A stretch of 64,000 bases of DNA, taken from the NCBI GenBank assembly GCA_964399295.1, contig CAYNQD010000001.1, positions 335,672-399,671 on the forward strand, written 5' to 3'. The notes below the pieces were generated by a model, which saw only the letters and a list, made by a program, of their open reading frames with translations, made no database searches and was not told where the DNA came from. Positions 1 to 64,000 of the stretch are shown here, piece by piece (within the stretch, counting starts at the first letter, position 1; each line of letters starts with the position of its first letter). This DNA is from an uncultured Candidatus Saccharibacteria bacterium (lineage in GTDB: Bacteria; Patescibacteriota; Minisyncoccia; Phycocordibacterales; UBA918). Both the position numbers and the translations under genes were made by a program.

Positions 1-1245
<1,245 letters not shown>

Positions 1246-1356
1246 AATTTACTAAGTATAAATTTAATTGCTAATTAACAAAATCCTTAAAAGACACTAC
1301 AAAACCACTTCCAAAAACAGTCTTTATTACCTCCGTGGTATGACCATTATACGACA

Positions 1357-2568
1357 TTAATATACGCTGTCAAAATTTGACATCTTCTCACAATATTGAG
1401 CCAAAATATCAGTGGCGGACTTCATTTCTTCAGTGGTCGTATCTTCGCCTAGCGAGAAGCGGATGGTGGCGCGGGAGCGGGCGGCGTCACTGGTTATGAC
1501 TTTCACCACTACGCTCTCACCGCCGCCCGCTCCCGCGCACGCACTCTTAGTACTGGCAGCCACGCCATTAGTATCAAGATAAATTACCGCAAATTCAGTG
1601 TCGATATTGGGAATGGAAAAATTAATGTTGTTGGGCAGACGATTGGGCCCAGCAGAGCCGTTTATAACAGCGTTTGGAATTTTTTCTTTCAGAAGCAGTA
1701 TAGCCTCATCGCGGATTTTTTCTACCTGCGCCCCCCGTTTTTCAAAGTCCATCTGAGCCATTTCCAGAGATTTGGCCGCGCCCACAATCCCTGCCACATT
1801 TTCTGTTCCAGACCTTAGCCCACCTTCTTGGCCGCCGCCAAACAATATCGGCAAAAGACCTATCGCCTTGGGAAAAGCCAATATCCCCACTCCTTTCGGC
1901 CCATGACACTTGCCGGAATCAAGCGACATCACGTCCACCCCCAAGCGCTTAAAAGCACAAGACAACCAAAGCGGAGCCTGCGCCGCATCAAGATGTACAA
2001 TAATCGCATGAGTAAGATTTTTTTCAAACCTCCTAATACTGCGCACCAAGCGCGAAACCGGTTGAATCGTACCTACCTCGCTGTTGGCGTAGGCAAAAGT
2101 TACCAACACCGTCTTTTCCGACAAAACTGCCGCAAGCGCAGACACAGTAATAATTCCCTCACTATTTACCTCCACATAACGGACAACGACACCCAACTTC
2201 TCTAATTCCCCCACCGCCTCTAAAATAGAAGGATGTTCGATTTTTGTCGTTATTATTTCCATGTCCTCATAGGCTATTCCCTCCGCACGAAGGTATTTGA
2301 TACGGCCTATAATCGCCAAATTATTACTCTCAGTACCGCTGCCGGTAAATATCACTCCCGTGGTTTTGATTTCCAAAACCCGTGCTACCAAGCTTCTGGC
2401 AGCATCTATCGCTCGTCTGGCCAGTACCCCTTCCTGATGAATTGAATTAGCATTCCCGAAGTTGTTAGCCAAATACGGTATCATCGCGTCCAGCACCTCA
2501 GCTCGCAGTGGTGTCGCGGCGGCGTTATCAAGGTAAATCCGTCTTGACTTCGACTTTTTATTATCCAT
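1357..2568 (-). CDS. cysteine desulfurase, class V aminotransferase (IscS/NifS family)
   Basis: 403 aa with an IscS-like PLP-lysine region (SLDSGKCHGPKGVGILAF) and class-V fold signatures. The usual SGHK motif is replaced by SGKCH. Confidence 0.8.
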   Translation of the reverse strand: MDNKKSKSRRIYLDNAAATPLRAEVLDAMIPYLANNFGNANSIHQEGVLARRAIDAARSLVARVLEIKTTGVIFTGSGTESNNLAIIGRIKYLRAEGIAYEDMEIITTKIEHPSILEAVGELEKLGVVVRYVEVNSEGIITVSALAAVLSEKTVLVTFAYANSEVGTIQPVSRLVRSIRRFEKNLTHAIIVHLDAAQAPLWLSCAFKRLGVDVMSLDSGKCHGPKGVGILAFPKAIGLLPILFGGGQEGGLRSGTENVAGIVGAAKSLEMAQMDFEKRGAQVEKIRDEAILLLKEKIPNAVINGSAGPNRLPNNINFSIPNIDTEFAVIYLDTNGVAASTKSACAGAGGGESVVVKVITSDAARSRATIRFSLGEDTTTEEMKSATDILAQYCEKMSNFDSVY

Positions 2569-2670
2569 CGCAAAATCATGACATAAGGTGAAAATTATGT
2601 AAATATCTGCTATACTCGCATTACTTAGATTATTAGTACGCCCAAATAGGCGTTTTTACTGTTTTTATTT

Positions 2671-4167
2671 ATGAAAAAAACCAAAGCTAGCACCAGCACC
2701 CTCACCAAACGCCCGCCCATCGTGGTGGTGATGGGCCATATTGACCACGGAAAATCCACTCTTTTGGATTATATTCGAAGTAGCGACACCACCACCAAAG
2801 AAGCCGGTGGCATCACCCAACACCTATCAGCCTATGTGGCGCACCACAAAACCAAAGAAGGCGCTGAAGAAGACATTACTTTTCTCGACACCCCCGGCCA
2901 TGAAGCTTTTCAGAAAATGCGTCTACGCGGGGCGGATGTAGCGGATGTGGCCATTTTGGTGGTTTCGGCTGAAGATGGAGTCAAGCCACAGACTTTAGAA
3001 GCCCTAGAATCAATCAAACAAGCCAACATCCCTTTCATCGTGGCCATAAATAAAATTGACAAGCCTAGCGCTGATATTCCTCGCACCCAAGCGAGTTTAA
3101 TTGAAAATGAAATCTATATTGAAGGCATGGGTGGCGACATTCCTTGGGTTGGTATTTCCGCCAAAACCGGCGAGGGAGTAAGTGAGATGTTGGATTTGGT
3201 TATTCTGGCGGCGGATTTGATTGACCTGCAAGGCGACAAAAGCGCTCCAGCCGAAGGCCAGGTAATCGAAGGCAACGTTGATCCCAAGCGTGGCAACACC
3301 GCCACTTTGATTGTAAAAAATGGAACCCTCAAAAGTGGTATGTTTGTGGTGGCGGGACATTCTTTTGCGCCAGTACGCATCATGGAAGATTACCTGGGCA
3401 AAACTCTCAAAGAAGCTTCTTTATCTATGCCGATTGGATTGATTGGATTCAACACCATTCCGCCGGTTGGAGCCAATTTTTACACCGTCAAAAACAAAAA
3501 AGAAGCTGAAGAAGCCGTGGTCGGCCTTTCCAAACCTATTGGAGTCAGACACCAAAAGACCACCTTGCCAACCATTCCCATTCTTATCAAGGCCGGTTCA
3601 CTCGGCGCCATAGACGCCATCGAGCACGAACTAAGCAAATTTTCCTCTGAAAGAATAAGTGTGCGCGTTATCGACACTGGTATTGGCAATATCACCGCCA
3701 ATGATGTTCAAAATGTCAGCGCCACCAAAAGCGCCATCATCGTTGGTTTTAATGTTAAGGTTGAGAGACAGGCTTCCGATCTGGCTGAAAGACTGGGTGT
3801 GGAAATCAATACCTTTGACATCATCTACGAATTATCCGACTGGCTAAACACCGCCCTCAAAAATCGCACGCCGCAAATGGAGGAAAAAGTTGTCACCGGA
3901 AAAGTGAAGCTCCTTAAACACTTCAGTGTCCAGAAAAATACTCATGTTATTGGCGCGCGCGTGGAAGAAGGCCATATAAAAATGTCGCAGAAAGTCCGCA
4001 TTACCCGTCGTGATATTGAGATTGGAAAAGGTACGATAAAAAACCTACAACAACAAAAATCCGACGTGCAAAAGATTGACGAAGGAGAATTTGGCATGCA
4101 ACTCGAAACCAGAGCCGACATCGCTCCAGGAGATTATCTCGAACCTTACGATATTATTATTACCTAA
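2671..4167 (+). CDS. infB: translation initiation factor IF-2, compact form without long N-terminal extension
   Basis: G-domain motifs [17 protein letters not shown] and NKIDK. C-terminal IF-2 domains present. 498 aa. Confidence 0.9.
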
Positions 4168-4176
4168 TATTTTACC

Positions 4177-4506
4177 ATGTCAGATCGTCACCAGAGAGTA
4201 GAATCTTTAATTCGTGAGTTGGTTGCCAGCTATATCCAGCAAGAGGCCAACACCGACCCTATGATAACGGTCACTAGAGTCACCACCGCGCCCGACTATC
4301 GCCGTTTGACCGTATTTTTTACGACCATACCCGACGGCCGCGAGGAGGACGCTTTGGTTTTTCTCAAGAGAACCGGCGGCGACATGCGCGGTTATATAAA
4401 GAAAAAGAGTAATCTTAAAATCATTCCCTTTTTGGAATTTAGCGTCGACTACGGCGAACGCCACCGCCAGCACATTGATGAAATCGCTAGGGAAATTGAT
4501 AAATAG
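4177..4506 (+). CDS. rbfA: ribosome-binding factor A
   Basis: 109 aa, immediately downstream of infB in the conserved infB-rbfA arrangement. RbfA-like KH-fold sequence. Confidence 0.75.
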   Translation: MSDRHQRVESLIRELVASYIQQEANTDPMITVTRVTTAPDYRRLTVFFTTIPDGREEDALVFLKRTGGDMRGYIKKKSNLKIIPFLEFSVDYGERHRQHIDEIAREIDK

Positions 4507-4556
4507 CACTTTGTCTTACCGGCAAAAAATGCTAAAGTATGTTGTACAAATTCCAA

Positions 4557-4632
4557 GTCCTGGTGGCGAAGTGGTTAACGCTGCGGTTTGCAAAACCGCC
4601 ATACGTGGGTTCAACTCCCACCCAGGACTCCA
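4557..4632 (+). tRNA. tRNA-Cys (GCA), CCA encoded
   Basis: Cloverleaf: acceptor GTCCTGG/CCAGGAC, anticodon loop TTGCAAA, T-arm GTGGG-TTCAACT-CCCAC, then TCCA. Confidence 0.85.
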
Positions 4633-4686
4633 GACTGATGTTGTTTTGCTGAAGGTAAAATTGACATGAGTCGTTGGTCTTTTTCT

Positions 4687-4725
4687 GGTGGTGGTGGCGC
4701 GAGCTAAAGCTCGCGCCACCACCAC
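4687..4725. repeat. GC-rich hairpin (about 17-bp stem, loop TAAA) between tRNA-Cys and tRNA-Leu
   Basis: ggtggtggtggcgcgagc-taaa-gctcgcgccaccaccac. No U-run on either side, so not a canonical intrinsic terminator. Confidence 0.5.
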
Positions 4726-4740
4726 GACACACAAAGACGT

Positions 4741-4829
4741 GCCGGGGTGGTGGAATGGTAGACACGAAGGACTTAAAATCCTTTGCCCATTAAAAAAGCG
4801 TGCGGGTTCGAGTCCCGCTCCCGGCACCA
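4741..4829 (+). tRNA. tRNA-Leu (TAA), long variable arm, CCA encoded
   Basis: Acceptor GCCGGGG/TCCCGGC, anticodon loop CTTAAAA, extended variable arm, T-arm GCGGG-TTCGAGT-CCCGC, discriminator A plus CCA. Confidence 0.85.
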
Positions 4830-4938
4830 AATCAGAACTCAAAAGATTGACCGCCCTCCGCAAATAGTGAGTTGCTGTGAGGTTTTCCTACAGCTATTGT
4901 TTTAATTGCATAATTGTTGTAAACTTTTCGTCACAAAC

Positions 4939-5011
4939 GCGCCTTTAGCTCAGTTGGTAGAGCAGCTCCCTCTTAAGGAGACGGTCCAAGGTTCGAGCCC
5001 TTGAAGGCGCA
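4939..5011 (+). tRNA. tRNA-Lys (CTT), CCA not encoded
   Basis: Acceptor GCGCCTT/AAGGCGC, D-arm GCTCAGTTGGTAGAGC, anticodon loop CTCTTAA, T-arm CAAGG-TTCGAGC-CCTTG. Confidence 0.85.
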
Positions 5012-5116
5012 CTAATAAAAAGACTACTGCTTTGCGGCGGTTTTTATTAACACACCTTCCCCACCCCACGCCCATTCGCCAACTTTAAATTTTGTGCTAT
5101 ACTCTTGCCTACACCC

Positions 5117-5198
5117 GCGCGGGTGGCGAAATTGGTAGACGCGTTAGTCTTAGGAACTAATAGAGCAATCTGTGGAGGTTCAAGTCCTCTCCCGCGCA
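5117..5198 (+). tRNA. tRNA-Leu (TAG), long variable arm, CCA not encoded
   Basis: Acceptor GCGCGGG/CCCGCGC, anticodon stem-loop TTAGT-CTTAGGA-ACTAA, long variable arm, T-arm GGAGG-TTCAAGT-CCTCT. A TGCTATACT extended -10-like box lies about 15 nt upstream. Confidence 0.85.
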
Positions 5199-5349
5199 CA
5201 AAAACCTGTACTGAAACTGTATGGTTTCAAGTCCTTTGCACACTAGTAGAAACTTCACTTCGCATAGTGTAATATGCTTTATGTAACAACAATGTTTGTT
5301 GTTATTGCTCTTTTGATTCCTAAATAAATTTTTAAGGAGGTACACAACA

Positions 5350-5601
5350 ATGAATGAAAAACATTGTTACAAAATATTCATCTCGGGAATTATATCAGTG
5401 GTTATAAGTGCGCTTGTGATATTGATACTAGTGTCGCAAGGATTAAGCCACACTGATATTGAACCAAAAGTTGCTTCCTATGTATTGGGAATAACGGGTT
5501 CTTTTATTTTCTTCATTTTGGTACTCTCTTTCATGATACATGAAAGTATTGTGCTATTAGTGACAAAGAAAATAGAAGACGGTTCAAGAAAAAATGATTA
5601 A
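5350..5601 (+). CDS. small hypothetical membrane protein (83 aa, 2 predicted TM helices)
   Basis: Strong RBS AAGGAGG 9 nt upstream of ATG. Hydrophobic segments. No recognisable family. Confidence 0.55.
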   Translation: MNEKHCYKIFISGIISVVISALVILILVSQGLSHTDIEPKVASYVLGITGSFIFFILVLSFMIHESIVLLVTKKIEDGSRKND

Positions 5602-5656
5602 CCAGCAAAGCCCCACACCAAGGATTCACTTACACAAGTGAATCCTTTTCCTTCTT

Positions 5657-6055
5657 TTACTTCCCTTCACGCGGCCCGCGCAAAATCTTCTCCATCTTCC
5701 GACCTTTTGCCAGTTCGTCCACCAGTTTATCCAAATACCGAGCCTGTCGTGTCAAAGGATTTTCGATTTCCTCTATCCGATAGCCGCAAATCATTCCGGT
5801 GATAAGAGGCGCATTGGGGTTGAGTGAAGCTTGCTCAAAAAATTCTGCAAACGTCGCTTTTTCTTTTATTAGTTCCCGCAACTTCTTACTATCAAAGCCC
5901 GTCAACCACTCTATAACCTGATGCAATTCTTTCTTCGTCCGGCCTTTACTCTCCACTTTTGTAACATAATGCGGATAGACAGAAGCAAAAATCATTTGTG
6001 CGATACGCTGGTGGTGGGTGTCAGAAATTTTCATAGTTATTTCAACTTTTTCCAT
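5657..6055 (-). CDS. DUF2200-like hypothetical protein
   Basis: 132 aa. MIFASVYPHYVTKVE...VIEWLTGF resembles the DUF2200 family widely annotated in bacteria. Assignment from memory. Confidence 0.5.
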   Translation of the reverse strand: MEKVEITMKISDTHHQRIAQMIFASVYPHYVTKVESKGRTKKELHQVIEWLTGFDSKKLRELIKEKATFAEFFEQASLNPNAPLITGMICGYRIEEIENPLTRQARYLDKLVDELAKGRKMEKILRGPREGK

Positions 6056-6134
6056 CAGAGTATTGTAACATTTGTTTATATTTGCTTTTCCTTAAATTTG
6101 GAAGCAGATAAGCCGAAGTAAAATAATCTACGGG

Positions 6135-6575
6135 TTACTCCTTACTCGCGCATGCCAACATCCATTGCACGCCGAATTTGTCGGTTAGGGAGCCGAAATA
6201 GTCGCCCCAAAACATGTCTTGCATTGGCATTTCTACCTTACCACCTTCGGCCAAAGCAGCGAAAAGTCGATCAGTCTCGGTGCGGGTATCGGGCTGAAGA
6301 TTGATGTAGATGTTGTTGCCAAACTTCACCGGTGGCAGCCCCATTGATTCCGTGGAGTCGGTGCCCATAAGCCTATAACCATCGAGAATCGGGAGTGACA
6401 CGTGCATGACGAGATTATCATTAGCCTCATTTCTTGGCGGCTGGTCTTCCGAAGGTGGAACATCTTTCATTCTCATAATACCGCCCTCAAATTCACCACC
6501 AAAAACTGATTTATAAAAATTAAACGCCTCCTCGGTATTACCAGAAAAATTTAAATAGGTACTTACTTTTGCCAT
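6135..6575 (-). CDS. VOC-family (glyoxalase/PhnB-like) protein
   Basis: MAKVSTYLNFSGNTEEAFNFYKSVFGG... is typical of PhnB-like VOC proteins. Start chosen at the internal ATG (residue 17 of the listed ORF). Confidence 0.65.
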   Translation of the reverse strand: MAKVSTYLNFSGNTEEAFNFYKSVFGGEFEGGIMRMKDVPPSEDQPPRNEANDNLVMHVSLPILDGYRLMGTDSTESMGLPPVKFGNNIYINLQPDTRTETDRLFAALAEGGKVEMPMQDMFWGDYFGSLTDKFGVQWMLACASKE

Positions 6576-6656
6576 AATTATATTATAGTTAACTAATTTG
6601 ATACTAACACCGTCATTATACACCCTTCATCGTTGTTTTCGGTAACGCCCTCTAGG

Positions 6657-7721
6657 CTAAGCCGTTGGTCGCAAACGAGCCTTTTTAAACTGCACACCAC
6701 GAAAATACTGATTGTACCACCGGGCAAAATTTTTCTTGACACCAGGCGGCAATTTGTCTATCAGGCGGCAACGAGTAGAACAATAGCCGTCGCGTTTTTC
6801 TACGCAATCATCACAACCCAAAAACAACACGTGACAAATCTGATTTTTGCAATGATAGTGTGTATCGCTCTTATTTTGGTGGCAAAGATGACAATGAGAA
6901 ATAATTTCCCCGCCGATTCTTTCACCCAAACGCTCATCAAACACAAAGTTCTTGCCTTTGAATTTGTTTTCCAATCCTTCCTTTTCCACTTGATGTTTAT
7001 AATCAATGATACCGCCCCGCAAATGACGCACGTCTTTAAAACCATTATGCTTTAGCCAAGCACTCGCCTTCTCGCAACGAATACCGCCGGTGCAATACAG
7101 AGCAATTTTCTTGTTCTTATGTTCTCGCAAAAGCTCCGGTACCACAGACAATTCCTCACGAAAAGTATCCACATCTGGAGTAACAGCCCGCTCAAACCGA
7201 CCGACCTCGCTCTCATAAGCATTGCGCATATCTACCACAATCGCATTTAGGTCGTCGATGTAGCTGTTCATGTCGGCGGCGGTGAGATATTCGCCGGTGT
7301 TGGTGACATCAAAACTACTGTCGTCCAGACCATCAGCCACTATCTTAGCCTTGACTTTGATTGTTAATTTGAAAAACGACGGCTTATCCCCTTCTTCCAC
7401 CGCAATTTTGTACGGCACACCGGCAAGCTCCGGCTGAGACTGCACCCAAGCGTCAAACTGCTGCCAATTCTCCTTTGGTACATTCATTTGGGCATTTATA
7501 CCCTCATGCGCCACATAAATTCGCCCCAGACAATCAAGCGCCGACCAAGCAGCCAGTAACCGCTCCCGAAAAGCCTCCGGATCAACCAAGCGCACATAAC
7601 GATAAAAAGACACCGTCGTCCGCGGTCGCAAATCAGCCAAAGCCGCCCGCCTTTTCTCCGCTCGCGGCAAACCGGCACTTAGATTTTTAACGGTTTTATT
7701 TTTAGACAATTGATGCTTCAT
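6657..7721 (-). CDS. trhO: rhodanese-domain tRNA uridine(34) hydroxylase TrhO/YceA (UPF0176)
   Basis: SFYRYVRL..DPEA N-terminal region, rhodanese active site CTGGIRCEK, C-terminal Cys-rich tail (CHLCHQNKSDTHYHCKNQICHVLFLGCDDC). Confidence 0.75.
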   Translation of the reverse strand: MKHQLSKNKTVKNLSAGLPRAEKRRAALADLRPRTTVSFYRYVRLVDPEAFRERLLAAWSALDCLGRIYVAHEGINAQMNVPKENWQQFDAWVQSQPELAGVPYKIAVEEGDKPSFFKLTIKVKAKIVADGLDDSSFDVTNTGEYLTAADMNSYIDDLNAIVVDMRNAYESEVGRFERAVTPDVDTFREELSVVPELLREHKNKKIALYCTGGIRCEKASAWLKHNGFKDVRHLRGGIIDYKHQVEKEGLENKFKGKNFVFDERLGERIGGEIISHCHLCHQNKSDTHYHCKNQICHVLFLGCDDCVEKRDGYCSTRCRLIDKLPPGVKKNFARWYNQYFRGVQFKKARLRPTA

Positions 7722-7796
7722 AAATTACGCAATAAAAACTCCATCTGAAAATGTTACCAAAGTCTAGGGTTATAAGCAAACTTACGATAAAAAAAG

Positions 7797-7822
7797 GGCG
7801 GCGGCTTCGCCGCCGCCCTTCA
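7797..7822. repeat. GC-only hairpin gggcggcggc-ttcg-gccgccgccc in a divergent intergenic region
   Basis: 11-bp perfect GC stem with an A-run on the + side. It would act as a terminator only for minus-strand transcription entering from the right, where no minus gene exists. Confidence 0.45.
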
Positions 7823-7883
7823 CAGACTCAAATATTCTAGAAATCGCAAGACGAAACGACACCACATATCGTGATTTTTAACA

Positions 7884-7912
7884 TTGACTTTTCCCTATTT
7901 TCATGATAAAAT
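7884..7912 (+). promoter_or_regulatory. sigma70-type promoter TTGACT-17nt-TAAAAT for the SPFH-like gene
   Basis: Consensus -35 TTGACT, exact 17-nt spacer, -10 TAAAAT. About 50 nt upstream of RBS AAGGAG and the ATG at 7962. Confidence 0.6.
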
Positions 7913-7961
7913 GAGGGTTGGTAGTTTTTTGACAATTTCCAACTTTTTCAAGGAGAAAAAA

Positions 7962-9179
7962 ATGGTAGATTTTCTTTTAATTTGGTATGTATACATACCA
8001 ATTGGTATCTTTGTACCACTATTTCTAATGGGGGTACCCATAGCACCGATGCTAAAAAACAAACCCTCCATAGAAGTTAATGGAAGGGTGGAAAAAAGTG
8101 ATTTCGGTTTTTTTACAGAGCTTCCCCCTGGAATCTGTAAAATAAAAGAGCGGGGAGGGGATTTTTTAATTCCACTTATGAATTATACCGGGCATACATA
8201 TGCCGGTATGAAAAGTGGGGCCAAGATCCCCATCCAAGACCCCAAAAGGTATTGGGTGGTCGTAGAGTCAGGAGATGATCCTGACTTTGATCCGCTTAAA
8301 TTTCCAGATCCCAGCAGATGGGATTTTGTTTTTGGCAGTTATAGGTATCCATGGTGGCTTTGGAAGATAATTATCTTCAAGGCCACCAAGCTGATCTTCA
8401 CTGGAATTTGGCCTTTCCAGAAGATCCGAGTAATGCCCATGGAATACTTAAAGGAATTGCCCGGACTGGCAATTTCAGCCACCGGGCAGAAAAAGAAACA
8501 ATACGAAAAGGTCACAAATTTTAGTGACCATTTTCGAATCGCTTCTTTCGATTTTCTGAATCTAATAGAATCAGCGGACACCAGCGATGGTGTCCCCTTG
8601 GAAATGCTGGTAGCATTTACAGGGAGAGTCTTTAACCCGTGGTTGGCCGCCTATAGGGCTGACCGTAGCTGGACGGTCAGGGTGAACAATTTCCTGCCGG
8701 GCGCAGTAAATGATTACACCCGCGGAAAGCCCCTGGATGAAGTCTACACAGGGGAAGACACCGGTGTTACAGAGACAGTAGAATCTCTGGGTAAAAGAAA
8801 CCGTTTTACCCAGGGGGAAGAGCCCATCTTCTGGGAGTTTGGAATAGAAATAATAAGGGCTCTGGTGCCAAACAGGTCGATAATCGACCATGAGGTACAA
8901 AGGAAAGTCAGTGAGAGGGCGGTCGCTTTGGCAGATAAAAGAGCCACTATAATAAGGGCCGAAGGTACTGCCAAGGCTATAGAACTCGAATCTCGGGCTA
9001 TAACAGAGGGCGGAGAGGAAGGCAGGTTAGCTGCCAAATACCGCCGGGATAAGGAGGTAGTAAACAACCTCCCCAACGGAGCCTCTGTCATCGTAACCCT
9101 AGGGGACGGTGAATCATCGACCGATCCCCTTAAAAAAACCAACGACTTGCTAAAAGCGTCGTTGATCAAAAAAGAGTAG
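7962..9179 (+). CDS. membrane-anchored SPFH/band-7 (stomatin/HflKC-like) domain protein
   Basis: N-terminal TM helix. SPFH-like core (SDGVPLEMLVAFTGRV; GIEIIRALVPNRSIIDHEVQRKV) and Ala/Glu-rich coiled-coil tail (IIRAEGTAKAIELESRAITEGGEEGRLAAKY). Start set at the ATG with RBS AAGGAG (residue 27 of the listed ORF, which begins at a TTG). Confidence 0.55.
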   Translation: MVDFLLIWYVYIPIGIFVPLFLMGVPIAPMLKNKPSIEVNGRVEKSDFGFFTELPPGICKIKERGGDFLIPLMNYTGHTYAGMKSGAKIPIQDPKRYWVVVESGDDPDFDPLKFPDPSRWDFVFGSYRYPWWLWKIIIFKATKLIFTGIWPFQKIRVMPMEYLKELPGLAISATGQKKKQYEKVTNFSDHFRIASFDFLNLIESADTSDGVPLEMLVAFTGRVFNPWLAAYRADRSWTVRVNNFLPGAVNDYTRGKPLDEVYTGEDTGVTETVESLGKRNRFTQGEEPIFWEFGIEIIRALVPNRSIIDHEVQRKVSERAVALADKRATIIRAEGTAKAIELESRAITEGGEEGRLAAKYRRDKEVVNNLPNGASVIVTLGDGESSTDPLKKTNDLLKASLIKKE

Positions 9180-9185
9180 TTACAG

Positions 9186-9228
9186 GCTCTCGATATTCTA
9201 TATTTTTGAATATCGAGAGCTTTTTTTA
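9186..9228 (+). terminator. rho-independent terminator for the SPFH-like gene
   Basis: gctctcgatattc-(loop)-gaatatcgagagc followed by tttttttatt. Confidence 0.8.
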
Positions 9229-9257
9229 TTGACTTTTTTAGTTTTTTAATGTATAAT
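9229..9257 (+). promoter_or_regulatory. sigma70-type promoter TTGACT-17nt-TATAAT for the downstream membrane-protein gene
   Basis: Consensus -35 and -10 with 17-nt spacer, directly after the terminator. RBS AAAGGAG precedes the ATG at 9294. Confidence 0.65.
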
Positions 9258-9293
9258 CTAAGAGGAAGTTTTTTAACAAAAAGGAGAAATATT

Positions 9294-10400
9294 ATGGAGC
9301 TGCTCATAACAATATCAACCACGGTAGGCATAATCGTGGTTATAGGAGTATTCTTGGCCATAGCCTACAAAGGCATGGCTCACGGGGGCGTAACTTTCAA
9401 CATAAGGGATCACAAGTGGCTAGCACTTGCACTGGTGATCCCCGTAACCACCTTCTTCCTCTGGAAATGGTGGTCAAAAAAAGAGACCGCCTCCGCAAAA
9501 GAGTCGGCAGGACTGGAGACCGCCATCTCCACCCTCTCCTCGTATACCGAGGACACCACTGGGATAATCACCCTAGTTGTAGTGGTGGCACTGGGGGTGT
9601 GGTTTTTTTCCCTGCTCCTCGTCAAAAAAGACAAGGTGGCAGAAAAAAACACCAACGATTCCCTGACAAGGAACCTGTCTGGGTACATAGTCTTTCTTGG
9701 GATTACCACTCTTGTGGTGATGTACGCCAAAGAACAGTACTGGGACAAGGACGCTATCCCCTTGTCGGGGATGACTCCTTACACAGGGGAGAACACCCCC
9801 CTAGCTTTGTTTATCGGATACACCTCCGCCGTGTTATGGATTGTTTTTATAACAATCGGCGGATGGTTATCCGACAAGGACAAAGACGCGCCCAACCAGA
9901 AATTGGCGGCTCAAGCGAAGAAGTTTGGCAATTTCTTCGGCTGGATCGCCTTCCTTTCCATTATTTTCATAGTAGGTTCATTCCTACTGAAGATAATGGA
10001 AGAGGCTCCTCCTGGGTGGGGCGAATCTGTCTCCAAGCCGGAGAAAGTCAATGTCCGACTTGAAAGAATAGGGCACGGACAGTCGGTTGCCCACGAAGCA
10101 AGCACGTTGACTGTTTTCACAGTCAGCCTGCCGACACCGCACAAGGTGGGCTGGGCATCGGCTGTCTGTGCCGAGATCATCAGCCCCAAGTGGTTGGTGG
10201 ATCAAATTGATGTGATTCAGCATCATTTTGAATTCACCACTCCAGGTGAGCGGGGTTTTGTTCACCAGATGAGACTCACTAAGGAGGTGAGATTTCATCT
10301 AACAGAAAAAGAATTAAGTGCGATAAGAGTGAAATTCCACCTAATCGCAACCCAAGGCTACCCCAAAGATGCGGTATGCCGAAAAACAAAATTCTTTTAA
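9294..10400 (+). CDS. hypothetical polytopic membrane protein (~6 TM) with C-terminal soluble domain
   Basis: 369 aa from the ATG with RBS. Multiple hydrophobic helices then a non-membrane C-terminal ~120 aa. Locally elevated GC. Alternative-frame ORFs here are Arg-rich artefacts. Confidence 0.55.
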   Translation: MELLITISTTVGIIVVIGVFLAIAYKGMAHGGVTFNIRDHKWLALALVIPVTTFFLWKWWSKKETASAKESAGLETAISTLSSYTEDTTGIITLVVVVALGVWFFSLLLVKKDKVAEKNTNDSLTRNLSGYIVFLGITTLVVMYAKEQYWDKDAIPLSGMTPYTGENTPLALFIGYTSAVLWIVFITIGGWLSDKDKDAPNQKLAAQAKKFGNFFGWIAFLSIIFIVGSFLLKIMEEAPPGWGESVSKPEKVNVRLERIGHGQSVAHEASTLTVFTVSLPTPHKVGWASAVCAEIISPKWLVDQIDVIQHHFEFTTPGERGFVHQMRLTKEVRFHLTEKELSAIRVKFHLIATQGYPKDAVCRKTKFF

Positions 10401-10461
10401 GGTTTTCTCCCTTTCTCAAAAGAACATTTGAGAAAACCGCGGGAAAACAAAAAAAGTTCTT

Positions 10462-10515
10462 AAAACCATCAAGACGACAGCTTACCTGTCCTCTCTTGAT
10501 GGTTTTTTATTTTTT
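10462..10515 (+). terminator. rho-independent terminator
   Basis: aaaaccatcaaga...tcttgatggtttt stem followed by ttttttatttttt. Confidence 0.75.
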
Positions 10516-10549
10516 AAGCTTTAAAAAGCTGATACCGTTTCCCCTCTTT

Positions 10550-10885
10550 TTAATTAACCTTAAAAACATCATCGCAACCGGTAGTGCCTGCCGGATCATT
10601 GGCGCAATCCAACTGCTTGCTCATGCCAAAAGTATTGACGGCGATAGAAAGGAGCGCGTAGGCGGAAATCATGACCACCAGGCCAATAATGCCGTAAGTA
10701 ATATGCTTCTTGCCGTCAGCTCTGGCGGTTTCATTGCTACTATTCATCAGGTATTCAGCTAAACCATAAAGAAACACCAACAAAGCCACCCCTGAAAGCA
10801 GAGCAATTGTAGGAAAAAGGATAATTTCGTTTAATTTGGCAACAAAACTAGCAGCTTCAGCGGCAGCTTTTTCTTGTGGTGACAT
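10550..10885 (-). CDS. small 2-TM pilin-like protein (TrbC/VirB2-like T4SS-pilin family, paralog 1)
   Basis: 111 aa. Two hydrophobic helices separated by a charged loop (SSNETARADGKKH). C-terminal Cys pair. Same architecture as the three downstream paralogs. Confidence 0.55.
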   Translation of the reverse strand: MSPQEKAAAEAASFVAKLNEIILFPTIALLSGVALLVFLYGLAEYLMNSSNETARADGKKHITYGIIGLVVMISAYALLSIAVNTFGMSKQLDCANDPAGTTGCDDVFKVN

Positions 10886-10935
10886 ATTCGCTTAGGATTA
10901 TACCACGAACTGAAGCCACATTTCAGGGAAGTAAT

Positions 10936-10978
10936 ACACAACAAAAAAAGACCCCCAGGGGGTCTTTTTTGTTGTGTA
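10936..10978. terminator. bidirectional terminator / near-perfect 20-bp palindrome
   Basis: acacaacaaaaaaagaccccc-a-gggggtcttttttgttgtgt. T/A runs on both sides. Confidence 0.75.
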
Positions 10979-10999
10979 TTTACACATCAATAAAACAGA

Positions 11000-11398
11000 T
11001 TATGGTGTCACCTTAACCACAGGAATCAAAGTATTGATATTCTCATTGGTCGCACCGGTACTTGTTGCCAACAGGTTCACAACTCCCCAGAAAATAAGAA
11101 TCAATACGAATCCTAAAGTAGCGTAAATCATCAGGCTCTTGCCTTTTTCCTTAGACTCGTCATTAGCACCACCCGCAATGAAGTACTGGAACATTCCCCA
11201 GACAAACACCAAGAAACCAATACCAATAATAAATGGAATAAGAACATCATTAGTAAAAGCTAATATATTACTAAGCAAGTCCTGAAAACGACCTCCTCCA
11301 CCACCTGGACTAGCCAACCCTCCCGTTTGAGCCGAAGCTTGAGACATAGGAAGTAAAAAAATCGCTAGTGAGCTTACAAAAAATGTGAAACGTTGCAT
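11000..11398 (-). CDS. pilin-like protein with cleavable signal peptide + 2 TM (TrbC/VirB2-like, paralog 2)
   Basis: 132 aa. Signal peptide ending ...SQASA-Q, Gly-rich linker, then TM-loop(GGANDESKEKGKS)-TM with the WGVV motif shared with paralog 3. Confidence 0.6.
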   Translation of the reverse strand: MQRFTFFVSSLAIFLLPMSQASAQTGGLASPGGGGGRFQDLLSNILAFTNDVLIPFIIGIGFLVFVWGMFQYFIAGGANDESKEKGKSLMIYATLGFVLILIFWGVVNLLATSTGATNENINTLIPVVKVTP

Positions 11399-11521
11399 AA
11401 AAAAATTAATTTAATTAAATACTAATAAAGTACTGTCAAGTAGTATAGCTTATATTTAAGAACTTTTCCAGTGGTCAAAGAGATTCTGTGTATAACCTAC
11501 CAATACCCAAAATACCCCACG

Positions 11522-11800
11522 CTATATACCAAACAAAGATTGCCTGAGCATGGCCACCACTCCCCAGAGAATGGTAGCGAGAACAAATACTATCACCGCC
11601 ACCATAGCTGCCTGCTTCCCCTCTCCCCTCTTCTTTTCGTCACCGGCATTTATGACCCAAGCGTCGATTATTTTCCACATCAGGTACAGAAAAAGCAGAC
11701 CCAGAAGAGTCGGTATCAAAACGTTGATGAGGCTCAAAAATAAATCTACTAATTGTTTGAAAGTGGTTGGTGGTGTCATATTTTTACGTAAAGGAACCAA
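11522..11800 (-). CDS. small 2-TM pilin-like protein (paralog 3)
   Basis: 92 aa. TM-loop(NAGDEKKRGEGKQAA)-TM ending ILWGVVAML. An alternative ATG at 11779 would remove the 17-nt overlap with paralog 4. Confidence 0.55.
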   Translation of the reverse strand: MVPLRKNMTPPTTFKQLVDLFLSLINVLIPTLLGLLFLYLMWKIIDAWVINAGDEKKRGEGKQAAMVAVIVFVLATILWGVVAMLRQSLFGI

Positions 11801-12068
11801 CTAGATTTTTAATGATTTCCGCTATCACAACCGCTCCGATAATCAACACTCCGCCAATAATGGCATACATCAAGGCGCGTGAGGCTTGTTGTACCTGCTC
11901 GGCATTGCCCCTGGCTGTCACATAGAGAAAGCCGGCATATATGATAAAGAAAATAACAATGGGCATGGCGATAACAATCACTATATTTAAAATTGCGACC
12001 AGAAGCTCTTCAATGGAGTTCACATTTATAGGATTGTTTAACTTGAAGGAAGTTTTTATTGGTGACAT
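11784..12068 (-). CDS. small 2-TM pilin-like protein (paralog 4; best fit to CPR T4SS-pilin pattern)
   Basis: 94 aa. IIYAGFLYVTARGNAEQVQQASRALMYAIIGGVLIIGAVV fits the pattern I recall for the CPR TrbC/VirB2-like pilin family (Pfam T4SS_pilin, cited from memory). Confidence 0.6.
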   Translation of the reverse strand: MSPIKTSFKLNNPINVNSIEELLVAILNIVIVIAMPIVIFFIIYAGFLYVTARGNAEQVQQASRALMYAIIGGVLIIGAVVIAEIIKNLVGSFT

Positions 12069-12086
12069 AAAACATTGATAACTAAG

Positions 12087-13388
12087 CTAATAAATTTGTT
12101 GCAAACGGGCAACGGTGTCTCCGGCTACGGACGTGATGTTGCGACGGTTTGAGCTGATGTCTTCTATGGACTGAGTAAATACACCTCTGACACGATCTGG
12201 ATCGGGGTTTAGCCAAGCCCTAGTGTTGAACGCGGAGCTGTATATTACTCTTCCATAGACATCATTGCTGCCCATTTGCAAAGACGTACGATACACCGGT
12301 GCCAGATTATTGGCATCAGCTATTCTTTTAGCGAATTGCTGTTCGCCTAGGGTGTTCATCACGGTATAAGCACCGGACTTATTTTTGGCCGCTTTCAACA
12401 CAAACAAACCGTAAAAATTGCCGTAAGTGCGCTTGTTGACTACATTTTCTCCTTGTGGAACCTCAGCAATATCAAAGCTTAAATTTGGATTTTTGGCTTC
12501 CAGCTCCCTGCCTTCACTGCCAAATCCAAAATAAAGAGCCAGGTCTTCACGTAAAAACATGTCCCGATCCAAAGATAAGGAACGATTCCAGCCATAGAGA
12601 GAATTGTTTACATTGCTGAAGCTGGTAAAGAAAGTAAGAGCGGTGGTTAGTGGAGCCGCCGTGCTACCAGCTGAAGTGTTTAAATTTACGCGATACTGCG
12701 AACCGCTTTCACCAACTAAATTGCTACCGGATTGAATCAACAACATTGATAAAATGGGGAAGGAGTTTTTTATATTTGTATATTCACCCATGGCAACGGC
12801 TGATTTTTGGATAGTGCGATTGAAGTCTCTTTTGGTGAGAGCTGGTGCCACGTCATTTACTATTTCCTCCCAGGTGGCTGGTGGTGTGAGAAAACCATTA
12901 GTAGATAAAGTGTCTCGATTCCAGTACATTACCAAAGGATCTACGGCTATAGGAAAAGCATAAACTCCGTCGTTTAGAGCAAAAATACCAGCTCCGTCAA
13001 TGTACCGATTTCTAAAATCCCTAACCGGAAAAGATTCATAAGGTATAGACTGGAGCCGACTGCGATGTTTTACCATTCTTTCGTGTGACATTAGCAAAAT
13101 ATCCGGCGGGTTTTGGTCAGCCAAAGCATCAACGACCATGCGATCAAAACTTTCCGGTGCAATGTAACGATAAGAGACGTTTCTATAGGAGTCATAGGTT
13201 TCGGACAACTCCCCTAATATTTGACTAAAGACGGTCGCTGGTAAGGTTCCCCAAATGGTCACTGGTCCGCTTACAATAACAGCACTGTCATCGGGCTTTG
13301 GCTCATAAGTACGCATCAAAAACAAAGCTACTAGCGCCAAAACACCAAAAGTCATTACTAAACCTAATTCAAAAGGACGAAGTTTCAT
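12087..13388 (-). CDS. membrane-anchored extracellular solute-binding-protein-like protein (ABC SBP family 1-like)
   Basis: 433 aa. N-terminal TM anchor. IWGTLP...QNPPDILLMSHERM pattern reminiscent of sugar-type SBPs. 4-nt overlap with the downstream methyltransferase gene. Confidence 0.45.
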   Translation of the reverse strand: MKLRPFELGLVMTFGVLALVALFLMRTYEPKPDDSAVIVSGPVTIWGTLPATVFSQILGELSETYDSYRNVSYRYIAPESFDRMVVDALADQNPPDILLMSHERMVKHRSRLQSIPYESFPVRDFRNRYIDGAGIFALNDGVYAFPIAVDPLVMYWNRDTLSTNGFLTPPATWEEIVNDVAPALTKRDFNRTIQKSAVAMGEYTNIKNSFPILSMLLIQSGSNLVGESGSQYRVNLNTSAGSTAAPLTTALTFFTSFSNVNNSLYGWNRSLSLDRDMFLREDLALYFGFGSEGRELEAKNPNLSFDIAEVPQGENVVNKRTYGNFYGLFVLKAAKNKSGAYTVMNTLGEQQFAKRIADANNLAPVYRTSLQMGSNDVYGRVIYSSAFNTRAWLNPDPDRVRGVFTQSIEDISSNRRNITSVAGDTVARLQQIY

Positions 13389-13930
13389 AATTTTCTAACG
13401 GTAAATCCGTAGTGATGGTCTCCAGCCGGAAACTCACGCTCTAAAATAAATTCTAAAGATTCAAACAAACTAATAGCCTTGTCTTTGGTAACCACATCCT
13501 TTGGCTGTGGCCCAATACCGCCAAAGGATTCAGACCAATCAATAACATGCAGCAAGCCGCCAGTTTTTAAAACTCTTCTGATTTCCTTAATCGCTTTCTC
13601 TTTGTTTTCAAATTGAAAAAAAGTATTAACCAAAATACCGGCATCCAAAGCTCCATTAGCTAGCTTTATGCCGTTTTCTTCTTCCAAGTCGCACCAGAGC
13701 GGATGTACGTTTGGGAGATTGCTTAGGCGTATAAACTCGCTGAGTTTTTCCACTAGTTGCTTCTGGATTTCGCAAGCGTAGACTTTTCCCTCCTGTACAC
13801 TCTCTGATAGTATCTTGAGAAAAAAGCCGCTGCCCGCGCCAAAGTCTGCCACCACGTCTCCGGGTTTTAGGTTGAAGTGAGTAGAAACCACTTCAGGCAC
13901 CACAAAGCGTCCTGATAAAACGAAATTCAT
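13385..13930 (-). CDS. class I SAM-dependent methyltransferase
   Basis: Motif I VADFGAGSGFF, post-I acidic residue, motif II region. 181 aa. Confidence 0.75.
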   Translation of the reverse strand: MNFVLSGRFVVPEVVSTHFNLKPGDVVADFGAGSGFFLKILSESVQEGKVYACEIQKQLVEKLSEFIRLSNLPNVHPLWCDLEEENGIKLANGALDAGILVNTFFQFENKEKAIKEIRRVLKTGGLLHVIDWSESFGGIGPQPKDVVTKDKAISLFESLEFILEREFPAGDHHYGFTVRKL

Positions 13931-13991
13931 TAGTATATTTTAATACATAATGATGGGATAGGGAAATGAAAAGTGTGAAGTAAGATTAGTT

Positions 13992-14073
13992 CCCACAACA
14001 AACTCACTGTTTGCTCCGCCCACCACCCCAATATCTACCCTCCGCAAATGGTGTGGTTTGTTGTGGGGCGGGG
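13992..14073. repeat. degenerate copy of an ~82-bp palindromic intergenic repeat (family shared with 62653-62734)
   Basis: cccacaacaaactcactgtttgc ... gtttgttgtggggcgggg. Shares a ~22-nt arm with the perfect copy at 62653. Central loop looks reverse-complemented relative to that copy. Confidence 0.55.
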
Positions 14074-14075
14074 TT

Positions 14076-16544
14076 TTACACAAACACCACGCTAGCAATC
14101 GCGTCGCCTTCTCGCATCTTCATTATTCTCACTCCTTGGGTTTGTCGGCCTAGAGTTGGCACGTCTTTCAAGGATAGTTTAATCACCTGCCCTTTTTGGC
14201 TCATAATAACCAATTCCCCATCCAATCTTTCATCTTCCTTCAAAACAATTCCACAAACAATCACTCCGGTCTTATCAGTAACTTTCGCGGTTTTAATACC
14301 CGAACCGCCACGCTTTTGTACTTTGTATTCTTTGGTTGGGGTGGTTTTACCATAACCATGCTCGGCTACAATCAAGATTTCAGTATTTTTGTCGCCCTTT
14401 TTTATTACATCGGCCGAGACCACCACGTCCCCCTTACCCAGCTTCATGGCCGTCACTCCGGCGGCGGTTCGTCCCATTTCTCTGACATCAGATTCCTTAA
14501 ACCGAATAGCTTGACCTTTTAAAGTCACAAATGACAATTCATCACCCTTACCCACAAACTTAGCGGCAATAAGTGAATCGTCTTCCTTGAGAGTAATAGC
14601 AATCAGACCGCTGCGACGCACGTCCTTGAAAGAATTAGCGTCGCTTTTCTTCACCACTCCATTTTTGGTAGCCATCATCAAACTCCAGTTTCCAGCCCAT
14701 TCATCCTTACGAACTGCCAACACGGAAGTTATACTTTCGTCTGAGGACAGAGACAAGAAATTCATAATCGATTTGCCTTTAGTGGCTCGTCGTCCTTCCG
14801 GAATTTCATACATTTTACTCTGGAAAACCTTGCCTTTATCGGTAAAGAAAAGCAAATCACTGTGCGCTGAAGTGGTCAACAGAGTTGTCACCACGTCTTC
14901 TTCTTTGGTATTCAAGTCCACCACACCCACTCCGCCTCGTCTTTGCGTCCTATATTCACTTGGATTTGTCCTCTTTACGTATCCGCCCTGCGTCAAAACC
15001 AACACGCTCTCATCATCCGGCACCAAGTCTTCCTGCGAAAGCTGCTTGACTCCGCCCTTTACAATCTTTGTTCGCCTGTCATCTCCGTATTTTTCGGCCA
15101 CTTCAAGCAGGTCGTCTTTGACAATCTTCATCATTCTGGACTTACTTTTCAAAATCGCTTCCAATTCTTTGATAAGCTTTTGTATAGCTTTTAGCTCGTC
15201 TTCAATCTTCTTTCGCTCCAAGCCCGCCAATTTTTGCAGACGCATATCAAGAATCGCTTGCGCTTGAATTGCAGAAAATTTAAATTCCTTTATCAAAGCG
15301 GCGTGAGCTGAAGGCACGTCCTTGGCCGCTCTAATCAATTTGATAATTTTATCAATGTGATCCAAAGCCTTTTTAAGACCGAGTAAGATGTGTTCACGGT
15401 CTTGGGCTTTGCCTAAATCGTAGGCCGTGCGCCGACGAATAACCTCGGCGCGATGCTTTACATACTCCTGCAAAATAGCCTTCAAAGATAGAGTTTGTGG
15501 GATTCCGTCCACCAAGGCTACCATGTTGTAGTGAAAAGCATCTTCGAGTTGAGTATGCTTGTATAACTTATTTAAAACTGTTTGCGGTTGAGCGCCGCTT
15601 TTGAGCTCAATCACGATTCTGATATCAGAAGTAGACTCATCACGCATGTCGCGAATACCCTCAATACGCTTGTCTCGCACCAAATCAGCAATCTTTACCT
15701 GCAAATCAGCCTTGTTGACGCGATATGGTATGGACGTAATAATTATGGAAAAAGCTCCGCGTTTGTCTTCGACAATCTCAGCCTCGCCTCTGACAATCAC
15801 CCCGCCTTTGCCGCCCGAGTAAGCGTGAGCAATATCTTTTTGATTAAAAGCAATGGCACCAACCGGAAAATCCGGACCTTTGACAAACTTAAGCAAGTCG
15901 TCGGTCGAAGCCTCGGGATTGTCAATCAAATGCGCTACCGCATTGGCCACTTCACGCAAGTTGTGCGGCGGAATGTTTGTGGCCATACCCACCGCGATTC
16001 CCAAAGAACCCATCAGAAGTAGGTTGGGCACGGCGGCTGGCAAGACGATAGGCTCTTTCTTAGTGCCGTCAAAATTTGGCCGCCAATTTACCGTGTCTTT
16101 CTCAAGATCACGAAGCATTTCTTCCGCCAATTTCGACATTTTGGCTTCCGTGTAACGATAAGCGGCGGCGGAATCTCCGTCAATCGAACCAAAGTTTCCT
16201 TGTCCCAAAACCAACGGATAGCGCGTGGAGAAATTTTGAGCCAACTTTACCATTGCTTCATACACAGAAGCGTCGCCGTGTGGGTGCAGGCTACCAAGCA
16301 CGTCTCCCACCACGGTAGCGGACTTTCTAAACTTGGCGCTAGCCGTCAAGCCATTCAAACGCATGGAATAAAGAATACGGCGATGCACCGGCTTAAGACC
16401 GTCGCGCACGTCTGGTAAAGCTCTCTGAGTAATCACGGACATCGCGTAGTCAAGATAGGCATTTTCCATCTCGCTGGCGATACTTTGCGTGATGATTCCG
16501 CGCGGAGATTCCGGAGTTTCGGTGGTGATTGTCTTTTTCGGCAT
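14076..16544 (-). CDS. gyrA: DNA gyrase subunit A
   Basis: Active-site region [13 protein letters not shown]-terminal GyrA fold, C-terminal beta-pinwheel with GyrA-box-like QRRGGVG. 822 aa. Confidence 0.9.
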
Positions 16545-16603
16545 AAAATTAATTTAAATCGTAGGAATGTTAAAACAATGGGCAGTATAACACACATTAA
16601 AAG

Positions 16604-17116
16604 CTAAAATCCATAGTCGGGGGTGGTGCTAGTGGAATTGATTTGACTGGCAGAAGTAGTAATAATCTGCACTTCCTGATAGATTGACTGGCTTGATGTT
16701 GCACTTCCGGTATCATTATTTGGATTTGTTTCCACGTCTTGGTTTTGATTGTCGGAGGAGGTTGCCGGTGCTAATTGATTATTTTTGTTTATAATTCCGA
16801 TATCTTCCTCACTCAAAATGATACTGGACGCGTTGCCAGTGACTTCAGTTTTTGTTTCTTGGTCATTTAACACTCCTTCCGTGCTCTCTGAAACTGCGGA
16901 TTTTAGACTGGCCAATTGCTCTTTTGATTGTTTGAGTAAGTTGGAAAAAGGCGTTTTTCCTTCGCTTATGTTCAGGGGAATAAAATCCTGCTTCGGGCTA
17001 CCAATAAGCCAAACCAAAGCCACCACTCCCGTAAAGACGGTCGCGATGCCAAAAGCGTAATTATTTCGTACATTTTTGGGTTGTCGGTAGAGGTGTTTCA
17101 ACAATTTTGTAATCAT
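16604..17116 (-). CDS. hypothetical membrane-anchored low-complexity (Ser/Thr/Asn-rich) protein
   Basis: 170 aa. Single N-terminal TM then a polar low-complexity tail. Confidence 0.45.
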   Translation of the reverse strand: MITKLLKHLYRQPKNVRNNYAFGIATVFTGVVALVWLIGSPKQDFIPLNISEGKTPFSNLLKQSKEQLASLKSAVSESTEGVLNDQETKTEVTGNASSIILSEEDIGIINKNNQLAPATSSDNQNQDVETNPNNDTGSATSSQSIYQEVQIITTSASQINSTSTTPDYGF

Positions 17117-17132
17117 GGTTTTGTTGTTTGTA

Positions 17133-17753
17133 CTAAGCTTTCAAAATTAATACTTCCCCTTCCATGATTGACACGTCTTTTTTCTTTATGGTTAATTTTT
17201 CTATTGGCTTCAAATCTTCTGAGCCAATTTCTTTTAGGAAAGCCTTGAGAGCTGTTTGCTCATAATGCATGGGGATTATCAGCTTGGCCTCCAATTTGAC
17301 AGCGAGTTTTGAAGCCTCAGGAACATCAAGTACATCGCCACCGCCAATCGGCACAAACAAAATATCAATATCTCCCATCTCACCCAGAATCTTCGGATCA
17401 ATTTCGACATCGCTCAAAGCTCCCAAGAAAACTAAATTTATATCCTCCAGACGAACTTGATAAATGGTGTTATACCTCTCCACACCTTCATAGATAGTCT
17501 TCACTCCAAAACCCCGAGCGGTCACATTTCCAAACTCATATTCTCCCGGCCCAAAAACCACAAAGGGTTCTTTGTTACCATGAGTTACCTGATCGTAGCC
17601 GTTGAAATCAGGATGATTGAGAGAAATAAAAGCGATATCAGAGCCAAATTTGACCGGTGTAAGTTTTGATTTTTTGGAAATCGGATTAAAAGCCAGCGTC
17701 GTATCGCCAAATGAAACTTTGAAACATTGTTTTCCGTGATGTGTGATTATCAT
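17133..17753 (-). CDS. MBL-fold metal-dependent hydrolase (UPF0173-like)
   Basis: 206 aa. Beta-lactamase-fold pattern (HGKQCFKV...DIAFISLNHPDF...). Resembles the small YtkL/UPF0173 hydrolases. Confidence 0.65.
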   Translation of the reverse strand: MIITHHGKQCFKVSFGDTTLAFNPISKKSKLTPVKFGSDIAFISLNHPDFNGYDQVTHGNKEPFVVFGPGEYEFGNVTARGFGVKTIYEGVERYNTIYQVRLEDINLVFLGALSDVEIDPKILGEMGDIDILFVPIGGGDVLDVPEASKLAVKLEAKLIIPMHYEQTALKAFLKEIGSEDLKPIEKLTIKKKDVSIMEGEVLILKA

Positions 17754-17986
17754 AATGACGATAGTATACGACAGATTAGCCAGAACTAAAAATAATCAAC
17801 GGTGTAGGATTTGCAAAAACCATAGTCTGGACATTATCGCGTGTTTATATTATATTCTTACTCACCTAACAAGGTAATTATAAGTTTCTAGCGACACACG
17901 CTTAATCCTGAGCTCAAGCACCTGGCTATGAGAAATGGTTTGCTCAGACTCGTGTCGTCGGAATAAAGTAAAATAAAAAGTAAATT

Positions 17987-19105
17987 ATGTCAGATAACAC
18001 ATCTGTATCTTCATCCGCTACGGAAAACAGCGTGATGAATTCGTTTATAAGCACTATACCTAGCGCTCCCAAAGAAGGGCAATTGGTGGAAGGGACGGTA
18101 TCGGCCATTGGCCGAGCCAGGGTTTATGTCAACCTACCACCTTTTGGAACCGGTCTTATTTTTGGTCGTGAATACATGAACGCCCGGGACGTTCTACGCA
18201 AGGTCTCGGTCGGTGACACTATCGCCGCCAAGGTGGTTACTTCTGAAAATGAGGATGGTTATATTGAATTATCTCTCAAAGAAGCCAGACAAGCTCTACT
18301 CTGGGCTGATGCTGAAGAAGCGGTAAAACGAGGCACTATTATGAGTCTTGAAGTCAAGGAAGCCAATAAGGGTGGTCTTATCATTGAATGGCAAGGTATT
18401 CAAGGCTTTTTGCCAGCCTCACAGCTTTCTACCGACAATTATCCACGAGTGTCTGATGGTGATAAGGATAAAATCTTAAACGCTCTAAATGGTTTTGTTG
18501 GAAAATACTTGAGCGTAGTAATGATAACCGCCGACCAAAAGGAACATAAGCTCATCTTCTCCGAGAAAGGCTTACAGGAAAAAGAAGAAAAAGAAGAAAA
18601 AGTTGGCAAGTATGAAGTTGGTGATGTCTTAACTGGTGAAGTTACCGGAGCGGTTGATTTTGGTGTCTTCGTTAAGGTGGAGCAGGGATTGGAAGGTTTG
18701 GTGCATATTTCTGAGCTTGATTGGGGCTTGGTTGAAGACACTCGTTCATTATACAAAGTTGGTGATAAAGTGAAGGTAAAGGTGATTGAAGTAAAAGACG
18801 ACAAAATCTCCCTTTCAATCAAACAACTGCGAGAAAATCCTTGGGCGGAAGCAGGACGAAAGTACAAAAAAGACCAGATTGTTGACGCAGTTATTATCAA
18901 ATACAACAAGCACGGTGCTTTGGCTTCAATCGAGGAAGGCGTGGCCGGATTGGTGCATGTATCGGAATTTGAAAATGAAACAACTTTAAAAAGCACTTTG
19001 TCTTTAGGCGGAGTCTACAAGTTTAAAATCACTCTGTTTGAACCAAACGAGCAGCGAATGACACTTTCATTCAAAGAAGCAGATACTGAAACGGTAGCTA
19101 AATAA
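17987..19105 (+). CDS. rpsA: 30S ribosomal protein S1 (short, ~4 S1 domains)
   Basis: Repeated S1 domains (GQLVEGTVSAIGRARVYVNL...; GDVLTGEVTGAVDFGVFVKV...GLVHISEL). 372 aa. Confidence 0.85.
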   Translation: MSDNTSVSSSATENSVMNSFISTIPSAPKEGQLVEGTVSAIGRARVYVNLPPFGTGLIFGREYMNARDVLRKVSVGDTIAAKVVTSENEDGYIELSLKEARQALLWADAEEAVKRGTIMSLEVKEANKGGLIIEWQGIQGFLPASQLSTDNYPRVSDGDKDKILNALNGFVGKYLSVVMITADQKEHKLIFSEKGLQEKEEKEEKVGKYEVGDVLTGEVTGAVDFGVFVKVEQGLEGLVHISELDWGLVEDTRSLYKVGDKVKVKVIEVKDDKISLSIKQLRENPWAEAGRKYKKDQIVDAVIIKYNKHGALASIEEGVAGLVHVSEFENETTLKSTLSLGGVYKFKITLFEPNEQRMTLSFKEADTETVAK

Positions 19106-19123
19106 TATTTAGTGTATAGAGTT

Positions 19124-19154
19124 AAAGCCCCTGCGCCTTCGGCGCAGGGGCTTT
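19124..19154. terminator. bidirectional intrinsic terminator between convergent rpsA and pth
   Basis: aaagcccctgcgcc-ttc-ggcgcaggggcttt, a 14-bp GC-rich stem. Confidence 0.75.
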
Positions 19155-19169
19155 ACTTAATTCATTTGA

Positions 19170-19742
19170 TTAACTTATCTTATCTATTCCCTCTCGCACA
19201 ATAATCTCTAAGATATTCTTAACTCTAACTTTTATTTCATCTAATTCCTCCAATTCTCTTTTTGAGAACTTATTTAAAACAAAATCTGGCAACTCACTAC
19301 CCTCTGGACGCGCTGGTAGACCAGTCTCTGTATTTATAGGTGCAATACCTATGCGTATTCTAGTAAAATCTTTTGTTCCTAAATGATTGATTATGGATTT
19401 TACCCCATTATGTCCGCCGTCTCCTCGATTTTTGGAAATTTTTATATCTCCTAAAGGTAAATCAATATCGTCATGAATTACAATCAGATTTTCAATCTCA
19501 TCCGGCGGTACTAGCTTTTTTACCGCCAGTCCGGAATTATTCATAAAAGTTTCCGGGTAAAGAAAAGTGGTTTTATTCCCCAAAACAGCCCCTTCCGTTA
19601 TACGCCCCTTATAAGCCATGTAACTAACAGGCTCAGATAAACCCAGCTTTTCCACCACGTAATCCAAGACTAAAAACCCCATATTATGGCGGGTATTTTT
19701 GTATTCTTCCCCGGAATTTCCAAGAGCCACTACGTAATGCAT
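19170..19742 (-). CDS. pth: peptidyl-tRNA hydrolase
   Basis: Catalytic motifs TRHNMGF and GGHNGVKS. 190 aa. Confidence 0.9.
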   Translation of the reverse strand: MHYVVALGNSGEEYKNTRHNMGFLVLDYVVEKLGLSEPVSYMAYKGRITEGAVLGNKTTFLYPETFMNNSGLAVKKLVPPDEIENLIVIHDDIDLPLGDIKISKNRGDGGHNGVKSIINHLGTKDFTRIRIGIAPINTETGLPARPEGSELPDFVLNKFSKRELEELDEIKVRVKNILEIIVREGIDKIS

Positions 19743-19840
19743 ATCAGGATTTATTGTACACTAAATACTTTTTATCCCAAGCTGCGAAGTCTAAGCATTG
19801 GTGGTGGAGAATTTTGGAATTTACGAGTTAAAACCAAGTC

Positions 19841-19871
19841 AAAAAAAAACACCGCGAATTAACCACGGTGT
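19841..19871 (-). terminator. putative terminator of the minus-strand gene 19919-20218
   Basis: A9 run followed by acaccg...cggtgt hairpin, read as hairpin plus U-run on the minus strand. Weak stem. Confidence 0.4.
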
Positions 19872-19918
19872 TGACTAAAAATAAAGTTTTATTTTTCATA
19901 ATAAAACCCTTAGTAAAA

Positions 19919-20218
19919 TTAGAATTTATTTTTGATATACCAAAAATAAACCACTGTTTCTTGCCCCTGCCTTTGTAGCAATCGACCCCGGATTCCGAAA
20001 AGTAATCTGCCGGCATAATTATTTTTATGCCAATTTGGCGCAGTCTCACTGTCAAGAATTTCCTCAACCACCACTGGAATTTGTAATAAACCCTCTTCTT
20101 GACACTCAATGGGAGTCAAAGACCAGACTACCATTTCAGCTTCCACCAAAATGGTTTTATTAACCAACTCCTGAGGATTGCTAAAATTTAAAGGTTGAAC
20201 AATAACCTTCTTTTCCAT
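19919..20218 (-). CDS. hypothetical protein (100 aa)
   Basis: ATG at 20218 preceded by RBS AAGGAG. The listed longer ORF has a 36-aa extension without an RBS. Confidence 0.45.
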   Translation of the reverse strand: MEKKVIVQPLNFSNPQELVNKTILVEAEMVVWSLTPIECQEEGLLQIPVVVEEILDSETAPNWHKNNYAGRLLFGIRGRLLQRQGQETVVYFWYIKNKF

Positions 20219-20449
20219 GAAAAGCTCCTTTTTACTAAAAATGTGAAAGAACTGAAAAAACAAAAAAACCTCCGCGAGAGGCCTGTGTTTCTTTATAATG
20301 TTGTTGATTATATCTTTAGCACACAAAACCCTCTCGCTTTACGAGGTTATAAAACCAAAAAAAGAAAAAAGTTGTTGCCTTGTGTGACATACAAATATAG
20401 TAATATAATATGAAATTCTGTCAACAAAAATGTGTTATTATTACCTGTT

Positions 20450-21202
20450 ATGAATAATCCTATCCTTGAAGTAAAAAACTTAGTCAAAACCTACGGCTCG
20501 GGAAATAAGGCTAAATTAGCTGTTGATAATATTTCTATTACTATTCCTCAAGGCAGTTTCTTTGGTCTTTTGGGACCAAACGGCGCCGGAAAAAGTACCT
20601 TGATACACTGTATTACCGGTATTGCCCAGCCGACAGCCGGACAAATATTGGTTGACGGAACCGACGTGGTAAAAGACTACAAATTGGCAAGAACAAAAGT
20701 CGGCCTTTCCCCACAGGAGTTTAACGTCGATATTTTTTCCACCACCGAAGAATTGATGGATTTTATGGGCGGATACTACGGTATTAGAAAAGCGGAGCGA
20801 CAAAACCGTATCAATGAGCTGATATCGCGTTTTGATCTGGAAGAACACCGCCAGGTAAAATTCCAAAAACTCTCAGGCGGACTCAAAAGACGAGCTATGC
20901 TAGGCAGAGCTTTGGTACACATGCCAAAACTCCTAATCTTGGATGAACCAACCGCCGGAGTAGATATCAAGCAACGCCATGACCTCTGGGAATATTTAAA
21001 AGAAATCAACGCCAACGGCACAACAATAATCCTCACCTCACATTATCTGGAGGAAGTGCAGTATCTTTGCAACGAAATCGCGATTATCAATAACGGCAAG
21101 ATTATCGCCGAAGGTTCAAAAGAAGAATTTACCAAAAACGGAAAAAGCCTAGAGCAGGCTTACTTAGAAATTACCAAAGAAGCAGACAGTGAACAAAAAT
21201 AA
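20450..21202 (+). CDS. ABC transporter ATP-binding protein (ABC-2 type exporter)
   Basis: Walker A GPNGAGKST, signature LSGGLKRR, Walker B LLILDEPTAGVD. Start at the ATG of MNNPIL; the listed ORF begins at an upstream GTG. Confidence 0.85.
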   Translation: MNNPILEVKNLVKTYGSGNKAKLAVDNISITIPQGSFFGLLGPNGAGKSTLIHCITGIAQPTAGQILVDGTDVVKDYKLARTKVGLSPQEFNVDIFSTTEELMDFMGGYYGIRKAERQNRINELISRFDLEEHRQVKFQKLSGGLKRRAMLGRALVHMPKLLILDEPTAGVDIKQRHDLWEYLKEINANGTTIILTSHYLEEVQYLCNEIAIINNGKIIAEGSKEEFTKNGKSLEQAYLEITKEADSEQK

Positions 21203-21206
21203 TTTT

Positions 21207-22016
21207 ATGGAAAACAATCACCCTCAAATCCCAACCGAACTCGACTCCAATCACACCAATTGGATTGGCCTATTTACCATGTTTAGGCGAGAGGTGAAGC
21301 GTACTTTTCGCGTAGCGATTCAGACTTTGGTCGCGCCGGTAATTTCCGCCGCTTTATATATATTTATATTCGGCATGGTAATTGGTTCGCAAATTACCGA
21401 AGTAGCCGGAGTGCCTTATATTGCTTTTGTTTTTCCTGGGATTTTGATGTTGTCGGTTATCAATTCCTCTTTTGCTTCCGCTTCATCGGCTTTGTATTTT
21501 ATGCGTTTTACGCGCGGGATTGAGGAAATATTGATAACACCTTTTTCGTATCTGGAAATGCTGATTGGTTTTGTTGGCAGCGCCATTACTCGCGCTCTGA
21601 TGGTGGCTTTTTTGATTCTGGGCGTAGGCGCGATATTTGGCGCGGTAAGCTTGGTGAGTCCTATTTTATTTGTATTATATGTGTCTGCCATTGCGGCAAT
21701 TTTTGCCATGCTCGGCATAATCGTGGCTCTTTGGGCGGAAAATTTTGAACAACTGCAAGTTTTAAATACTTTTGTTATCACTCCCCTCACCTATTTGGGC
21801 GGAATTTTTTATTCAATAACTTTCTTGCCAGACACCGCCCGCACTCTGACCGAGCTAAATCCATTTTTCTATTTTACCGATGCCATTCGCAGTAGCATGA
21901 TCGGCATTAGCGAAGCCAACACTTTTGTTGGCGCGATTCTCATAGCTGGCTTGGTTGTTTTTCTGGGAATTTTGGTTACTTGGTTGTTTAAAAAAGGTTG
22001 GAAGATTAGGTCTTAA
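21207..22016 (+). CDS. ABC-2 family transporter permease
   Basis: Six hydrophobic helices typical of ABC-2 permeases. Start set at the ATG (MENNHPQ) 5 nt after the ATPase stop; the listed ORF starts at an overlapping GTG. Confidence 0.75.
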   Translation: MENNHPQIPTELDSNHTNWIGLFTMFRREVKRTFRVAIQTLVAPVISAALYIFIFGMVIGSQITEVAGVPYIAFVFPGILMLSVINSSFASASSALYFMRFTRGIEEILITPFSYLEMLIGFVGSAITRALMVAFLILGVGAIFGAVSLVSPILFVLYVSAIAAIFAMLGIIVALWAENFEQLQVLNTFVITPLTYLGGIFYSITFLPDTARTLTELNPFFYFTDAIRSSMIGISEANTFVGAILIAGLVVFLGILVTWLFKKGWKIRS

Positions 22017-22081
22017 TTTTTTTATTTTTACAAAATTTGTTTTTAGTTTTTTATTGAAGTATAATGTAGGCAATACTACTT

Positions 22082-22729
22082 ATGAACATCTTTCCTCCAA
22101 AACAAAAACTGCCCACCGAAGAAGATACTGTATCCGAAACGCCTTTGGAAAAAAACGAAGACCAAAAATCGGAAAGTTCTTTTGTTGAAATTGTCCGTTT
22201 TTCCGTCATCGCGCTTCTGATTGTCATTCCAATCAGGATGTTTGTTGCCCAGCCTTTTATCGTTTCCGGCGCTTCCATGGAGGAAACCTTTCATACTGGT
22301 GAATATCTGATTATTGACCAAGTAAGCTATCATTTGCAAGAGCCGACCCGCGGGGACGTTATAGTCTTTCGCTATCCTAAAGACCCGTCTAAATTTTTCA
22401 TAAAGCGCATTATCGGACTACCTGGAGATACGGTAGTCATAAACGGCTCTACCGTCACCATTAAAAACCCCGATCACCCTGAGGGATTTAATCTTTATGA
22501 ACCATACGTAAAATCAATGTCTGATGATAATGATTTAATTGAAAAACTTGGCTCCCGTGAGTATTTCGTCATGGGAGACAACCGTGACGAGAGTTCCGAT
22601 TCAAGAATGTGGGGAGTTTTGCAAGAAGAACGAATAATCGGAAAAGCTTTTCTCAGACTCTTTCCTCCTCGCGCCATGAGCGTAATGCCCGGCTCAATCA
22701 AAGAAGAGGCCCTTAGTAATTCACAATAA
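22082..22729 (+). CDS. lepB: signal peptidase I (S26 family)
   Basis: Catalytic Ser box SGASM, Lys box KRIIGLPGD, GDNRDESSDSR box. Confidence 0.85.
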   Translation: MNIFPPKQKLPTEEDTVSETPLEKNEDQKSESSFVEIVRFSVIALLIVIPIRMFVAQPFIVSGASMEETFHTGEYLIIDQVSYHLQEPTRGDVIVFRYPKDPSKFFIKRIIGLPGDTVVINGSTVTIKNPDHPEGFNLYEPYVKSMSDDNDLIEKLGSREYFVMGDNRDESSDSRMWGVLQEERIIGKAFLRLFPPRAMSVMPGSIKEEALSNSQ

Positions 22730-22738
22730 AATACGCCT

Positions 22739-23896
22739 ATGAAGTATTCACCAACCGAATTTCTAAAAGTTGCCACCCACACCGCTGAACATTTTGGATT
22801 CAGAACAGCTGAAAGTTTCAAAAATGAACCTCTCTGTAAGAATTGCATTACCTCGCTGTCACACAATCTAACCGACGAAGACAAAGAAGCAGATACCCAC
22901 AAAGGACTTTTAAGTTCCTCTATCATCACTTTTTGTGAAAAAAATCTCTACGCTCTCAACTCTCCAATTCTTCTTTATTCCGCCGATCAATCCCCAGACA
23001 CTACGGACACAGCTGTGACTTTCAATATTTTTAACGTCCCAAAAAGTATCGCTGAGGCAATTTTGATCCAAGCCGGAAGATCGCTAATGCGAGAACTAGG
23101 ACACACCAATCACGTCGTGCGCATAAACTCACTTGGCGACTACGACTCCATCACTCGCTATAGCCGTGAATTGTCTAATTTCCTGAAAAAACGCCTGGAC
23201 TCAATGTCTCCTGTCGCTCGAGAACTAATGAAAGAACATCCACTGAAAGCTTTAGCACAATTGATTGAAGAAGATCATGAGCTGGCCTACAAAAGCCCAA
23301 AACCGCTTGAATTTCTAAGCGATCAAAGCCGTAAGCACTTCCGAGAGATTGTCGAGTATTTGGACATGACCGAAACCTCCTACGAAATTGACCCTAAAAT
23401 GCTTGGTAATCACGAATATTACTCAGATGCTCTCTTTTCCATTGAAGACATCGCCAACAGCCAAAATCTGACCATACGCGGTGGTCGTTATGATGAGTTT
23501 GTTTTTCGTAAGATTAAAAATCGCGTTCCGGCTGTCGGTACGGTAGTGACCCTAAAAAGTACTAGCAAAGTCCCTTCCCGCTCGCCCAAGGCCAAATACG
23601 GAAGTCCTGATGTTTACGTGGTACAGCTTGGATTTGGGCCAAAAATCCGCAGTTTGATGATAATAGACGAATTACGTAAGGCCGGTATACCTGTTCGCCA
23701 CGACCTATCCAGTGATTCACTTTCCGCTCAATTACGCGAAGCAGAAGCACGGGGAGTTCGCTATACTATCATCATCGGACAGAAAGAATTTATCGACCAA
23801 ACTGTGATTTTACGAAATATGCGAGAAAGAAGCCAGGAAAATATCTCTCCAGACCTGATGATCAGAAAGCTTAAAAAACAACTGACTCTGGCTTAG
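22739..23896 (+). CDS. histidyl-tRNA synthetase-like protein (class II HisRS/HisZ family) with degenerate catalytic motif 2
   Basis: HisRS motif-3-like GGRYDEF and PAVG, HisRS-like helical region (...VVRINSLGDYDSITRYS...), C-terminal anticodon-binding-like domain (VYVVQLG...IPVRHDL...RYTIIIGQKE). The canonical motif-2 arginines (FRxERPQ.GR.REF.Q) are replaced by LLYSADQSPDTTDTAVTFNIFNV. Confidence 0.55.
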   Translation: MKYSPTEFLKVATHTAEHFGFRTAESFKNEPLCKNCITSLSHNLTDEDKEADTHKGLLSSSIITFCEKNLYALNSPILLYSADQSPDTTDTAVTFNIFNVPKSIAEAILIQAGRSLMRELGHTNHVVRINSLGDYDSITRYSRELSNFLKKRLDSMSPVARELMKEHPLKALAQLIEEDHELAYKSPKPLEFLSDQSRKHFREIVEYLDMTETSYEIDPKMLGNHEYYSDALFSIEDIANSQNLTIRGGRYDEFVFRKIKNRVPAVGTVVTLKSTSKVPSRSPKAKYGSPDVYVVQLGFGPKIRSLMIIDELRKAGIPVRHDLSSDSLSAQLREAEARGVRYTIIIGQKEFIDQTVILRNMRERSQENISPDLMIRKLKKQLTLA

Positions 23897-23944
23897 TAGA
23901 GGGCTTGCGAATTTTTGAGCTAAATGTTATGCTCATCCTCACAT

Positions 23945-24190
23945 ATGGCAATAAACGTCCAAGTTGAGAAGAATAATAATGAAAGTAGCGCTAACGTCAT
24001 TCGTCGCTTCACGAAGCGAGTACAGGGTGCCGGTATCGTTCCAAAAGTGCGCTCTGGTCGATATCACAGCCGAGTTAAGAGCCGAAATGTCCAACGCACG
24101 GCTAAGTTGAAAAAGTTAGTTAAAAAAGACACTTACGAAAACTTGCTGAAACTAGGAAAAATTCCAGAACAAAAATCTTTCCGTCGCTAA
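23945..24190 (+). CDS. rpsU: 30S ribosomal protein S21
   Basis: MAINVQVEK...VIRRFTKRVQGAGIVPKVRSGRYHSRVKSR... Basic small protein with the S21 pattern (RRFKR...AGI...R.R.Y.). Confidence 0.65.
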   Translation: MAINVQVEKNNNESSANVIRRFTKRVQGAGIVPKVRSGRYHSRVKSRNVQRTAKLKKLVKKDTYENLLKLGKIPEQKSFRR

Positions 24191-24197
24191 CAGCAAC

Positions 24198-24231
24198 AAA
24201 ACCACCGGCCTCGTACGAGGCCGGTGGTTTT
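24198..24231 (+). terminator. rho-independent terminator after rpsU
   Basis: aaaaccaccggcctcg-ta-cgaggccggtggtttt. Confidence 0.8.
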
Positions 24232-24297
24232 GTATATATCACCTTCTCTACCTAAGAGGGGTTTTTGTTTGCCGTCTCCTGTGCGATACTAATAGGA

Positions 24298-24687
24298 ATG
24301 AGTACCCAAACTTTCTTCATCAATTCCACCATAAAAGCCCCCTACCCCGCGTATCCCTATCAGGAGATAAAAGAAGCTATCTTAGGTAAAAAATACTCTC
24401 TATCTTTGAATTTTGTCGGCACTAAGCGAGCGCAAAAACTAAACACTGAATACCGCCAAAAAGCCTACACCCCAAATGTCTTGTCGTTTCCATTGGACGA
24501 TAATTATGGTGAGATATTTATTTGTCCGGAAATTGCTCATAAAGAAGCTTGGGAATTTAAGCTTTCAAAAAATGGTTATGTGGCTTTTTTGTTTATCCAC
24601 GGATTATTGCATTTGAAAGGTTTTGATCATGGCGTTAAAATGGAGGAGCTTGAACAGCGCTATCTGAAGCGTTTTGGTATAGTGTAG
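24298..24687 (+). CDS. ybeY: rRNA maturation endoribonuclease YbeY
   Basis: Zinc-binding motif HGLLHLKGFDH near the C-terminus. Start at the ATG of MSTQTFF (residue 12 of the listed ORF). Confidence 0.75.
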   Translation: MSTQTFFINSTIKAPYPAYPYQEIKEAILGKKYSLSLNFVGTKRAQKLNTEYRQKAYTPNVLSFPLDDNYGEIFICPEIAHKEAWEFKLSKNGYVAFLFIHGLLHLKGFDHGVKMEELEQRYLKRFGIV

Positions 24688-24700
24688 TTTCAATATTTTT

Positions 24701-25873
24701 ATGTCAGAGCATATTATCACGGGAATTGATGTCGGAACCTACCATGTAAAGGTAGCGATTGCTCGCATGCCCAAAAAATCCAGCAGTCGAAATACAATGC
24801 CCGAAATAATCGGCACCGGCTATGCAGAAAGCCGAGGTTTAAAAAGCGGATACATCATGCAGCCAGATGATGTCTCTCGCAGCATAAAAAGCGCCATCTC
24901 ACAGGCCGAAAAAACCGCTGGCGTGATAGTTAAGCGTGCTTACGTATCAATCGGTAGCATTGGCTTGGAGGAGATATATTCCCGCGGTGAAATCATTCCC
25001 GCTCGAGCTGATTCAGAAATTACCACCGCTGATTTGGAAAAAGTAATGCAAGACAGTGAAGACAGAATCAGCGATCACATTCCAAACCGCCGAATTTTAC
25101 ACAATATCCCCCTAAGGTATACAGTAGACAAAACTGAAGTCCTGGGTAGACCCCAAGGCATGCGTGGCACAAAACTGGAAGTTGATACTCTTTTCATCAC
25201 CTCCTACGAACAACACATCAATGATTTGATATCCGCTATTGAGAGTATCGGAGTTTATGTGGAAGACGTCATTGCTTCCCCACTGGCGACCAGTTTTGTA
25301 TTACTCAACAAAAATCAAAAACGTGCCGGTTGTGTCTTGGTCAATATCGGATCAGAAACCACTTCCTTGGTAGTGTTTGAAGATTCCACTCCAATCTCTC
25401 TAAAAATTTTCCCTGTTGGCTCCAATGACATCACCAACGACATCGCCTTAGGTCTGAAAGTCACCATTGAAGAAGCTGAAAAAATCAAACGTGGAAATAT
25501 GACCAGTGTTACTTTTTCCAAAAAACGTCTGGATGAAATTATTCACCAACGCTTGGTTAATATTTTCAGTCTCATCGACAATCATCTAAAAAAAATCAAA
25601 CGCGACGGACTTTTGCCGGCTGGTGTTATTCTCACCGGCGGCGGCTCCAATATGCACGGCATAACCGAAATTGCCAAGACCTCCCTTTCGCTACCCGCCC
25701 GCATCGCTACCCTCGAAATCGGAAAACACACCAAAGTAAAAGACGCTTCTTGGGCTGTCACGTATGGTTTGTGCATGTGGGGCGCAAGTGATACCGAAGA
25801 CACCACAGCCATAGGTATAGTCAAACAAACCAAAAAAAGCTTATTTTCTTGGTTTAAACAGTTTCTTCCGTAG
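24701..25873 (+). CDS. ftsA: cell division protein FtsA (actin-like ATPase)
   Basis: N-terminal IITGIDVGTYHVKVAI, actin-fold phosphate motifs (VLVNIGSETTS; GVILTGGGSNMHGI). Precedes ftsZ. Confidence 0.85.
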   Translation: MSEHIITGIDVGTYHVKVAIARMPKKSSSRNTMPEIIGTGYAESRGLKSGYIMQPDDVSRSIKSAISQAEKTAGVIVKRAYVSIGSIGLEEIYSRGEIIPARADSEITTADLEKVMQDSEDRISDHIPNRRILHNIPLRYTVDKTEVLGRPQGMRGTKLEVDTLFITSYEQHINDLISAIESIGVYVEDVIASPLATSFVLLNKNQKRAGCVLVNIGSETTSLVVFEDSTPISLKIFPVGSNDITNDIALGLKVTIEEAEKIKRGNMTSVTFSKKRLDEIIHQRLVNIFSLIDNHLKKIKRDGLLPAGVILTGGGSNMHGITEIAKTSLSLPARIATLEIGKHTKVKDASWAVTYGLCMWGASDTEDTTAIGIVKQTKKSLFSWFKQFLP

Positions 25874-26024
25874 AATAAATATTACATAGTGTCAATCACA
25901 CAAATAATAGTTAAGTCAATATCGTGACAGATATTGCTCTTCACTGTATGATACATATATCTATATTATGTAGTGTGCTCAGGTGTGGGTACGAATATGA
26001 AATAAAGAATTATAAAACATTATT

Positions 26025-27296
26025 ATGGAACAAATTAAAACAGACGTAGAATCATTTGCTCGCATTCGAGTAGTTGGCGTAGGTGGTTCTGGAAAGAACG
26101 CTGTCAACCACATGGTGTCGTCCAAGGTGAAGGGAGTTGAATTTATAGCTATCAATAGTGATGCTCAGGATTTGCATCATTCTCTAGCCAAGAAAAAAAT
26201 TCATATCGGTAAAAATCTTACCCGCGGTCTTGGCGCTGGAGGTAATCCCGACATGGGACGTCGCGCCGCTGAAGAAACTCGCGAAGAGATCGCTAATGCT
26301 ATTAAAGGTTCAGATATGATCTTTATTACCGGCGGTATGGGAGGCGGTACCGGCACCGGCTCAGCTCCGGTAGTGGCCAAAATCGCGCGCGAAAGTGGCG
26401 CGCTCACAGTGGGCGTCGTTACCAAACCTTTTCTTTTTGAAGGACAGGAGAGAATGCGTTTAGCTTTACAAGGTATTGAAGAATTGAAAAAAGAAGTTGA
26501 TGCGCTTATCACTATTCCCAATGATAGATTGCTTGCAATAGTTGATCGCGAGACAACAGTCCGCAACGCCTTTGAGCAGTGTGACAATATCCTAAAACAA
26601 GCCGTAGAGGGCATCTCAGACCTTATTACCATGCCCGGTATCATCAACGTTGACTTTGCCGATATTCGCAGCGTCATGGAAAATGCCGGCTCAGCTCTGA
26701 TGGGAGTTGGCGTATCAAGCGGTGAAAAACGAGCCGAAGAAGCGGCCAGAGCAGCCATAAACTCTCCCCTACTTGAAGTCTCCATCAATGGAGCCAAAGG
26801 AGTGCTGTTTGCCATCGCTGGTGGTGATGATTTGGCGATGCTAGAGATTCAGGACGCAGCTCGCGTCATCACCGAATCAATCGACCCGCAAGCTAGAGTC
26901 ATATTTGGAACAATCAAGGATGATAAGCTCAAAAAGAATGAGATTAAAGTTACTGTTATTGCCACTGGTTTTCCTGAAGAAATGCTGTCGTCAAACAACA
27001 TGATTTCAAGACGCGCGCCAGTTGCCAACAACCCGCATCCAAACACGAATACCCACACTCATTCCAATCCTGAGCCGGAAGTTGCTGAAACCAGCAAGGG
27101 AAGAATCTTTAATTCTCTATCCATACCCAGAAAGAATGAGCAGGAAGTGTCTGTGGAAGCCTCGGCTCCAGCTAGTTCTCCCAAAAATCAGGAGCTACCA
27201 AAAAGAGACCCTAAGCCCGTTGATCCGATTGACGAGGATGATGATGGTGATTGGGGAGCGGTTCCGGCTTTTCTCCGACGTTCAAAATTAAAATAA
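26025..27296 (+). CDS. ftsZ: cell division protein FtsZ
   Basis: Tubulin signature GGGTGTG ([20 protein letters not shown]), T7 loop NVDFADI, disordered C-terminal tail. Confidence 0.92.
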
Positions 27297-27403
27297 GTAG
27301 TCAGATGAATTTCTAATTTAAACGGACATCACTACAGTGATGTCCGTTTATTTTTGCCTCAAAATATAGTAAACTAGTCTTACTTTAGAAAATAATATTT
27401 TGT

Positions 27404-28327
27404 ATGTACGAATTAACGATTGTTGGCGGCGGGCCAGCCGGTATCGCGGCTGGAGTATATGCTTCACGCAAGCAACTAAAGACGCTGTTTGTAACTAAGG
27501 ATTGGGGAGGACAAAGCACTGTTTCCGAAGAAATTCAAAATTGGATTGGCACTCCCACCATCAGCGGCCAACAATTAGCCCTAAATCTAAAAGAACATCT
27601 GCATAAATACGCTGGCGAGTATGTTGAAATTAAAGACAACGTTTTAGCGGAGAAAATTACCAAGCAAGACGAAGGGTTTTCTATCGCTCTCAGCGACGGC
27701 AGTATGTTTTTGACCAAAACTATCCTGATTTCTTCCGGATCAAAAAGACGACAGCTACCAGCCTTAAATGCTGATAAATTTGAACATAAAGGTCTCACTT
27801 ATTGCGCTTCCTGTGATGGGCCGATGTTTTCCGGTCAAGACGTGGTGGTGGTTGGCGGTGGCAACGCTGCTTTTGAAACAGCCGCTCAGCTTTTGGCCTA
27901 TGCCAAAAGCGTCACCCTACTACAACGAAGCGGCAAATACAGCGCTGACCCTATCACCGTGCAAAAAGTTTTAGCTCACCCTAAAATGACCAGTTGTCTC
28001 AATGCCGAAATCCAAACCATCACTGGTGACAATTTTGTTTCCGGATTAACTTATAAAAATAAAACCACGAACGAAATGGTAAACTTGTCTGTTGCTGGTA
28101 TCTTTGTCGAGATTGGTATGATTCCCAACACTGATTATCTGGAAGGTGTGGTTTTGCTTGATGACCATAAAAAAATTATTATTGACCCTTGGACTCAACA
28201 AACCAAAACCGCGGGTATTTGGGCGGCTGGTGATTGCACCAACATTCTCTACCACCAAAACAACATCGCCGCCGGTGATGCCGTGCGCGCTTTGGAAGAT
28301 ATCTATGTAAATCTTCACGCGAAATAA
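27404..28327 (+). CDS. trxB: thioredoxin-disulfide reductase-like NAD(P)/FAD oxidoreductase
   Basis: FAD motif VGGGPAGIAAG, redox-active CASCDG (canonical CATCDG), NAD(P) motif VVGGGNAAFE. Confidence 0.75.
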   Translation: MYELTIVGGGPAGIAAGVYASRKQLKTLFVTKDWGGQSTVSEEIQNWIGTPTISGQQLALNLKEHLHKYAGEYVEIKDNVLAEKITKQDEGFSIALSDGSMFLTKTILISSGSKRRQLPALNADKFEHKGLTYCASCDGPMFSGQDVVVVGGGNAAFETAAQLLAYAKSVTLLQRSGKYSADPITVQKVLAHPKMTSCLNAEIQTITGDNFVSGLTYKNKTTNEMVNLSVAGIFVEIGMIPNTDYLEGVVLLDDHKKIIIDPWTQQTKTAGIWAAGDCTNILYHQNNIAAGDAVRALEDIYVNLHAK

Positions 28328-28436
28328 TAATTTCAAAAAAACTAAATATTTTTCAACAAAATGTGAATAAAGCTGTGTAGAACTACTGGATATCCCTGGG
28401 TAAAAAGCGGTTTATTTAATTTAGACACCACTTTTT

Positions 28437-29180
28437 CTAAACGGCAAAAAAAGTTCCAACATAATAAGCGACAGAAGCAGCCACTCCACCAATAATAATG
28501 ACCTCCGCCAAAGCATAAAACACACTCACTCCGGCCACTCGCCACTTAAGCAAGCCTAGTATCACCAAAGCGACAAAAGTACCAAACAAAGAATACGAAA
28601 AAGCAATACCAGCCACTTCTGATTCCATAAAAATGAAAGGCAGAAGTGGAATAGTTCCAAAGAAAAGAAAAGCCAAGAAAGTGGCGATACCGGTTAGAGC
28701 CGGATTAGTACCGCGCGGATCTGACATTTGGAGCTTGCTATTCATAATAAAATCAACCCAATAATCAGGATTTTTCTGAAAAACATTTGCTAAAGTCTCA
28801 GCATCTTCATCAGAAAATCCTCTTCCTATCAAAATCGCCACGGTGGAGGCTTTTTCGGCTTTAGGATTTTCTTTGACATTAGTCATTTCCCGATAGCGGG
28901 TAATATTATAAATATCTTTTTCCGAACGAACCGAAAGAAAATTTCCCAAACCCATGGACACAGCATCAGCAAACAAATTAGCCAGACCAAACAGCAACAC
29001 CACCATAAAGGTAAGCTCCGTTGTTTCGTCTGTTGACAGGGCCGCTCCCGAAAAACCAGCCACCACCGCGAAAGTTGTAATGATTCCATCAACCCCGCCA
29101 TAAATTACTTCGGTAAAATACTGAGTGAGTGAATCGAGTTTTCCCGGCCTCTCCGGCTTTGTCATTTCTTTAGCTTTCAT
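28437..29180 (-). CDS. VIT1/CCC1-family iron/manganese transporter
   Basis: VIT-family pattern (YGGVDGIITTFAVVAGFSGA...). Start uncertain: ATG at 29180 (MKAKEM) used; the listed GTG is at 29207. Confidence 0.65.
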   Translation of the reverse strand: MKAKEMTKPERPGKLDSLTQYFTEVIYGGVDGIITTFAVVAGFSGAALSTDETTELTFMVVLLFGLANLFADAVSMGLGNFLSVRSEKDIYNITRYREMTNVKENPKAEKASTVAILIGRGFSDEDAETLANVFQKNPDYWVDFIMNSKLQMSDPRGTNPALTGIATFLAFLFFGTIPLLPFIFMESEVAGIAFSYSLFGTFVALVILGLLKWRVAGVSVFYALAEVIIIGGVAASVAYYVGTFFAV

Positions 29181-29268
29181 AAACTGGAAGTTGATACATT
29201 GTATCACGCCTTCAAAATCAGACCTGGCAGTTCACAGATTCTAATTTTTCTGCTATAAATATGCCGAT

Positions 29269-29343
29269 GGCCCTATCGTCTAACGGCTAGGACACTTGGT
29301 TCTCATCCAAGAAATCGGAGTTCGATTCTCCGTAGGGTCACCA
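29269..29343 (+). tRNA. tRNA-Glu (CTC), CCA encoded
   Basis: Acceptor GGCCCTA/TAGGGTC (one G-U), anticodon stem-loop CTTGG-TTCTCAT-CCAAG, T-arm CGGAG-TTCGATT-CTCCG, ACCA end. Confidence 0.85.
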
Positions 29344-29519
29344 CGTATAGATAATTTACCATCATTGCAAATTATCACAATAAACCCAAAATCGCCCTTA
29401 TTTTAGGGGCGATTTTGGATTTTTGGAGTGTGAATATAAATTGTCGTAAGTGAGAATGGTGATTGAATCCTGCGGAAATCGAACTGGTTAGAATAAGGTC
29501 AAATATATTTTTTGTTAAA

Positions 29520-29822
29520 TCAAGTATCTAAATGCATTTCATAATCCATTGATTTATGCAACACTCTATAGATTGAAACCCCGTCATCGGTGGGTTTGTA
29601 GTAAATTACATGCGACACCACCTTCCATGCATACAGATTCGAACGGATGTGACTGCAATTTCTACCTTGATTATAGTTATCTGCTAAAAATTGAAAAGCT
29701 GATACTAAGTCATCAATATATTTTTCAGCTCGTTCCAGACCAAAGGTTTCAAAACTATAAATAAAGATATCATTTAAATCTCTGTCGGCAGTCTCGCGGA
29801 CGTGAAATTTTTTATTTACCAT
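29520..29822 (-). CDS. parE: type II toxin-antitoxin system RelE/ParE-family toxin
   Basis: 100 aa. ParE-like pattern (FHVRETADRDLNDIFIYSFETFG...). 11-nt overlap with the upstream antitoxin ORF. Confidence 0.7.
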   Translation of the reverse strand: MVNKKFHVRETADRDLNDIFIYSFETFGLERAEKYIDDLVSAFQFLADNYNQGRNCSHIRSNLYAWKVVSHVIYYKPTDDGVSIYRVLHKSMDYEMHLDT

Positions 29823-30066
29823 TCATTTTTGTCTTAATCTGGGATAAAAATTTCTCTTTAGTCCAGCCGTCAATGGCAGGGCTGTTTTCCGCCTCGTCTA
29901 TCAACTGTCGTAGTTGTTGAAGTTTTGATTTTGCTTCCTGTTCTTGTAGCAGACGCAAACCAGCTCTCACAACTTCACTCTGGTTTTGGTATCGACCAGC
30001 CTCAACTTGACTCTCAATAAAATTACTCAATTCTTCGCTGGGTTGAAAAGTAAGGGTGCGTGACAT
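29812..30066 (-). CDS. parD: type II toxin-antitoxin ParD-family antitoxin (ribbon-helix-helix)
   Basis: MSRTLTFQPSEELSNFIESQVEAGRYQNQSEVVRAGLRLLQE is a classic ParD/CopG RHH N-terminus. Start at residue 21 of the listed ORF, giving 84 aa. Confidence 0.7.
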   Translation of the reverse strand: MSRTLTFQPSEELSNFIESQVEAGRYQNQSEVVRAGLRLLQEQEAKSKLQQLRQLIDEAENSPAIDGWTKEKFLSQIKTKMNGK

Positions 30067-30225
30067 GGTGCTTGTTCCTTTGTAAGACATATTCTTACAA
30101 TTTAGCATAGCTAGTAATCTTGTCAAGAATTAAATGCCTTTTTGTCAGAAGTGCTATCATATAATTCTTGGTCGTGAATTAGCTTAAATAATTTCTCGGT
30201 ATTTTTTCGTGGTTTGGGGTGGGTG

Positions 30226-30257
30226 GTTCGAGATGTGGAGCGGTGTGGGGCACAAAC
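30226..30257 (+). repeat. left copy of ~32-bp imperfect direct repeat flanking the AT-rich fru-like island
   Basis: gttcgagatgtggagcggtgtggggcacaaac versus gttcgagatgtggctcggtatggttcacaaaac at 32510 (27/33 identical, same orientation). Confidence 0.6.
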
Positions 30258-30370
30258 TTGCCACATATGTAATTATTCACACTTGGATGACATCTATATA
30301 TTCAAGCTACGGTTTTTTATTTTAAGATTATTAGATCATTGTATTTTTTATTCTAGACACTCGACTAATA

Positions 30371-31234
30371 TCAAGCTTTTTTTCTGTACAATAAATTGGT
30401 TTTTTGATGTATGGATGCATATGCCATTGCAGTTTTGATAGCATTACTAAAATCAATATCAGTACTTAAACCAACTAAATAACCACCAAGAAATATATCA
30501 CCAGAACCTATTTCACTTTCATTCTTTGCAATATGTTGGTTTGGCAATATAAATTCAGAATATTCTCCGTTTTTATCAACTACTAAAACCTTCTTTGATG
30601 CTTGAGTTATCACAAGACGGCACTTTATATCATTTTGTAAATCTATAAGGTTTTTCTTGGTAATTTTTGTTATAGGTACGTTCAGAATACTAGAAAGCTC
30701 TTTTATATTTATTTTTAAAGTATGTGGCAAAATCTTTTTTAAGGCTTCTACGTTAAAAGTTGTCGTATCCAAAATTTTTTTACACCGAATATCTGAAACT
30801 AATTTTGTGAGTAAACTATAATCTGCATCCCCCTTCAGGAATGGAGTCGACCCAGCTATCACAAGATAATCTTCTTCTCCAATAATTCCTTTAATTTTAT
30901 TGAAAAACTGCTCAATATTAGAGTATGAGGCTACTGATTTACTACGAATATGCGAAACCAACTGAGAATTTTTATAGATAGTAAAGTTTTGACGTATAGA
31001 TCCTTCATGAAAAAAGAACTCATGCTCTTCCCTTGAGACACTTTCAAAAGGTATTTTTCCAGAAAAAACTAACGAACAGAAATTTATATTATTAATAATA
31101 AGAGGCTTAGCCGAATTTATAGCCTTACTTGCTAAAAAATACTCAACTTTTTGTGCAATACAATCTCTACTACCAAACTCGTCAACTTCTATCTTTGTGT
31201 CTATGGCAGGATTTAATGTTATTAAATAAATCAC
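30371..31234 (-). CDS. PfkB-family carbohydrate kinase (1-phosphofructokinase/tagatose-6-phosphate kinase-like)
   Basis: N-terminus MIYLITLNPAIDTKIEVDEF is typical of FruK/LacC. PfkB signature GSGDIFLGGYLVG near the C-terminus. Strongly AT-rich. Confidence 0.7.
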   Translation of the reverse strand: MIYLITLNPAIDTKIEVDEFGSRDCIAQKVEYFLASKAINSAKPLIINNINFCSLVFSGKIPFESVSREEHEFFFHEGSIRQNFTIYKNSQLVSHIRSKSVASYSNIEQFFNKIKGIIGEEDYLVIAGSTPFLKGDADYSLLTKLVSDIRCKKILDTTTFNVEALKKILPHTLKINIKELSSILNVPITKITKKNLIDLQNDIKCRLVITQASKKVLVVDKNGEYSEFILPNQHIAKNESEIGSGDIFLGGYLVGLSTDIDFSNAIKTAMAYASIHQKTNLLYRKKA

Positions 31235-32277
31235 GCTAATATTATATCAGTTTGATGATTATCAAAGTATTTTTGGTAATCTTTAAGTAGCCTGCCACCA
31301 TTAGTTTCAGCTGATATAATCTTTATATTCTCATTAAATTCTGCAAAAATTTGCGATTGTCTTAATCCAAACTTATCTTCAGTGCAGACTATATACTTTG
31401 ACTTGCAATATCTAAGTAATGAGGCTTTCGCACGCTTTTCTCCAGAATCTGCTGTTGTAAACCCAACATTCTTTAAAATTCCATTGGTTCCCACGAAGCC
31501 TATATCCGCGCCGCCTAATGACGGTAAAACTTTGTCAAAATCATGAAAAATATCTTCTTCCACACTTTCGTTGTCGTCCACAATTGCCATTGTGTTAAGC
31601 CTTACTCTGCCACCTATAATAAATAATCTAAACATAGGATCATGATCTTCGAGTCCTAATTCGCTACATGCCGTCACAATTGCATCGGCGACCAAGAAAG
31701 AGCTGGTTACCACAGTAATCTTTCTCAACGAATGGTCTTTAAAGCCTTTTGCGATTAGCTTAGCTATTTCTAGGGTAGTAGTACCAGCATCTAATGCCAC
31801 CACATCACCTGACTTAATAAACGAATAAGCTTTTTCTGCGATCTTTCTTTTTTCGTGCCGTCCTATATTTTTCTTCCACGATATATGTTCCTCATGTATA
31901 AATAAATTATCGTGCTCTCGCACCAATCCTGGAAGCTTATCTTGGACAATTAGTGCAGATAGTGCTTTTTGAAAAGCTTCGAAATCTAGTTCTGTCTCTT
32001 TTCTATCCACTAGTCTTTTATGAAGATCAAATACTGTTATTGGATCGTCTTTTTGATATGGTCTAACTACGTTTAATATTGTTGCTGCTTGTGTTTTTAA
32101 AAGTCTTTCTGTTTCCTCGAGTGCGGTCTCCGGCTCAATTGTATTTTCTTCAATGACAAATGATTTTCTGAGCTTTTGAATAAATTTAAACTTTTTATTT
32201 ATATACAACCCAATCAATGCGCAAACGGCTGTCACTATCGTGGTAATTATTGCTGCCGTAGCTGTATCAATGAACAT
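31231..32277 (-). CDS. DeoR-family-like regulator (sugar-phosphate sensor domain) with N-terminal transmembrane helix
   Basis: DeoR C-terminal effector-domain pattern (SGDVVALDAGTTTLEIAKLIA...ITVVTSSFLVA). N-terminal 25 aa hydrophobic. 4-nt overlap with the kinase gene. Confidence 0.55.
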   Translation of the reverse strand: MFIDTATAAIITTIVTAVCALIGLYINKKFKFIQKLRKSFVIEENTIEPETALEETERLLKTQAATILNVVRPYQKDDPITVFDLHKRLVDRKETELDFEAFQKALSALIVQDKLPGLVREHDNLFIHEEHISWKKNIGRHEKRKIAEKAYSFIKSGDVVALDAGTTTLEIAKLIAKGFKDHSLRKITVVTSSFLVADAIVTACSELGLEDHDPMFRLFIIGGRVRLNTMAIVDDNESVEEDIFHDFDKVLPSLGGADIGFVGTNGILKNVGFTTADSGEKRAKASLLRYCKSKYIVCTEDKFGLRQSQIFAEFNENIKIISAETNGGRLLKDYQKYFDNHQTDIILA

Positions 32278-32509
32278 TTCAGATACCCATAATTTTCTGA
32301 ATATAATTAAGCAAGTATAACCACTGTCAGATATCCCGTGAACAAGAAAGTTAAATCAAATTAAACAATAGTTTTTTTATAAAGAAAATTTGTATAGGAA
32401 ATGTAAATTTGATTAAGCAACTTTCTTATTTGAAGAACTATCTGGCTGTTCCTTACCATGAATCAATTTAAATATCTTCTCAGTCTCCACCCTTGACACG
32501 TTTTTAAAA

Positions 32510-32542
32510 GTTCGAGATGTGGCTCGGTATGGTTCACAAAAC
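32510..32542 (+). repeat. right copy of ~32-bp imperfect direct repeat flanking the AT-rich fru-like island
   Basis: See 30226-30257. Confidence 0.6.
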
Positions 32543-32633
32543 GAGACTTCGTCTCGACACAACGAGCGCGGCGAAGCCGCGCGAGCAGAACAGGCAGGAT
32601 GTAAGATTTTTGAATATAAAAAACCCTCCGCGA

Positions 32634-32672
32634 GCATAAGCTAACGGAGGGCATAAACTTTTTTAGGGATTT
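32634..32672. terminator. bidirectional terminator-like hairpin (ccctccg...cggaggg) with flanking A/T runs
   Basis: 7-bp GC stem with a 14-nt loop. aaaaaa upstream and tttttt downstream. Likely terminates the minus-strand gene 32816-33787. Confidence 0.5.
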
Positions 32673-32815
32673 AAATAGGCCCGACGACTTCTCAACAAAA
32701 AGAACAAACAGCTAAATATCGCCAGATCCATAGTCCACTATAAAGCATTCTTAAAAGTTGTCAATGAGAATTTTTGAACAACAAACAACTCCAGTAAAAC
32801 TTTTCAATTACACAA

Positions 32816-33787
32816 CTAATTGGTAGTTACAAACGATTCCACGTTGCTGCAAGCAATATTTTTATTATCTCTACTGTCCAGATATTCAACACAGGCTCGA
32901 TAATAATATTTCGTGGCTTTGACCATGCCGGAAATTCTACCTGAAATCGTCGTGCGTTCTTTCACGTCTTTGGCGACTATTTGCTTGGTCAAGCTTTCAC
33001 CGCGAACGATTGGGATAGCGTCATAATTATCATAATTATTGATCCTAGATACATCTGAACTGTTTAATGATTTTACGTAAAACACCGTACCAGCGTCATA
33101 ATTGTTCATGTTGATAAAACTCTTCACTTCAGCGGTGTTGGCCGTGATATTTATCACCCCTTCGGTCTCAACTACGGGACGACTGGCAGAAGTGGAGGTC
33201 AAAGCTTGTCTAACAGTGGTAAAACTTCTAATTTCACCATAAATCACATCCCCACCCTCATCTTCCAAGACCGCTCGATAATTGTAGGTAGTGCCGGGAT
33301 TTATGTTGGTGATACGAATTTTTTGAGCCGCTTCCCTTGCTCCGGTAAAGTTAAATCTTTCTGAACTGAGGTTTAGAGAGTTTCCGGTTCCGTATTGGAA
33401 GAAAAGTTCGGCGTATTTTGAGCTGCCTTTATCAATTTTTGCTTGCAACTCAGCGGTGTTGCGACCTACAGCCGAGGCCGCCATTGTCGTTACCTGCATA
33501 AAATGAGGGTTATTTGAGCGACGAGTCGGTACTGATGGTGACACCGGAGATACAACAGAAGCTCTTTCTCGTTCGGCTTTCATTTGGAGTAACATAGCCA
33601 ACTGCAGCTGCAAATGCAGCAATTGCAGACGCAAACTGGTAATTCTAGCTTCTTCAACTGATTGAGCGCTGGAAACGGTATTGGCTCTAGCGATATTGAG
33701 GCTTGAATTAAAGCCAATCATCGACACCACAAAAGCAACGATAAGGAATAAAGCCACCTGCTTCCTCAGAAAAAGATTGGTAAACAT
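32816..33787 (-). CDS. hypothetical secreted/membrane-anchored protein with FN3-like beta-rich repeats
   Basis: 323 aa. N-terminal TM/signal anchor, Leu/Gln coiled-coil, then beta-rich segments (GTTYNYRAVLEDEGGDVIYGEIRSFTT; ATKYYYRACVEY). Confidence 0.45.
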   Translation of the reverse strand: MFTNLFLRKQVALFLIVAFVVSMIGFNSSLNIARANTVSSAQSVEEARITSLRLQLLHLQLQLAMLLQMKAERERASVVSPVSPSVPTRRSNNPHFMQVTTMAASAVGRNTAELQAKIDKGSSKYAELFFQYGTGNSLNLSSERFNFTGAREAAQKIRITNINPGTTYNYRAVLEDEGGDVIYGEIRSFTTVRQALTSTSASRPVVETEGVINITANTAEVKSFINMNNYDAGTVFYVKSLNSSDVSRINNYDNYDAIPIVRGESLTKQIVAKDVKERTTISGRISGMVKATKYYYRACVEYLDSRDNKNIACSNVESFVTTN

Positions 33788-34159
33788 AATTTATATTTAT
33801 AGTTTATAATCTCGTCATTATACCATGGTTTTATGCGCTTAAAACACGACCTTATAAACATGCCAAACAAAGGTCTTTCTTCACAAAAAAAATAAAACAA
33901 CAACTCTTGTGAGTCGTTGTTTTATTTTAATAGGTAAATTCTATTGATTGATAGAACCCCAATAGTGCCCGACAGTGAAAGTAATAGCCAAAACTACAAA
34001 CCCCATCATCATCATATCAGTTGATATATTTTTCATTTTAAAATTTTCAGATTAAATAATAACCTGCCTCCATTATAACACCACAACTCAGGATATTACA
34101 CAACGCACGTTGAATAAACTTAAAGCTGCCTCATTGTCATAATTTTTAGTAGCTTCATA

Positions 34160-34726
34160 TCAATCTAACACCGAATGAATTTCCACTTCAGAAATAGAAC
34201 CCTCTCGTAAAATATCGACATTTCCTTCAACTATCTTGACAATCGTAGAAACCCGGCCCGAGCGCGCGCCGTCATCGTGTACTTCGTCAATCAAAACCGC
34301 GTCTGGCCCGAATTGTTTTAAAATCTCCGGTACTGTCGCAAGAGTCGGAAAATGACTTTTGTTGGCACTGGTACAGGTAAGAGGAGCTTTGTGATTATCC
34401 ATAAATTTAGCAATGAGCTTGCGGGCTACCAAGTCGGAAGAAACGCGAAAACCAATAGTGCCGTCTAAAGCTGTCAGAGGGCGCGGGACTTCGTCCCGCG
34501 CCCTTAGCACCAAAGTCAACGGCCCAGGCAAAAACTTCTCCGCCAATAATTTTGCTTTAGTATCCATATGAGCATATCTTTCAATATCAGCCAGATCACG
34601 AACTAGGATGCTCATGGTTTTTTCCAACCCTCTCTCCTTTAAGGAAAACAGACTAGCAACGGCTTTAGCATCAAAAGCGTTGGCACCAAGAGCATAGACG
34701 GTTTCGGTTGGATAAAGAATAACCAT
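34160..34726 (-). CDS. tsaC: L-threonylcarbamoyladenylate synthase TsaC (YrdC/Sua5 family), short N-terminus
   Basis: YPTETVYALG motif at residues 5-14, YrdC fold through ...STIVKIVEGN. An in-frame stop two codons upstream prevents extension. Confidence 0.8.
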   Translation of the reverse strand: MVILYPTETVYALGANAFDAKAVASLFSLKERGLEKTMSILVRDLADIERYAHMDTKAKLLAEKFLPGPLTLVLRARDEVPRPLTALDGTIGFRVSSDLVARKLIAKFMDNHKAPLTCTSANKSHFPTLATVPEILKQFGPDAVLIDEVHDDGARSGRVSTIVKIVEGNVDILREGSISEVEIHSVLD

Positions 34727-34824
34727 GGTATTTTTAATGGTACCAAATTAATTTCACAATATCACTTTTTTAAAATTCACTTCCAAAAAAATATTTTTAT
34801 TGTATACTCATTATTGCCCCATTC

Positions 34825-34900
34825 GTCCGGTTAGCTCAGCTGGTAGAGCGCTACATTGACATTGTAGAGGTCACAGGTTCAAGTCCTGTATCGGACACCA
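34825..34900 (+). tRNA. tRNA-Val (GAC), CCA encoded
   Basis: Acceptor GTCCGGT/ATCGGAC, anticodon stem-loop CTACA-TTGACAT-TGTAG, T-arm ACAGG-TTCAAGT-CCTGT, ACCA end. TATACT -10-like box about 15 nt upstream. Confidence 0.85.
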
Positions 34901-35027
34901 GAACAATACTAGTCGGCTTTTTCAAAGCCATAAACCGCAAACAGGGTGTTGAGGGTGGAGTTAGAATTGAAGCAGTGCAACTGGAAATAACGTAAGTTTC
35001 GTTGTATAATGTTGCTAACAAAAATTT

Positions 35028-36197
35028 ATGCTCATTTTATCCATCGAGACCAGTTGCGATGAAACCGCTGTTAGTATTATTGAAGCAGTTGGTGATTTTC
35101 CCAACGCCAAATACGAAGTGCTTGGTGATGCCCTTTTTTCGCAGATAGACACACATCGTGAGTATGGCGGAGTCTTTCCCGCTCTAGCCAAACGTGAGCA
35201 CATTGCTACCATCTTACCGATGCTGGAGCAAGCTCTGCGCGAAGCCAAGTTAAAACCCGGCTTTTCTCCCACCTTAACACCAAGCCAAAAGGAGCAAGTA
35301 CATATCTCGCTTAGCCGTGAACATGGTTTGGCCGATCAGGTGATCAATTTTTATGACAGTTTTGGCTTGCCACCAATTGATTTGATAGCGGTCACTAGCG
35401 GCCCCGGACTGGAGCCGGCTTTGTGGGTGGGCGTAAATTTTGCCAAAACTTTAGCCTATTTATGGAACACTCCAATCGTGTCCGTAAACCACATGGAGGG
35501 GCATGTTTTGGCTTCAATTTTTGACGGCTACAAATTAGCGCCCGTGCGATTCCCCGCTATTTCTTTGTTGGTGTCTGGCGGTCATACCGAATTGATACTG
35601 ATGGAAGATTGGGTACAATATAAAAAAGTGGGCCAAACCAAGGACGACGCTGTCGGTGAAGCTTTTGATAAAGTCGCTAGATTGCTGGGTTTGCCCTATC
35701 CTGGCGGGCCGCAGATTAGCGTTTTGGCGCAAAAAGCTAGGGATGAAAACCTCCCGCAATTCGCGGATTTGCCCAGACCAATGATTCATTCTGACAACCT
35801 GGATTTTTCTTTCTCCGGACTAAAGACCGCCGTCTTGTATAAAGTAAAAGATAAGACTCTGACAGATAATGACAAGAAAGCCTTGGCCCGAGATTTTGAA
35901 GAGGCTGCTGTCGAGGTGCTAGTCAAAAAACTAACCAAAGCCATAAATAAATTTTCCATTAAAAGTGTAATTTTGGGCGGCGGCGTGTCGGCCAATACAC
36001 AGTTGCGAGCGGCCGTCTCCTCTCTCAATTCCCCGCTTTTGTTTCCCCATCTGAATATCTACCTGCCAAAACCAGAACTTTCCACCGACAACAGCATAAT
36101 GATTGCCCTAGCCGGACATGCCAAAATAAAAGATGCAATATCCGCTCGGGAGTTTTCTGATACAGTAAAAGCCGACGGTAATCTTTCCCTAGGTTGA
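35028..36197 (+). CDS. tsaD: tRNA N6-adenosine threonylcarbamoyltransferase TsaD (Kae1/Gcp)
   Basis: N-terminus ILSIETSCDETAVSI, metal-binding His pair (NHMEGHVL), ASKH fold. 389 aa. Confidence 0.88.
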   Translation: MLILSIETSCDETAVSIIEAVGDFPNAKYEVLGDALFSQIDTHREYGGVFPALAKREHIATILPMLEQALREAKLKPGFSPTLTPSQKEQVHISLSREHGLADQVINFYDSFGLPPIDLIAVTSGPGLEPALWVGVNFAKTLAYLWNTPIVSVNHMEGHVLASIFDGYKLAPVRFPAISLLVSGGHTELILMEDWVQYKKVGQTKDDAVGEAFDKVARLLGLPYPGGPQISVLAQKARDENLPQFADLPRPMIHSDNLDFSFSGLKTAVLYKVKDKTLTDNDKKALARDFEEAAVEVLVKKLTKAINKFSIKSVILGGGVSANTQLRAAVSSLNSPLLFPHLNIYLPKPELSTDNSIMIALAGHAKIKDAISAREFSDTVKADGNLSLG

Positions 36198-36242
36198 TAA
36201 ATTTGCATTCTGATTAAATTCAGTATATAAATCAGATTAGTT

Positions 36243-36265
36243 ACAGGACTTTCGTCCTGTTTTTT
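36243..36265 (+). terminator. rho-independent terminator after tsaD
   Basis: acaggac-tttc-gtcctgt followed by ttttt. Confidence 0.75.
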
Positions 36266-36351
36266 AAAGCCAAATCCCCGTGAAGGGCCGGCGTACTTTT
36301 GACCTTGTGTCAATTCCCCCGTACGCCGCCCCTTCACGGGGATTTGGCTTT
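36266..36351. repeat. 31-bp near-perfect inverted repeat (one mismatch) with 24-nt loop
   Basis: aaagccaaatccccgtgaagggccggcgtac ...loop... gtacgccgccccttcacggggatttggcttt. Confidence 0.7.
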
Positions 36352-36779
36352 TCACAAATTCAGTGTAACATTTTTTGACAAATAAAAATCTCTGTTCTGC
36401 ACTACTAAAAATAACTACTAAAAATTGACAGCAGATGCTGGAAGTATAAAATTAAGCGACGTTACATTCTGGAGGGGGAACCATTTGTACACGAACCGAT
36501 ATGTCTTTACGTGAACAAACAACACAACCCTGTTTAAAAAAATATTTATTTCGACTTGCTTTCGCGTGCAAGTTTTTTTGTGTCTGTAGATTCACAAAAG
36601 ACCTTTCTACTTTTTACATTAAGGTCTGAGTTCAAAAAATAAAAACTTCGATCTTAATGTGAACAGTACCTAGTATCTGTTCACGAGTTGGTTCCGTAAT
36701 AATTCATACGAGCAACCATTGTATGAATTAAAACCAAACCAACCAAAATTATTATCTAGATTAATAAATAAATTTATTT

Positions 36780-37538
36780 ATGACACACACAAAATACAAC
36801 AACACCAAGTCAATGCTTATCGTTGGCAGTATTGTTACTTTGAGCATGCTTGCTTTTGTTAGTCCAGCATCAGCTGACCGTTCTTCAAGCAAGTCAACCG
36901 GCTCAAACACTAGCAGCGTTACAGTTAGTACTGAAAACAATGCTTTCGTGTTAAATGAGGTTGTAGTAGTGGCCAGCACTGGCAACAACAACATCGACGG
37001 TGGCAACACTGGACGAGCTGGAAATGGTGGTGACGCTAAAGGCAGTCGCGCCAACGCCGGTGACGGTGGTACTTCTGGATCAAGCAGCAATGACGGAGCC
37101 ATTGGTACTGGCGACGCTACAGCGATTGGTACTGTACAGAATGACATCAACAGCAATCGTACAAATGTAACTATTGACTGTGGTTGTGTTAGCAAAAAAG
37201 GCAAGAATGACAAAAATAGCGACAAGCTTGTTGTCTGGACAGGAAACAACGCCGTCCTTGCTAATGGTCTAGCCGTAGCCGCTGAAACTGGAAACAATGA
37301 CATCGACGGCGGAACAACTGGTAAAGCTGGAAATGGTGGTGACGCTACATCTAATGACAACAAGTCAAAGGACAAGCGTGACAACAAGAAGAACAGCACT
37401 ACTGGTGCTGCCAATGCTGGAAATGGTGGTAACACTGGTTCTACAGACAATTACGGGACTATCGTAACTGGTGATTCCCTTTCTGATGGATTGGTAGTAA
37501 ACGTTGTAAACCGCAACGTTACTCGTGTTGCTCGATAA
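36780..37538 (+). CDS. secreted repeat protein (Gly/Asn/Thr-rich, TGNN-IDGG-TG-AGNGGDA repeats)
   Basis: Signal peptide (...SPASA-D). Internal duplications ASTGNNNIDGGNTGRAGNGGDA and AETGNNDIDGGTTGKAGNGGDA. Shares the TGD..NV.N.N motif with the large downstream protein. Confidence 0.6.
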   Translation: MTHTKYNNTKSMLIVGSIVTLSMLAFVSPASADRSSSKSTGSNTSSVTVSTENNAFVLNEVVVVASTGNNNIDGGNTGRAGNGGDAKGSRANAGDGGTSGSSSNDGAIGTGDATAIGTVQNDINSNRTNVTIDCGCVSKKGKNDKNSDKLVVWTGNNAVLANGLAVAAETGNNDIDGGTTGKAGNGGDATSNDNKSKDKRDNKKNSTTGAANAGNGGNTGSTDNYGTIVTGDSLSDGLVVNVVNRNVTRVAR

Positions 37539-37648
37539 TTGACAACTAGGTAGATAAATACCAAATTTATCTGTAGAAGTGGGTCTTTGACCCTACTTCT
37601 ACCAAAATCTGGTCAAAGCTATTGACAAGATTTTGGTGAGAGGTATAA

Positions 37649-38002
37649 GTGAATGTTAATATGTATAGAATATTTGGAGGTTTGTTTTTGTTGCTGCTGG
37701 TAATGCCGCTTTCCACGGAAGCTAGCGTTGCGGTGAGCAATTCAGTTTCGGTGTCGTCATCTGGTGACGGGGTTAGTACCATGCATGTAAAAACCATTAG
37801 CAATGGCGAAGTCGTTGAAAATACAAGCATATCTACCACCACTCCTTTTCATTACCATTCCAGCTACACGACTGAAGACGGATTAAAGACTTCACTTCAG
37901 ACTTCCGACATTGAAAAACTAGAAACAATCAAAAAATTACTAGCATTATTAAACGAACTTCAGACTTTGATGGCTCTGTATGAAAAAATCTATGCTAAAT
38001 AA
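37649..38002 (+). CDS. hypothetical small secreted protein (signal peptide)
   Basis: 117 aa. Hydrophobic N-terminus, Ser/Thr-rich middle, helical C-terminus. Overlaps the start of the next gene by 23 nt. Coding status uncertain. Confidence 0.35.
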   Translation: MNVNMYRIFGGLFLLLLVMPLSTEASVAVSNSVSVSSSGDGVSTMHVKTISNGEVVENTSISTTTPFHYHSSYTTEDGLKTSLQTSDIEKLETIKKLLALLNELQTLMALYEKIYAK

Positions 38003-40835
38003 AAATATCTTTTCTAATTTGTACTCAAGCTTGGTAGGCTTGGTTATTGTCGCGCTATTGGCGCCGGCTGTCTATCCCCTATCTGTCCTAGCCGAAACCA
38101 GCAACGAAGAAACCGTGCTTTCAGCAGAGATTGTCACTGGTGATGCCACAGCCGGCACGACAATAGAAAATGACATAAACACCAACATCATTGATACAAA
38201 AAATGACGGTGAAGAGTTGCCTGATTCCAGCTCTACGCTACCGACACCAGAAACAGCTACCACCACAATCTCGCAAAACCCAGAAAATGACGCTGCTAGC
38301 AGCACGTCAAAATTGCCGATGACCCCCAACGAGACAAATATCACCGCCACCAACACCGCTACCACCACCAACCTAGCCACCAGCACCGCCGAAACCGGAG
38401 GCAATACTACCGAAGCTGGTAATTTCCTAACTGAGACCGGCGACGCTGTTTCTTATATAGACGTGGTCAATGTCGTAAACACCAATATCATAAACTCATC
38501 CGGTCTGATTGATTTTATTCGCGGAGTGCTTGGCTACGATAATTTTGACATGCGTGATACTTTTTACGACATCTTCAAATCTTTCCAAACCGCGCAAAGT
38601 ACAAACTCATGTTTGGAAAATATCTGTGACTACAATTCTTTAATGGTGGATTTAGTCAACAGAGCCAATATTTATAACGATATTTCGGTTATCGCCAACA
38701 CCGGCGACAACTCCAGTTTTGACGGCAGCGGCATTATCAGGACTGGAGATGCCTACGCCAGCGCCAATATTGTCAACCTCGCCAACACCAATATTATTGA
38801 CTCCAACTATCTGCTATTAAACTTCAGCAATTTCTCCGACATGGCCGGCTCTTTGGTTTTGCCAAATAGCGATTTCTTCGCCTCATTATTTGGCCATACT
38901 GGCAACTCAATCGGAAGCGGAAATTTTAATTTTAGTAATAACGCCGCCGTTAGCAATGACATTGAAGTGCTGGCCGATACTGGAAATAACGCCATTGACG
39001 ACGGCAGCGGGACAATCACCACCGGCAATTCATTAGCCACCTCTCATACCGAAAACATTATCAACCAGAATTTTCTTGGCACCGATTCTTTTAGTTTGCT
39101 TATTAGAGTCCATGGTTCTTGGAGCGGAGAAATTTTTGGCTTACCGGAAGGCATGCTGTGGGAAAACACTATGGACGGTGTTAGGTTGTATTACGCTGGG
39201 GACAGTGGCGGCGCCTCAGCTAGCGGCAAGACTATGGCCAATATTGCAAATGACGCTACTATTGCAAATAATGTCCAAGTCTTCGCCCTAACCGGAAACA
39301 ATCAGATTTCGGGCAGTGACGACGCGAGCATAGAGACCGGCACCGCCTACGCCGACAGCACGGTATTAAATATGGCCAACACCAACATCATCGGCAGCAA
39401 CTGGGTCAATCTTATCTTTAATATTTATGGAAATTGGAGCGGCAATATTGCCTTTGGCCAACCCGACTTATGGCTGGGATTGGAAGCCGAGACAAAAGAC
39501 AACCTGCAACCAAACACTGAAGTGACTTATAAATACACCATCTTCAATCGCGGTGACACCACAGCTCGAAACGTGATTTTGGAAAATAAATATCCGGCAA
39601 AATCCATCAATTTTATCAATTCACCTGAAGATAATAGTCAAAGTGACGGACACAGCCTCTGGTCGATTGGAGATATTGGGACAGGAGAAACAAAAGAGCT
39701 TATTGTCAAAACCAAAATCGACGCCACTTTTGGAAAGGATAAGCGTCTGCCTTTGCCAATAACCGCCACCGTATACGGCGATCAGCCCGACGCCAACGAC
39801 GCTGACAACGAAGATTCTTTATTGCTCTACGTCGGCAAAAATCAGAAAACGACCTACACAAACAACAATGAGGAAAATAACAGAAACAACGCTTTCCCAG
39901 CCAAATTTTTCATCGAAAAAAGTGCCGACAAAACCTTTGCTAAGGGCGGCGACACCATAAACTACACCGTCAAACTAACCAGTAAAGGCGGACAGCTTTT
40001 TGACTCAGTTTTGTTTGATGTGTTGGAGGATGAAGAAGGTAATATTTTAAGCGAACAATCCTGGAATCTTGACACCATCGAAAACGGCGAAGATATCACT
40101 ATCTCCTACTCGATTATTCTTCCGGAAAATACCGCAACTGGCATTTATACCAATACCGCGCAACTGTTTGGCAATCACGGCTCCAGACAACCAAAATATA
40201 GAACCGTATACGAAAGTGCAGTCGCCAAACATCAGCTAGCGGTGGGCAATTTGGCAGCCTTCCCCAATTTGAACGCCAATATCTTGAGCTGTAGTCCTTA
40301 CCTAAAAACCTACCTAAAACAAGACAAAGATAATGACTTGAGTGAAGTCGTAAAATTGCAACAATTTCTCTATCATTACGTGACCGACGAAATCGAAATC
40401 AGCGGTGTTTTTGATGACGCTACCAGAATTGCCGTTGCTGAATTTCAACAGCAATACGCGGCGGATATTCTTACCCCTTGGGGAATGACACAAAGCTCCG
40501 GCTATGTGTACTACACAACACAAAAGAAAATAAACGAAATCATGTGCGATCACAAAGTTGAATTTCCATTAACCCCAGACCAAGAAAAAGAAATGGATTA
40601 TTTCAAACAAAATATACACAAAATCAACGTTGACGACATGTTGTTTTCCGGAGACATCAACGCCAACGACTTGGCTGCAGCCGATATTGAGAATGAATCA
40701 GCGACAATTATTGCTGACGATTATATCTCCTCCCCAACAATCAAGCTCTTGAAAGAGGTCTCCAAACCGCACTATAGTCGGTTTGATAATTGGCTTTTGC
40801 TGTTCAAAAATACTCACACTGCCTTTCGCTACTAG
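37980..40835 (+). CDS. large cell-surface repeat protein with C-terminal peptidoglycan-binding-like domain
   Basis: 951 aa. Signal/anchor. Motif TG(D/N)A.A.....N..NTNII recurs at least five times. CARDB/DUF11-like beta region (KYTIFNRGDTTARNVILENKY...TGETKELIVKTKIDA). PG_binding_1-like segment (LQQFLYHYVTD.EISGVFDDATRIAVAEFQQQY). Confidence 0.65.
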   Translation: MKKSMLNKNIFSNLYSSLVGLVIVALLAPAVYPLSVLAETSNEETVLSAEIVTGDATAGTTIENDINTNIIDTKNDGEELPDSSSTLPTPETATTTISQNPENDAASSTSKLPMTPNETNITATNTATTTNLATSTAETGGNTTEAGNFLTETGDAVSYIDVVNVVNTNIINSSGLIDFIRGVLGYDNFDMRDTFYDIFKSFQTAQSTNSCLENICDYNSLMVDLVNRANIYNDISVIANTGDNSSFDGSGIIRTGDAYASANIVNLANTNIIDSNYLLLNFSNFSDMAGSLVLPNSDFFASLFGHTGNSIGSGNFNFSNNAAVSNDIEVLADTGNNAIDDGSGTITTGNSLATSHTENIINQNFLGTDSFSLLIRVHGSWSGEIFGLPEGMLWENTMDGVRLYYAGDSGGASASGKTMANIANDATIANNVQVFALTGNNQISGSDDASIETGTAYADSTVLNMANTNIIGSNWVNLIFNIYGNWSGNIAFGQPDLWLGLEAETKDNLQPNTEVTYKYTIFNRGDTTARNVILENKYPAKSINFINSPEDNSQSDGHSLWSIGDIGTGETKELIVKTKIDATFGKDKRLPLPITATVYGDQPDANDADNEDSLLLYVGKNQKTTYTNNNEENNRNNAFPAKFFIEKSADKTFAKGGDTINYTVKLTSKGGQLFDSVLFDVLEDEEGNILSEQSWNLDTIENGEDITISYSIILPENTATGIYTNTAQLFGNHGSRQPKYRTVYESAVAKHQLAVGNLAAFPNLNANILSCSPYLKTYLKQDKDNDLSEVVKLQQFLYHYVTDEIEISGVFDDATRIAVAEFQQQYAADILTPWGMTQSSGYVYYTTQKKINEIMCDHKVEFPLTPDQEKEMDYFKQNIHKINVDDMLFSGDINANDLAAADIENESATIIADDYISSPTIKLLKEVSKPHYSRFDNWLLLFKNTHTAFRY

Positions 40836-40877
40836 TGCTGTCTGTGTTAAGATGCCGTTTATAAACACTTCAAAGCT

Positions 40878-43127
40878 ATGGACAAATCTTCAAATCAAAC
40901 CAACGCCAATGTTCCGGAAATATTTTTAAAGCCTTACGATTCAGCCGCTCACGAAAGCAAGCTTTATACTCTCTGGGAACAATCAGGTTTCTTCAATCCC
41001 GACGTTTGCGTAGAAAAAGGCATTGCCGCCAAAGATGCTGAGGTTTTTTCAATGGTACTTCCCCCACCCAATGTTACCGGACATCTGCACATGGGCAGCG
41101 CGTTGATGCTGGCTTTGGAGGATATTTTGGTCAGGCACGCCCGCATGAAAGGAAAAAAGACCTTATGGATTCCCGGCACCGACTCAGCCGCTATCGCCAC
41201 TCAAGCCCGAGTGGAAAAAGATGTTCAAAAGGCAGAGAAAAAAACTCGCCACGACCTGGGACGAGAAGAACTCCTTAAAAGAATAGACGCTTTCGTGGAA
41301 GAAAATAAAAATACCATTCTTAGCCAAATGCGCTCGGTTGGCGCTTCTTTGGACTGGAGCCGCTATGCCTACACCATGGACAAAAAAAGGTACGACGCTG
41401 TCATGGAGGCCTTTATACGCATGCATAGGGCCGGTCTTATCTATCGCGGCAACCGCATAGTCAATTGGGACCCCAAGGGACAAACGACGATTTCTGATGA
41501 CGAAATTGTTTACGAAGAACGAAAAGCCAAGCTCTATACTTTTAAATACAGCCCTGATTTCCCTATCGCTATCGCCACCACCAGACTGGAAACCAAAGTT
41601 GGCGACACTGCCGTGGCTGTTCACCCCGAAGATGAGCGTTACCGCGATTTTATTGGTAAAGAATATGACGTTGTTTTCTGTGACGTTCCACTGCACATAA
41701 AGATTGTGGCTGATGCCAGTGTGGAACCAGATTTTGGTACCGGCGCGCTGGGAGTTACGCCGGCTCACAGTCAGATTGACTGGGAAATCGCCGACCGGCA
41801 CGACCTCCCCCGCCCGCCAGTCATCAATGAATACGCCAAAATGCTAGACAATCTCCCTGGCCGTCTAGCCGGCCTCAAAACCACCATAGCGCGCGAAGAA
41901 GTAGCCAATTGGCTCAAAGAAAATGATCTACTCATAAGCGAAGAAGAAATCACGCAAAACGTATCCACAGCCGAACGCACTGGTGGTATCGTTGAACCTC
42001 TTCCTAAGTTGCAATGGTTTATTGACGTAGAAAAGCCTTTTGTAATGGAAAACTCTGAAATTCCTGGTATTGCTTCCGGTGAAATGGTGTCTCTCAAAAC
42101 ACTCATGCAAAAAGCCGTCGCGGGCGGCGGGGTGAAATTTGTGTCTGAACGATTTGAAAAAACCTATCTGCACTGGGCAAAAAATCTCCGCCCATGGTGC
42201 ATCAGTCGGCAAATTTGGTTTGGACACCAGATTCCCGTTTGGTACAAGACCAAGGAAGGCACGCAAACAGAAACACACGTCGGCACAAAACCACCAGAAC
42301 CAACCGGCTGGACGCAAGACCCAGACGTACTCGATACTTGGTTTTCATCCGGACTCTGGACTTTTACCACCCTCGGCTGGCCGGAGAAAACCGAAGATCT
42401 GAAAACCTACCACCCTACTACTCTCATAGAAACCGGACATGACATTATCTTTTTCTGGGTGGCGCGCATGATTCTTATGAGTGGTTTCTTCCTCGGGCAA
42501 GTACCGTTTAAAACGATTTATATGCATGGATTGGTTCGTGACGGACAAGGCCGAAAAATATCAAAATCCCTCGGCAACAACATCGACCCAGTTGATATGG
42601 CTGAAAAGTACGGCATGGACGCGGTTCGCATTTCACTTGTTATGGGTATGACTCCAGGCACAGACAGCAAAATCTCCGAGGAAAAAATCCGCGGCTACAA
42701 GCATTTTGCCAACAAACTCTGGAACATCAGCCGCTTCACTTTGACTACCATCAATGGAGTTGAAGATTTTTCAAAAGTTGAACTTTCCGAAACCGACAAA
42801 TCCATCCAAAATGAATTAAGGGACTTGACCACCACCGTGGAATCACATTTTGAAAATTACCGTATCGACTTGGCCGGTGAAACTATTTATCAATACGTCT
42901 GGCATCGCTTCGCTGATGAGATAATCGAAGAATCAAAACTGATAATACAGACTGGTGACGAAAAAACGATTCTGTCACGCCGCTTCATCCTCAAAGAATG
43001 CCTTATTACCTCTCTCAAGCTCCTACATCCTTTCATGCCTTTTGTCACGGAGGCGATTTGGCAGGAATTATCAAGCAGTCTGAGAGACAGCGAGTTGCTC
43101 ATGGTAGCCAAATGGCCAGAAGTCTAA
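40878..43127 (+). CDS. valS: valyl-tRNA synthetase (compact, no long C-terminal coiled coil)
   Basis: Class I motifs PPPNVTGHLHMGSA (HIGH) and KISKSLGN (KMSKS). CP1 editing domain present. 749 aa. Confidence 0.85.
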   Translation: MDKSSNQTNANVPEIFLKPYDSAAHESKLYTLWEQSGFFNPDVCVEKGIAAKDAEVFSMVLPPPNVTGHLHMGSALMLALEDILVRHARMKGKKTLWIPGTDSAAIATQARVEKDVQKAEKKTRHDLGREELLKRIDAFVEENKNTILSQMRSVGASLDWSRYAYTMDKKRYDAVMEAFIRMHRAGLIYRGNRIVNWDPKGQTTISDDEIVYEERKAKLYTFKYSPDFPIAIATTRLETKVGDTAVAVHPEDERYRDFIGKEYDVVFCDVPLHIKIVADASVEPDFGTGALGVTPAHSQIDWEIADRHDLPRPPVINEYAKMLDNLPGRLAGLKTTIAREEVANWLKENDLLISEEEITQNVSTAERTGGIVEPLPKLQWFIDVEKPFVMENSEIPGIASGEMVSLKTLMQKAVAGGGVKFVSERFEKTYLHWAKNLRPWCISRQIWFGHQIPVWYKTKEGTQTETHVGTKPPEPTGWTQDPDVLDTWFSSGLWTFTTLGWPEKTEDLKTYHPTTLIETGHDIIFFWVARMILMSGFFLGQVPFKTIYMHGLVRDGQGRKISKSLGNNIDPVDMAEKYGMDAVRISLVMGMTPGTDSKISEEKIRGYKHFANKLWNISRFTLTTINGVEDFSKVELSETDKSIQNELRDLTTTVESHFENYRIDLAGETIYQYVWHRFADEIIEESKLIIQTGDEKTILSRRFILKECLITSLKLLHPFMPFVTEAIWQELSSSLRDSELLMVAKWPEV

Positions 43128-43181
43128 TCCCCTTGCCGCCCACAATATCCAAATAAGACCAGCTCCAAACCTGCTACAATA

Positions 43182-43895
43182 GTGACTGTGGTATCAACAC
43201 ACTTTGCCATCGCTTTTCTCATCGGTTTGGTGCCGGCTTTATTTTGGCTTTGGTTTTGGCTGCGCGAAGATAAGAAAAGTCCCGAGCCAAAACTGCTCAT
43301 CGCCATCTCCTTCATTGCCGGTATGGCTGTGGTACCTTTGGCTTTGCCGCTCCAAAAGCTGGCCATTGATTTGTACAGCGGCTCCAACGTCATGTTGGCT
43401 TGGGTGATTATAGAAGAGGTCTTAAAATATGTAGTGGCTTTGTTTGTGATATTATGGAACAAGGCCGTTGATGAAGCCATCGACCCTATCATTTACATGA
43501 TAGCCATCGCACTCGGCTTTGCAGCCTTGGAAAACACTCTATTTGTCCTAAATCCCATTACTGACGGCGAGTATGGGGCAGCGACCATTACCGGCTCCTT
43601 TCGGTTCCTAGGCTCTTCCCTGCTCCACGTGCTGGCCTCAGCGACAGTGGGAGTGATGCTAGCTTTATCTTTTTATCGCTCCAATATTGTAAAGCTTATA
43701 TACGGAACAATTGGGTTATTCATTGCCATCTTATTGCATGCCTTGTTTAACTTTTTTATAATGGAGTCAAGTGGCGAAGGAATATTGATCATCTTCCTCT
43801 TCGTCTGGATGGGTATAATAATACTCTTCCTACTATTTGAAAAGATCAAATTACTCGAATCATCACAAAAACCTTCTTCACGTAAACGCATATGA
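43182..43895 (+). CDS. prsW: PrsW-family intramembrane metalloprotease
   Basis: EExxK-like IIEEVLKY, FxxxE GFAALENTLF, HxxxN/H box HALFNF. About 7 TM. GTG start assumed. Confidence 0.65.
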   Translation: MTVVSTHFAIAFLIGLVPALFWLWFWLREDKKSPEPKLLIAISFIAGMAVVPLALPLQKLAIDLYSGSNVMLAWVIIEEVLKYVVALFVILWNKAVDEAIDPIIYMIAIALGFAALENTLFVLNPITDGEYGAATITGSFRFLGSSLLHVLASATVGVMLALSFYRSNIVKLIYGTIGLFIAILLHALFNFFIMESSGEGILIIFLFVWMGIIILFLLFEKIKLLESSQKPSSRKRI

Positions 43896-44413
43896 AAAAA
43901 CCATCATTTTTAGAACGACTCACCGGCGGAGCCAACAAAGATAACGACTACGATCGGATTTTAGATGAAGAACACCACTTTGGCGACGAGTCTGATAGTG
44001 TTGACGGTGGCTATGATAATGAAGAAGACTGGCAGGAAGAAGCCACAGACAACCACCAATCTCAGCAAGAAGGTGAATTGCCTGTCGATATGTACCAAAC
44101 CAACGACGCTATTATTATTCGGGCCTTGGTGGCCGGAGTTAGCCCCACCGATTTGGATATTTCCATCACTCGCGATATGGTCACTATCCGCGGCTTGCGT
44201 GAAGAATACCAAGAAACCAACGACGACAACTACTTCCACCGCGAACTTTTCTGGGGCAGTTTTTCCCGCACTTTGGTTTTGCCAGAAGAAGTGATTATCG
44301 ACGAAGCCGAAGCCCAAGAAAAGCACGGCATGCTAGAAATACGCCTCCCCAAGCTCGATAAGCACCGCAGTACTCAGCTCAAGGTAAGATCAAGCGCGAG
44401 TGGTGGCAAGTAA
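43892..44413 (+). CDS. Hsp20/alpha-crystallin-family small heat-shock protein
   Basis: Acidic N-terminal region then alpha-crystallin domain (VDMYQTNDAIIIRALVAGV...ISITRDMVTIRG...FSRTLVLPEEV...GMLEIRLPK). ATGA overlap with prsW. Confidence 0.8.
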   Translation: MKKPSFLERLTGGANKDNDYDRILDEEHHFGDESDSVDGGYDNEEDWQEEATDNHQSQQEGELPVDMYQTNDAIIIRALVAGVSPTDLDISITRDMVTIRGLREEYQETNDDNYFHRELFWGSFSRTLVLPEEVIIDEAEAQEKHGMLEIRLPKLDKHRSTQLKVRSSASGGK

Positions 44414-44567
44414 GAAGATTTGAGAAAATAAAAATACGCTGTCATCACCATCTAGTTTTAAAAATCAAACCAATCCGCACAGTAGTATATATGCGATTGT
44501 CAGTGGTTTCGCTTCAATCCTAGTCCCAACCGCTTCTCTGTGTGGCCGCAGTTTTAACGTTACATTA

Positions 44568-44643
44568 TGGTGCTTGGGGGCGGGCTCGAACCGCCGACCC
44601 CTTCCTCTTCAGGGAAATGCTCTACCAACTGAGCTACCCAAGC
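44568..44643 (-). tRNA. tRNA-Phe (GAA), CCA encoded
   Basis: Minus-strand sequence GCTTGGG-TA-GCTCAGTTGGTAGAGC-A-TTTCC-CTGAAGA-GGAAG-GGGTC-GGCGG-TTCGAGC-CCGCC-CCCAAGC-A-CCA. Confidence 0.85.
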
Positions 44644-44709
44644 AACGACTGTTATTTTAGCCTGTTTTAAACTATATTTCAACTTTTAGCAACCAGACAA
44701 AAACAAGAC

Positions 44710-45018
44710 TTAAATTTCGGGTTGTCTAAAACCAGATTTGACGGATTCGAGCCAATCCTTGGCTCCATCCATTTCTAAATTTATTTTCTCCAGATTTTCG
44801 ATTTTTGCCTGCAGATTTTCCCAATTTGGCTTTATGTAATTGAAGTAAGTATAAAACAGCAACGCTACTATAAACAAAAGCCAAAGCAACCGAAAAACAG
44901 TACCGATTATAGAATTTCGTCGCATCCTTCTGAGCAGAGTGTTGTTCTCCAGCAAAAGCCGTTGATTTTCTTTCAACAACTCACGAATGTCATCATCTTC
45001 ATCCTCCATATAGTCCAT
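44710..45018 (-). CDS. hypothetical membrane protein with acidic N-terminus and coiled-coil
   Basis: Start at MDYMEDEDDD (residue 24 of the listed ORF). One TM helix. TATAAT-like box immediately upstream. Confidence 0.45.
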   Translation of the reverse strand: MDYMEDEDDDIRELLKENQRLLLENNTLLRRMRRNSIIGTVFRLLWLLFIVALLFYTYFNYIKPNWENLQAKIENLEKINLEMDGAKDWLESVKSGFRQPEI

Positions 45019-45092
45019 ACACCCATTATAACAGACACTGGCTCTAATGACACAATATGGTAAAGTATATCTGCAAAAGAAAAGCAACCACT

Positions 45093-45167
45093 GCCCTCGT
45101 AGCTCAATGGATAGAGCTATTCCGTCCTAAGGAAGAGATGTGGGTTCGATTCCTGCCGAGGGCACCA
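45093..45167 (+). tRNA. tRNA-Arg (CCT), CCA encoded
   Basis: Acceptor GCCCTCG/CGAGGGC (perfect), D-arm GCTCAATGGATAGAGC, anticodon loop GTCCTAA, T-arm GTGGG-TTCGATT-CCTGC, ACCA end. Confidence 0.85.
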
Positions 45168-45189
45168 AAATCTGATAAAGAATTAGGAA

Positions 45190-45212
45190 GAAACTCTGCG
45201 AGTTTCTTTTTT
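45190..45212 (+). terminator. rho-independent terminator after tRNA-Arg
   Basis: gaaactc-tgc-gagtttc followed by tttttt. Confidence 0.75.
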
Positions 45213-45320
45213 CGTTTTAGCTTGATTTTATTTGACATTTGTTGTAATTTGACTTTGGTATTAAGCCCGATTGTCGGGCTTAAATCGTACATTCCCAACC
45301 AAAAAGAAAGGTGGACAGCT

Positions 45321-46025
45321 ATGGAAACAAGTCGTATCATTCTGGCGGCTGATGAGCTGAGTCTCGATCAATGCTTGGAGCTTGCCTCCAAGGTCGGCGA
45401 TCGGGTTCACGCCATAAAGATTCACAACGCGTTCGATCAACAAGGCCCCGGTGTCGTCCAGCGACTTCGGGACGCAGGCGCTCGTCGTGTCTGGGTGGAT
45501 GCGAAACTCCACGATATCCCGAACACTGTCAAGCTCCGTGCGAAGGCAATCGCCGAGTCCGGAGCCGACATCCTCACCGTTCACGCCTCTGGCGAGATCG
45601 AGATGATGATGGCCGCAGTGGAAGCGGGACCGTCGGAGATCTACGCGATCACGGTTCTCACTTCGCTCGGCGAGGAACAGGCGCACCTTCTGCACGGACA
45701 ACCGTCCAAGGCAGGCGCACTCTACCTCGCGCGTCTCGCGAAGCTCGCGGGCGTTCACGGTGTTGTGTGCTCACCCAAGGAGGTCGTGATCCTCGCCAAG
45801 AGGCCCGAACTTCAGGGGCTGAAGTTTATCACACCGGGTGTTCGTTCTTCCGGCAAGGCAACCGACGATCAGAAGAGAGTGGATACTCCGGCGGGCGCGA
45901 TCGCTTCCGGCTCAACTCATCTCGTCGTCGGACGGCAAATCACGCAGGCAACTGATCCGGTGGATGCACTCCGCCAGATCGAGGAGGAGATTTCTCCGAA
46001 CGCTACGAAGGAGGTGAAATCATGA
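45321..46025 (+). CDS. pyrF: orotidine 5'-phosphate decarboxylase
   Basis: OMPDC motifs ILAADELS, DAKLHDIPNT, ILTVHASG, FITPGVR. RBS AAAGGTGG. Roughly 60% GC by eye. Confidence 0.85.
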   Translation: METSRIILAADELSLDQCLELASKVGDRVHAIKIHNAFDQQGPGVVQRLRDAGARRVWVDAKLHDIPNTVKLRAKAIAESGADILTVHASGEIEMMMAAVEAGPSEIYAITVLTSLGEEQAHLLHGQPSKAGALYLARLAKLAGVHGVVCSPKEVVILAKRPELQGLKFITPGVRSSGKATDDQKRVDTPAGAIASGSTHLVVGRQITQATDPVDALRQIEEEISPNATKEVKS

Positions 46026-46651
46026 ACGAGCAAGAAGTCCTGCAGGTTCTCGGCAAAGTTGGAGCAGTCATCGCCGACAGCCACATCGTCTACACGTCTG
46101 GCAAGCACGGCACGGCGTACGTCAACAAGGATGCGGTTTACCCGCACACCGCGAAGACGTCTCGCCTCTGTCGAGCAATCGCCGAGCGGTTCGCGGACGA
46201 CAAGGTGCACGTGGTCATCGCTCCGGCAATCGGCGGCGTGATTCTCTCGCAGTGGACAGCACATCATCTCACGGAGATGAACGGTCACGAGGTGTTCGGG
46301 GTTTACGCCGAGAAGTCCGAAAGCGGAGACGCCTTCGTCATCAAGCGTGGCTACGACAAACTCATCGCTGGCAAGAACGTTCTGGTAGTGGAAGATGTTC
46401 TCACCACCGGCGGCTCCGCCAAGAAAGTGATCGAAGCCACGCGAGCGATTGGCGGCAATGTCATCGGCCTCGGCGTCCTCTGCAATCGTGGAGGAATCAC
46501 GCCGCAAGATGTGGCCGATGTTCCGAAACTCACGGCACTCGTCTCCGTCAAGCTCGACGCACATGACGAGGCAACGTGTCCGCTCTGCGAGCAGAACGTC
46601 CCGATCAACACGGACGTCGGCAAGGGGCGCGAATTCCTCGCGCGAAAGTAA
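46022..46651 (+). CDS. pyrE: orotate phosphoribosyltransferase
   Basis: PRPP-binding motif VLVVEDVLTTGGS. ATGA overlap with pyrF. Same high-GC composition. Confidence 0.8.
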   Translation: MNEQEVLQVLGKVGAVIADSHIVYTSGKHGTAYVNKDAVYPHTAKTSRLCRAIAERFADDKVHVVIAPAIGGVILSQWTAHHLTEMNGHEVFGVYAEKSESGDAFVIKRGYDKLIAGKNVLVVEDVLTTGGSAKKVIEATRAIGGNVIGLGVLCNRGGITPQDVADVPKLTALVSVKLDAHDEATCPLCEQNVPINTDVGKGREFLARK

Positions 46652-46675
46652 ACATGAATCCGCAACGGGTTCTCT

Positions 46676-46714
46676 GGGTTCGTCATCGTAAGGTGACGAA
46701 CCCTTTTTCTTTTT
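46676..46714 (+). terminator. rho-independent terminator after pyrE
   Basis: gggttcgtca-tcgtaagg-tgacgaaccc followed by tttttcttttt. Confidence 0.8.
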
Positions 46715-46806
46715 GCCAAAGTTTCAAAGAACAATTTATTGCGAAAACAATTTTTTCAGTTATCCTTTAATTGTATTTGTTTTCGCAATTGTCAGCGCAA
46801 AACTTT

Positions 46807-46853
46807 TTTTAAGCGAGGGTGCGGCGGAATTCCTCCCCCCAACCCCCTCCTTC
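46807..46853. repeat. 13-bp GC-rich perfect inverted repeat with 21-nt C-rich loop
   Basis: gggtgcggcggaa-ttcctccccccaaccccctcc-ttccgccgcaccc. Confidence 0.6.
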
Positions 46854-47003
46854 CGCCGCACCCGAGCGTTTCGCCGGAGCGAAGCGGAGGCGACTAGAAA
46901 TTTTTCAGGAAATGGTTTCGAGCCGTACGGTAAAGATACACAGGCTAGTGCTACCGAGTGACTATAAGCCACTCGGTCATTTGTTGGGTCAACCAATTCT
47001 TAA

Positions 47004-47870
47004 TCAGCTCAAGAATTTCTCGATAAATTTATCGTATCGAAACTTCTGGATTTTTGGCCATTTATGCATTCTGACCAGCAGCCAAGTTGCTCTTGTAAAT
47101 TCAAAGTCAGATTGAAAATTTGAAAGCTTTGGCAGGTTATGTTCAACGCAAATCTCATCAAGTAGCGTGAAATATTGCGCTCTTTGTTCCTCCAAAAATC
47201 TGTACTTTGCAAAGTACTCAAACTCTTGTGAATCTGGGAAGTAGTCTATAGAAACTATTCCACCAATCAGGTCGTGTCCAAATGGTGCATGGTAAGAATC
47301 CTCCAAATCTATAGCGCCTCCTGGGTACAAATTATGTGGATTGAAATCTCCATGACTAATAACGAATGGAAGTTCAGTTATCCTTTCCTGAATCTCTCTA
47401 AATCTGGACTGGATTTTTTCCGCATACTCTGGAAGTTCTTGGCAGAGAATGTCTAAATGAATACCATCAGCAAACCCTTCAAAGTTTCTGTCGGGGGTCT
47501 GAGTGTGTAGTTGTGCGCGAGCAAATTGATCAGTGATACTTAGAAACTGATTGAAACTTTCTTCGCTTATAGCTCCGGTTAATTCAGTCTCTTCGGCAAA
47601 TGCTGCACTAAGCGTCTTATCGCCAACTGAAGATTCAACAAAATAGACCCTTCCATCCAGCTCTCCTTCAGTAATTAGTCTTGCAACTGGAAATCCGGCC
47701 GACTCCATGCGTTTGTGAAGAGCTAGATCGGAATGTATTTTTGCCGCTACACCTATTCGTAAATATGAGTCAGGGCTTTTGTAGACAGCTGAATTACCAT
47801 CACGCTGTCCTTTTACAAACTCAAAGGTAGTTCCTTCAAGTTCAATTTTCTCAGGTATCTCTGATATCAT
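47004..47870 (-). CDS. phosphotransferase enzyme family protein (APH/choline-kinase-like fold)
   Basis: Catalytic loop HGDFNPHNL, downstream DLEDS. 288 aa. Substrate unknown. Confidence 0.65.
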   Translation of the reverse strand: MISEIPEKIELEGTTFEFVKGQRDGNSAVYKSPDSYLRIGVAAKIHSDLALHKRMESAGFPVARLITEGELDGRVYFVESSVGDKTLSAAFAEETELTGAISEESFNQFLSITDQFARAQLHTQTPDRNFEGFADGIHLDILCQELPEYAEKIQSRFREIQERITELPFVISHGDFNPHNLYPGGAIDLEDSYHAPFGHDLIGGIVSIDYFPDSQEFEYFAKYRFLEEQRAQYFTLLDEICVEHNLPKLSNFQSDFEFTRATWLLVRMHKWPKIQKFRYDKFIEKFLS

Positions 47871-47885
47871 TTATATAGCTCTCGC

Positions 47886-48122
47886 CTACAGCCCCAAAAG
47901 CTCGCGCAGCTTCCCTTCATCGAAACCAATCACCACGTCATTATCAATACGAATCACCGGCACTCCCATTTGATTTGTCAGCTTTACCATCTCCTCACGC
48001 TTGCTGGTATCCGTAGCGACATCGTGTTCGGTGAAATTTATGTTGTTTGCCTTAAAAAAATCCTTGGCTGAGTGGCAAAAATGACAAACTGGCGTACTGT
48101 AGATTATTACTGTTTTTTCCAT
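47886..48122 (-). CDS. glutaredoxin-like protein (CxxC: CHFC)
   Basis: 78 aa. YSTPVCHFCHSAKDFF thioredoxin-fold N-terminus, GVPVIRID. Confidence 0.7.
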   Translation of the reverse strand: MEKTVIIYSTPVCHFCHSAKDFFKANNINFTEHDVATDTSKREEMVKLTNQMGVPVIRIDNDVVIGFDEGKLRELLGL

Positions 48123-48166
48123 AAAAATTTATTACTTTCTAAAAGTGCCGTCATTATACCATTAAA

Positions 48167-48541
48167 TCACCAAAACTTATACCAAGGTCTGGTCTCTTCT
48201 GTCTTGGTGGTGGTAGCTGGAACTGAAGTGGAAACCTCATCATCAAGAATAATCACCACCTGCTCGTCCTTTCTGGCAATATCGAACTGTCTTCTCATTT
48301 CGGCCTCCATTCCCCTTTCGCTGGATAAATACTTGACCTCAACTTCCAAATTCGCGCGTCTTTCTTCAAGACTGGCCATATCTTCTTCCAAGCCAAACCG
48401 GCGGTCAGACATCTCTTTGGCAATTAAATAACGGTCATAAGCACTCCAAAATATAAAACCAGACAAAATAATCAGTATTCCCTGCGTAATTTTGGAATTA
48501 AAAACGGAACGCAATTTTCTTTTTTGATGAAAATCAAACAT
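48167..48541 (-). CDS. septum-formation initiator-like protein (FtsB/DivIC family)
   Basis: N-terminal TM helix followed by a coiled-coil (LEEDMASLEERRANLEVEVKYLSSER). Confidence 0.55.
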   Translation of the reverse strand: MFDFHQKRKLRSVFNSKITQGILIILSGFIFWSAYDRYLIAKEMSDRRFGLEEDMASLEERRANLEVEVKYLSSERGMEAEMRRQFDIARKDEQVVIILDDEVSTSVPATTTKTEETRPWYKFW

Positions 48542-48712
48542 GTGTTAATATTCTAGCATTATGAGCATACTTTTTTCCAAAAGAGGACGCGGGGTTGTGA
48601 AGTGGGTTTGGTTGGTGTTTTCGATTTTATTGATTCTTAGCATGATTTTTGCTTTTTCCGGCAGCATCGAGCTTTTTGCACCCGCTCCCGCGCCGATACC
48701 TACAACAAACCT

Positions 48713-50506
48713 CTAATCACTTTTAACCATTTTCATAAAGACTTCCTGAGGAATATGGACTTTTCCTTTTCCTCTTTCTAGCATTTTCTTCTTGCCGCGT
48801 TTTTGGTTTTCTCGCAGTTTCATTTTGCGAGTTATATCACCGCCGTAAAGATGTCCGGTGACATCTTTTTTCAAAGCCGACAAAGTCCTGGAAGCGATAA
48901 TTTTTCCGCGTACTTTGGCTTGAATCTTGGTCACAAACTGCTGTCTCGGTAAAGTATCATAAAGTTTTTCTACCATGGCACGCGCGTCAAATTCGGCTCG
49001 ACGCTCACCCACCACTCTCGAAAAAGCCGGAATCAATTCCTCCGCCACCAGTATATCCAGTCGCACCACTTCCGCTTGGCGCATCTCGGCAATTTCGTAA
49101 GAAAGCGAGCCGTACCCGCTGGTGGCGTTCTTTAATTTATCAAAGAAATTACGCATCAGTTCCCGCAGAGGCATCTCCAAAGAAATGATATTTCTGCCGT
49201 CGCCAAAGACTTCAGTATCTATCACCTGCGCCTCGTGTTCATAAAGCAGGGTCAAAACCGCGCCCATGTAGTCTGGAGGTAAAATAATTTGTCCCAATAT
49301 CCATGGTTCACGAATAGTGACTTTTTCGCCGTGATCGGGAAATCTGGACGCGGCGTAGATATTTTCAATTTCGCCGTCACTATTGGTGATTTCGTAGGAA
49401 ATTGAAGGGGCGGTGATGATAATGTCGATAGTGAATTCTCGCCGCAATCGTTCCGCAATAATTTCCATGTGCAACATTCCCAAAAAACCACACCGAAAAC
49501 CTCGTCCCAAGACTCCGGAAGATTCTTCTTCATAAGAAAGTGACGAATCAGACAATTTCAATCGCTCCAACGCTTGTTTTAAAATAGTGAAATCATCTTG
49601 CTCATCAGGGAAAATAGAAGCCCAGACCACCGGCCTAGCTTCCATGTAGCCAGTGAGTGCAGGGGCGGGGTTTTTGTCCATAATCAAAGTGTCGCCCACT
49701 GTCGCTACTCCGGGTTCTTTAATTCCTGTTACGATATAACCAATTTCGCCTGCTTTTAGGGAAGCGACGGGAGTTTCGCTTGGCGTAACAATACCTGTCT
49801 CAAGAGCGGTAAAAGTGCGTCCGCTAGCACTAAAACGCAGCAAATCACCCTTCTTCACTTCCCCATCAAAAACCCGCATAAAAACGATAATTCCCCGATG
49901 ATTTGAGTATTGGAAATCAAAAATCAAACCGCGGTAAGCATTTAGCTGGCTGGGTTGCGGCGGCGGAATTTTGACGCATATCTCCATCAACAATTTATCT
50001 ACTCCCTCGCCGGTTTTGCCAGACACAAAAATAATATCTTCTTTGGCGCATGAAAGCAGAGCCACCACTTCCGCACTCACTTCTTCCGGCCGGGAGTGTG
50101 GCACGTCGATTTTGGTCAAAACCGGGATAATGGTCAAGCCCTGCTCTCTGGCCATTTGGAGAGTGGTCAAGGTTTGCGCTTGTATGCCCTGTGTACTATC
50201 GACCAGCAGAAGCACTCCCTCTACGGCTTTCAAGGCCCTCGAAACTTCATACGAAAAATCAATATGCCCCGGGGTGTCAATTAAATTCAATTCGTAGATA
50301 TTACCGTTAAATTGATAATTCATGCGTACCGGTTGCATTTTGATAGTAATTCCCCGTTCCCGCTCCAAATCCATGGAATCAAGTACTTGCTCTTTCATTT
50401 TGCGCGCTTCTACTGTCTTTGTAATCTCAAGCATGCGATCGGCCAAGGTTGATTTTCCATGGTCGATGTGAGCGATAATGCTAAAATTGCGAATCTGTCT
50501 TTCCAT
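48713..50506 (-). CDS. lepA: elongation factor 4 (LepA)
   Basis: [31 protein letters not shown]-equivalent TKID, LepA-specific C-terminal domain. 597 aa. Confidence 0.9.
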   Translation of the reverse strand: MERQIRNFSIIAHIDHGKSTLADRMLEITKTVEARKMKEQVLDSMDLERERGITIKMQPVRMNYQFNGNIYELNLIDTPGHIDFSYEVSRALKAVEGVLLLVDSTQGIQAQTLTTLQMAREQGLTIIPVLTKIDVPHSRPEEVSAEVVALLSCAKEDIIFVSGKTGEGVDKLLMEICVKIPPPQPSQLNAYRGLIFDFQYSNHRGIIVFMRVFDGEVKKGDLLRFSASGRTFTALETGIVTPSETPVASLKAGEIGYIVTGIKEPGVATVGDTLIMDKNPAPALTGYMEARPVVWASIFPDEQDDFTILKQALERLKLSDSSLSYEEESSGVLGRGFRCGFLGMLHMEIIAERLRREFTIDIIITAPSISYEITNSDGEIENIYAASRFPDHGEKVTIREPWILGQIILPPDYMGAVLTLLYEHEAQVIDTEVFGDGRNIISLEMPLRELMRNFFDKLKNATSGYGSLSYEIAEMRQAEVVRLDILVAEELIPAFSRVVGERRAEFDARAMVEKLYDTLPRQQFVTKIQAKVRGKIIASRTLSALKKDVTGHLYGGDITRKMKLRENQKRGKKKMLERGKGKVHIPQEVFMKMVKSD

Positions 50507-50988
50507 ATTTATTTATAACAGTACTTTACCCTACCCCGACCACAAAAACTAGCCCCTGTTATCAGTCATAAATAATTTGAAAGATGTCAGTAATCTTAAA
50601 ACACAGTTGGCAAAGCCCTCCAGGAATTTGAGATTATTTCATGTACTTTAAGTAAATTCAATTTGGTATAGGGGAATATATGAGTTGTTTATATGTTGAA
50701 AATAAGTTAGTCTAATTTTCATGGAAGGCCCACTTGAGCAGTTAATAAAAGAAAGAAAACCAATCTTTAGAACCTTAACAAAGATTGCTGATAAAGAACA
50801 CACTGCTTACGAACTTGCTTCGCTCCTTCATGTGGATAGTCTTGACATAGTAACCCCTAGGGTTATTGCTTCAACAGATAAAACTATTTCAATGGAGTTT
50901 TTTCCAGGTATTTCTGCATTCCGAGCGCTTGAGTTGCTTTAATTTACAAACTGTCATAATGAGATAGAGAAACTTTTAGTTAAAATAT

Positions 50989-52557
50989 ATGAGAATTTTA
51001 GTTTTAGCACCATATAGCAGGCCTTGGGATGAATCAGATGCGGAAGGGAGCGGTATGAACATTTTTATTCGTGAAAGCTGTGAAGCGCTGGTAGCAGCGG
51101 GACATACTGTAGATGTTTGTATAAGAAAGTCTCGACCAGGAGATCAAGAGGTGTTTAAAATTCGTAAAGGCTTAAATGTTCACAGTCTTAAAGCTGGTTT
51201 GGTTGGAAAATTATCTCGACATGAAGTTTATAATGCCTTGCAAAAATCTGGATTTTCTGATGATTTGGTTGACAGAGCTGATTTGGTAATCGCACATTAT
51301 TGGATATCAGCACCTTGGATAAAAGCAGTTTCTGGAAAGTATCACGGTCGGATTCTGTATTTTTCTCATTCTCATTTTCTAAATCCATATCGTGAACAAG
51401 TTGATTCTTTGCACCAAAAAGCTGAAATTGGCTTGCTTGGTCGAGTGACTTGGTGTGCTTATAGTTCGGAGGAGTTTGAGAGTCTTTCCGACATTTTGCC
51501 TGAAGGAAGGTTGGCTATGACTCATCCTGGGGTGGAGAATGTGGTTGGATTTGGTGATTTAGAACGAACCAACGAGGTTTTGTTTGTGGGTAGGAAAAAT
51601 CATGCCAAAGGTTATGATTTATTTTGTGCAGTCGCTAATAGATTTCCATATCTTTCATTTGTGGCAATTGGTAGAGATGAGGTAGGGGATGATATCAATA
51701 CGGAACATGTTATTTCAGAGGATTTTTTGGAATTATCTAAGTTACAAAGAAGAATATCCGCCGCACGATTGGTTGTCTGCCCATCTCGCTATGAGCATTT
51801 TGGCTTGATTCCACTACTGGCACTTTCAGTCGGTACACCTGTTGTAGCTACAAATCGAGGTGGTTTTAAGGATGTAATAATTTCAGAAAGTACTGGCGTA
51901 TTATGTGAAAGTAATGTTGAGTCAATAGCTAATGCAATTAACTTAGCCCTTGATAAGTTACCTATACCAGCTCAGGACACAAAAGCCAAAGAAATTTTAA
52001 ATAAATACTCTTGGAATAATTGGGTGCGGGAAATACAAGCAGTGGCTACACAGACTGACAATTTGCTTCAGACTAAATTTTTAGAGGTTAGTGTGACACC
52101 TCACAAAACCAACGGTGCTGTTGTTTGGTACGAAAAAGTGAAATTGCCAGGTTCCGTTCATGTGATTCCGGTAAATGAAGATGGCACGTATGAATTTATA
52201 GAGGAAGATAGATACGATGAAGGTGTCTCGGGTAAGCTTCGAGTTCTTTCAGGTATAATTGAGAAAGGAGAATCTCCCGATCAAGCCGCTATCAGAGAAT
52301 TAAAAGAAGAAATTGGCTGGGAGACTGAAAGATTAGTCTTGATTTGGCATTCCATGACAAAAGGTACTGTTGAAGACCAGCGGTATTATTTTCTTGCTGA
52401 AAATTCAAAAAAAGGCGCCTCTATACCAGATACAACTGAAAGGATTGTTGATACGCGCTCTATTGCTAAAGAGGAACTATTAAAATTAGTACAGCAAGGA
52501 GTTTTTGGGGAATCATTTACGGCAGTTGCTCTCTTGAAGTTGTGTGGTATTTTATAA
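50989..52557 (+). CDS. GT4-family glycosyltransferase fused to C-terminal NUDIX hydrolase domain
   Basis: GT4 N-terminal region. EX7E-type motif EHFGLIPLLALSVGTPVVATNRGGFKDVI. Nudix box GIIEKGESPDQAAIRELKEEIGW about 120 aa from the C-terminus. Confidence 0.7.
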   Translation: MRILVLAPYSRPWDESDAEGSGMNIFIRESCEALVAAGHTVDVCIRKSRPGDQEVFKIRKGLNVHSLKAGLVGKLSRHEVYNALQKSGFSDDLVDRADLVIAHYWISAPWIKAVSGKYHGRILYFSHSHFLNPYREQVDSLHQKAEIGLLGRVTWCAYSSEEFESLSDILPEGRLAMTHPGVENVVGFGDLERTNEVLFVGRKNHAKGYDLFCAVANRFPYLSFVAIGRDEVGDDINTEHVISEDFLELSKLQRRISAARLVVCPSRYEHFGLIPLLALSVGTPVVATNRGGFKDVIISESTGVLCESNVESIANAINLALDKLPIPAQDTKAKEILNKYSWNNWVREIQAVATQTDNLLQTKFLEVSVTPHKTNGAVVWYEKVKLPGSVHVIPVNEDGTYEFIEEDRYDEGVSGKLRVLSGIIEKGESPDQAAIRELKEEIGWETERLVLIWHSMTKGTVEDQRYYFLAENSKKGASIPDTTERIVDTRSIAKEELLKLVQQGVFGESFTAVALLKLCGIL

Positions 52558-52596
52558 ACCGCTTTCTATTAAAAAGAGCTGTAGCAGTTCCCAACC

Positions 52597-54264
52597 CTAC
52601 TGTGGACCAATAACATCTTTTTTTAGGAAGAATTTGGCGTGCAGGGATTTGGAGATTTCTTCTAGTTCTTTTGATTTTAAAATATGATAAACCAAAATCG
52701 CGCTCAAAACGCCCACAAAGGCCGCCGTGGCTCCTTGCAGCAAAATACCCATAAAAGTTTCCTGATTGATGCCGTCCACGATAAAAATAAGAGTTGCGTA
52801 GGCCGACAGCCCAGCAGATAATCCCGCCAACACGGCTTCCACTATTCTCTTTCCGATTCCTTGCCATTCTAAGTCAAAGATCGAAGAAGCGACGGCAATT
52901 AAGATAATCATTTCTATAATCACTCCCGTCACAAACGCCAAAGCCAAAATAAAGACTTCCGTACCGGAAACACCTTCCAATCTAAAAACGCTCTCCAAAA
53001 AAGAGCGAAAAGCCAAAGAAGAATTAAACCAATTCAAAAATAAAAAAGCGGAGCTGATGGAAGCCGTCGCTCCAATCGTAGCAATAATAAGCGGCAAGCG
53101 AGTATTGCCACCGGCGTAGAAAGTCCTTATCAATAAAAGCATAAAAGACTGCGCGGTAAGAGCAATGATAAACAGGGCCAGCATAGCAGCCACCAAACGG
53201 GTATCATTCCAATCAAAAGCCCCACTACCCAAAACCACTCGGACGATTTGTGCACGCAATACTATGACCAAAGCAATAATCGGGAATGACCAAAAAATAA
53301 TGTGGCGGAGAGCCGTATAGACATGGATATTAAAAATATCGCGCTTCTTCTGCGCGAAGAGGTCTGCCAAAACCGGAAAAGCCGCCACGGAATAACTCAT
53401 GCCAATAATAGCCAACGGCACGGATTGCAAATTGAAAGCAAATTGAAAAATAGAAACCGAACCGACAGTCATCATTGTCGCCATACTGATAAATACCAGC
53501 AGTACCACCTGATGAATAGACAAAGTAATAGCTCTAGGAATGGCCACCATCAAGACAGAGCGCACTAGCTTTAAATCAAAAACTTTAACCAAACCAAAAG
53601 ACAGTTCGCTGCGCAAAATCAAGGGTAATTGTACCAACATGTGTCCGGCAGCACCCGCCACCACTCCCCAGACCAAACCCGACAAACCAAAAGCGGGATA
53701 AAGAAAAATAATTCCTAAAATTATCCCTAAATTATAAATCAAAGGACTAATGGCGTACAAAATAAAACGCTGTGACAATTGCGTTATCACGCCAAACAAA
53801 CTTGAAATACCAAGCAAAAAAGGCTGCAATAATAATATTCTAAGCAAAGTAACTAAAGTTTCATTATCAGCTCCAAAACCGGGAAATAGCATTTTCACTA
53901 AAAACGGAGCGAAAATAAATAGTAACAAGGCTAAACAAATATAGATAACTATAAATATAGTAAACATCTGCCCCAGAATATTTGAACCGGTTTTTACATC
54001 ATCATCTTCTTTGGCCCTAGCCACAAAGGGCAGCAAAACATAAACCGACAAAACCGAAGCGAATAAAACAAACAGCAAGTCAGGGATTTTAAAGGCCGTG
54101 TAATACAAATCCAATTCATTGCTCGCACCAAAAGTATGCGCCAACAAACGGTCTCTGATTAAGGCCAGAAGCTGCGAACCGAAAGCAAATAAAGCAAGAA
54201 TATACGCGGCTTGATGCAAGCCGCGTATTTCGCTATACATAAGTTTGAAGACTCGTTTTACCAT
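52597..54264 (-). CDS. murJ: lipid II flippase MurJ (MviN)
   Basis: 14-TM MOP-superfamily pattern with the MurJ N-terminus (LLALIRDRLLAHTFGASNELD). Confidence 0.8.
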   Translation of the reverse strand: MVKRVFKLMYSEIRGLHQAAYILALFAFGSQLLALIRDRLLAHTFGASNELDLYYTAFKIPDLLFVLFASVLSVYVLLPFVARAKEDDDVKTGSNILGQMFTIFIVIYICLALLLFIFAPFLVKMLFPGFGADNETLVTLLRILLLQPFLLGISSLFGVITQLSQRFILYAISPLIYNLGIILGIIFLYPAFGLSGLVWGVVAGAAGHMLVQLPLILRSELSFGLVKVFDLKLVRSVLMVAIPRAITLSIHQVVLLVFISMATMMTVGSVSIFQFAFNLQSVPLAIIGMSYSVAAFPVLADLFAQKKRDIFNIHVYTALRHIIFWSFPIIALVIVLRAQIVRVVLGSGAFDWNDTRLVAAMLALFIIALTAQSFMLLLIRTFYAGGNTRLPLIIATIGATASISSAFLFLNWFNSSLAFRSFLESVFRLEGVSGTEVFILALAFVTGVIIEMIILIAVASSIFDLEWQGIGKRIVEAVLAGLSAGLSAYATLIFIVDGINQETFMGILLQGATAAFVGVLSAILVYHILKSKELEEISKSLHAKFFLKKDVIGPQ

Positions 54265-54277
54265 AAAATATCCATTA

Positions 54278-56779
54278 TCAGTTTTCTATCATTTCTCCTT
54301 CTGTTTCCGTTACGATCTGATTTTCCGTATTGCTTGTATTACCCTTATTCAAGGGCGTTATTAGGCTGGTTGCCGGCAATTCAAGTGAGGTGGTGGTGTC
54401 ATCTTTGGTTTCTACCTGACCACCGTCCCTGACAGGGACAGACAAGCCCAAATCACTTTTTTCAAATTCCCCAGCCTCAATCTGACTTATCATGGTCTTT
54501 AATTCAGAATTATCGGGGTTGGTGGTGGCAATTATTTTCAATTGGGCCAGAGCTTCCGCCGGTCGCTCGGTATCAATATACGCTAAAGCTAGAAAATAAC
54601 GAGCGTTGGCGTAGTTGTTGTCCAAAGCAATGGCCCGCTCAAAGGCCTTGATGGCTTCGTATAAATTATTGGTGGTAGCCAGCAAAACCCCCAGTTGAAA
54701 ATATCTGGTGGGATTTAGGGGTTCGATATTTATAATTGATTTTGTTATCATTATGGCGTCTTCGGTTTTGTTTTCTCTAATATCTAGCTGTGAAAGCAAG
54801 AACAAAGCTTCAGTGTAATTATTTTTCAACTGAATGGCTTCAGTTAAATGCATGCGCGCGGTTTCAAAATCACCCTGACGAGCTGAAAGTTCGGCTTGCA
54901 AAACCAAGTAACTGGGATTTAAAGGGTCGAGGGAACGAGCTTTTTTAAAAGCGGTTTCTTTTCTTGATTTTAATTCTTCAAATTCGGATTGATTTATCAG
55001 TCCGTAAAAACTTGCCAATAGAGAGTAATTTACGGGATTGGTGGAATCAAGAGAGATTGCCAGCTCAGAAAGATTGATGCCCTCAACCAAAATCAAACCA
55101 AACCTTTCTTCATCATCCGTCGTCGGCTCTGGTATCGCCAAAAGCTGATTCAATTCAATCAACCGCAATCTAGCCCTTTCAGCCACAAAAACATCCTGAC
55201 CAAACATTTGCTGTGACCGCTGCAACATTAAATCAATTTCACCAAAATCAGAAGTCGTGGTAGAAGCTCTAACGGCATTGATGTAATTTACCTGAGCTAG
55301 ATATTGTTTGCTGATATTAAAAGCCGCCGTTCCGGTAGCGATAATCAGCAAAGTAATCGCCGTCAATAAAACCAGTCCTTGGCGGCGATTGCTGGTGACG
55401 TTTATGTTTATTTTCTTTTCCAAAGTCGTCATGCTATAGACAGCCAAAGCCAAGCCCGTGAAAAGAGCGGCCAAAAGCATGATGGTTGACCCTGGCACGT
55501 ACACAATACTAATCAACCACAAATAAACAGAGCCCACAAAAGTAATTACCCCAATCGAATACCAACCACCATCGAGCTTGGCCACAAAGAGAGTTTTGTA
55601 TCCGATATATAAAAACGCCAACAAAAACAACACAAAAATTGAACCGCCGGCAATACCGGTAGTAACAAACAAACTAGGCACCAGGCCACTACCGGCGCTA
55701 AAATTGGTATTCCAGAAGTTTGTTTGGTTTATGATAGGGTTTTTGTGTTGCCGCCAAGCATCCTCAAAACGATTGGCTCCCACCCCGAGCAAAGCGTCTT
55801 CCTTGTATACAGAATTGATTATATCGACAGTCGCCCCGAGTGACGGCCTGACTTCCAGGTAAGACACACCGGTTAATTTTCCTAAATTAGTACCCAAATA
55901 ATCACCAGCCGCGACGAAAGTAAAAGAAATCGCGACCACCAAACCCATCATAGCTAACGTAAATTTGCTTACCGGCATTTGTTCTTCCTCAGAAAGTCGT
56001 AGCCAAGTGTCTTTGGACAATCCATACAACAACATCAACAAGCTAAAAAGTCCCAGTATTATCCAAATAATGGTAAAATTAACCACCATAAGCAAAAATA
56101 AAGACAATACCAAAATCGCACCCAAGGCTATTTTTGCAAACAAATTTGCCGACAATTGCTGCAGTAACAACAAAACCACAATCACCACCAAGCCGGCAAA
56201 CAAAGCCAAATCATTAAAACTTCCAATATAAGAACTGATGTTGGTTGTAAAAAGCCCGAATGATAAAAATTCCGGCCCTAGGAAAATTCGTAAAGTTTGA
56301 GCTACAAGCAAGAAAGAGGTCGTGAGACCGAAAACTATAAATAATCTAGCTACCGCAGACTTAGCTTCACCAAAAGCCAAACCAACGGTCATGACCACTC
56401 CCAGCAAGATAAAAAAGCCCACTGTATGGATTTCAAACATATTGCCATACAAAGCGTCCACCCTATCACCAGACAACAAAGCCGAAGCCAGCATAATAAG
56501 AACGAACAACCAAAACAGCAATAAAGCCGAAGGTAAAGAAAATTTTATTTCCCCGCGCCTTAAAACCGATAGACAAAGAAAAACCGTCACCAAAAACACT
56601 CCGATTATAACGAAAAAGGATTTAGTGAAGCCAAGCGCCACAAAAGACCAAGGCAAAAAGAAAACCGGCAGCAAGCCAAACGTAACTATAAAAACAAATC
56701 TGGCCACACCCTGAAGCCAACTGCTGATATTGTCACGGTTTAGATTTTTTAGTTGGGGCAAAAAAATGTTGTCTCGCAT
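54278..56779 (-). CDS. O-antigen-ligase-like (Wzy_C) polytopic membrane protein with C-terminal TPR repeats
   Basis: At least 12 TM helices with a large loop typical of Wzy/WaaL. C-terminal TPR repeats (AIKAFERAIALDNNYANARYFLALAY). ATG at 56779 with RBS AGGAGA; the listed ORF begins at a TTG 6 nt upstream. Confidence 0.6.
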   Translation of the reverse strand: MRDNIFLPQLKNLNRDNISSWLQGVARFVFIVTFGLLPVFFLPWSFVALGFTKSFFVIIGVFLVTVFLCLSVLRRGEIKFSLPSALLLFWLFVLIMLASALLSGDRVDALYGNMFEIHTVGFFILLGVVMTVGLAFGEAKSAVARLFIVFGLTTSFLLVAQTLRIFLGPEFLSFGLFTTNISSYIGSFNDLALFAGLVVIVVLLLLQQLSANLFAKIALGAILVLSLFLLMVVNFTIIWIILGLFSLLMLLYGLSKDTWLRLSEEEQMPVSKFTLAMMGLVVAISFTFVAAGDYLGTNLGKLTGVSYLEVRPSLGATVDIINSVYKEDALLGVGANRFEDAWRQHKNPIINQTNFWNTNFSAGSGLVPSLFVTTGIAGGSIFVLFLLAFLYIGYKTLFVAKLDGGWYSIGVITFVGSVYLWLISIVYVPGSTIMLLAALFTGLALAVYSMTTLEKKININVTSNRRQGLVLLTAITLLIIATGTAAFNISKQYLAQVNYINAVRASTTTSDFGEIDLMLQRSQQMFGQDVFVAERARLRLIELNQLLAIPEPTTDDEERFGLILVEGINLSELAISLDSTNPVNYSLLASFYGLINQSEFEELKSRKETAFKKARSLDPLNPSYLVLQAELSARQGDFETARMHLTEAIQLKNNYTEALFLLSQLDIRENKTEDAIMITKSIINIEPLNPTRYFQLGVLLATTNNLYEAIKAFERAIALDNNYANARYFLALAYIDTERPAEALAQLKIIATTNPDNSELKTMISQIEAGEFEKSDLGLSVPVRDGGQVETKDDTTTSLELPATSLITPLNKGNTSNTENQIVTETEGEMIEN

Positions 56780-56822
56780 AACCAATATCTCCTAATTCTA
56801 GCACACACACAAACACCCCTAA

Positions 56823-57250
56823 TTAAAGGGGTGTTTGTAGCATTTAAGCCGAATTCTGTCCAAGTTAACTTGGGGTGATCATATACCTAGGATGATTGTT
56901 GCCAATCACCTCATGCGGCTCTTCCCGCCCCGCTTTCTTACTCTTTTTCTGTTAAGAAAAACTTTTGCTAAAGAGTAAGAAAGCGGGGCGGGACACGGCC
57001 TTGCACACAAGTAAGGATTTTGCCGTTTCAACCGGCATGTTGCCATACCGACTATTCCCAAGGGGAATTCCCTTGCTTTCGCTTAAGACGTCTCTGCTCG
57101 CACCTCTGTATCATTTCTGATACGACGGGCGTTACCCGCTACCTGGCTCTGTATTTCTACAGGTGTGTTCGGACTTTCCTCCCCACTATGTAAATAATGA
57201 GGCGATCACCATGCCTCGTCATTATGTCACATAAAATGTTTTTTGCAAAA
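56823..57250 (-). ncRNA. rnpB: RNase P RNA (bacterial type A-like); ends approximate (+/- 30 nt)
   Basis: Minus-strand P4 5' strand GGAGGAAAGTCCGAAC and P4 3' strand ACAGAATTCGGCTTA with compensatory changes. CR-II-like GGTAACGCC. GTGCAAGGCC element. P3-like hairpin. Long internal hairpin cccgccccgctttcttactc...gagtaagaaagcggggcggg. Confidence 0.75.
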
Positions 57251-57308
57251 ACCTTTAAGCCACTGCGCACTTGCCTTTACCACCTATTTCTGCTAACATT
57301 GTCCGCAC

Positions 57309-57548
57309 ATGGAAACCATACAGACAGTGCAACCGGCATTGCCATACGTTCAGATAATTCTCTCCGTTTTGCTTATTGCTGGAATATTACTCCAACAACG
57401 AGGTTCAAGCTTAGGTGGAGCGTTTGGTGGTGACAACTTTAGCTCGGCGTTTCATAAACGTCGCGGTGCGGAACTATTCCTATTTCAATTTTCAGTTGGA
57501 ATTGCTGTTTTGTTTGTGATTGCTACTTTCTTGAATATTGTTGTTTAA
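57309..57548 (+). CDS. secG: preprotein translocase subunit SecG
   Basis: ILLQQRGSSLGGAFGG signature, second TM helix. 79 aa. Confidence 0.8.
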   Translation: METIQTVQPALPYVQIILSVLLIAGILLQQRGSSLGGAFGGDNFSSAFHKRRGAELFLFQFSVGIAVLFVIATFLNIVV

Positions 57549-57640
57549 GAGCATTCCACGTAACTTTATTAACAAAAGTTATTTTCTTAACTTAAAACCA
57601 ATTTTGGCTTTGCCCGGATTGTGTATTTTACACAAATAAT

Positions 57641-59377
57641 ATGCGCACTCGTTTTGAACGTTATTCACTAATCGACAGGCTATTTAACCTCATTGAAAGA
57701 CAGCGTCCCAGCGATCGGCTTATTATGAGAGCGTTGTTTTTTGCCATGATTGGAGCTGGTATTTTTCTTATCTTATCTCTAAATAATAGCTATAGTATTA
57801 CCGTACCGACCAAAGGAGGACAAATAGTAGAAGGTATAGTTGGTATACCTAGGTTTGTTAATCCGGCTCTAGCTATCACCCGAGCCGACCAAGACACCAC
57901 CGCCTTGATCTACAGCGGCCTCATGAAAATTGACAACGAAGGCCAGCTCAAGCCCGACCTGGCTGAAAATATCATCGTTTCCGAAGACGGTCTTACTTAT
58001 CACGTAGCTCTGAAAAAGAATCTGAGTTTCCATGACAACACGCCCCTGACCGCGCGCGATGTCGTCTTTACCATTGGGCTTATAAAAAATCCAGATTTGA
58101 AAAGCCCGCAAAGTGGCAACTGGAACGACGTAACCGTGACCGAAGTCAACGAGTATGAATTGGAAATATCTTTAAATAAGGCGTATTCTCCCTTTATTGA
58201 AAACTTCACTCTAGGTATAATGCCCTACCACATCTGGGGCAATCTCCCCATCGAGCAACTGCCTTTTAGCCAACACAACACAGAACCAATCGGCTCCGGG
58301 CCGTTCAAAATCAGTAGCATAAATCGCGATAGTTCGGGCCTAATAAGCAGCTATGTCTTGAAATACGCCGCCAACAACAGCCAGGAAACGTCTAGCCTAG
58401 ATCAAATTCAACTGCGATTCTACCAGAACGAAGACTCACTTTTTGAAGCTTGGCAGAAAAATGAAGTTACCAATACCGTTTTCCTATCGCCGGAAAAAAT
58501 CGCCAGATTAAACCCCGAGGAAATACAAATAATTTCCGAACCTTTACCCAGAATCTTTGGTATCTTTTTAAATCAAAATCGTTCACCGGCCCTGCGTGAC
58601 AGCGCGGCCAGAAAAGCCCTCAACGCGGCCATCGACAGAGAGCGTATTGTTTCTGAAGTTCTTGGCGGCTACGGTATTCCCACCGACAGACCTATCCTAA
58701 TCCGGACAAATGAGTTAGAATTAGTGGACGCTGATCTAGATAATATATCAACATCTTCACTTAGTACGGCTGGAGAAATATTGATAAAAGGTGGCTGGAC
58801 ACAGAGTGCCGGCGGCTTTTGGGAGAAGGAGATTGATAAATCAACCGAGACCCTTAGTGTCACTATCCGTACCAGTAATTCTGAAGTATTTGATAAAACC
58901 ACAGCTATCATAGCAGATAATTGGCGCAAGCTAGGAGTTGAAGTTCAGATTGAACAATACGAACAAACCGGCCTGGTGCAATCGGTAATCAGAACTCGTG
59001 ATTTTCAAGCTTTGTCGTTTGGTCTTGATATGAATAGAGTGCAAGATTTATACCCTTTCTGGCACTCTTCACAAAAAGATGATCCTGGGCTAAATATTTC
59101 ACAGTACACGAATGTTTCCGTTGACAGGCTGCTGGAAAAAGCCAGAACATCCACCGACAACGCGGAAAGAGAACAGGTTCTGGTAGAGATAAGTGACATA
59201 ATAACCGAAGAAATACCAGCCATATTTTTATTCACACCCAACGTAACCTACGTGGTAAACAAAAATATAAAAATCACGCCCATTAAAAACCCTGGCAAAC
59301 CTTCTGATAGATTCATGAATATTACCAACTGGCATTCAAAAACCGAAACTGTCTGGCCTATTTTTTCAAAACAATAA
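57641..59377 (+). CDS. ABC transporter substrate-binding protein, family 5 (peptide/nickel type)
   Basis: N-terminal anchor. SBP_bac_5 pattern (YSGLMKIDNEGQLKPDLAE...VTYHVALKKNLSFHDNTPLTARDVVFT). Confidence 0.7.
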   Translation: MRTRFERYSLIDRLFNLIERQRPSDRLIMRALFFAMIGAGIFLILSLNNSYSITVPTKGGQIVEGIVGIPRFVNPALAITRADQDTTALIYSGLMKIDNEGQLKPDLAENIIVSEDGLTYHVALKKNLSFHDNTPLTARDVVFTIGLIKNPDLKSPQSGNWNDVTVTEVNEYELEISLNKAYSPFIENFTLGIMPYHIWGNLPIEQLPFSQHNTEPIGSGPFKISSINRDSSGLISSYVLKYAANNSQETSSLDQIQLRFYQNEDSLFEAWQKNEVTNTVFLSPEKIARLNPEEIQIISEPLPRIFGIFLNQNRSPALRDSAARKALNAAIDRERIVSEVLGGYGIPTDRPILIRTNELELVDADLDNISTSSLSTAGEILIKGGWTQSAGGFWEKEIDKSTETLSVTIRTSNSEVFDKTTAIIADNWRKLGVEVQIEQYEQTGLVQSVIRTRDFQALSFGLDMNRVQDLYPFWHSSQKDDPGLNISQYTNVSVDRLLEKARTSTDNAEREQVLVEISDIITEEIPAIFLFTPNVTYVVNKNIKITPIKNPGKPSDRFMNITNWHSKTETVWPIFSKQ

Positions 59378-59387
59378 TTAACAAAAT

Positions 59388-61364
59388 ATGAACAACGAAA
59401 CCCGAACAAACAAACCTTTTCATCGTCAAAGCAATCAAACTAGGCGACAACCCGCTTCTCAAAGCGCTGGTCAAATGCGCCATAGCGGAGCTGCCAGGCC
59501 AAATCACACCACCGGCAAACCATTATCAGGAAACGGCAAACCCAGCTTCAACAAGACAAAGTCCAGTTCTGGCCGAAGCGGCGGACGGCGACATCACCCT
59601 CAAAGAAAACGATCAAACACCTCCCCAGCCCTGACTCACCGTCTAAATATCACTGGTGAAAAGCATCCGGTGTTGCCGGAAATCACGGACGAGGACACAG
59701 TGCGTATTATCCCTGTATCCGGCGTGGAAGAAATCGGCCGCAACATGAATATTATTGAAACTAAAGACGACATCATTGTTATTGATGCTGGTTTCCAATT
59801 TGTATCCGAAGAAAGCAACGCTCCAGGCATCAACTACATTCTGCCAAATACTCAATATCTGGAAGAAAGAAAACACAAGATTCGCGCTTTGGTCATCACT
59901 CACGGACACTTAGATCACATCGGTGGGATTCCTTTCATTATTGAGCGTATCGGCAATCCGCCTATTTACACCCAATACTTGACTTCACTAATGATTTTGA
60001 AACGACAGGAAGAATTTCCACAAATGGAGCCGGTCAAGATGAACGTCATCAGCGAAGGTGAGAGCTTTACCGTTGGTAAAACCAAAATAAAGACCTTTCG
60101 CGTCACTCACTCCATTCCGGATGCCATGGGTGTCTGTGTCGAGACCAAGCACGGTGATGTCGTGATTACCGGCGACATCAAGCTCGTGCACGAAGGAGGA
60201 AAGGTAGTGGTGGAAGAACGCGCCTCTTGGGAAAAGGTTGGGTTAAACAAAAACCTAGCTCTACTTTGTGACTCCACCAACGCTGAGCGAGAAGGTTTTT
60301 CCGCCTCGGAGGCAAAAGTTTATGAGACACTGGAAAATATCATAAAAGCCGCTACTGGCCGCTTGATTATCGGTACCTTCGCTTCACAATTTGACCGCAT
60401 CATCAATATCATCAAAACCTGTGAAAACACCGGCAAGAAAGTGGTGATGGAGGGTAGGAGCATCAAAACCAACGTCGATATCGCCATTACCGCCAAACTG
60501 CTGGAGGTAAAGCCTCATCTCTTTATCAATGCCGGCGATATGGGCGATTATCCAAATGATAAAATAGTTATTTTATCCACTGGAGCTCAGGGTGAAGAAT
60601 TCGCCGCTTTGATGCGTATGGCTACCGACAAACACAAATTTATAACCCTAAACGAAAGAGATACCGTGGTCTTGTCTTCCTCGATCATTCCCGGAAATGA
60701 GATTGCTGTCCAAAGATTAAAAGACAATATTTACCGCAAAAACGTAAAAATTATCAATTACAAAGGTTCACACGTTCACTCTTCAGGACACGGCAACGCC
60801 GGTGAGTTGGTTTGGATACACCAAACTCTCAAGCCTAAGTTTTTGATTCCAGTACACGGATACCACTCACAGCTCAAAAGTCACATGTACGCCGCTATCG
60901 AGAACGGTTTTCCAAAAGAAAATATAACCGTCCCCGACAACGGTACTATCATGGATATCAAAAACGGCACGGAAATGATTCGTCATTCGGTAAAAATTCC
61001 GACCGAACTTCTAATGGTGGATGGATTCACCGTCGGAACCAGACAAGAAGTGGTGCTGCGCGACCGCATGAGCTTGGCGCAAGACGGAATGTTTGTGATT
61101 ATAGCGACCGTAAACAGCAAGACTGGCAAACTGCGAAAATCCCCCGACATTATTTCTCGAGGTTTTATCTACCTGCGCGAAAACCAACAACTACTTTCTG
61201 AAGCTAGAGTTTTGATTAAACGCACAGTGGAAAAGCAGACCGAAAAAATGAATCCGGTTGATCTTGATTACGTAAAAGAACAGCTGACCGATGTCATTAG
61301 CGGATTTTTGATGCAAAAAACTCAAAAAACCCCAATGGTCATTCCTGTCCTCATCGGTATATAA
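59388..61364 (+). CDS. rnj: ribonuclease J (beta-lactamase/beta-CASP) with basic disordered N-terminal extension
   Basis: VITHGHLDHIGGIP motif II, beta-CASP motifs, C-terminal domain. The first ~100 aa are Arg/Ser/Lys-rich low complexity. Confidence 0.8.
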   Translation: MNNETRTNKPFHRQSNQTRRQPASQSAGQMRHSGAARPNHTTGKPLSGNGKPSFNKTKSSSGRSGGRRHHPQRKRSNTSPALTHRLNITGEKHPVLPEITDEDTVRIIPVSGVEEIGRNMNIIETKDDIIVIDAGFQFVSEESNAPGINYILPNTQYLEERKHKIRALVITHGHLDHIGGIPFIIERIGNPPIYTQYLTSLMILKRQEEFPQMEPVKMNVISEGESFTVGKTKIKTFRVTHSIPDAMGVCVETKHGDVVITGDIKLVHEGGKVVVEERASWEKVGLNKNLALLCDSTNAEREGFSASEAKVYETLENIIKAATGRLIIGTFASQFDRIINIIKTCENTGKKVVMEGRSIKTNVDIAITAKLLEVKPHLFINAGDMGDYPNDKIVILSTGAQGEEFAALMRMATDKHKFITLNERDTVVLSSSIIPGNEIAVQRLKDNIYRKNVKIINYKGSHVHSSGHGNAGELVWIHQTLKPKFLIPVHGYHSQLKSHMYAAIENGFPKENITVPDNGTIMDIKNGTEMIRHSVKIPTELLMVDGFTVGTRQEVVLRDRMSLAQDGMFVIIATVNSKTGKLRKSPDIISRGFIYLRENQQLLSEARVLIKRTVEKQTEKMNPVDLDYVKEQLTDVISGFLMQKTQKTPMVIPVLIGI

Positions 61365-61439
61365 AGAAGTTTTCACCAGCAAAATTAAAAGCCCGACTGA
61401 CTATCTAGTACACTACTTAGTAGTGTACTATTTGTTTTT

Positions 61440-62639
61440 ATGGATTATTATCGACATCTCTTTTTAACCGACGGACCAAAGAAAGACATCAGTTTTACGA
61501 TGGTTTATTTGCTGTCGACCATCTTTGCCTTTCAGTCTCTTTTGACAGCTTATTCAAGCTCCACCTATCTGGAACAATTTATAGCCACCAAGTATATAGG
61601 TCTTGTCTATGCCTTGGGCGCGATTGGCGCCATCATTCTTACCATTTTCGCTCCCAATATTTTACGTAAAATTGGTAACGTAAATTTTATTTTATCTTTA
61701 ATGGTCTTGATGTCTGTCCTTTTGGCCATAATCGGCTTGGCTCCAACTCCATTTTTGACCATTGCCGCTTTTATATTATTTTTAATTATCAATCCTCAAG
61801 CTTACCTAAACATTGATATTTTTCTGGAAACCCTAATCGGCACAGACGAACACACTACCGGCAGCAAGCGTGGAATAATTTTAACCTTCATGAGTATCGC
61901 TTCGTTTTTTTCGCCACTAGCTATGGGATATATTATAGGTATAAAAAATAATTTGGCTGATGTTTACTTTGTTTCGGCCGGTATTGGTTTGATTATTATT
62001 ATGTTTATCGTGGCCAAACTAAGACATTTCTACGATCCACCTTATGAAATAATAAAAATCCGCAAACTTCTAACCGGACACATCAATGATATCGACATAA
62101 AAATCGTTTTGTATACGCAGTTTTTGCTACAATTTTTCTATACTTGGGCCATTATTTATTTCCCACTTTACCTGGCTTCCAGTCTCGGCTTTGACTGGGA
62201 AACTATCAGTAAAATAATTGCTGTTGGGTTGTTTGCTTTTGTGATTTTTGAATATCCGATTGGACGCTTGGCGGACGAAAAAATCGGTGAAAAAGAAATG
62301 ATGGCTCTGGGTTTTGTTTTTCTGGCAATATCATCAGCTTGTTTTTCTTTCCTGGACACAAACAGCGTTTTGACGTGGATGATTTTGATATTTCTTACCC
62401 GAGTCGGCGCTAGCTTGGTTGAGGTGACTTCCGAAAGTTATTTTTTCAAAAAAGTCCGTGGTAACGACTCAAACCTAATTAGCTTATTCAGATTAACCCG
62501 CCCGCTGGCCAATCTAGCCGGCGCGATTTTAGGAAGCGTGGTTTTGCTTTTTCTACCTTTCAACTTAATCTTCGTTGTCTTAGGTATAATAATGGTAACT
62601 GGAATTTTTGTAACCACAAAACTCACTGACACTAGATAA
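61440..62639 (+). CDS. MFS-type transporter (12 TM)
   Basis: 12 hydrophobic helices in a 6+6 arrangement with a basic cytoplasmic loop. 399 aa. Confidence 0.65.
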   Translation: MDYYRHLFLTDGPKKDISFTMVYLLSTIFAFQSLLTAYSSSTYLEQFIATKYIGLVYALGAIGAIILTIFAPNILRKIGNVNFILSLMVLMSVLLAIIGLAPTPFLTIAAFILFLIINPQAYLNIDIFLETLIGTDEHTTGSKRGIILTFMSIASFFSPLAMGYIIGIKNNLADVYFVSAGIGLIIIMFIVAKLRHFYDPPYEIIKIRKLLTGHINDIDIKIVLYTQFLLQFFYTWAIIYFPLYLASSLGFDWETISKIIAVGLFAFVIFEYPIGRLADEKIGEKEMMALGFVFLAISSACFSFLDTNSVLTWMILIFLTRVGASLVEVTSESYFFKKVRGNDSNLISLFRLTRPLANLAGAILGSVVLLFLPFNLIFVVLGIIMVTGIFVTTKLTDTR

Positions 62640-62652
62640 CCTATACAGAGAA

Positions 62653-62734
62653 CCCCACAACAAAAACTCACTGTTTGCGAAGGGCGGGAAATTGGGGCGG
62701 TGAGCGAAGCAAACAGTGAGTTTTTGTTGTGGGG
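62653..62734. repeat. perfect 26-bp inverted repeat with 30-nt loop; intact copy of the palindromic repeat family seen at 13992
   Basis: ccccacaacaaaaactcactgtttgc-gaagggcgggaaattggggcggtgagcgaa-gcaaacagtgagtttttgttgtgggg, in a convergent intergenic region. Confidence 0.75.
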
Positions 62735-62767
62735 CGTGAGTTTTAAATAGATGTCTACATTAGTTTT

Positions 62768-63649
62768 TTAACTCACCTGCGTAAAAACCGGACGATACTT
62801 CTGCCAGTCTTTTTTACTAAATTTTTCTTCCAAATACTGCCCCTCAATCTTTCTACCCACGCTTAGAAGAGTCAATGTCTCATCAGCATTGACAGCACTC
62901 ACGTAAACAATCCTCCCTATTCCTTCACTAAAATATTCCATAATGGAGCCGGTTTTTGGCTCGATACCAATATGTATTCCCTTTTGACCTTTTAGTAAGT
63001 TGTGCCAATTACCAGCGGTTCGCGGACGCTCCTCACCCCAAGGCAAAAACCGATTGGAAAGTTTTATTTGATAAGCGATATATTCAACTTCCAGTAAAGG
63101 TAAAAATAAATCCTCCGCGGAAAATTCATCGTCAATCAGCCGGCGTAATTGTTTTGCGGGTTCGCTATGAGATAAATAAATTTCTCCAGCCGTAAATTTG
63201 GGGAAAATTTCATTATAGTTCGTGGTCACTTCATCCTTCAACAAATAACCGCTCTGATTACCTACTTCAACTTTCGCGAAACGCCCTTCATAACCCATAA
63301 CGGCTACTTTGCAGCCATAATTAAGTTTGCGCAAAACGTTGTCAAAAGTCATCATTGGCCTTTGCCACAAGCTGGCTCTTGACGTAAAAACATACCCCAC
63401 TTCACCCACTAAAACATTTTGAATTTTATCCTCCCGAAAGAGCGGTTTTGGGGAGAATGAATCCACCTCAATATCTTCAACATTAAAAATAATATTAGGA
63501 GGCCTTTCGTCCGCCAAGCTATATTTAAACGAGCCAAACAACCTCCCAAATGAGAAATTCCATAAATCCTTAAATACTGCCATTAAGATTTTCATAAATA
63601 CACACGGAACATAAACACCTGACGAAAGGATAATTCCATCATACAACAC
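62768..63649 (-). CDS. hypothetical protein with SH3b-like segment
   Basis: 293 aa. KVAVMGYEGRFAKVEVGNQSGYLLKDEV resembles a bacterial SH3 domain. Start ambiguous (internal ATGs at 63595 and 63583). Confidence 0.4.
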   Translation of the reverse strand: MLYDGIILSSGVYVPCVFMKILMAVFKDLWNFSFGRLFGSFKYSLADERPPNIIFNVEDIEVDSFSPKPLFREDKIQNVLVGEVGYVFTSRASLWQRPMMTFDNVLRKLNYGCKVAVMGYEGRFAKVEVGNQSGYLLKDEVTTNYNEIFPKFTAGEIYLSHSEPAKQLRRLIDDEFSAEDLFLPLLEVEYIAYQIKLSNRFLPWGEERPRTAGNWHNLLKGQKGIHIGIEPKTGSIMEYFSEGIGRIVYVSAVNADETLTLLSVGRKIEGQYLEEKFSKKDWQKYRPVFTQVS

Positions 63650-63669
63650 CAGCTGAAAATAGCGACTTT

Positions 63670-63993
63670 TTAGGACTTAATTAAACGATATAATTGCACG
63701 CTAATTGAACCCAAGGTCATCAACATTATCCCCAGCAATACAATGGCACCAACGACTGGTATGTAGGCCAACGTATGAATCGCCAGCACGCCAAGAACAA
63801 TATAAACCACCGAAACCTCACCCAAACGTGATAAAGGCTTGACCAAAAAGGAACCAGTCACCACGCCAGCAACCACAAAAGTAGTGACCAACAAAGTAAA
63901 CCAGACCAGAAGCAATATCACTCCAAGCAAACTGCCCAAAGTACTAACCAACAGAATAACGGCTGCCACCGGCAAAACAAACAACACAGACAA
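63670..63993 (-). CDS. hypothetical polytopic membrane protein (may extend beyond window end)
   Basis: 107 aa, almost entirely hydrophobic (about 4 TM). Confidence 0.4.
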   Translation of the reverse strand: MSVLFVLPVAAVILLVSTLGSLLGVILLLVWFTLLVTTFVVAGVVTGSFLVKPLSRLGEVSVVYIVLGVLAIHTLAYIPVVGAIVLLGIMLMTLGSISVQLYRLIKS

Positions 63994-64000
63994 GCCAATC

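Follow-up and report, generated by a model that had tools for sequence, protein, structure and literature searches.

Background

Enzymes of the PyrE and PyrF families convert orotate and PRPP to OMP and then OMP to UMP, and canonical examples are encoded by pyrE and pyrF of E. coli and by the pyr operon of B. subtilis. Combined with an orotate transporter, such as OroP in Lactococcus lactis, the same two enzymes allow the utilisation of orotate. For their nucleotides, CPR/Patescibacteria are believed to rely on other cells. Two described classes of mobile DNA are relevant for the locus presented here. In tRNA/tmRNA islands an integrase acts on P4-like att sites, and duplicated tRNA 3' ends are a signature of such site-specific integration. 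Integron gene cassettes are promoterless ORFs with an attC site, in an array beside intI. Finally, a number of patchy metabolic traits of the CPR (e.g. RuBisCO, glycolytic enzymes, and NiFe hydrogenases) have spread by transfer among these organisms (PMC7304191). In our literature search we found no paper describing pyrE/pyrF as a trait transferred among CPR.

Here we consider a 64-kb window, which is the whole stretch of DNA that was analyzed and in which all coordinates are given. It comes from a Paceibacteria-type genome; the CPR-like host suggested by a first-pass annotation is indeed a member of the CPR/Patescibacteria. That annotation also proposed a horizontal acquisition of pyrF-pyrE, which is supported by the composition of the genes, by their absence from syntenic relatives, and by their identity across lineages; purifying selection and a bias towards tRNA genes were observed as well. 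We conclude that the segment 45168-46715 is, very probably, a self-contained pyrF-pyrE cassette that was acquired horizontally from Patescibacteria at the 3' end of tRNA-Arg(CCT).

Composition and coding capacity of the pyrF-pyrE pair

The two genes are the following.

45321-46025, + strand: pyrF, orotidine-5'-phosphate decarboxylase, short type 1, 234 aa
46022-46651, + strand: pyrE, orotate phosphoribosyltransferase, pyrE_Therm-like subfamily, 209 aa

An abrupt GC rise over this pair had been noticed in the first-pass annotation, and measurement confirmed it: GC content went from 0.35-0.44 at 44650-45399 to 0.58-0.62 at 45400-46599, and was back at 0.39-0.41 by 46900. With 1331-bp windows elsewhere in the 64-kb window as the baseline (mean 0.426, sd 0.031, maximum 0.496), the GC content of 0.594 for pyrF plus pyrE corresponds to z = 5.4, and the tetranucleotide distance from the rest of the window to z = 11.1. 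GC3 was 0.66 for pyrF and 0.74 for pyrE versus approximately 0.22-0.57 for other ORFs in the window. The pair is a strong outlier in codon choice as well as in tetranucleotides, with CTC making up 70% of Leu codons (9% elsewhere in the window) and AAG 79% of Lys codons (30% elsewhere). Long Arg-rich ORFs in alternative frames of both genes, also mentioned in the first-pass annotation, are present.

A sharp shift in composition that coincides with gene boundaries could also arise during assembly, from a chimeric join of two sequences or from a high-GC contaminant binned with a low-GC genome. Moreover, metagenome contigs often break nearby, with those of L001 and L003 starting 715 bp upstream of pyrF and those of L004 and L133 stopping at the pyrE terminator. 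We nevertheless regard the chance of such an assembly artefact as negligible, since the same join was assembled independently in four sequencing runs, with contigs that span both the tRNA-Arg/cassette and the cassette/APH joins and encode identical proteins. In addition, the same kind of GC step occurs in unrelated NCBI, JGI, and ENA assemblies, and the low-GC leader and terminator of the cassette are contiguous with both flanks.

The PyrF protein scored 162.8 bits against PF00215 (cut-off 27) and 140.7 bits against TIGR01740 (cut-off 92.3), while its 190.8 bits against NF001273 fell narrowly below the cut-off of 193. Its closest PDB structure is the solved ODCase 3ldv (E = 1e-32), and the catalytic D-x-K-x-x-D motif of this family is present, with VDAKLHDIPNT of PyrF aligned to LDLKFHDIPNT of 3ldv. 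For PyrE, the PRTase domain was found with 48 bits (PF00156, cut-off 26.3), and the closest PDB structure is the OPRT 4paw (E = 6.5e-12), to which both the PRPP-binding loop VLVVEDVLTTGGS and a C-terminal CPLC motif align. By far the best NCBIfam match of PyrE was TIGR01367 (pyrE_Therm) with 117.8 bits, which is below the equivalog cut-off of 150.25, so that its orotate specificity is predicted from similarity to the family and from the coupling with pyrF. The start of pyrE and the stop of pyrF overlap by 4 bp (ATGA), which makes translational coupling probable, and the gene immediately preceding this PyrE family is pyrF in 46 of 80 related loci, which links PyrE to OMP decarboxylase. Both genes are under strong purifying selection, with a dN/dS of ∼0.11 for pyrF and 0.07-0.14 for pyrE.

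The cassette thus shares with the canonical pyr genes the same two families, the ODCase motif, and the PRPP loop. It differs from them in having no pyrB, pyrC, pyrD, or carAB nearby, in a leader that matches nothing in Rfam, in a PyrE that remains under the equivalog cut-off of its closest subfamily, and in a pyrE unit that travels with either of two unrelated-looking forms of pyrF, or with none.

Layout of the cassette

Around the two overlapping genes we found a terminator-like hairpin, a putative promoter, and a leader hairpin upstream, and a terminator downstream. The left limit of the cassette was taken from DNA similarity to L013, L017, L018, and L019, and the right limit from similarity to L012, L013, L018, and L026 (L numbers denote related loci).

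45168-46715, + strand: pyrF-pyrE expression cassette of ∼1.55 kb with a GC-rich coding core, limits from DNA similarity
45185-45211, no strand assigned (scored on both): terminator-like hairpin with A/T runs on either side, left end of the cassette
45222-45250, + strand: putative promoter with -35 hexamer TTGATT (45222-45227), 17-nt spacer, and -10 hexamer TAATTT (45245-45250)
45260-45283, + strand: leader stem-loop TTAAGCCCGA-ttg-TCGGGCTTAA, followed by the conserved stretch AAATCGTACATTCCCAAC
46676-46713, + strand: intrinsic terminator, a 12-bp stem (hairpin 46676-46703) plus T-run

The hairpin at 45185-45211, which is followed by a T-run, had been read as the own terminator of tRNA-Arg(CCT). 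This assignment had to be abandoned: the hairpin is part of the cassette and is kept in L013 and L017-L019, all of which are without the upstream tRNA-Arg, and no counterpart follows tRNA-Arg in the relatives. It may insulate the cassette from read-through. Across 12 aligned loci the -10 hexamer does not vary at positions T1, A2, and T6, and we consider 45222-45250 the putative promoter of the cassette. In the leader, five of the six predicted pairs show compensatory changes, and the predicted fold has an energy of -20.8 kcal/mol (z = -2.1). A covariance model of the leader found 14 distinct loci, always immediately upstream of the first cassette gene, and gave no match away from the cassette in the 933 kb searched; Rfam families, the PyrR binding site included, gave no match to the leader either. 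The element would act as a 5'-UTR element or as a palindromic operator. The terminator at 46676-46713 is kept in L012, L013, L017-L020, and L026.

Downstream of the cassette lie two further elements.

46738-46789, no strand assigned: perfect 13-bp inverted repeat, ATTGCGAAAACAA / TTGTTTTCGCAAT, in the spacer
46811-46944, + strand: widespread intergenic element found with nhmmer, composed of a GC-rich hairpin (46817-46863) and a promoter-like module GGTTTCGAGCCGTACGGTAAAGATACA (46914-46940)

The inverted repeat is common to some close copies of the cassette and to the pyrFE-less locus L105. In the first-pass annotation, the island ended with the terminator plus a GC-rich hairpin at 46807-46853. 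The terminator has kept this role; the hairpin exists too, with arms that lie ∼10 nt away from where they had been placed (46817-46829 and 46851-46863), and it is ruled out as an island end, as the intergenic element of ∼140 nt to which it belongs is present in 34 metagenome loci without pyrE or pyrF. The stem of this element contains a compensatory change (T-A to C-G), and in L113, L118, and L121 tRNA genes begin 4-5 nt past the promoter-like module.

Similar to integron gene cassettes, the pyrF-pyrE cassette is small and mobile, has a single function, and occurs in many contexts without a recombinase of its own. Unlike them, it has its own putative promoter, leader, and terminators, and no attC-like site, integron integrase, or array was found at the locus. 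An integron gene cassette was therefore rejected, the downstream hairpin being an unrelated element.

A variable hotspot at tRNA-Arg(CCT)

The surroundings of the cassette contain the following genes.

44568-44643, - strand: tRNA-Phe(GAA), by ARAGORN and Rfam; host gene, syntenic in L014-L016
44710-45012, - strand: small conserved host ORF of ∼100 aa (longest reading to 45087), no Pfam match
45093-45167, + strand: tRNA-Arg(CCT), by ARAGORN; its 3' end abuts the cassette and forms the left edge of the hotspot
47004-47870, - strand: APH-like phosphotransferase (PF01636), GC 0.40, host-like

Syntenic relatives, whose LepA is 88-90% identical, have ValRS-PrsW-HSP20-tRNAPhe-ORF-tRNAArg on one flank and Grx-DivIC-LepA on the other, and L014 and L016 have counterparts of the small ORF (48-56% identical) in the interval from tRNA-Phe to tRNA-Arg. 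Similarity to these relatives breaks at 45168, the base after tRNA-Arg and right past GGGCAC, and picks up again near 47908. The comparison with related genomes that the first-pass annotation called for thus showed both flanks to be retained, with no pyrFE between them, and the position next to a tRNA gene turned out to be a variable hotspot at the tRNA-Arg(CCT) 3' end, with pyrF starting 153 bp past the tRNA (∼150 bp by the earlier estimate). The APH-like gene, which shares this variable gap with the cassette, is likewise specific to the lineage; it was not found in syntenic relatives or in any other locus compared, and in the source population it always occurs together with pyrFE.

As in tRNA/tmRNA islands, the cassette is inserted at a tRNA 3' end in the same orientation, is of deviant composition, and is missing from syntenic close relatives; related copies follow tmRNA and many tRNAs, and three related loci contain tRNA 3'-end duplications. 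Unlike those islands, it measures only ∼1.55 kb, its cargo abuts the tRNA instead of an integrase gene, the junction position varies by locus, and the window has neither an integrase nor attL/attR repeats. Specifically, none of the ∼55 scanned ORFs of the window has a Phage_integrase domain, the tRNA 3'-end GATTCCTGCCGAGGGCAC occurs once in the window even with 3 mismatches allowed, and apart from T-runs there are no direct repeats of at least 9 bp flanking the cassette in the window, all of which agrees with the earlier reading of the window (no integrase, no convincing direct repeat). In L014/L015, an 18-bp copy of the tRNA-Arg 3' end lies 131 bp downstream and resembles an att scar.

Copies of the cassette in other Patescibacteria

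Cassette DNA of the window is 80-85% identical to copies that lie in quite different contexts in other Patescibacteria: after tmRNA (L005), beside a Xer-like recombinase gene (L007), after ftsZ (L010), within a Cys-Leu-Lys-Leu tRNA cluster that is intact in the window at 4557-5199 (L012), and near dnaA (L013). Flanking genes are unrelated from locus to locus. Housekeeping proteins in the same genome pairs are only 26-59% identical. Between the window and L012, PyrE is 86% identical versus 49% for IF-2, 38% for RbfA, and 43% for an aminotransferase; between the window and L010, PyrF is 73% identical versus 59% for FtsZ, 36% for FtsA, and 26% for HisRS. Cassette pairs have a dS of 0.4-0.7 (1.0 to L026) and a dN/dS of 0.07-0.14, and this dS implies that the transfers are not very recent.

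These data also bear on whether pyrFE could be ancestral in this lineage and lost from the sampled relatives, with its GC content and conservation maintained by selection. CPR genomes do often lose genes, and pyrE is under strong purifying selection. Vertical inheritance is still extremely improbable, given that the GC excess is located at synonymous sites (GC3 0.74 versus ∼0.45) with no such excess in highly expressed host genes, that the genomic context is different in every lineage, that PyrE/PyrF are far more alike between any two of these genomes than are IF-2, FtsZ, and RNase J, that dS is unsaturated, and that the GC content of pyrE is decoupled from that of its host. Within the clade of at least 84% PyrE identity, pyrE GC was independent of host GC (r = 0.15, slope 0.08) with a mean excess over the host of 14 points, and among the closest PyrE relatives it was 53-61% across hosts of 35-52% GC. 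In the clade with 60-68% PyrE identity, pyrE GC followed that of the host (r = 0.76, slope 0.82).

The first-pass annotation expected the best matches in high-GC bacteria rather than in the CPR. This was not what we found: named close homologues are all Patescibacteria, with up to 94-95% identity, and in the PyrE tree the window groups within a shallow tip clade. A rival view has a free-living high-GC bacterium (e.g. Actinobacteria, Deinococcus-Thermus, or Verrucomicrobia) as the direct donor, with GC content as its signature. It could appeal to the fact that the cassette GC (59%) matches no sampled host, to the 'Thermus-type' subfamily TIGR01367 of PyrE, and to PyrE relatives with 62-76% identity in MAGs labelled Chthoniobacterales, Bdellovibrionales, and Proteobacteria. 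Many of the taxonomic labels of MAGs are automatic and possibly wrong. We judge it quite improbable, because named matches above ∼77% identity are Patescibacteria save for a few MAGs with automatic labels, the non-CPR sequences fall into clades of their own whose GC content is host-like and mostly lower (0.42-0.48 in Chthoniobacterales), and the non-coding leader and terminator are common to the CPR copies. A non-CPR origin is possible only for the deep ancestor of the cassette, and no donor genome was found whose composition fits the cassette lineage.

Acquisition from another Patescibacteria genome, rather than from a free-living high-GC bacterium, would have brought the cassette into this CPR genome after the split from its nearest sequenced relatives, and the cassette lineage would hold its GC content at ∼53-61% as it passes between hosts with 35-52%. 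As with the patchy metabolic traits of the CPR, we are dealing with spread by transfer among these organisms. Beyond those traits, evidence for pyrFE extends to the DNA level (leader and terminator, unsaturated dS, retained GC) and includes a landing preference 3' of tRNA/tmRNA genes.

Landing sites and insertion

In 25 of 64 related loci the 500 bp upstream of the cassette contain the end of a tRNA or tmRNA gene, co-oriented in 24 of the 25, where 3.7% would be expected by chance (binomial P = 1.6e-19); downstream, such a gene was seen in just 2 of 73 loci. The upstream neighbours comprise at least 10 different tRNA species plus tmRNA. Regions just 3' of tRNA/tmRNA genes are probably the preferred landing sites of this cassette family. 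Left junctions vary between loci, which sets the cassette apart from a discrete transposon, whose ends would be fixed. Together with the lack of terminal inverted repeats at 45168/46715 and of a transposase domain, this led us to reject a transposon, an insertion sequence, or a MITE.

Insertion would most likely proceed via site-specific recombination at a tRNA att site with a recombinase supplied in trans, or reflect the decay of a larger island. In L012, 14-bp att-like direct repeats flank the cassette, and in L033 a pyrFE island is bounded by 26-bp att-like direct repeats corresponding to the tRNA-Lys 3' end. No integrase recurs near the cassette in related loci, and a tblastn search with the L007 recombinase matched only L064 besides its own locus. 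Natural transformation, in which homology-facilitated illegitimate recombination is anchored on conserved tRNA sequence and leaves no att repeats, would fit the lack of a recurrent integrase, the lack of direct repeats at most tRNA-adjacent loci, the window included, the ten or more tRNA species plus tmRNA upstream, and the differing junction positions. On balance we find such a route rather unlikely: att-like tRNA 3'-end duplications do occur in L012, L033, and L014/L015, and the strict co-orientation (24/25) is as expected for integrase att sites.

Function of the cassette and its meaning for the CPR

What is established for the two enzyme families predicts that the cassette converts orotate and PRPP to OMP and then to UMP. 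As in the OroP system, the same two steps would turn external orotate into UMP; unlike that system, the cassette comprises genes for the two enzymes and none for a transporter. The orotate may be imported rather than made by the cell, a prediction drawn from 64 kb of the genome. In line with the first-pass annotation, no other pyrimidine-biosynthesis gene is present in the window, with no pyrB, pyrC, pyrD, or carAB domain among its ∼55 scanned ORFs. The pair could still complete or partly replace a de novo pathway with carAB, pyrB, pyrC, and pyrD elsewhere, which would be compatible with horizontal transfer: the window covers 64 kb of a contig of ∼594 kb, 3 of 69 downstream neighbours in related loci have an Amidohydro_1 domain and could be PyrC, and some Patescibacteria are less reduced than others. 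We rate this as rather unlikely, considering the missing domains in the window, the finding that none of pyrB, pyrC, pyrD, or carAB recurs beside the cassette in 80 loci, and the report that CPR genomes are in general without nucleotide biosynthesis (PMC7304191, background section).

As a class of mechanism, islets acquired horizontally at tRNA genes are familiar. The present cassette adds a concrete case, at the DNA level, of gene flow within the CPR in which regulatory sequences travel with the genes, and its strong purifying selection, its transfer among distant CPR lineages, and its repeated landing next to tRNA and tmRNA genes point to orotate, or a pathway ending there, as a selected entry of pyrimidines. 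More tentatively, and with less than even confidence, we propose that leader-(pyrF1/pyrF2/none)-pyrE is a promiscuous cassette in continual turnover across Patescibacteria classes, captured preferentially just 3' of tRNA/tmRNA genes without a recombinase of its own. Trans-acting integrases would carry out this capture, or else recombination that is anchored on conserved tRNA sequence and on intergenic promoter/hairpin repeats, and the foreign GC signature would persist because the stay in any one host is brief. Altogether, the cassette bears on which precursors CPR take up and on how such capacities spread, and if continual turnover is true, orotate would be a major pyrimidine currency that CPR episymbionts obtain through cross-feeding.

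Composition and identity of the pyrF-pyrE pair

The first-pass annotation had described an abrupt rise in GC across two overlapping pyrimidine genes:

45321-46025, + strand, pyrF (PF00215, TIGR01740)
46022-46651, + strand, pyrE (PRTase domain; best NCBIfam model TIGR01367)

In 300-bp windows this step proved sharp and real. GC stayed at 0.35-0.44 as far as 45399, was 0.58-0.62 at 45400-46599 and had returned to 0.39-0.41 by 46900; no other kilobase across the 64-kb window exceeded 0.50. The two genes jointly had a GC of 0.594, compared with a mean of 0.426 ± 0.031 (maximum 0.496) for equal-sized windows outside them (z = 5.4), and their tetranucleotide distance from the remainder of the window gave z = 11.1. 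Codon choice deviated as well, with a GC3 of 0.66 in pyrF and 0.74 in pyrE, and with CTC, CCG and AAG making up 70%, 81% and 79% of the Leu, Pro and Lys codons, respectively, versus 9%, 25% and 30% elsewhere in the window.

An assembly chimera could be ruled out as the source of this step. Contigs from four separate runs (SRR16797977, SRR16797981, SRR16797988 and SRR16797999) encode identical PyrF and PyrE proteins and show HSP20/ValRS joined to one end of the pair and APH/Grx/LepA to the other end, so that pyrFE is not an assembly artefact. When an empty-site variant was sought in the source population via the APH protein, all APH contigs either carried pyrFE or broke at its terminator.

The start of pyrF is the ATG at 45321, with AAAGGTGGA just before it, in agreement with 234-aa homologues; a 322-aa ORF listed from 45057 reads through the tRNA and was rejected. 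With 162.8 bits for PF00215, 140.7 bits for TIGR01740 (cut-off 92.3), 3ldv as best solved relative (E = 1e-32) and a retained DxKxxD motif, PyrF is by its profile matches an ordinary OMP decarboxylase of the short form. PyrE contains the PRTase domain with the PRPP loop VLVVEDVLTTGGS; among solved structures it is closest to the OPRT 4paw (E = 6.5e-12), and the Thermus-type OPRT model TIGR01367 scored 117.8 bits, under the cut-off of 150.25. Because of this score, we infer orotate specificity from the family that PyrE resembles and from how tightly pyrE is coupled to pyrF, the two genes overlapping by ATGA.

A second tRNA-adjacent outlier, of low GC (window average 0.43), lies at 29269-32277:

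29269-29343, + strand, tRNA-Glu(CTC)
29520-30126, ParE/ParD toxin-antitoxin pair, downstream of the tRNA
30371-31234, PfkB-family kinase (GC 0.30)
31231-32277, DeoR-C-domain protein (GC 0.36)

A variable hotspot behind tRNA-Arg

The pair is preceded by two tRNA genes:

44568-44643, - strand, tRNA-Phe(GAA)
45093-45167, + strand, tRNA-Arg(CCT), 153 bp ahead of the pyrF start codon

An NCBI contig of 594 kb encodes a LepA with 100% identity to that of the window, and proteins under the labels Pacebacteria, Parcubacteria OLB19 and Nomurabacteria match it at 88-90%. Among the comparison loci (genome or metagenome contigs, given L-numbers and their own coordinates), L014 (GCA_018062385.1) and L016 (the complete Nomurabacteria genome CP060227.1) keep the order ValRS-PrsW-HSP20-tRNAPhe-small ORF-tRNAArg(CCT) ... 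Grx-DivIC-LepA, and L015, an ENA contig near-identical to L014, shows the same order. In all three, both pyrFE and the APH-like phosphotransferase gene (47004-47870, - strand) are absent. DNA similarity to the relatives ends at 45168, the first base past the tRNA, and restarts near 47908; the tRNA is conserved through GGGCAC, with divergence right after. The gap holds a 130-aa ORF in L014, and a 136-aa ORF plus a 795-aa protein in L016, so the site 3' of tRNA-Arg(CCT) is a variable hotspot.

In L014 and L015 the tRNA-Arg 3' end is duplicated over 18 bp, 131 bp downstream, which is the footprint expected of site-specific integration at this tRNA. No second copy occurs in the window, even with three mismatches allowed.

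Two other occupants of the hotspot were noted. The 795-aa protein (L016 13320-15707) joins spermine-synthase and peptidase-M28 domains. The APH-like gene has a host-like GC of 0.40 and is missing from the syntenic relatives and from every other fetched locus, making it a second lineage-specific, compositionally unremarkable gene there.

Transfer among Patescibacteria

Comparison of copies put the limits of the cassette at about 45168 and 46715. The nearest PyrF and PyrE proteins all came from Patescibacteria, at up to 94-95% identity, under the labels Zambryski-, Taylor-, Lipton-, Yanofsky-, Doudna-, Jorgensen-, Campbell-, Falkow- and Wildermuthbacteria, and the genomic setting differed in each lineage looked at. 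The cassette lies ~170 bp past tmRNA, between smpB and ftsH, in L005 (host GC 0.385); it adjoins a Xer-like recombinase gene in L007, follows ftsZ in L010 and is near dnaA in L013. In L012 it sits within a tRNA cluster, Cys-Leu(TAA)-[cassette]-Lys-Leu(TAG), which runs without interruption in the window (4557-5199). Across 80 loci from species-representative genomes, the adjacent ORFs belonged to about 100 Pfam families on each side, and no integrase, transporter or other pyr gene recurred beside the cassette.

Despite these varied contexts, L005 and L007 share 85% DNA identity with the window across 1.3-1.4 kb, and in L012, L013, L017, L018 and L019 the similarity reaches the non-coding leader and terminator. 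Divergence is far greater in the housekeeping proteins of the same genome pairs: L012 has 86% identity to the window for PyrE versus 49% for IF-2, 38% for RbfA and 43% for an aminotransferase; L010 has 73% for PyrF versus 59% for FtsZ, 36% for FtsA and 26% for HisRS; and L025 has 86% for PyrE versus 51% for RNase J. Between cassette copies dS was unsaturated, at 0.4-0.7 (1.0 for L026), with dN/dS at 0.07-0.14. At the 13 loci whose PyrE shares 84% identity or more with that of the window, pyrE GC was 0.53-0.61 versus a host GC of 0.35-0.52, largely independent of the host (r = 0.15, slope 0.08, mean excess +14 points), whereas in the 60-68% class it followed the host (r = 0.76, slope 0.82, excess +2 points). 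A neighbour-joining tree placed the window PyrE in a shallow tip clade that mixes hosts of different labels and both pyrF types.

Taken together, contexts, identities, dS, GC independence and tree show, at the level of these comparisons, that the cassette has been transferred among Patescibacteria. The same observations speak against vertical inheritance. Direct import from a free-living high-GC bacterium, the kind of donor outside the CPR that had been envisaged, is unlikely on the same grounds. Chthoniobacterales- and Alphaproteobacteria-labelled sequences form separate clades with host-like GC, and the donor pool is other Patescibacteria. More distant relatives in high-GC Patescibacteria (L049 and L068, host GC 0.57-0.58) have a pyrE GC of 0.62-0.63. 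The earlier idea of a horizontally acquired islet at a tRNA hotspot was borne out by the empty relatives and by the cross-lineage identity of the cassette.

Anatomy of the cassette

Besides the two genes, the cassette contains:

45185-45211, terminator-like hairpin with T-run, left part
45222-45250, putative promoter-like pair TTGATT, 17 nt, TAATTT
45260-45283, leader stem-loop, compensatory changes in 5 of 6 predicted pairs
46676-46703, terminator-like hairpin with T-run, 3' of pyrE

The hairpin at 45185-45211, previously read as the terminator of the tRNA itself, is part of the cassette, because it is kept in L013 and L017-L019, all without tRNA-Arg upstream, and is not present after tRNA-Arg in the relatives. 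In the -10 hexamer (45245-45250), T1, A2 and T6 were invariant across 12 loci. A strongly conserved AAATCGTACATTCCCAAC stretch directly follows the leader stem-loop. A covariance model of the leader matched 14 distinct loci, each time immediately upstream of the first cassette gene, with no match elsewhere in 933 kb; no Rfam family matched the leader or the downstream region, the two tRNAs being the only hits. The leader would be an mRNA 5' stem-loop or a palindromic operator.

Depending on the locus, the gene right behind the leader is the short pyrF (as in the window), a long-form OMP decarboxylase (300-306 aa) that tblastn does not match to the short form, or pyrE. What is conserved is therefore a core of leader, pyrE and terminator, in which pyrF can be exchanged. 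In the shallow PyrE clade the two pyrF forms are intermixed; this implies, as far as the tree goes, repeated replacement of pyrF within the cassette. The alternation of short (~234 aa) and long forms between a conserved leader and nearly identical pyrE genes was seen on comparing L013, L017, L018, L020, L024, L026 and L029 with the window, L019 and L022.

A hairpin element downstream of the cassette

A GC-rich hairpin past pyrE had been taken as the end of the island:

46811-46944, intergenic hairpin plus 27-nt module GGTTTCGAGCCGTACGGTAAAGATACA (46914-46940)
46817-46829 / 46851-46863, perfect 13-bp inverted repeat of the hairpin

Some cassette copies have this element nearby, with no fixed side or orientation: it lies upstream in inverted orientation in L017 and L019, and downstream in L020 and L026. 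An exact-pattern scan found it without pyrE or pyrF in 34 metagenome loci, and in L113, L118 and L121 a tRNA gene starts 4-5 nt past the module, which contains TGTAAAGAT, resembling an extended -10 element. Because of these loci, the element is to be regarded, on its distribution, as a general, highly conserved hairpin-plus-promoter-like unit of these genomes and not as an island end; a cassette end, an attC-like site and a terminal inverted repeat were rejected alike. Its neighbour in the window is the convergent APH-like gene, whose 3' end it faces.

The ~140-nt element is conserved roughly 85-95% in the 34 loci (L097-L130), mostly from groundwater and with diverse downstream genes, and in 12 of them the contig ends no more than 150 nt from the module. 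The element may be a promoter unit that moves or is reused, and leaderless tRNA transcripts may be driven by it. Just past the module, window 46945-46990 holds an 8-bp stem hairpin (ACCGAGTG...CACTCGGT) followed by CATTTGTT; it is antisense to the 3' end of the APH-like gene, matches no Rfam family and could be a short antisense transcript or an RNA-gene remnant. The motif CCAAAATCTGA(C/T) directly follows the 3' ends of tRNA-Arg (window 45163-45176) and tRNA-Leu (L106/L110), and also the promoter-like module in several loci (further loci listed for the motif are L097, L099, L107, L109, L117, L120 and L122). GC-rich hairpins such as GCGCGAAGCGCG often come after it, a pattern that suggests mosaic intergenic repeat units around tRNA genes.

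Landing sites and insertion

At 25 of 64 loci the first cassette gene has the end of a tRNA or tmRNA gene no more than 500 bp upstream, against 3.7% expected from tRNA density in more distant flanks of the same loci (binomial P = 1.6e-19). Co-orientation is found in 24 of the 25 (P = 8e-7), the upstream neighbours comprise at least 10 tRNA species plus tmRNA, and on the downstream side a tRNA lies within 500 bp at only 2 of 73 loci (Fisher's test for upstream against downstream, 4e-8). Some loci share their arrangement by descent. Five Chthoniobacterales loci are all tmRNA-pyrF2-pyrE, and with these collapsed P was still near 1e-14.

Chthoniobacterales-labelled MAGs (L061, L065, L070, L073 and L077) have tmRNA, long-form pyrF and pyrE with host-like GC, and in Patescibacteria, at L005/L022 and L080, tmRNA comes before a short-form pyrF and pyrE; adjacency to tmRNA is thus seen again in groups that are very distant from each other.

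Att-like direct repeats were found at only two cassette loci. In L012 a 14-bp repeat exactly flanks the cassette, and the left copy coincides with the 3' end of a tRNA-like remnant; in L033 a 26-bp copy of the tRNA-Lys 3' end bounds a 3.4-kb island of pyrFE and a 462-aa ORF. In the window, no integrase was found among the scanned ORFs, and no direct repeats flank the cassette apart from T-runs, the tRNA-Arg 3' end included, just as had been noted from the sequence by eye. Most cassette loci likewise have no integrase: only L007 (Xer-like) and L064 carry a linked one, and integrase families are not within the 25 most frequent neighbour families. No phage or plasmid vehicle matched in IMG/VR, phage collections or plasmid collections. 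Since integrases are few and copies are missing from the viral, phage and plasmid records, the mechanism of insertion can only be inferred. The cassette would integrate at tRNA att sites via recombinases acting in trans; alternatively, the decay of larger islands would leave it behind. We consider it possible, if somewhat doubtful, that tRNA-anchored recombination after DNA uptake inserted it.

The remnant in L012 (6900-6974), between tRNA-Leu(TAA) and the cassette, is not called by ARAGORN; it has a T-arm, an acceptor 3' end and the anticodon-like loop CTGAAAA without a D-arm, and its final 14 nt are the flanking repeat. By eye, the tRNA-Cys 3' end (GATTCCCCTCCGTGCCT) was seen again ~110 bp downstream of its gene (L012 6166-6360), a further att-like scar in this tRNA cluster. 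L012 also has a trio similar to three small tandem genes of the window (11000-12068) that match the T4SS_pilin family (PF18895).

Role of the pair and wider picture

From established knowledge of both enzyme families, we take the pair to convert orotate and PRPP to OMP and then UMP. As had been stated before, the window has no further pyrimidine-biosynthesis gene: no other pyrimidine-pathway domain was found among its ~55 scanned ORFs, and no other pyr gene recurred beside the cassette at the 80 loci. Because of this, and because nucleotide biosynthesis is generally said to be missing from CPR genomes (PMC7304191), the proposed orotate salvage is a plausible role. Completion of a de novo pathway, which on the window alone would look the same as salvage, seems unlikely to us. 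In the library searched, no relevant paper tied CPR bacteria to pyrE, pyrF or orotate. The window also has an MFS-family transporter gene (61440-62639), with no evidence for orotate transport by it; a homologue (38% identity) lies ~4.6 kb downstream of pyrE in L025, with homologues of SBP_bac_5 and RNase J in between.

A horizontally acquired islet at a tRNA gene is a familiar kind of phenomenon. The family-wide picture, which combines a conserved, presumably regulatory leader, an exchangeable pyrF, retained foreign GC and a strong, oriented preference for sites 3' of tRNA or tmRNA genes, is of moderate interest and is testable.

What the first reader, a model, noticed from the sequence alone, without database searches (positions are those of the whole stretch)
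50507..52557. GT4 glycosyltransferase fused to a NUDIX hydrolase, behind a 480-bp AT-rich spacer
The 522-aa protein has a complete GT4 (group 1) glycosyltransferase including the EX7E-type motif. It continues into a C-terminal domain with a canonical Nudix box (GIIEKGESPDQAAIRELKEEIGW). Fusing a nucleotide-sugar-using transferase to a nucleoside-diphosphate-X hydrolase is uncommon. It suggests coupled turnover of an NDP-sugar donor or by-product. The gene and the preceding 480-bp non-coding stretch are visibly more AT-rich than neighbouring lepA and murJ. That stretch contains a 73-aa ORF that may be a gene remnant. Together this suggests acquisition.
Basis: partly seen in the sequence, partly recalled or inferred. 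Interest (0 to 1): 0.6.

Follow-up and report, generated by a model that had tools for sequence, protein, structure and literature searches.

The report
Glycosyltransferase–Nudix fusion, relic of operon
A real and very rare two-in-one enzyme (a sugar-transferase joined to a nucleotide-diphosphate-cleaving Nudix domain) that in related tiny-genome bacteria sits in a small unstudied biosynthetic operon, of which this genome keeps only this gene and a stump of its neighbour.

Summary
ORF 50989-52557 (+) encodes 522 aa: a GT4 glycosyltransferase (MshA/sucrose-phosphate-synthase-like) joined to an ADP-ribose-pyrophosphatase-type Nudix domain with a canonical Nudix box. One correction: the "EX7E" motif is E-X7-L here.

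The fusion is not an artefact. It is one continuous ORF in about 16 divergent lineages (36-58% identity). It also occurs split into adjacent genes in one locus. It is very rare: 31 proteins at E<=1e-30 among 1.84 billion representatives, and every organism-named record is a Patescibacteria genome.

In relatives the gene lies between an unannotated APH/choline-kinase-fold kinase and an NMNAT/PPAT-like HxGH nucleotidyltransferase. A VOC protein and an aminotransferase are often present too.

The "480-bp spacer" is largely the first ~92 codons of that kinase, so the 73-aa ORF is its stump. A 99%-identical strain still has the nucleotidyltransferase. This window lost it by a 596-bp deletion between two GTGGTATT repeats, which also rewrote the gene's last codons.

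Low GC3 (0.276 against 0.44) and mobile-element neighbours support acquisition.

The mechanism is inferred only: kinase plus transferase make an NDP-(probably ADP-)linked compound, the GT half glycosylates, and the Nudix half cleaves the pyrophosphate.

The parts
50507..50720 (.). Divergent intergenic region between the lepA start (- strand) and the kinase-gene remnant (+ strand).
   Evidence: GC of the whole 50507-50988 stretch is 0.334. The promoter scan was no better than shuffles.
50721..50987 (+). Pseudogene: 5' remnant (about residues 1-92 of ~285) of the operon's APH/choline-kinase-fold kinase gene ('K'). The 73-aa ORF 50721-50942 is its still-open part.
   Evidence: tblastn of K orthologues from L004, L002 and L001 hits only here (E 3e-8, 5e-8, 6e-5). 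Alignment A3. In strain L019 the same stump is open for 98 codons. Codon differences to L019: 1 synonymous, 3 non-synonymous.
50989..52557 (+). Intact 522-aa GT4-Nudix fusion gene ('GX').
   Evidence: AF2 model: pLDDT 88.4, pTM 0.79.
50989..51543 (+). GT-B N-terminal (acceptor-side) Rossmann domain, residues ~1-185. It carries the EGSGMN loop and many invariant Arg/His residues (R11, R46, R49, R77, H103, H127, R135).
   Evidence: Pfam Glyco_transf_4. Invariant columns. Matches the N-domains of MshA and SPS.
51556..51993 (+). GT-B C-terminal (nucleotide-donor) Rossmann domain, residues ~190-335, with GRKNHAKG (R202, K207) and CPSRYEHFG.
   Evidence: Pfam Glycos_transf_1, 75.7 bits. Foldseek matches to MshA 3c48/3c4q and SPS 6kih.
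51793..51819 (+). The 'EX7E' position: E269-HFGLIPL-L277. The first Glu is kept and the second is replaced by Leu.
   Evidence: Alignments.
52051..52554 (+). ADPRase-type Nudix module, residues 355-522: an N-terminal beta-sheet sub-domain plus the Nudix fold.
   Evidence: NudE model covers residues 369-516. T. thermophilus ADPRase 1v8i, E 2.6e-10. B. methanolicus Nudix 8wv3, Foldseek E 1.6e-11, TM(target) 0.68-0.73.
52252..52320 (+). Nudix box GIIEKGESPDQAAIRELKEEIGW, residues 422-444.
   Evidence: Read directly from the sequence. G422, E428, R436, E437, E440, E441 and G443 are invariant.
52544..52551 (+). Deletion junction: the single remaining copy of GTGGTATT. The 596 bp present here in strain L019 are missing. 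They held the last codons of GX (…GILPRD*) and the whole 174-aa nucleotidyltransferase gene. Codon L522 and the stop (52552-52557) come from sequence that lies beyond that gene in L019.
   Evidence: blastn and alignment of the window against L019. The deleted allele is also seen in an independent assembly, L020.

Best explanation
SHOWN. The ORF is a genuine, intact bifunctional gene. Its first part is a soluble retaining-type GT4 glycosyltransferase of the MshA/sucrose-phosphate-synthase structural class. It is tethered through the GT-B C-terminal crossing helix to an ADP-ribose-pyrophosphatase-type Nudix hydrolase whose catalytic residues are fully conserved.

The gene is the central member of a very rare accessory operon. 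Every record that names an organism is Patescibacteria (Paceibacterota, Kaiserbacteria). The operon order is: APH/choline-kinase-fold kinase (K, no Pfam family), then optionally a VOC protein and an aminotransferase, then GT4::Nudix, then an HxGH nucleotidyltransferase (N) closest to NMN and phosphopantetheine adenylyltransferases.

In this window the operon has decayed. K is cut to a ~92-codon stump that abuts the GT start. N was removed by a recent 596-bp deletion mediated by microhomology.

INFERRED (mechanism).
1. K phosphorylates a hydroxyl compound X, possibly an amine-bearing alcohol or sugar given the fold neighbours and the optional aminotransferase.
2. N converts X-P into an NDP-X. 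ADP-X is most likely, because both N and the Nudix domain are closest to adenine-nucleotide enzymes.
3. The GT half glycosylates an anionic (phosphorylated or NDP-linked) acceptor bound by its Arg/His-rich N-domain.
4. The fused Nudix half then cleaves the pyrophosphate bond of the NDP-linked pathway compound into NMP and a phospho-product. The two halves would thus catalyse consecutive steps on one ligand, as in SPS-SPP or TPS-TPP fusions.

Without K and N, the copy in this window is an orphan. It would have to use housekeeping substrates, or it is drifting towards loss.
For: Domains.

Conservation of the fusion: full-length fused relatives at 36-58% identity, 13 clusters including the window's own. 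Ten full-length representatives were found in an exhaustive HMMER scan of 1.84e9 proteins.

Split form: L015 has the order K-N-G-DegT-X, with an orthologous 177-aa Nudix.

Triple fusion: P0016 is GT-Nudix-VOC, which ties VOC to the pathway.

Operon in eight loci:
- K-GX-N in L001, L004 and L012/13.
- K-V-A-GX-N in L002, L006 and L011, with overlapping stop and start codons.

K family: only 9 clusters, and each one that could be traced lies on a contig that also carries the GT or GT-Nudix gene. AF2 pLDDT 91.6; best folds are APH(3')-Ia, the choline kinase LicA, and choline/ethanolamine kinases. FRDATPKN and IDF motifs are invariant.

N: PMRxQPFHxGH and GxxIR motifs. Best PDB profile hits are M. 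jannaschii NMNAT 1f9a (1.4e-6), NaMNAT, NadM-Nudix 2qjt and PPAT. Cytidylyltransferases score weaker.

Nudix neighbours are ADPRases.

N-domain invariant Arg/His residues.

Decay in the window. Non-synonymous:synonymous codon differences are 4:2 in GX against 2:19 in six flanking genes (Fisher p = 0.011).
Against: - No substrate is known for any of the four proteins. The order of steps and the identity of X and of the nucleotide are inference from fold neighbours.
- The Nudix X-loop lacks the ADPRase proline, and all NCBIfam equivalog cut-offs are missed. It is therefore not a plain ADP-ribose pyrophosphatase.
- The second Glu of EX7E is absent, so donor recognition may be unusual.
- A DegT aminotransferase in L015 normally acts on NDP-keto-sugars. 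That fits the rival in which NDP-X is the GT donor, not the acceptor.
- Short 'N-domain + Nudix' proteins and stand-alone Nudix relatives live without K or N. The Nudix activity does not strictly need the operon.
- The relaxed-selection signal rests on six codon differences.
- Model coordinates could not be inspected, so the geometry between the two active sites is unknown.
Confidence: 0.4

Rival explanations
1. Donor control or editing. K+N build an ADP/NDP-sugar that is the GT's donor. K would act as an anomeric sugar kinase and N as in ADP-heptose synthesis, with the aminotransferases modifying the NDP-sugar. The fused Nudix hydrolyses that donor, or an unmodified or wrong precursor, to NMP plus sugar-1-P. 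It would then be a throttle or proofreader, like AspP/NudF towards ADP-glucose or Gmm/WcaH towards GDP-mannose.
For: - The Nudix is closest to the ADP-sugar/ADP-ribose pyrophosphatase clade, including the YffH/AdpP model.
- GT structural neighbours include the ADP-glucose users GlgM and archaeal glycogen synthase.
- L015 has a DegT-family aminotransferase, a family that works on NDP-keto-sugars (established knowledge).
- An epimerase/dehydratase-like fragment lies near the operon in L008.
- Nudix hydrolysis of nucleotide sugars is well documented (PMC7729866).
Against: - Fusing a donor-destroying enzyme to the transferase creates a futile cycle with K and N, which looks costly in a genome of roughly 0.6 Mb.
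- The kinase's best fold matches are APH and choline/ethanolamine kinases. Known anomeric sugar kinases were not among the top 50.
- No dehydratase is a constant operon member.
Confidence: 0.25
2. By-product removal. The Nudix half hydrolyses the NDP released by the GT (NDP to NMP + Pi). This would relieve product inhibition and return the nucleotide to a cell with minimal nucleotide metabolism.
For:
- GTs are generally inhibited by their NDP product (established knowledge).
- Some ADPRase-clade Nudix enzymes, such as human NUDT5, cleave nucleoside diphosphates (own knowledge).
- A fusion would place the hydrolase at the site of NDP release.
Against: - ADPRase-type enzymes normally need an X moiety beyond the diphosphate.
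- The family has its own conserved X-loop and N-terminal sub-domain residues (E382, SVH389-391, E406, E484), which suggests recognition of a specific X.
- This model does not explain the constant kinase and nucleotidyltransferase partners.
Confidence: 0.12
3. In this particular genome the gene no longer has a selected function. It would be a still-open relic of a horizontally acquired cassette that is being deleted piece by piece.
For: - K is reduced to a stump. N is deleted in this strain but present in a 99%-identical strain.
- No K, N, aminotransferase or VOC homologue occurs elsewhere in the 64 kb.
- Codon differences to L019 are 4 non-synonymous to 2 synonymous, against 2:19 in neighbouring genes (p = 0.011).
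- The cassette is disrupted by IS200/IS605 insertions in other strains, L007 and L008.
- GT-domain-deleted forms occur in other lineages.
Against: - The 522-codon ORF is intact in both strains, with every catalytic residue of both domains preserved.
- The deletion junction kept the reading frame usable.
- Only six substitutions are available for the selection test.
- Only 64 kb of a contig of about 594 kb was searched for partner genes.
Confidence: 0.35
4. Part of an anti-phage or conflict system. The grounds would be the Pfam GT4-conflict hit, the Nudix domain, and the mobile-element neighbourhood.
For: - PF20706 GT4-conflict, 51.5 bits.
- The operon is flanked by resolvase, TraG-like and integrase genes in L011 and by transposases in L006-8.
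- Nudix domains occur in NAD-linked conflict systems (PMC7159879).
Against: - PADLOC gave nothing for K, N, the aminotransferase or VOC, and only an 18.8-bit hit on the Nudix box for GX.
- The GT4-conflict match covers only residues 250-305. That stretch is the generic GT4 core, also covered by Glycos_transf_1.
- The operon's content (kinase, aminotransferase, nucleotidyltransferase, GT) looks biosynthetic.
- No viral protein spans both domains.
Confidence: 0.05
5. Sequencing or assembly artefact: a frameshift joining two separate genes.
For: None found.
Against: - The identical ORF is on 4 contigs from independent assemblies.
- Full-length fusions of 522-535 aa occur in about 16 divergent clusters at 36-58% identity.
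- AF2 gives one confident multi-domain model.
Confidence: 0.01

Closest known systems
MshA (GlcNAc-inositol-phosphate synthase) and cyanobacterial sucrose-phosphate synthase Tll1590: soluble GT4 enzymes with phosphorylated small-molecule acceptors
   Same: These are the best sequence and structure matches for residues 1-353: 6kih at E 1e-17, 3c4q/3c48 at E 1.5e-14, and Foldseek E 5e-18 to 1e-17 with TM(target) up to 0.75. They share the GT-B fold, the R/K phosphate-binding motif, the first Glu of EX7E, and a basic N-domain.
   Different: Only about 20-23% identity. The MshA equivalog score is 71.9 against a cut-off of 462.5. The second Glu of EX7E is Leu. A C-terminal Nudix domain is present, which neither enzyme has. 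Donor and acceptor are unknown.
ADP-ribose pyrophosphatases (T. thermophilus Ndx4 1v8i; B. methanolicus Nudix/ACT 8wv3; E. coli NudE and NudF)
   Same: Same Nudix sub-fold, including the N-terminal beta-sheet sub-domain. Canonical Nudix box. Conserved acidic residues downstream (D463, E484) align with ADPRase acidic residues.
   Different: Fused to a GT. The X-loop reads T-K-G where ADPRases have S-P-G, so the diagnostic proline (PMC5389931) is missing. NudE score is 39.9 against a cut-off of 169, and YffH/AdpP is 18.6 against 79.55. The family has its own signature (E382, SVH389-391, E406).
[quoted passage not shown] 2008, listed as ref. 108 in PMC5389931)
   Same: It pairs an HxGH adenylyltransferase-type enzyme with an ADPRase-type Nudix in one pathway. 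The operon's N protein hits NadM-type NMNATs, including 2qjt.
   Different: Here the nucleotidyltransferase is a separate gene and the Nudix is fused to a glycosyltransferase instead. No NAD-pathway genes are in the operon. The NF003786 cut-off is missed by far.
Synthase-hydrolase fusions for phospho-glycosides: plant/cyanobacterial SPS with an SPP-like domain, and trehalose-6-P synthase-phosphatase fusions (own knowledge)
   Same: A GT-B transferase is followed in the same polypeptide by a hydrolase acting on a phosphate ester or anhydride of the same pathway. This is the logic of the favoured model.
   Different: Those hydrolases are HAD phosphatases that remove a monoester phosphate. Here the hydrolase is a Nudix pyrophosphatase that would remove a nucleotide.
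Nucleotide-sugar-hydrolysing Nudix enzymes acting alongside GTs: AspP/NudF against ADP-glucose and glycogen synthase (own knowledge); GDP-mannose mannosyl hydrolase Gmm/WcaH in the colanic-acid cluster (PMC7729866)
   Same: A Nudix enzyme is genetically or functionally tied to glycosyltransfer through the nucleotide-sugar pool.
   Different: Those are separate proteins. Gmm has a degenerate Nudix box and cleaves at carbon, whereas this domain has a full box. The antagonistic role is only a rival model here.
Kinase plus HxGH-nucleotidyltransferase activation pairs: the Kennedy pathway (choline/ethanolamine kinase + CCT/ECT), and HldE (heptose kinase + adenylyltransferase) (own knowledge); LicA choline kinase, 4r7b
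   Same: The operon's K has the APH/choline-kinase fold, with LicA and ChoK/EthK among the top fold hits. N has the HxGH/ISxTxxR-type motifs. Together they look like a phosphorylate-then-nucleotidylate module.
   Different: K matches no Pfam or NCBIfam kinase model and has an FRDATPKN catalytic loop. N is nearer to adenylyl- than to cytidylyltransferases. Substrates are unknown.

Membership tests
GT4 glycosyltransferase (GT-B, retaining) | Pfam Glycos_transf_1 (C-domain) and Glyco_transf_4 (N-domain) above their gathering scores | tested here: met
   75.7 bits against 26.4, and 36.8 bits against 28.5.
GT4 glycosyltransferase (GT-B, retaining) | Two-Rossmann GT-B fold with a C-terminal helix crossing back to the N-domain | tested here: met
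   AF2 pLDDT 88.4. Foldseek matches MshA, SPS, GlgM and BshA at E 1e-12 to 5e-18.
GT4 glycosyltransferase (GT-B, retaining) | EX7E motif with both glutamates | tested here: not met
   E269 is invariant, but position 277 is Leu. Among the relatives aligned, only P0008, P0009 and P0011 have Glu there.
GT4 glycosyltransferase (GT-B, retaining) | Conserved Arg/Lys (GRxxxxKG) for the donor diphosphate | tested here: met
   R202, K207 and G208 are invariant or nearly so.
GT4 glycosyltransferase (GT-B, retaining) | Glycosyl-transfer activity with a nucleotide-sugar donor | not testable with these tools
   Requires an enzyme assay.
MshA / BshA / SPS equivalogs | NCBIfam equivalog score above the curated cut-off | tested here: not met
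   MshA 71.9 against 462.5. BshA 41.3 against 273.7. The SPS N-domain model 24.7 against 576.
Nudix hydrolase superfamily | Nudix box GX5EX7REUXEEXGU | tested here: met
   Residues 422-444, GIIEKGESPDQAAIRELKEEIGW. Box residues are invariant in 16 full-length and 7 short relatives.
Nudix hydrolase superfamily | Pfam NUDIX above its gathering score, and a Nudix fold | tested here: met
   41.5 bits against 21.1. Foldseek match to 8wv3, 9jax and 8zr8 at E ~2e-11.
ADP-ribose pyrophosphatase (NudF/NudE/YffH clade) | Closest characterised relatives are ADPRases, with the N-terminal beta sub-domain present | tested here: met
   1v8i at E 2.6e-10, query residues 27-158 aligned to chain residues 28-154. 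The NudE model covers residues 369-516.
ADP-ribose pyrophosphatase (NudF/NudE/YffH clade) | Curated family score (NudE equivalog; YffH/AdpP subfamily) | tested here: not met
   39.9 against 169, and 18.6 against 79.55.
ADP-ribose pyrophosphatase (NudF/NudE/YffH clade) | Conserved proline in the X-loop downstream of the Nudix box (Dunn et al. 1999, as summarised in PMC5389931) | tested here: not met
   The window has H-S-M-T-K-G where T. thermophilus ADPRase has V-S-P-G. No sequence of alignment A1 has Pro there.
ADP-ribose pyrophosphatase (NudF/NudE/YffH clade) | Downstream catalytic acidic residue on the loop after the Nudix fold | tested here: inconclusive
   E484 is invariant in the family and aligns with the acidic D-E-A-I-E stretch of 1v8i. 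Equivalence to the catalytic base was not checked in 3D.
NadM-Nudix bifunctional enzyme | NMNAT domain and Nudix domain in one polypeptide, scoring above NF003786 | tested here: not met
   The nucleotidyltransferase is a separate 174-176-aa gene in relatives and is absent from the window. NF003786 scores 12.7-13.5 against 397.
Known anti-phage defence systems (PADLOC) | A match of the operon proteins to PADLOC models | tested here: not met
   No hits for K, N, the aminotransferase or VOC. GX gave only an 18.8-bit hit on the Nudix box.

The most novel reading that the evidence does not exclude
The cassette encodes a previously undescribed small-molecule pathway of Patescibacteria. In it a nucleotide (probably ADP) serves as a temporary handle. 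A new kinase family and an NMNAT-like transferase would load the handle onto an (amino-)alcohol or sugar. The GT4 half would glycosylate the handled compound. The fused Nudix half would remove the handle, giving a phospho-glycoside. That would make Nudix a dedicated biosynthetic step physically coupled to a glycosyltransferase. The recurrent 'GT N-domain + Nudix' short forms would then be hydrolases that reuse the old acceptor-binding domain as their substrate-recognition module.
Probability: 0.25. Interest if true: 0.7.

Novelty: new variant of a known kind. Interest (0 to 1): 0.5.

Why it matters
Nudix hydrolases are mostly regarded as house-cleaning enzymes, and GT4 enzymes as stand-alone transferases. 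A conserved covalent fusion of the two argues that a Nudix domain can be a committed pathway component of glycoconjugate or small-molecule synthesis. The fusion sits in a compact operon with an unannotated kinase family and an NMNAT-like nucleotidyltransferase.

The family appears restricted to ultra-small Patescibacteria, whose metabolism and surface chemistry are poorly known. A self-contained four-to-six-gene cassette is a tractable entry point for biochemistry.

The pair of 99%-identical strains, one with and one without the nucleotidyltransferase, also gives a dated snapshot of how an acquired operon is dismantled in a reduced genome.

For this window alone the practical message is more modest. 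The gene is real but orphaned, so annotating it as an active 'cell-wall glycosyltransferase' would be unsafe.

Tried and rejected
- **Frameshift or assembly artefact:** rejected.
- **Searching the window for the missing partners:** tblastn with K, N, aminotransferase and VOC orthologues found only the K stump.
- **Could the nearby 288-aa APH-family kinase (47004-47870) replace K?** No detectable relationship to K, or to the choline-kinase-like gene near the operon in L007.
- **Is the Nudix next to the GT-only gene in L003 the same subfamily?** No, only the Nudix box matches.
- **Do stand-alone Nudix relatives (P0036) or short forms (P0031, P0017, P0015) keep K or N as neighbours?** They do not.
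- **Second, profile-based word search for more family members:** nothing new.
- **Promoter/terminator scan of 50400-52750:** no better than shuffles.
- **PADLOC and PHROGs:** no system-level match.
- **Viral structure library:** no protein spans both domains.
- **AFDB Foldseek search for other GT-Nudix fusions:** the library was unavailable.
- **Literature:** six full-text searches found no description of a GT-Nudix fusion. The large Nudix-clan review does not contain the word glycosyltransferase.
Full report
**1. The observation**

The window has one ORF at 50989-52557 (+) of 522 aa. It lies between lepA (48713-50506, -) and murJ (52597-54264, -).

Pfam places three domains, each above its gathering score:
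- Glyco_transf_4 on residues 21-137 (36.8 bits).
- Glycos_transf_1 on residues 192-323 (75.7 bits).
- NUDIX on residues 390-497 (41.5 bits against a cut-off of 21.1).

The Nudix box GIIEKGESPDQAAIRELKEEIGW (residues 422-444) is canonical.
- The GT4 'EX7E' is E269-X7-L277. Among the relatives aligned, only P0008, P0009 and P0011 carry the second Glu.
- The 482-bp stretch 50507-50988 is not plain spacer (see section 3).

The compositional remark is right. Gene GC is 0.393 and GC3 is 0.276, against a window mean GC3 of 0.44 (sd 0.079). lepA has GC3 0.469 and murJ 0.434. The upstream stretch has GC 0.334.

**2. The fusion is real, conserved and very rare**

A search of 5.8 billion clustered proteins returned only 24 hits:
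- 13 full-length fusion clusters, of which 12 are relatives at 36-58% identity and one is the window's own protein. These are 522-532 aa, plus one 661-aa form with an extra VOC/glyoxalase domain.
- Four GT-only proteins (351-363 aa).
- Three proteins of 382-399 aa in which the GT C-domain is missing.

A second search with the family profile found nothing new.

An exhaustive HMMER scan of 1.84 billion representatives found 31 proteins at E<=1e-30:
- Ten full-length fusions.
- About six 'N-domain + Nudix' short forms.
- Three GT-only forms.
- Fragments, and a few stand-alone ~170-aa Nudix proteins. More stand-alone Nudix proteins follow at weaker E-values.

The records that name an organism are Paceibacterota or Kaiserbacteria MAGs. 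A Parcubacteria MAG carries one of the stand-alone Nudix relatives. The identical protein occurs on four independently assembled contigs. A frameshift artefact is therefore excluded.

Six full-text literature searches and a comprehensive review of the Nudix clan gave no description of a GT-Nudix fusion. No viral predicted structure spans both domains.

**3. Anatomy of the protein**

AlphaFold2 on a 13-sequence alignment gave pLDDT 88.4 and pTM 0.79.

*GT half (residues 1-353).* This is a GT-B fold. By sequence its best solved relatives are the sucrose-phosphate synthase Tll1590 (6kih) and MshA (3c4q/3c48). By structure they are MshA, SPS, the maltose-1-phosphate synthase GlgM, archaeal glycogen synthase, BH4 glucosyltransferase and BshA. 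All are soluble GT4 enzymes, several of them with small, phosphorylated acceptors. No NCBIfam equivalog cut-off is approached. The N-domain carries many invariant basic residues: R11, R46, R49, R77, H103, H127 and R135. This suggests an anionic acceptor, but that is an inference.

*Nudix half (residues 355-522).* This has the ADPRase sub-fold, including its N-terminal beta-sheet sub-domain. The closest relatives are T. thermophilus ADP-ribose pyrophosphatase (E 2.6e-10) and the B. methanolicus Nudix/ACT protein, by both sequence and fold. The best NCBIfam model is NudE, 'ADP compounds hydrolase', but it scores far below its cut-off. The proline of the X-loop that marks ADP-ribose enzymes (PMC5389931) is replaced: T-K-G where ADPRases have S-P-G. 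The family also has its own invariant residues, E382, S389-V390-H391, E406 and E484. The domain is most likely an active NDP-X pyrophosphatase. X is probably not simply ribose-5-phosphate.

**4. The genomic context is the main new result**

In relatives the gene is the centre of a compact operon:

| Architecture | Loci |
|---|---|
| K - GX - N | L001, L004, L012/L013 |
| K - VOC - class-III aminotransferase - GX - N | L002, L006, L011 (overlapping stops and starts) |

*K (~285 aa).* It matches no Pfam or NCBIfam family. Its family comprises only nine clusters, and each one that could be traced lies on a contig that also carries the GT or GT-Nudix gene. Its AF2 model (pLDDT 91.6) matches APH(3')-Ia, the choline kinase LicA, APH(2''), and choline/ethanolamine kinases. 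The FRDATPKN and IDF motifs are invariant. It is therefore a small-molecule kinase.

*N (~175 aa).* It has the PMRxQPFHxGH and GxxIR motifs of HxGH nucleotidyltransferases. Its profile is closest to archaeal NMNAT (1f9a, 1.4e-6), NaMNAT, NadM-Nudix and PPAT. Cytidylyltransferases score weaker.

*Evidence that the parts work together.*
- In L015 the same parts are separate genes in the order K, N, GT (351 aa), DegT aminotransferase, Nudix (177 aa). That Nudix shares the family signature.
- P0016 fuses GT-Nudix to the VOC domain.
- These split and triple-fused forms are classic evidence that the activities belong to one pathway.

*Evidence for mobility.*
- The cassette is AT-richer than its flanks in 7 of 8 loci.
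- It is flanked by resolvase, TraG-like and integrase genes in L011, and by IS200/IS605 transposases in L006-L008. In L007 and L008 the aminotransferase is truncated, with transposase genes immediately upstream.
- This fits a horizontally moving accessory module.

**5. State of the locus in this window**

tblastn with K, N, aminotransferase and VOC orthologues finds only K, only at 50721-50987, and only K residues 1-92 (E 3e-8 to 6e-5). The 73-aa ORF is thus the stump of K. It ends directly at the GT start codon.

L019 is 99.0-99.6% identical to the window and syntenic with it. Its gene order is pyrF, pyrE, APH, grx, divIC, lepA, K stump, GX, N, murJ. It still carries a 174-aa N gene.

The window lacks 596 bp (L019 7963-8558) that lie between two copies of GTGGTATT. 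The deletion removed N and changed the GX C-terminus from ...GILPRD* to ...GIL*. The deleted allele is also present in another assembly, L020.

Codon differences between the two strains:

| Gene(s) | Synonymous | Non-synonymous |
|---|---|---|
| GX | 2 | 4 |
| K stump | 1 | 3 |
| pyrF, pyrE, grx, murJ, TPR gene, SBP gene (combined) | 19 | 2 |

Fisher's exact test for GX against the flanking genes gives p = 0.011. The numbers are small. They point to relaxed constraint on an orphaned gene.

**6. How it most likely works**

*Shown:* two catalytically intact-looking domains, their obligate association (fused or adjacent), and the constant kinase and nucleotidyltransferase partners.

*Inferred:* K phosphorylates a hydroxyl compound. 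N turns the phosphate ester into an NDP-X. The adenylyltransferase-like N and the ADPRase-like Nudix both point to ADP-X.

I favour, at about 0.3, a consecutive-step model:
1. The GT half glycosylates the phosphorylated or NDP-linked compound bound by its basic N-domain.
2. The Nudix half then cleaves the pyrophosphate, releasing NMP and a phospho-glycoside.

This is analogous in logic to SPS-SPP or TPS-TPP fusions.

The main rival, at about 0.25, is that NDP-X is the GT's donor and the Nudix throttles or edits it, as AspP or Gmm do. The DegT aminotransferase in L015 favours this. Removal of the NDP by-product is less likely, at about 0.12. Independently of these, the window's own copy may be a functionless relic, at about 0.35.

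**7. An unexpected side result**

Seven clusters are short proteins of 364-399 aa that keep the GT N-domain, the crossing helix and the Nudix domain but lack the donor-binding C-domain. They have different deletion boundaries and belong to at least two clades.

In these proteins every Nudix catalytic residue is kept. The EGSGMN loop of the GT has degenerated.

None of the three whose neighbourhoods were examined has K or N next to it.

Selection therefore holds on to the Nudix module, and the N-domain with which it is structurally contiguous, after glycosyltransfer is lost.

**8. Verdict**

The finding is real and is more than the sum of two common domains. It is a very rare, uncharacterised domain combination with a conserved, equally uncharacterised operon. 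I rate it a new variant of known kinds of enzyme, not a new kind of system.

In this particular window it is an orphan in a cassette caught in the act of being deleted.

Interest is moderate (0.5). There is good material for biochemistry and for studying genome reduction in Patescibacteria, but no substrate or phenotype can be assigned by computation.

Noticed in passing
window 45093-46651: The pyrF-pyrE pair (45330-46651) has GC 0.54-0.59 and GC3 0.59-0.65, against a window mean of 0.44. It lies directly after tRNA-Arg(CCT) at 45093-45167. It looks like a foreign insertion at a tRNA gene. It is also present in strain L019.
   Followed up: partly
window 30371-32277 (- strand): Two adjacent genes have the lowest GC in the window: a PfkB-family sugar kinase (287 aa) and a protein with a DeoR C-terminal sensor domain (348 aa). 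Their GC is 0.30-0.36 and GC3 0.22-0.29. This is possibly another acquired block.
   Followed up: partly
window 48713-50506 (lepA): Against the 99%-identical strain L019, lepA alone carries 41 synonymous and 2 non-synonymous codon differences. Neighbouring genes carry 0-7. This suggests a homologous recombination tract confined to lepA.
   Followed up: no
P0007, P0015, P0017, P0028, P0031, P0032, P0034; loci L005 1873-3072, L014 8001-9149, L018 6001-7095: Recurrent short proteins consist of the GT4 N-domain plus the Nudix domain, with the donor-binding GT domain deleted in frame. Nudix residues are fully conserved and the GT glycine loop is degraded. None of the three whose neighbourhoods were examined has an operon partner next to it.
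   Followed up: partly
P0016 (661 aa; contig of 3033 bp): A triple fusion of GT4, Nudix and a VOC/glyoxalase domain. The VOC part is homologous to the separate 132-138-aa VOC gene of the longer operon versions.
   Followed up: partly
L016/L017 6001-7110: The closest stand-alone Nudix relative (P0036, 176 aa, from a Parcubacteria MAG) is followed by a 182-aa paralogue with a degenerate Nudix box. This is a possible catalytic/non-catalytic Nudix pair.
   Followed up: no
L006-L008 around 4000-7200: Strain variants carry one identical GX protein. In two of them the upstream aminotransferase is truncated, to 278 and 206 aa, with IS200/IS605 (Y1 transposase) genes just upstream. In L006 the kinase gene is split by a frameshift (266 + 124 aa). 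The cassette therefore decays by different routes in different lineages.
   Followed up: partly
window 47004-47870 (- strand): A 288-aa APH-family phosphotransferase lies 3 kb from the kinase stump. It is unrelated to the operon kinase (hhalign probability 0.5%) and identical in strain L019.
   Followed up: yes
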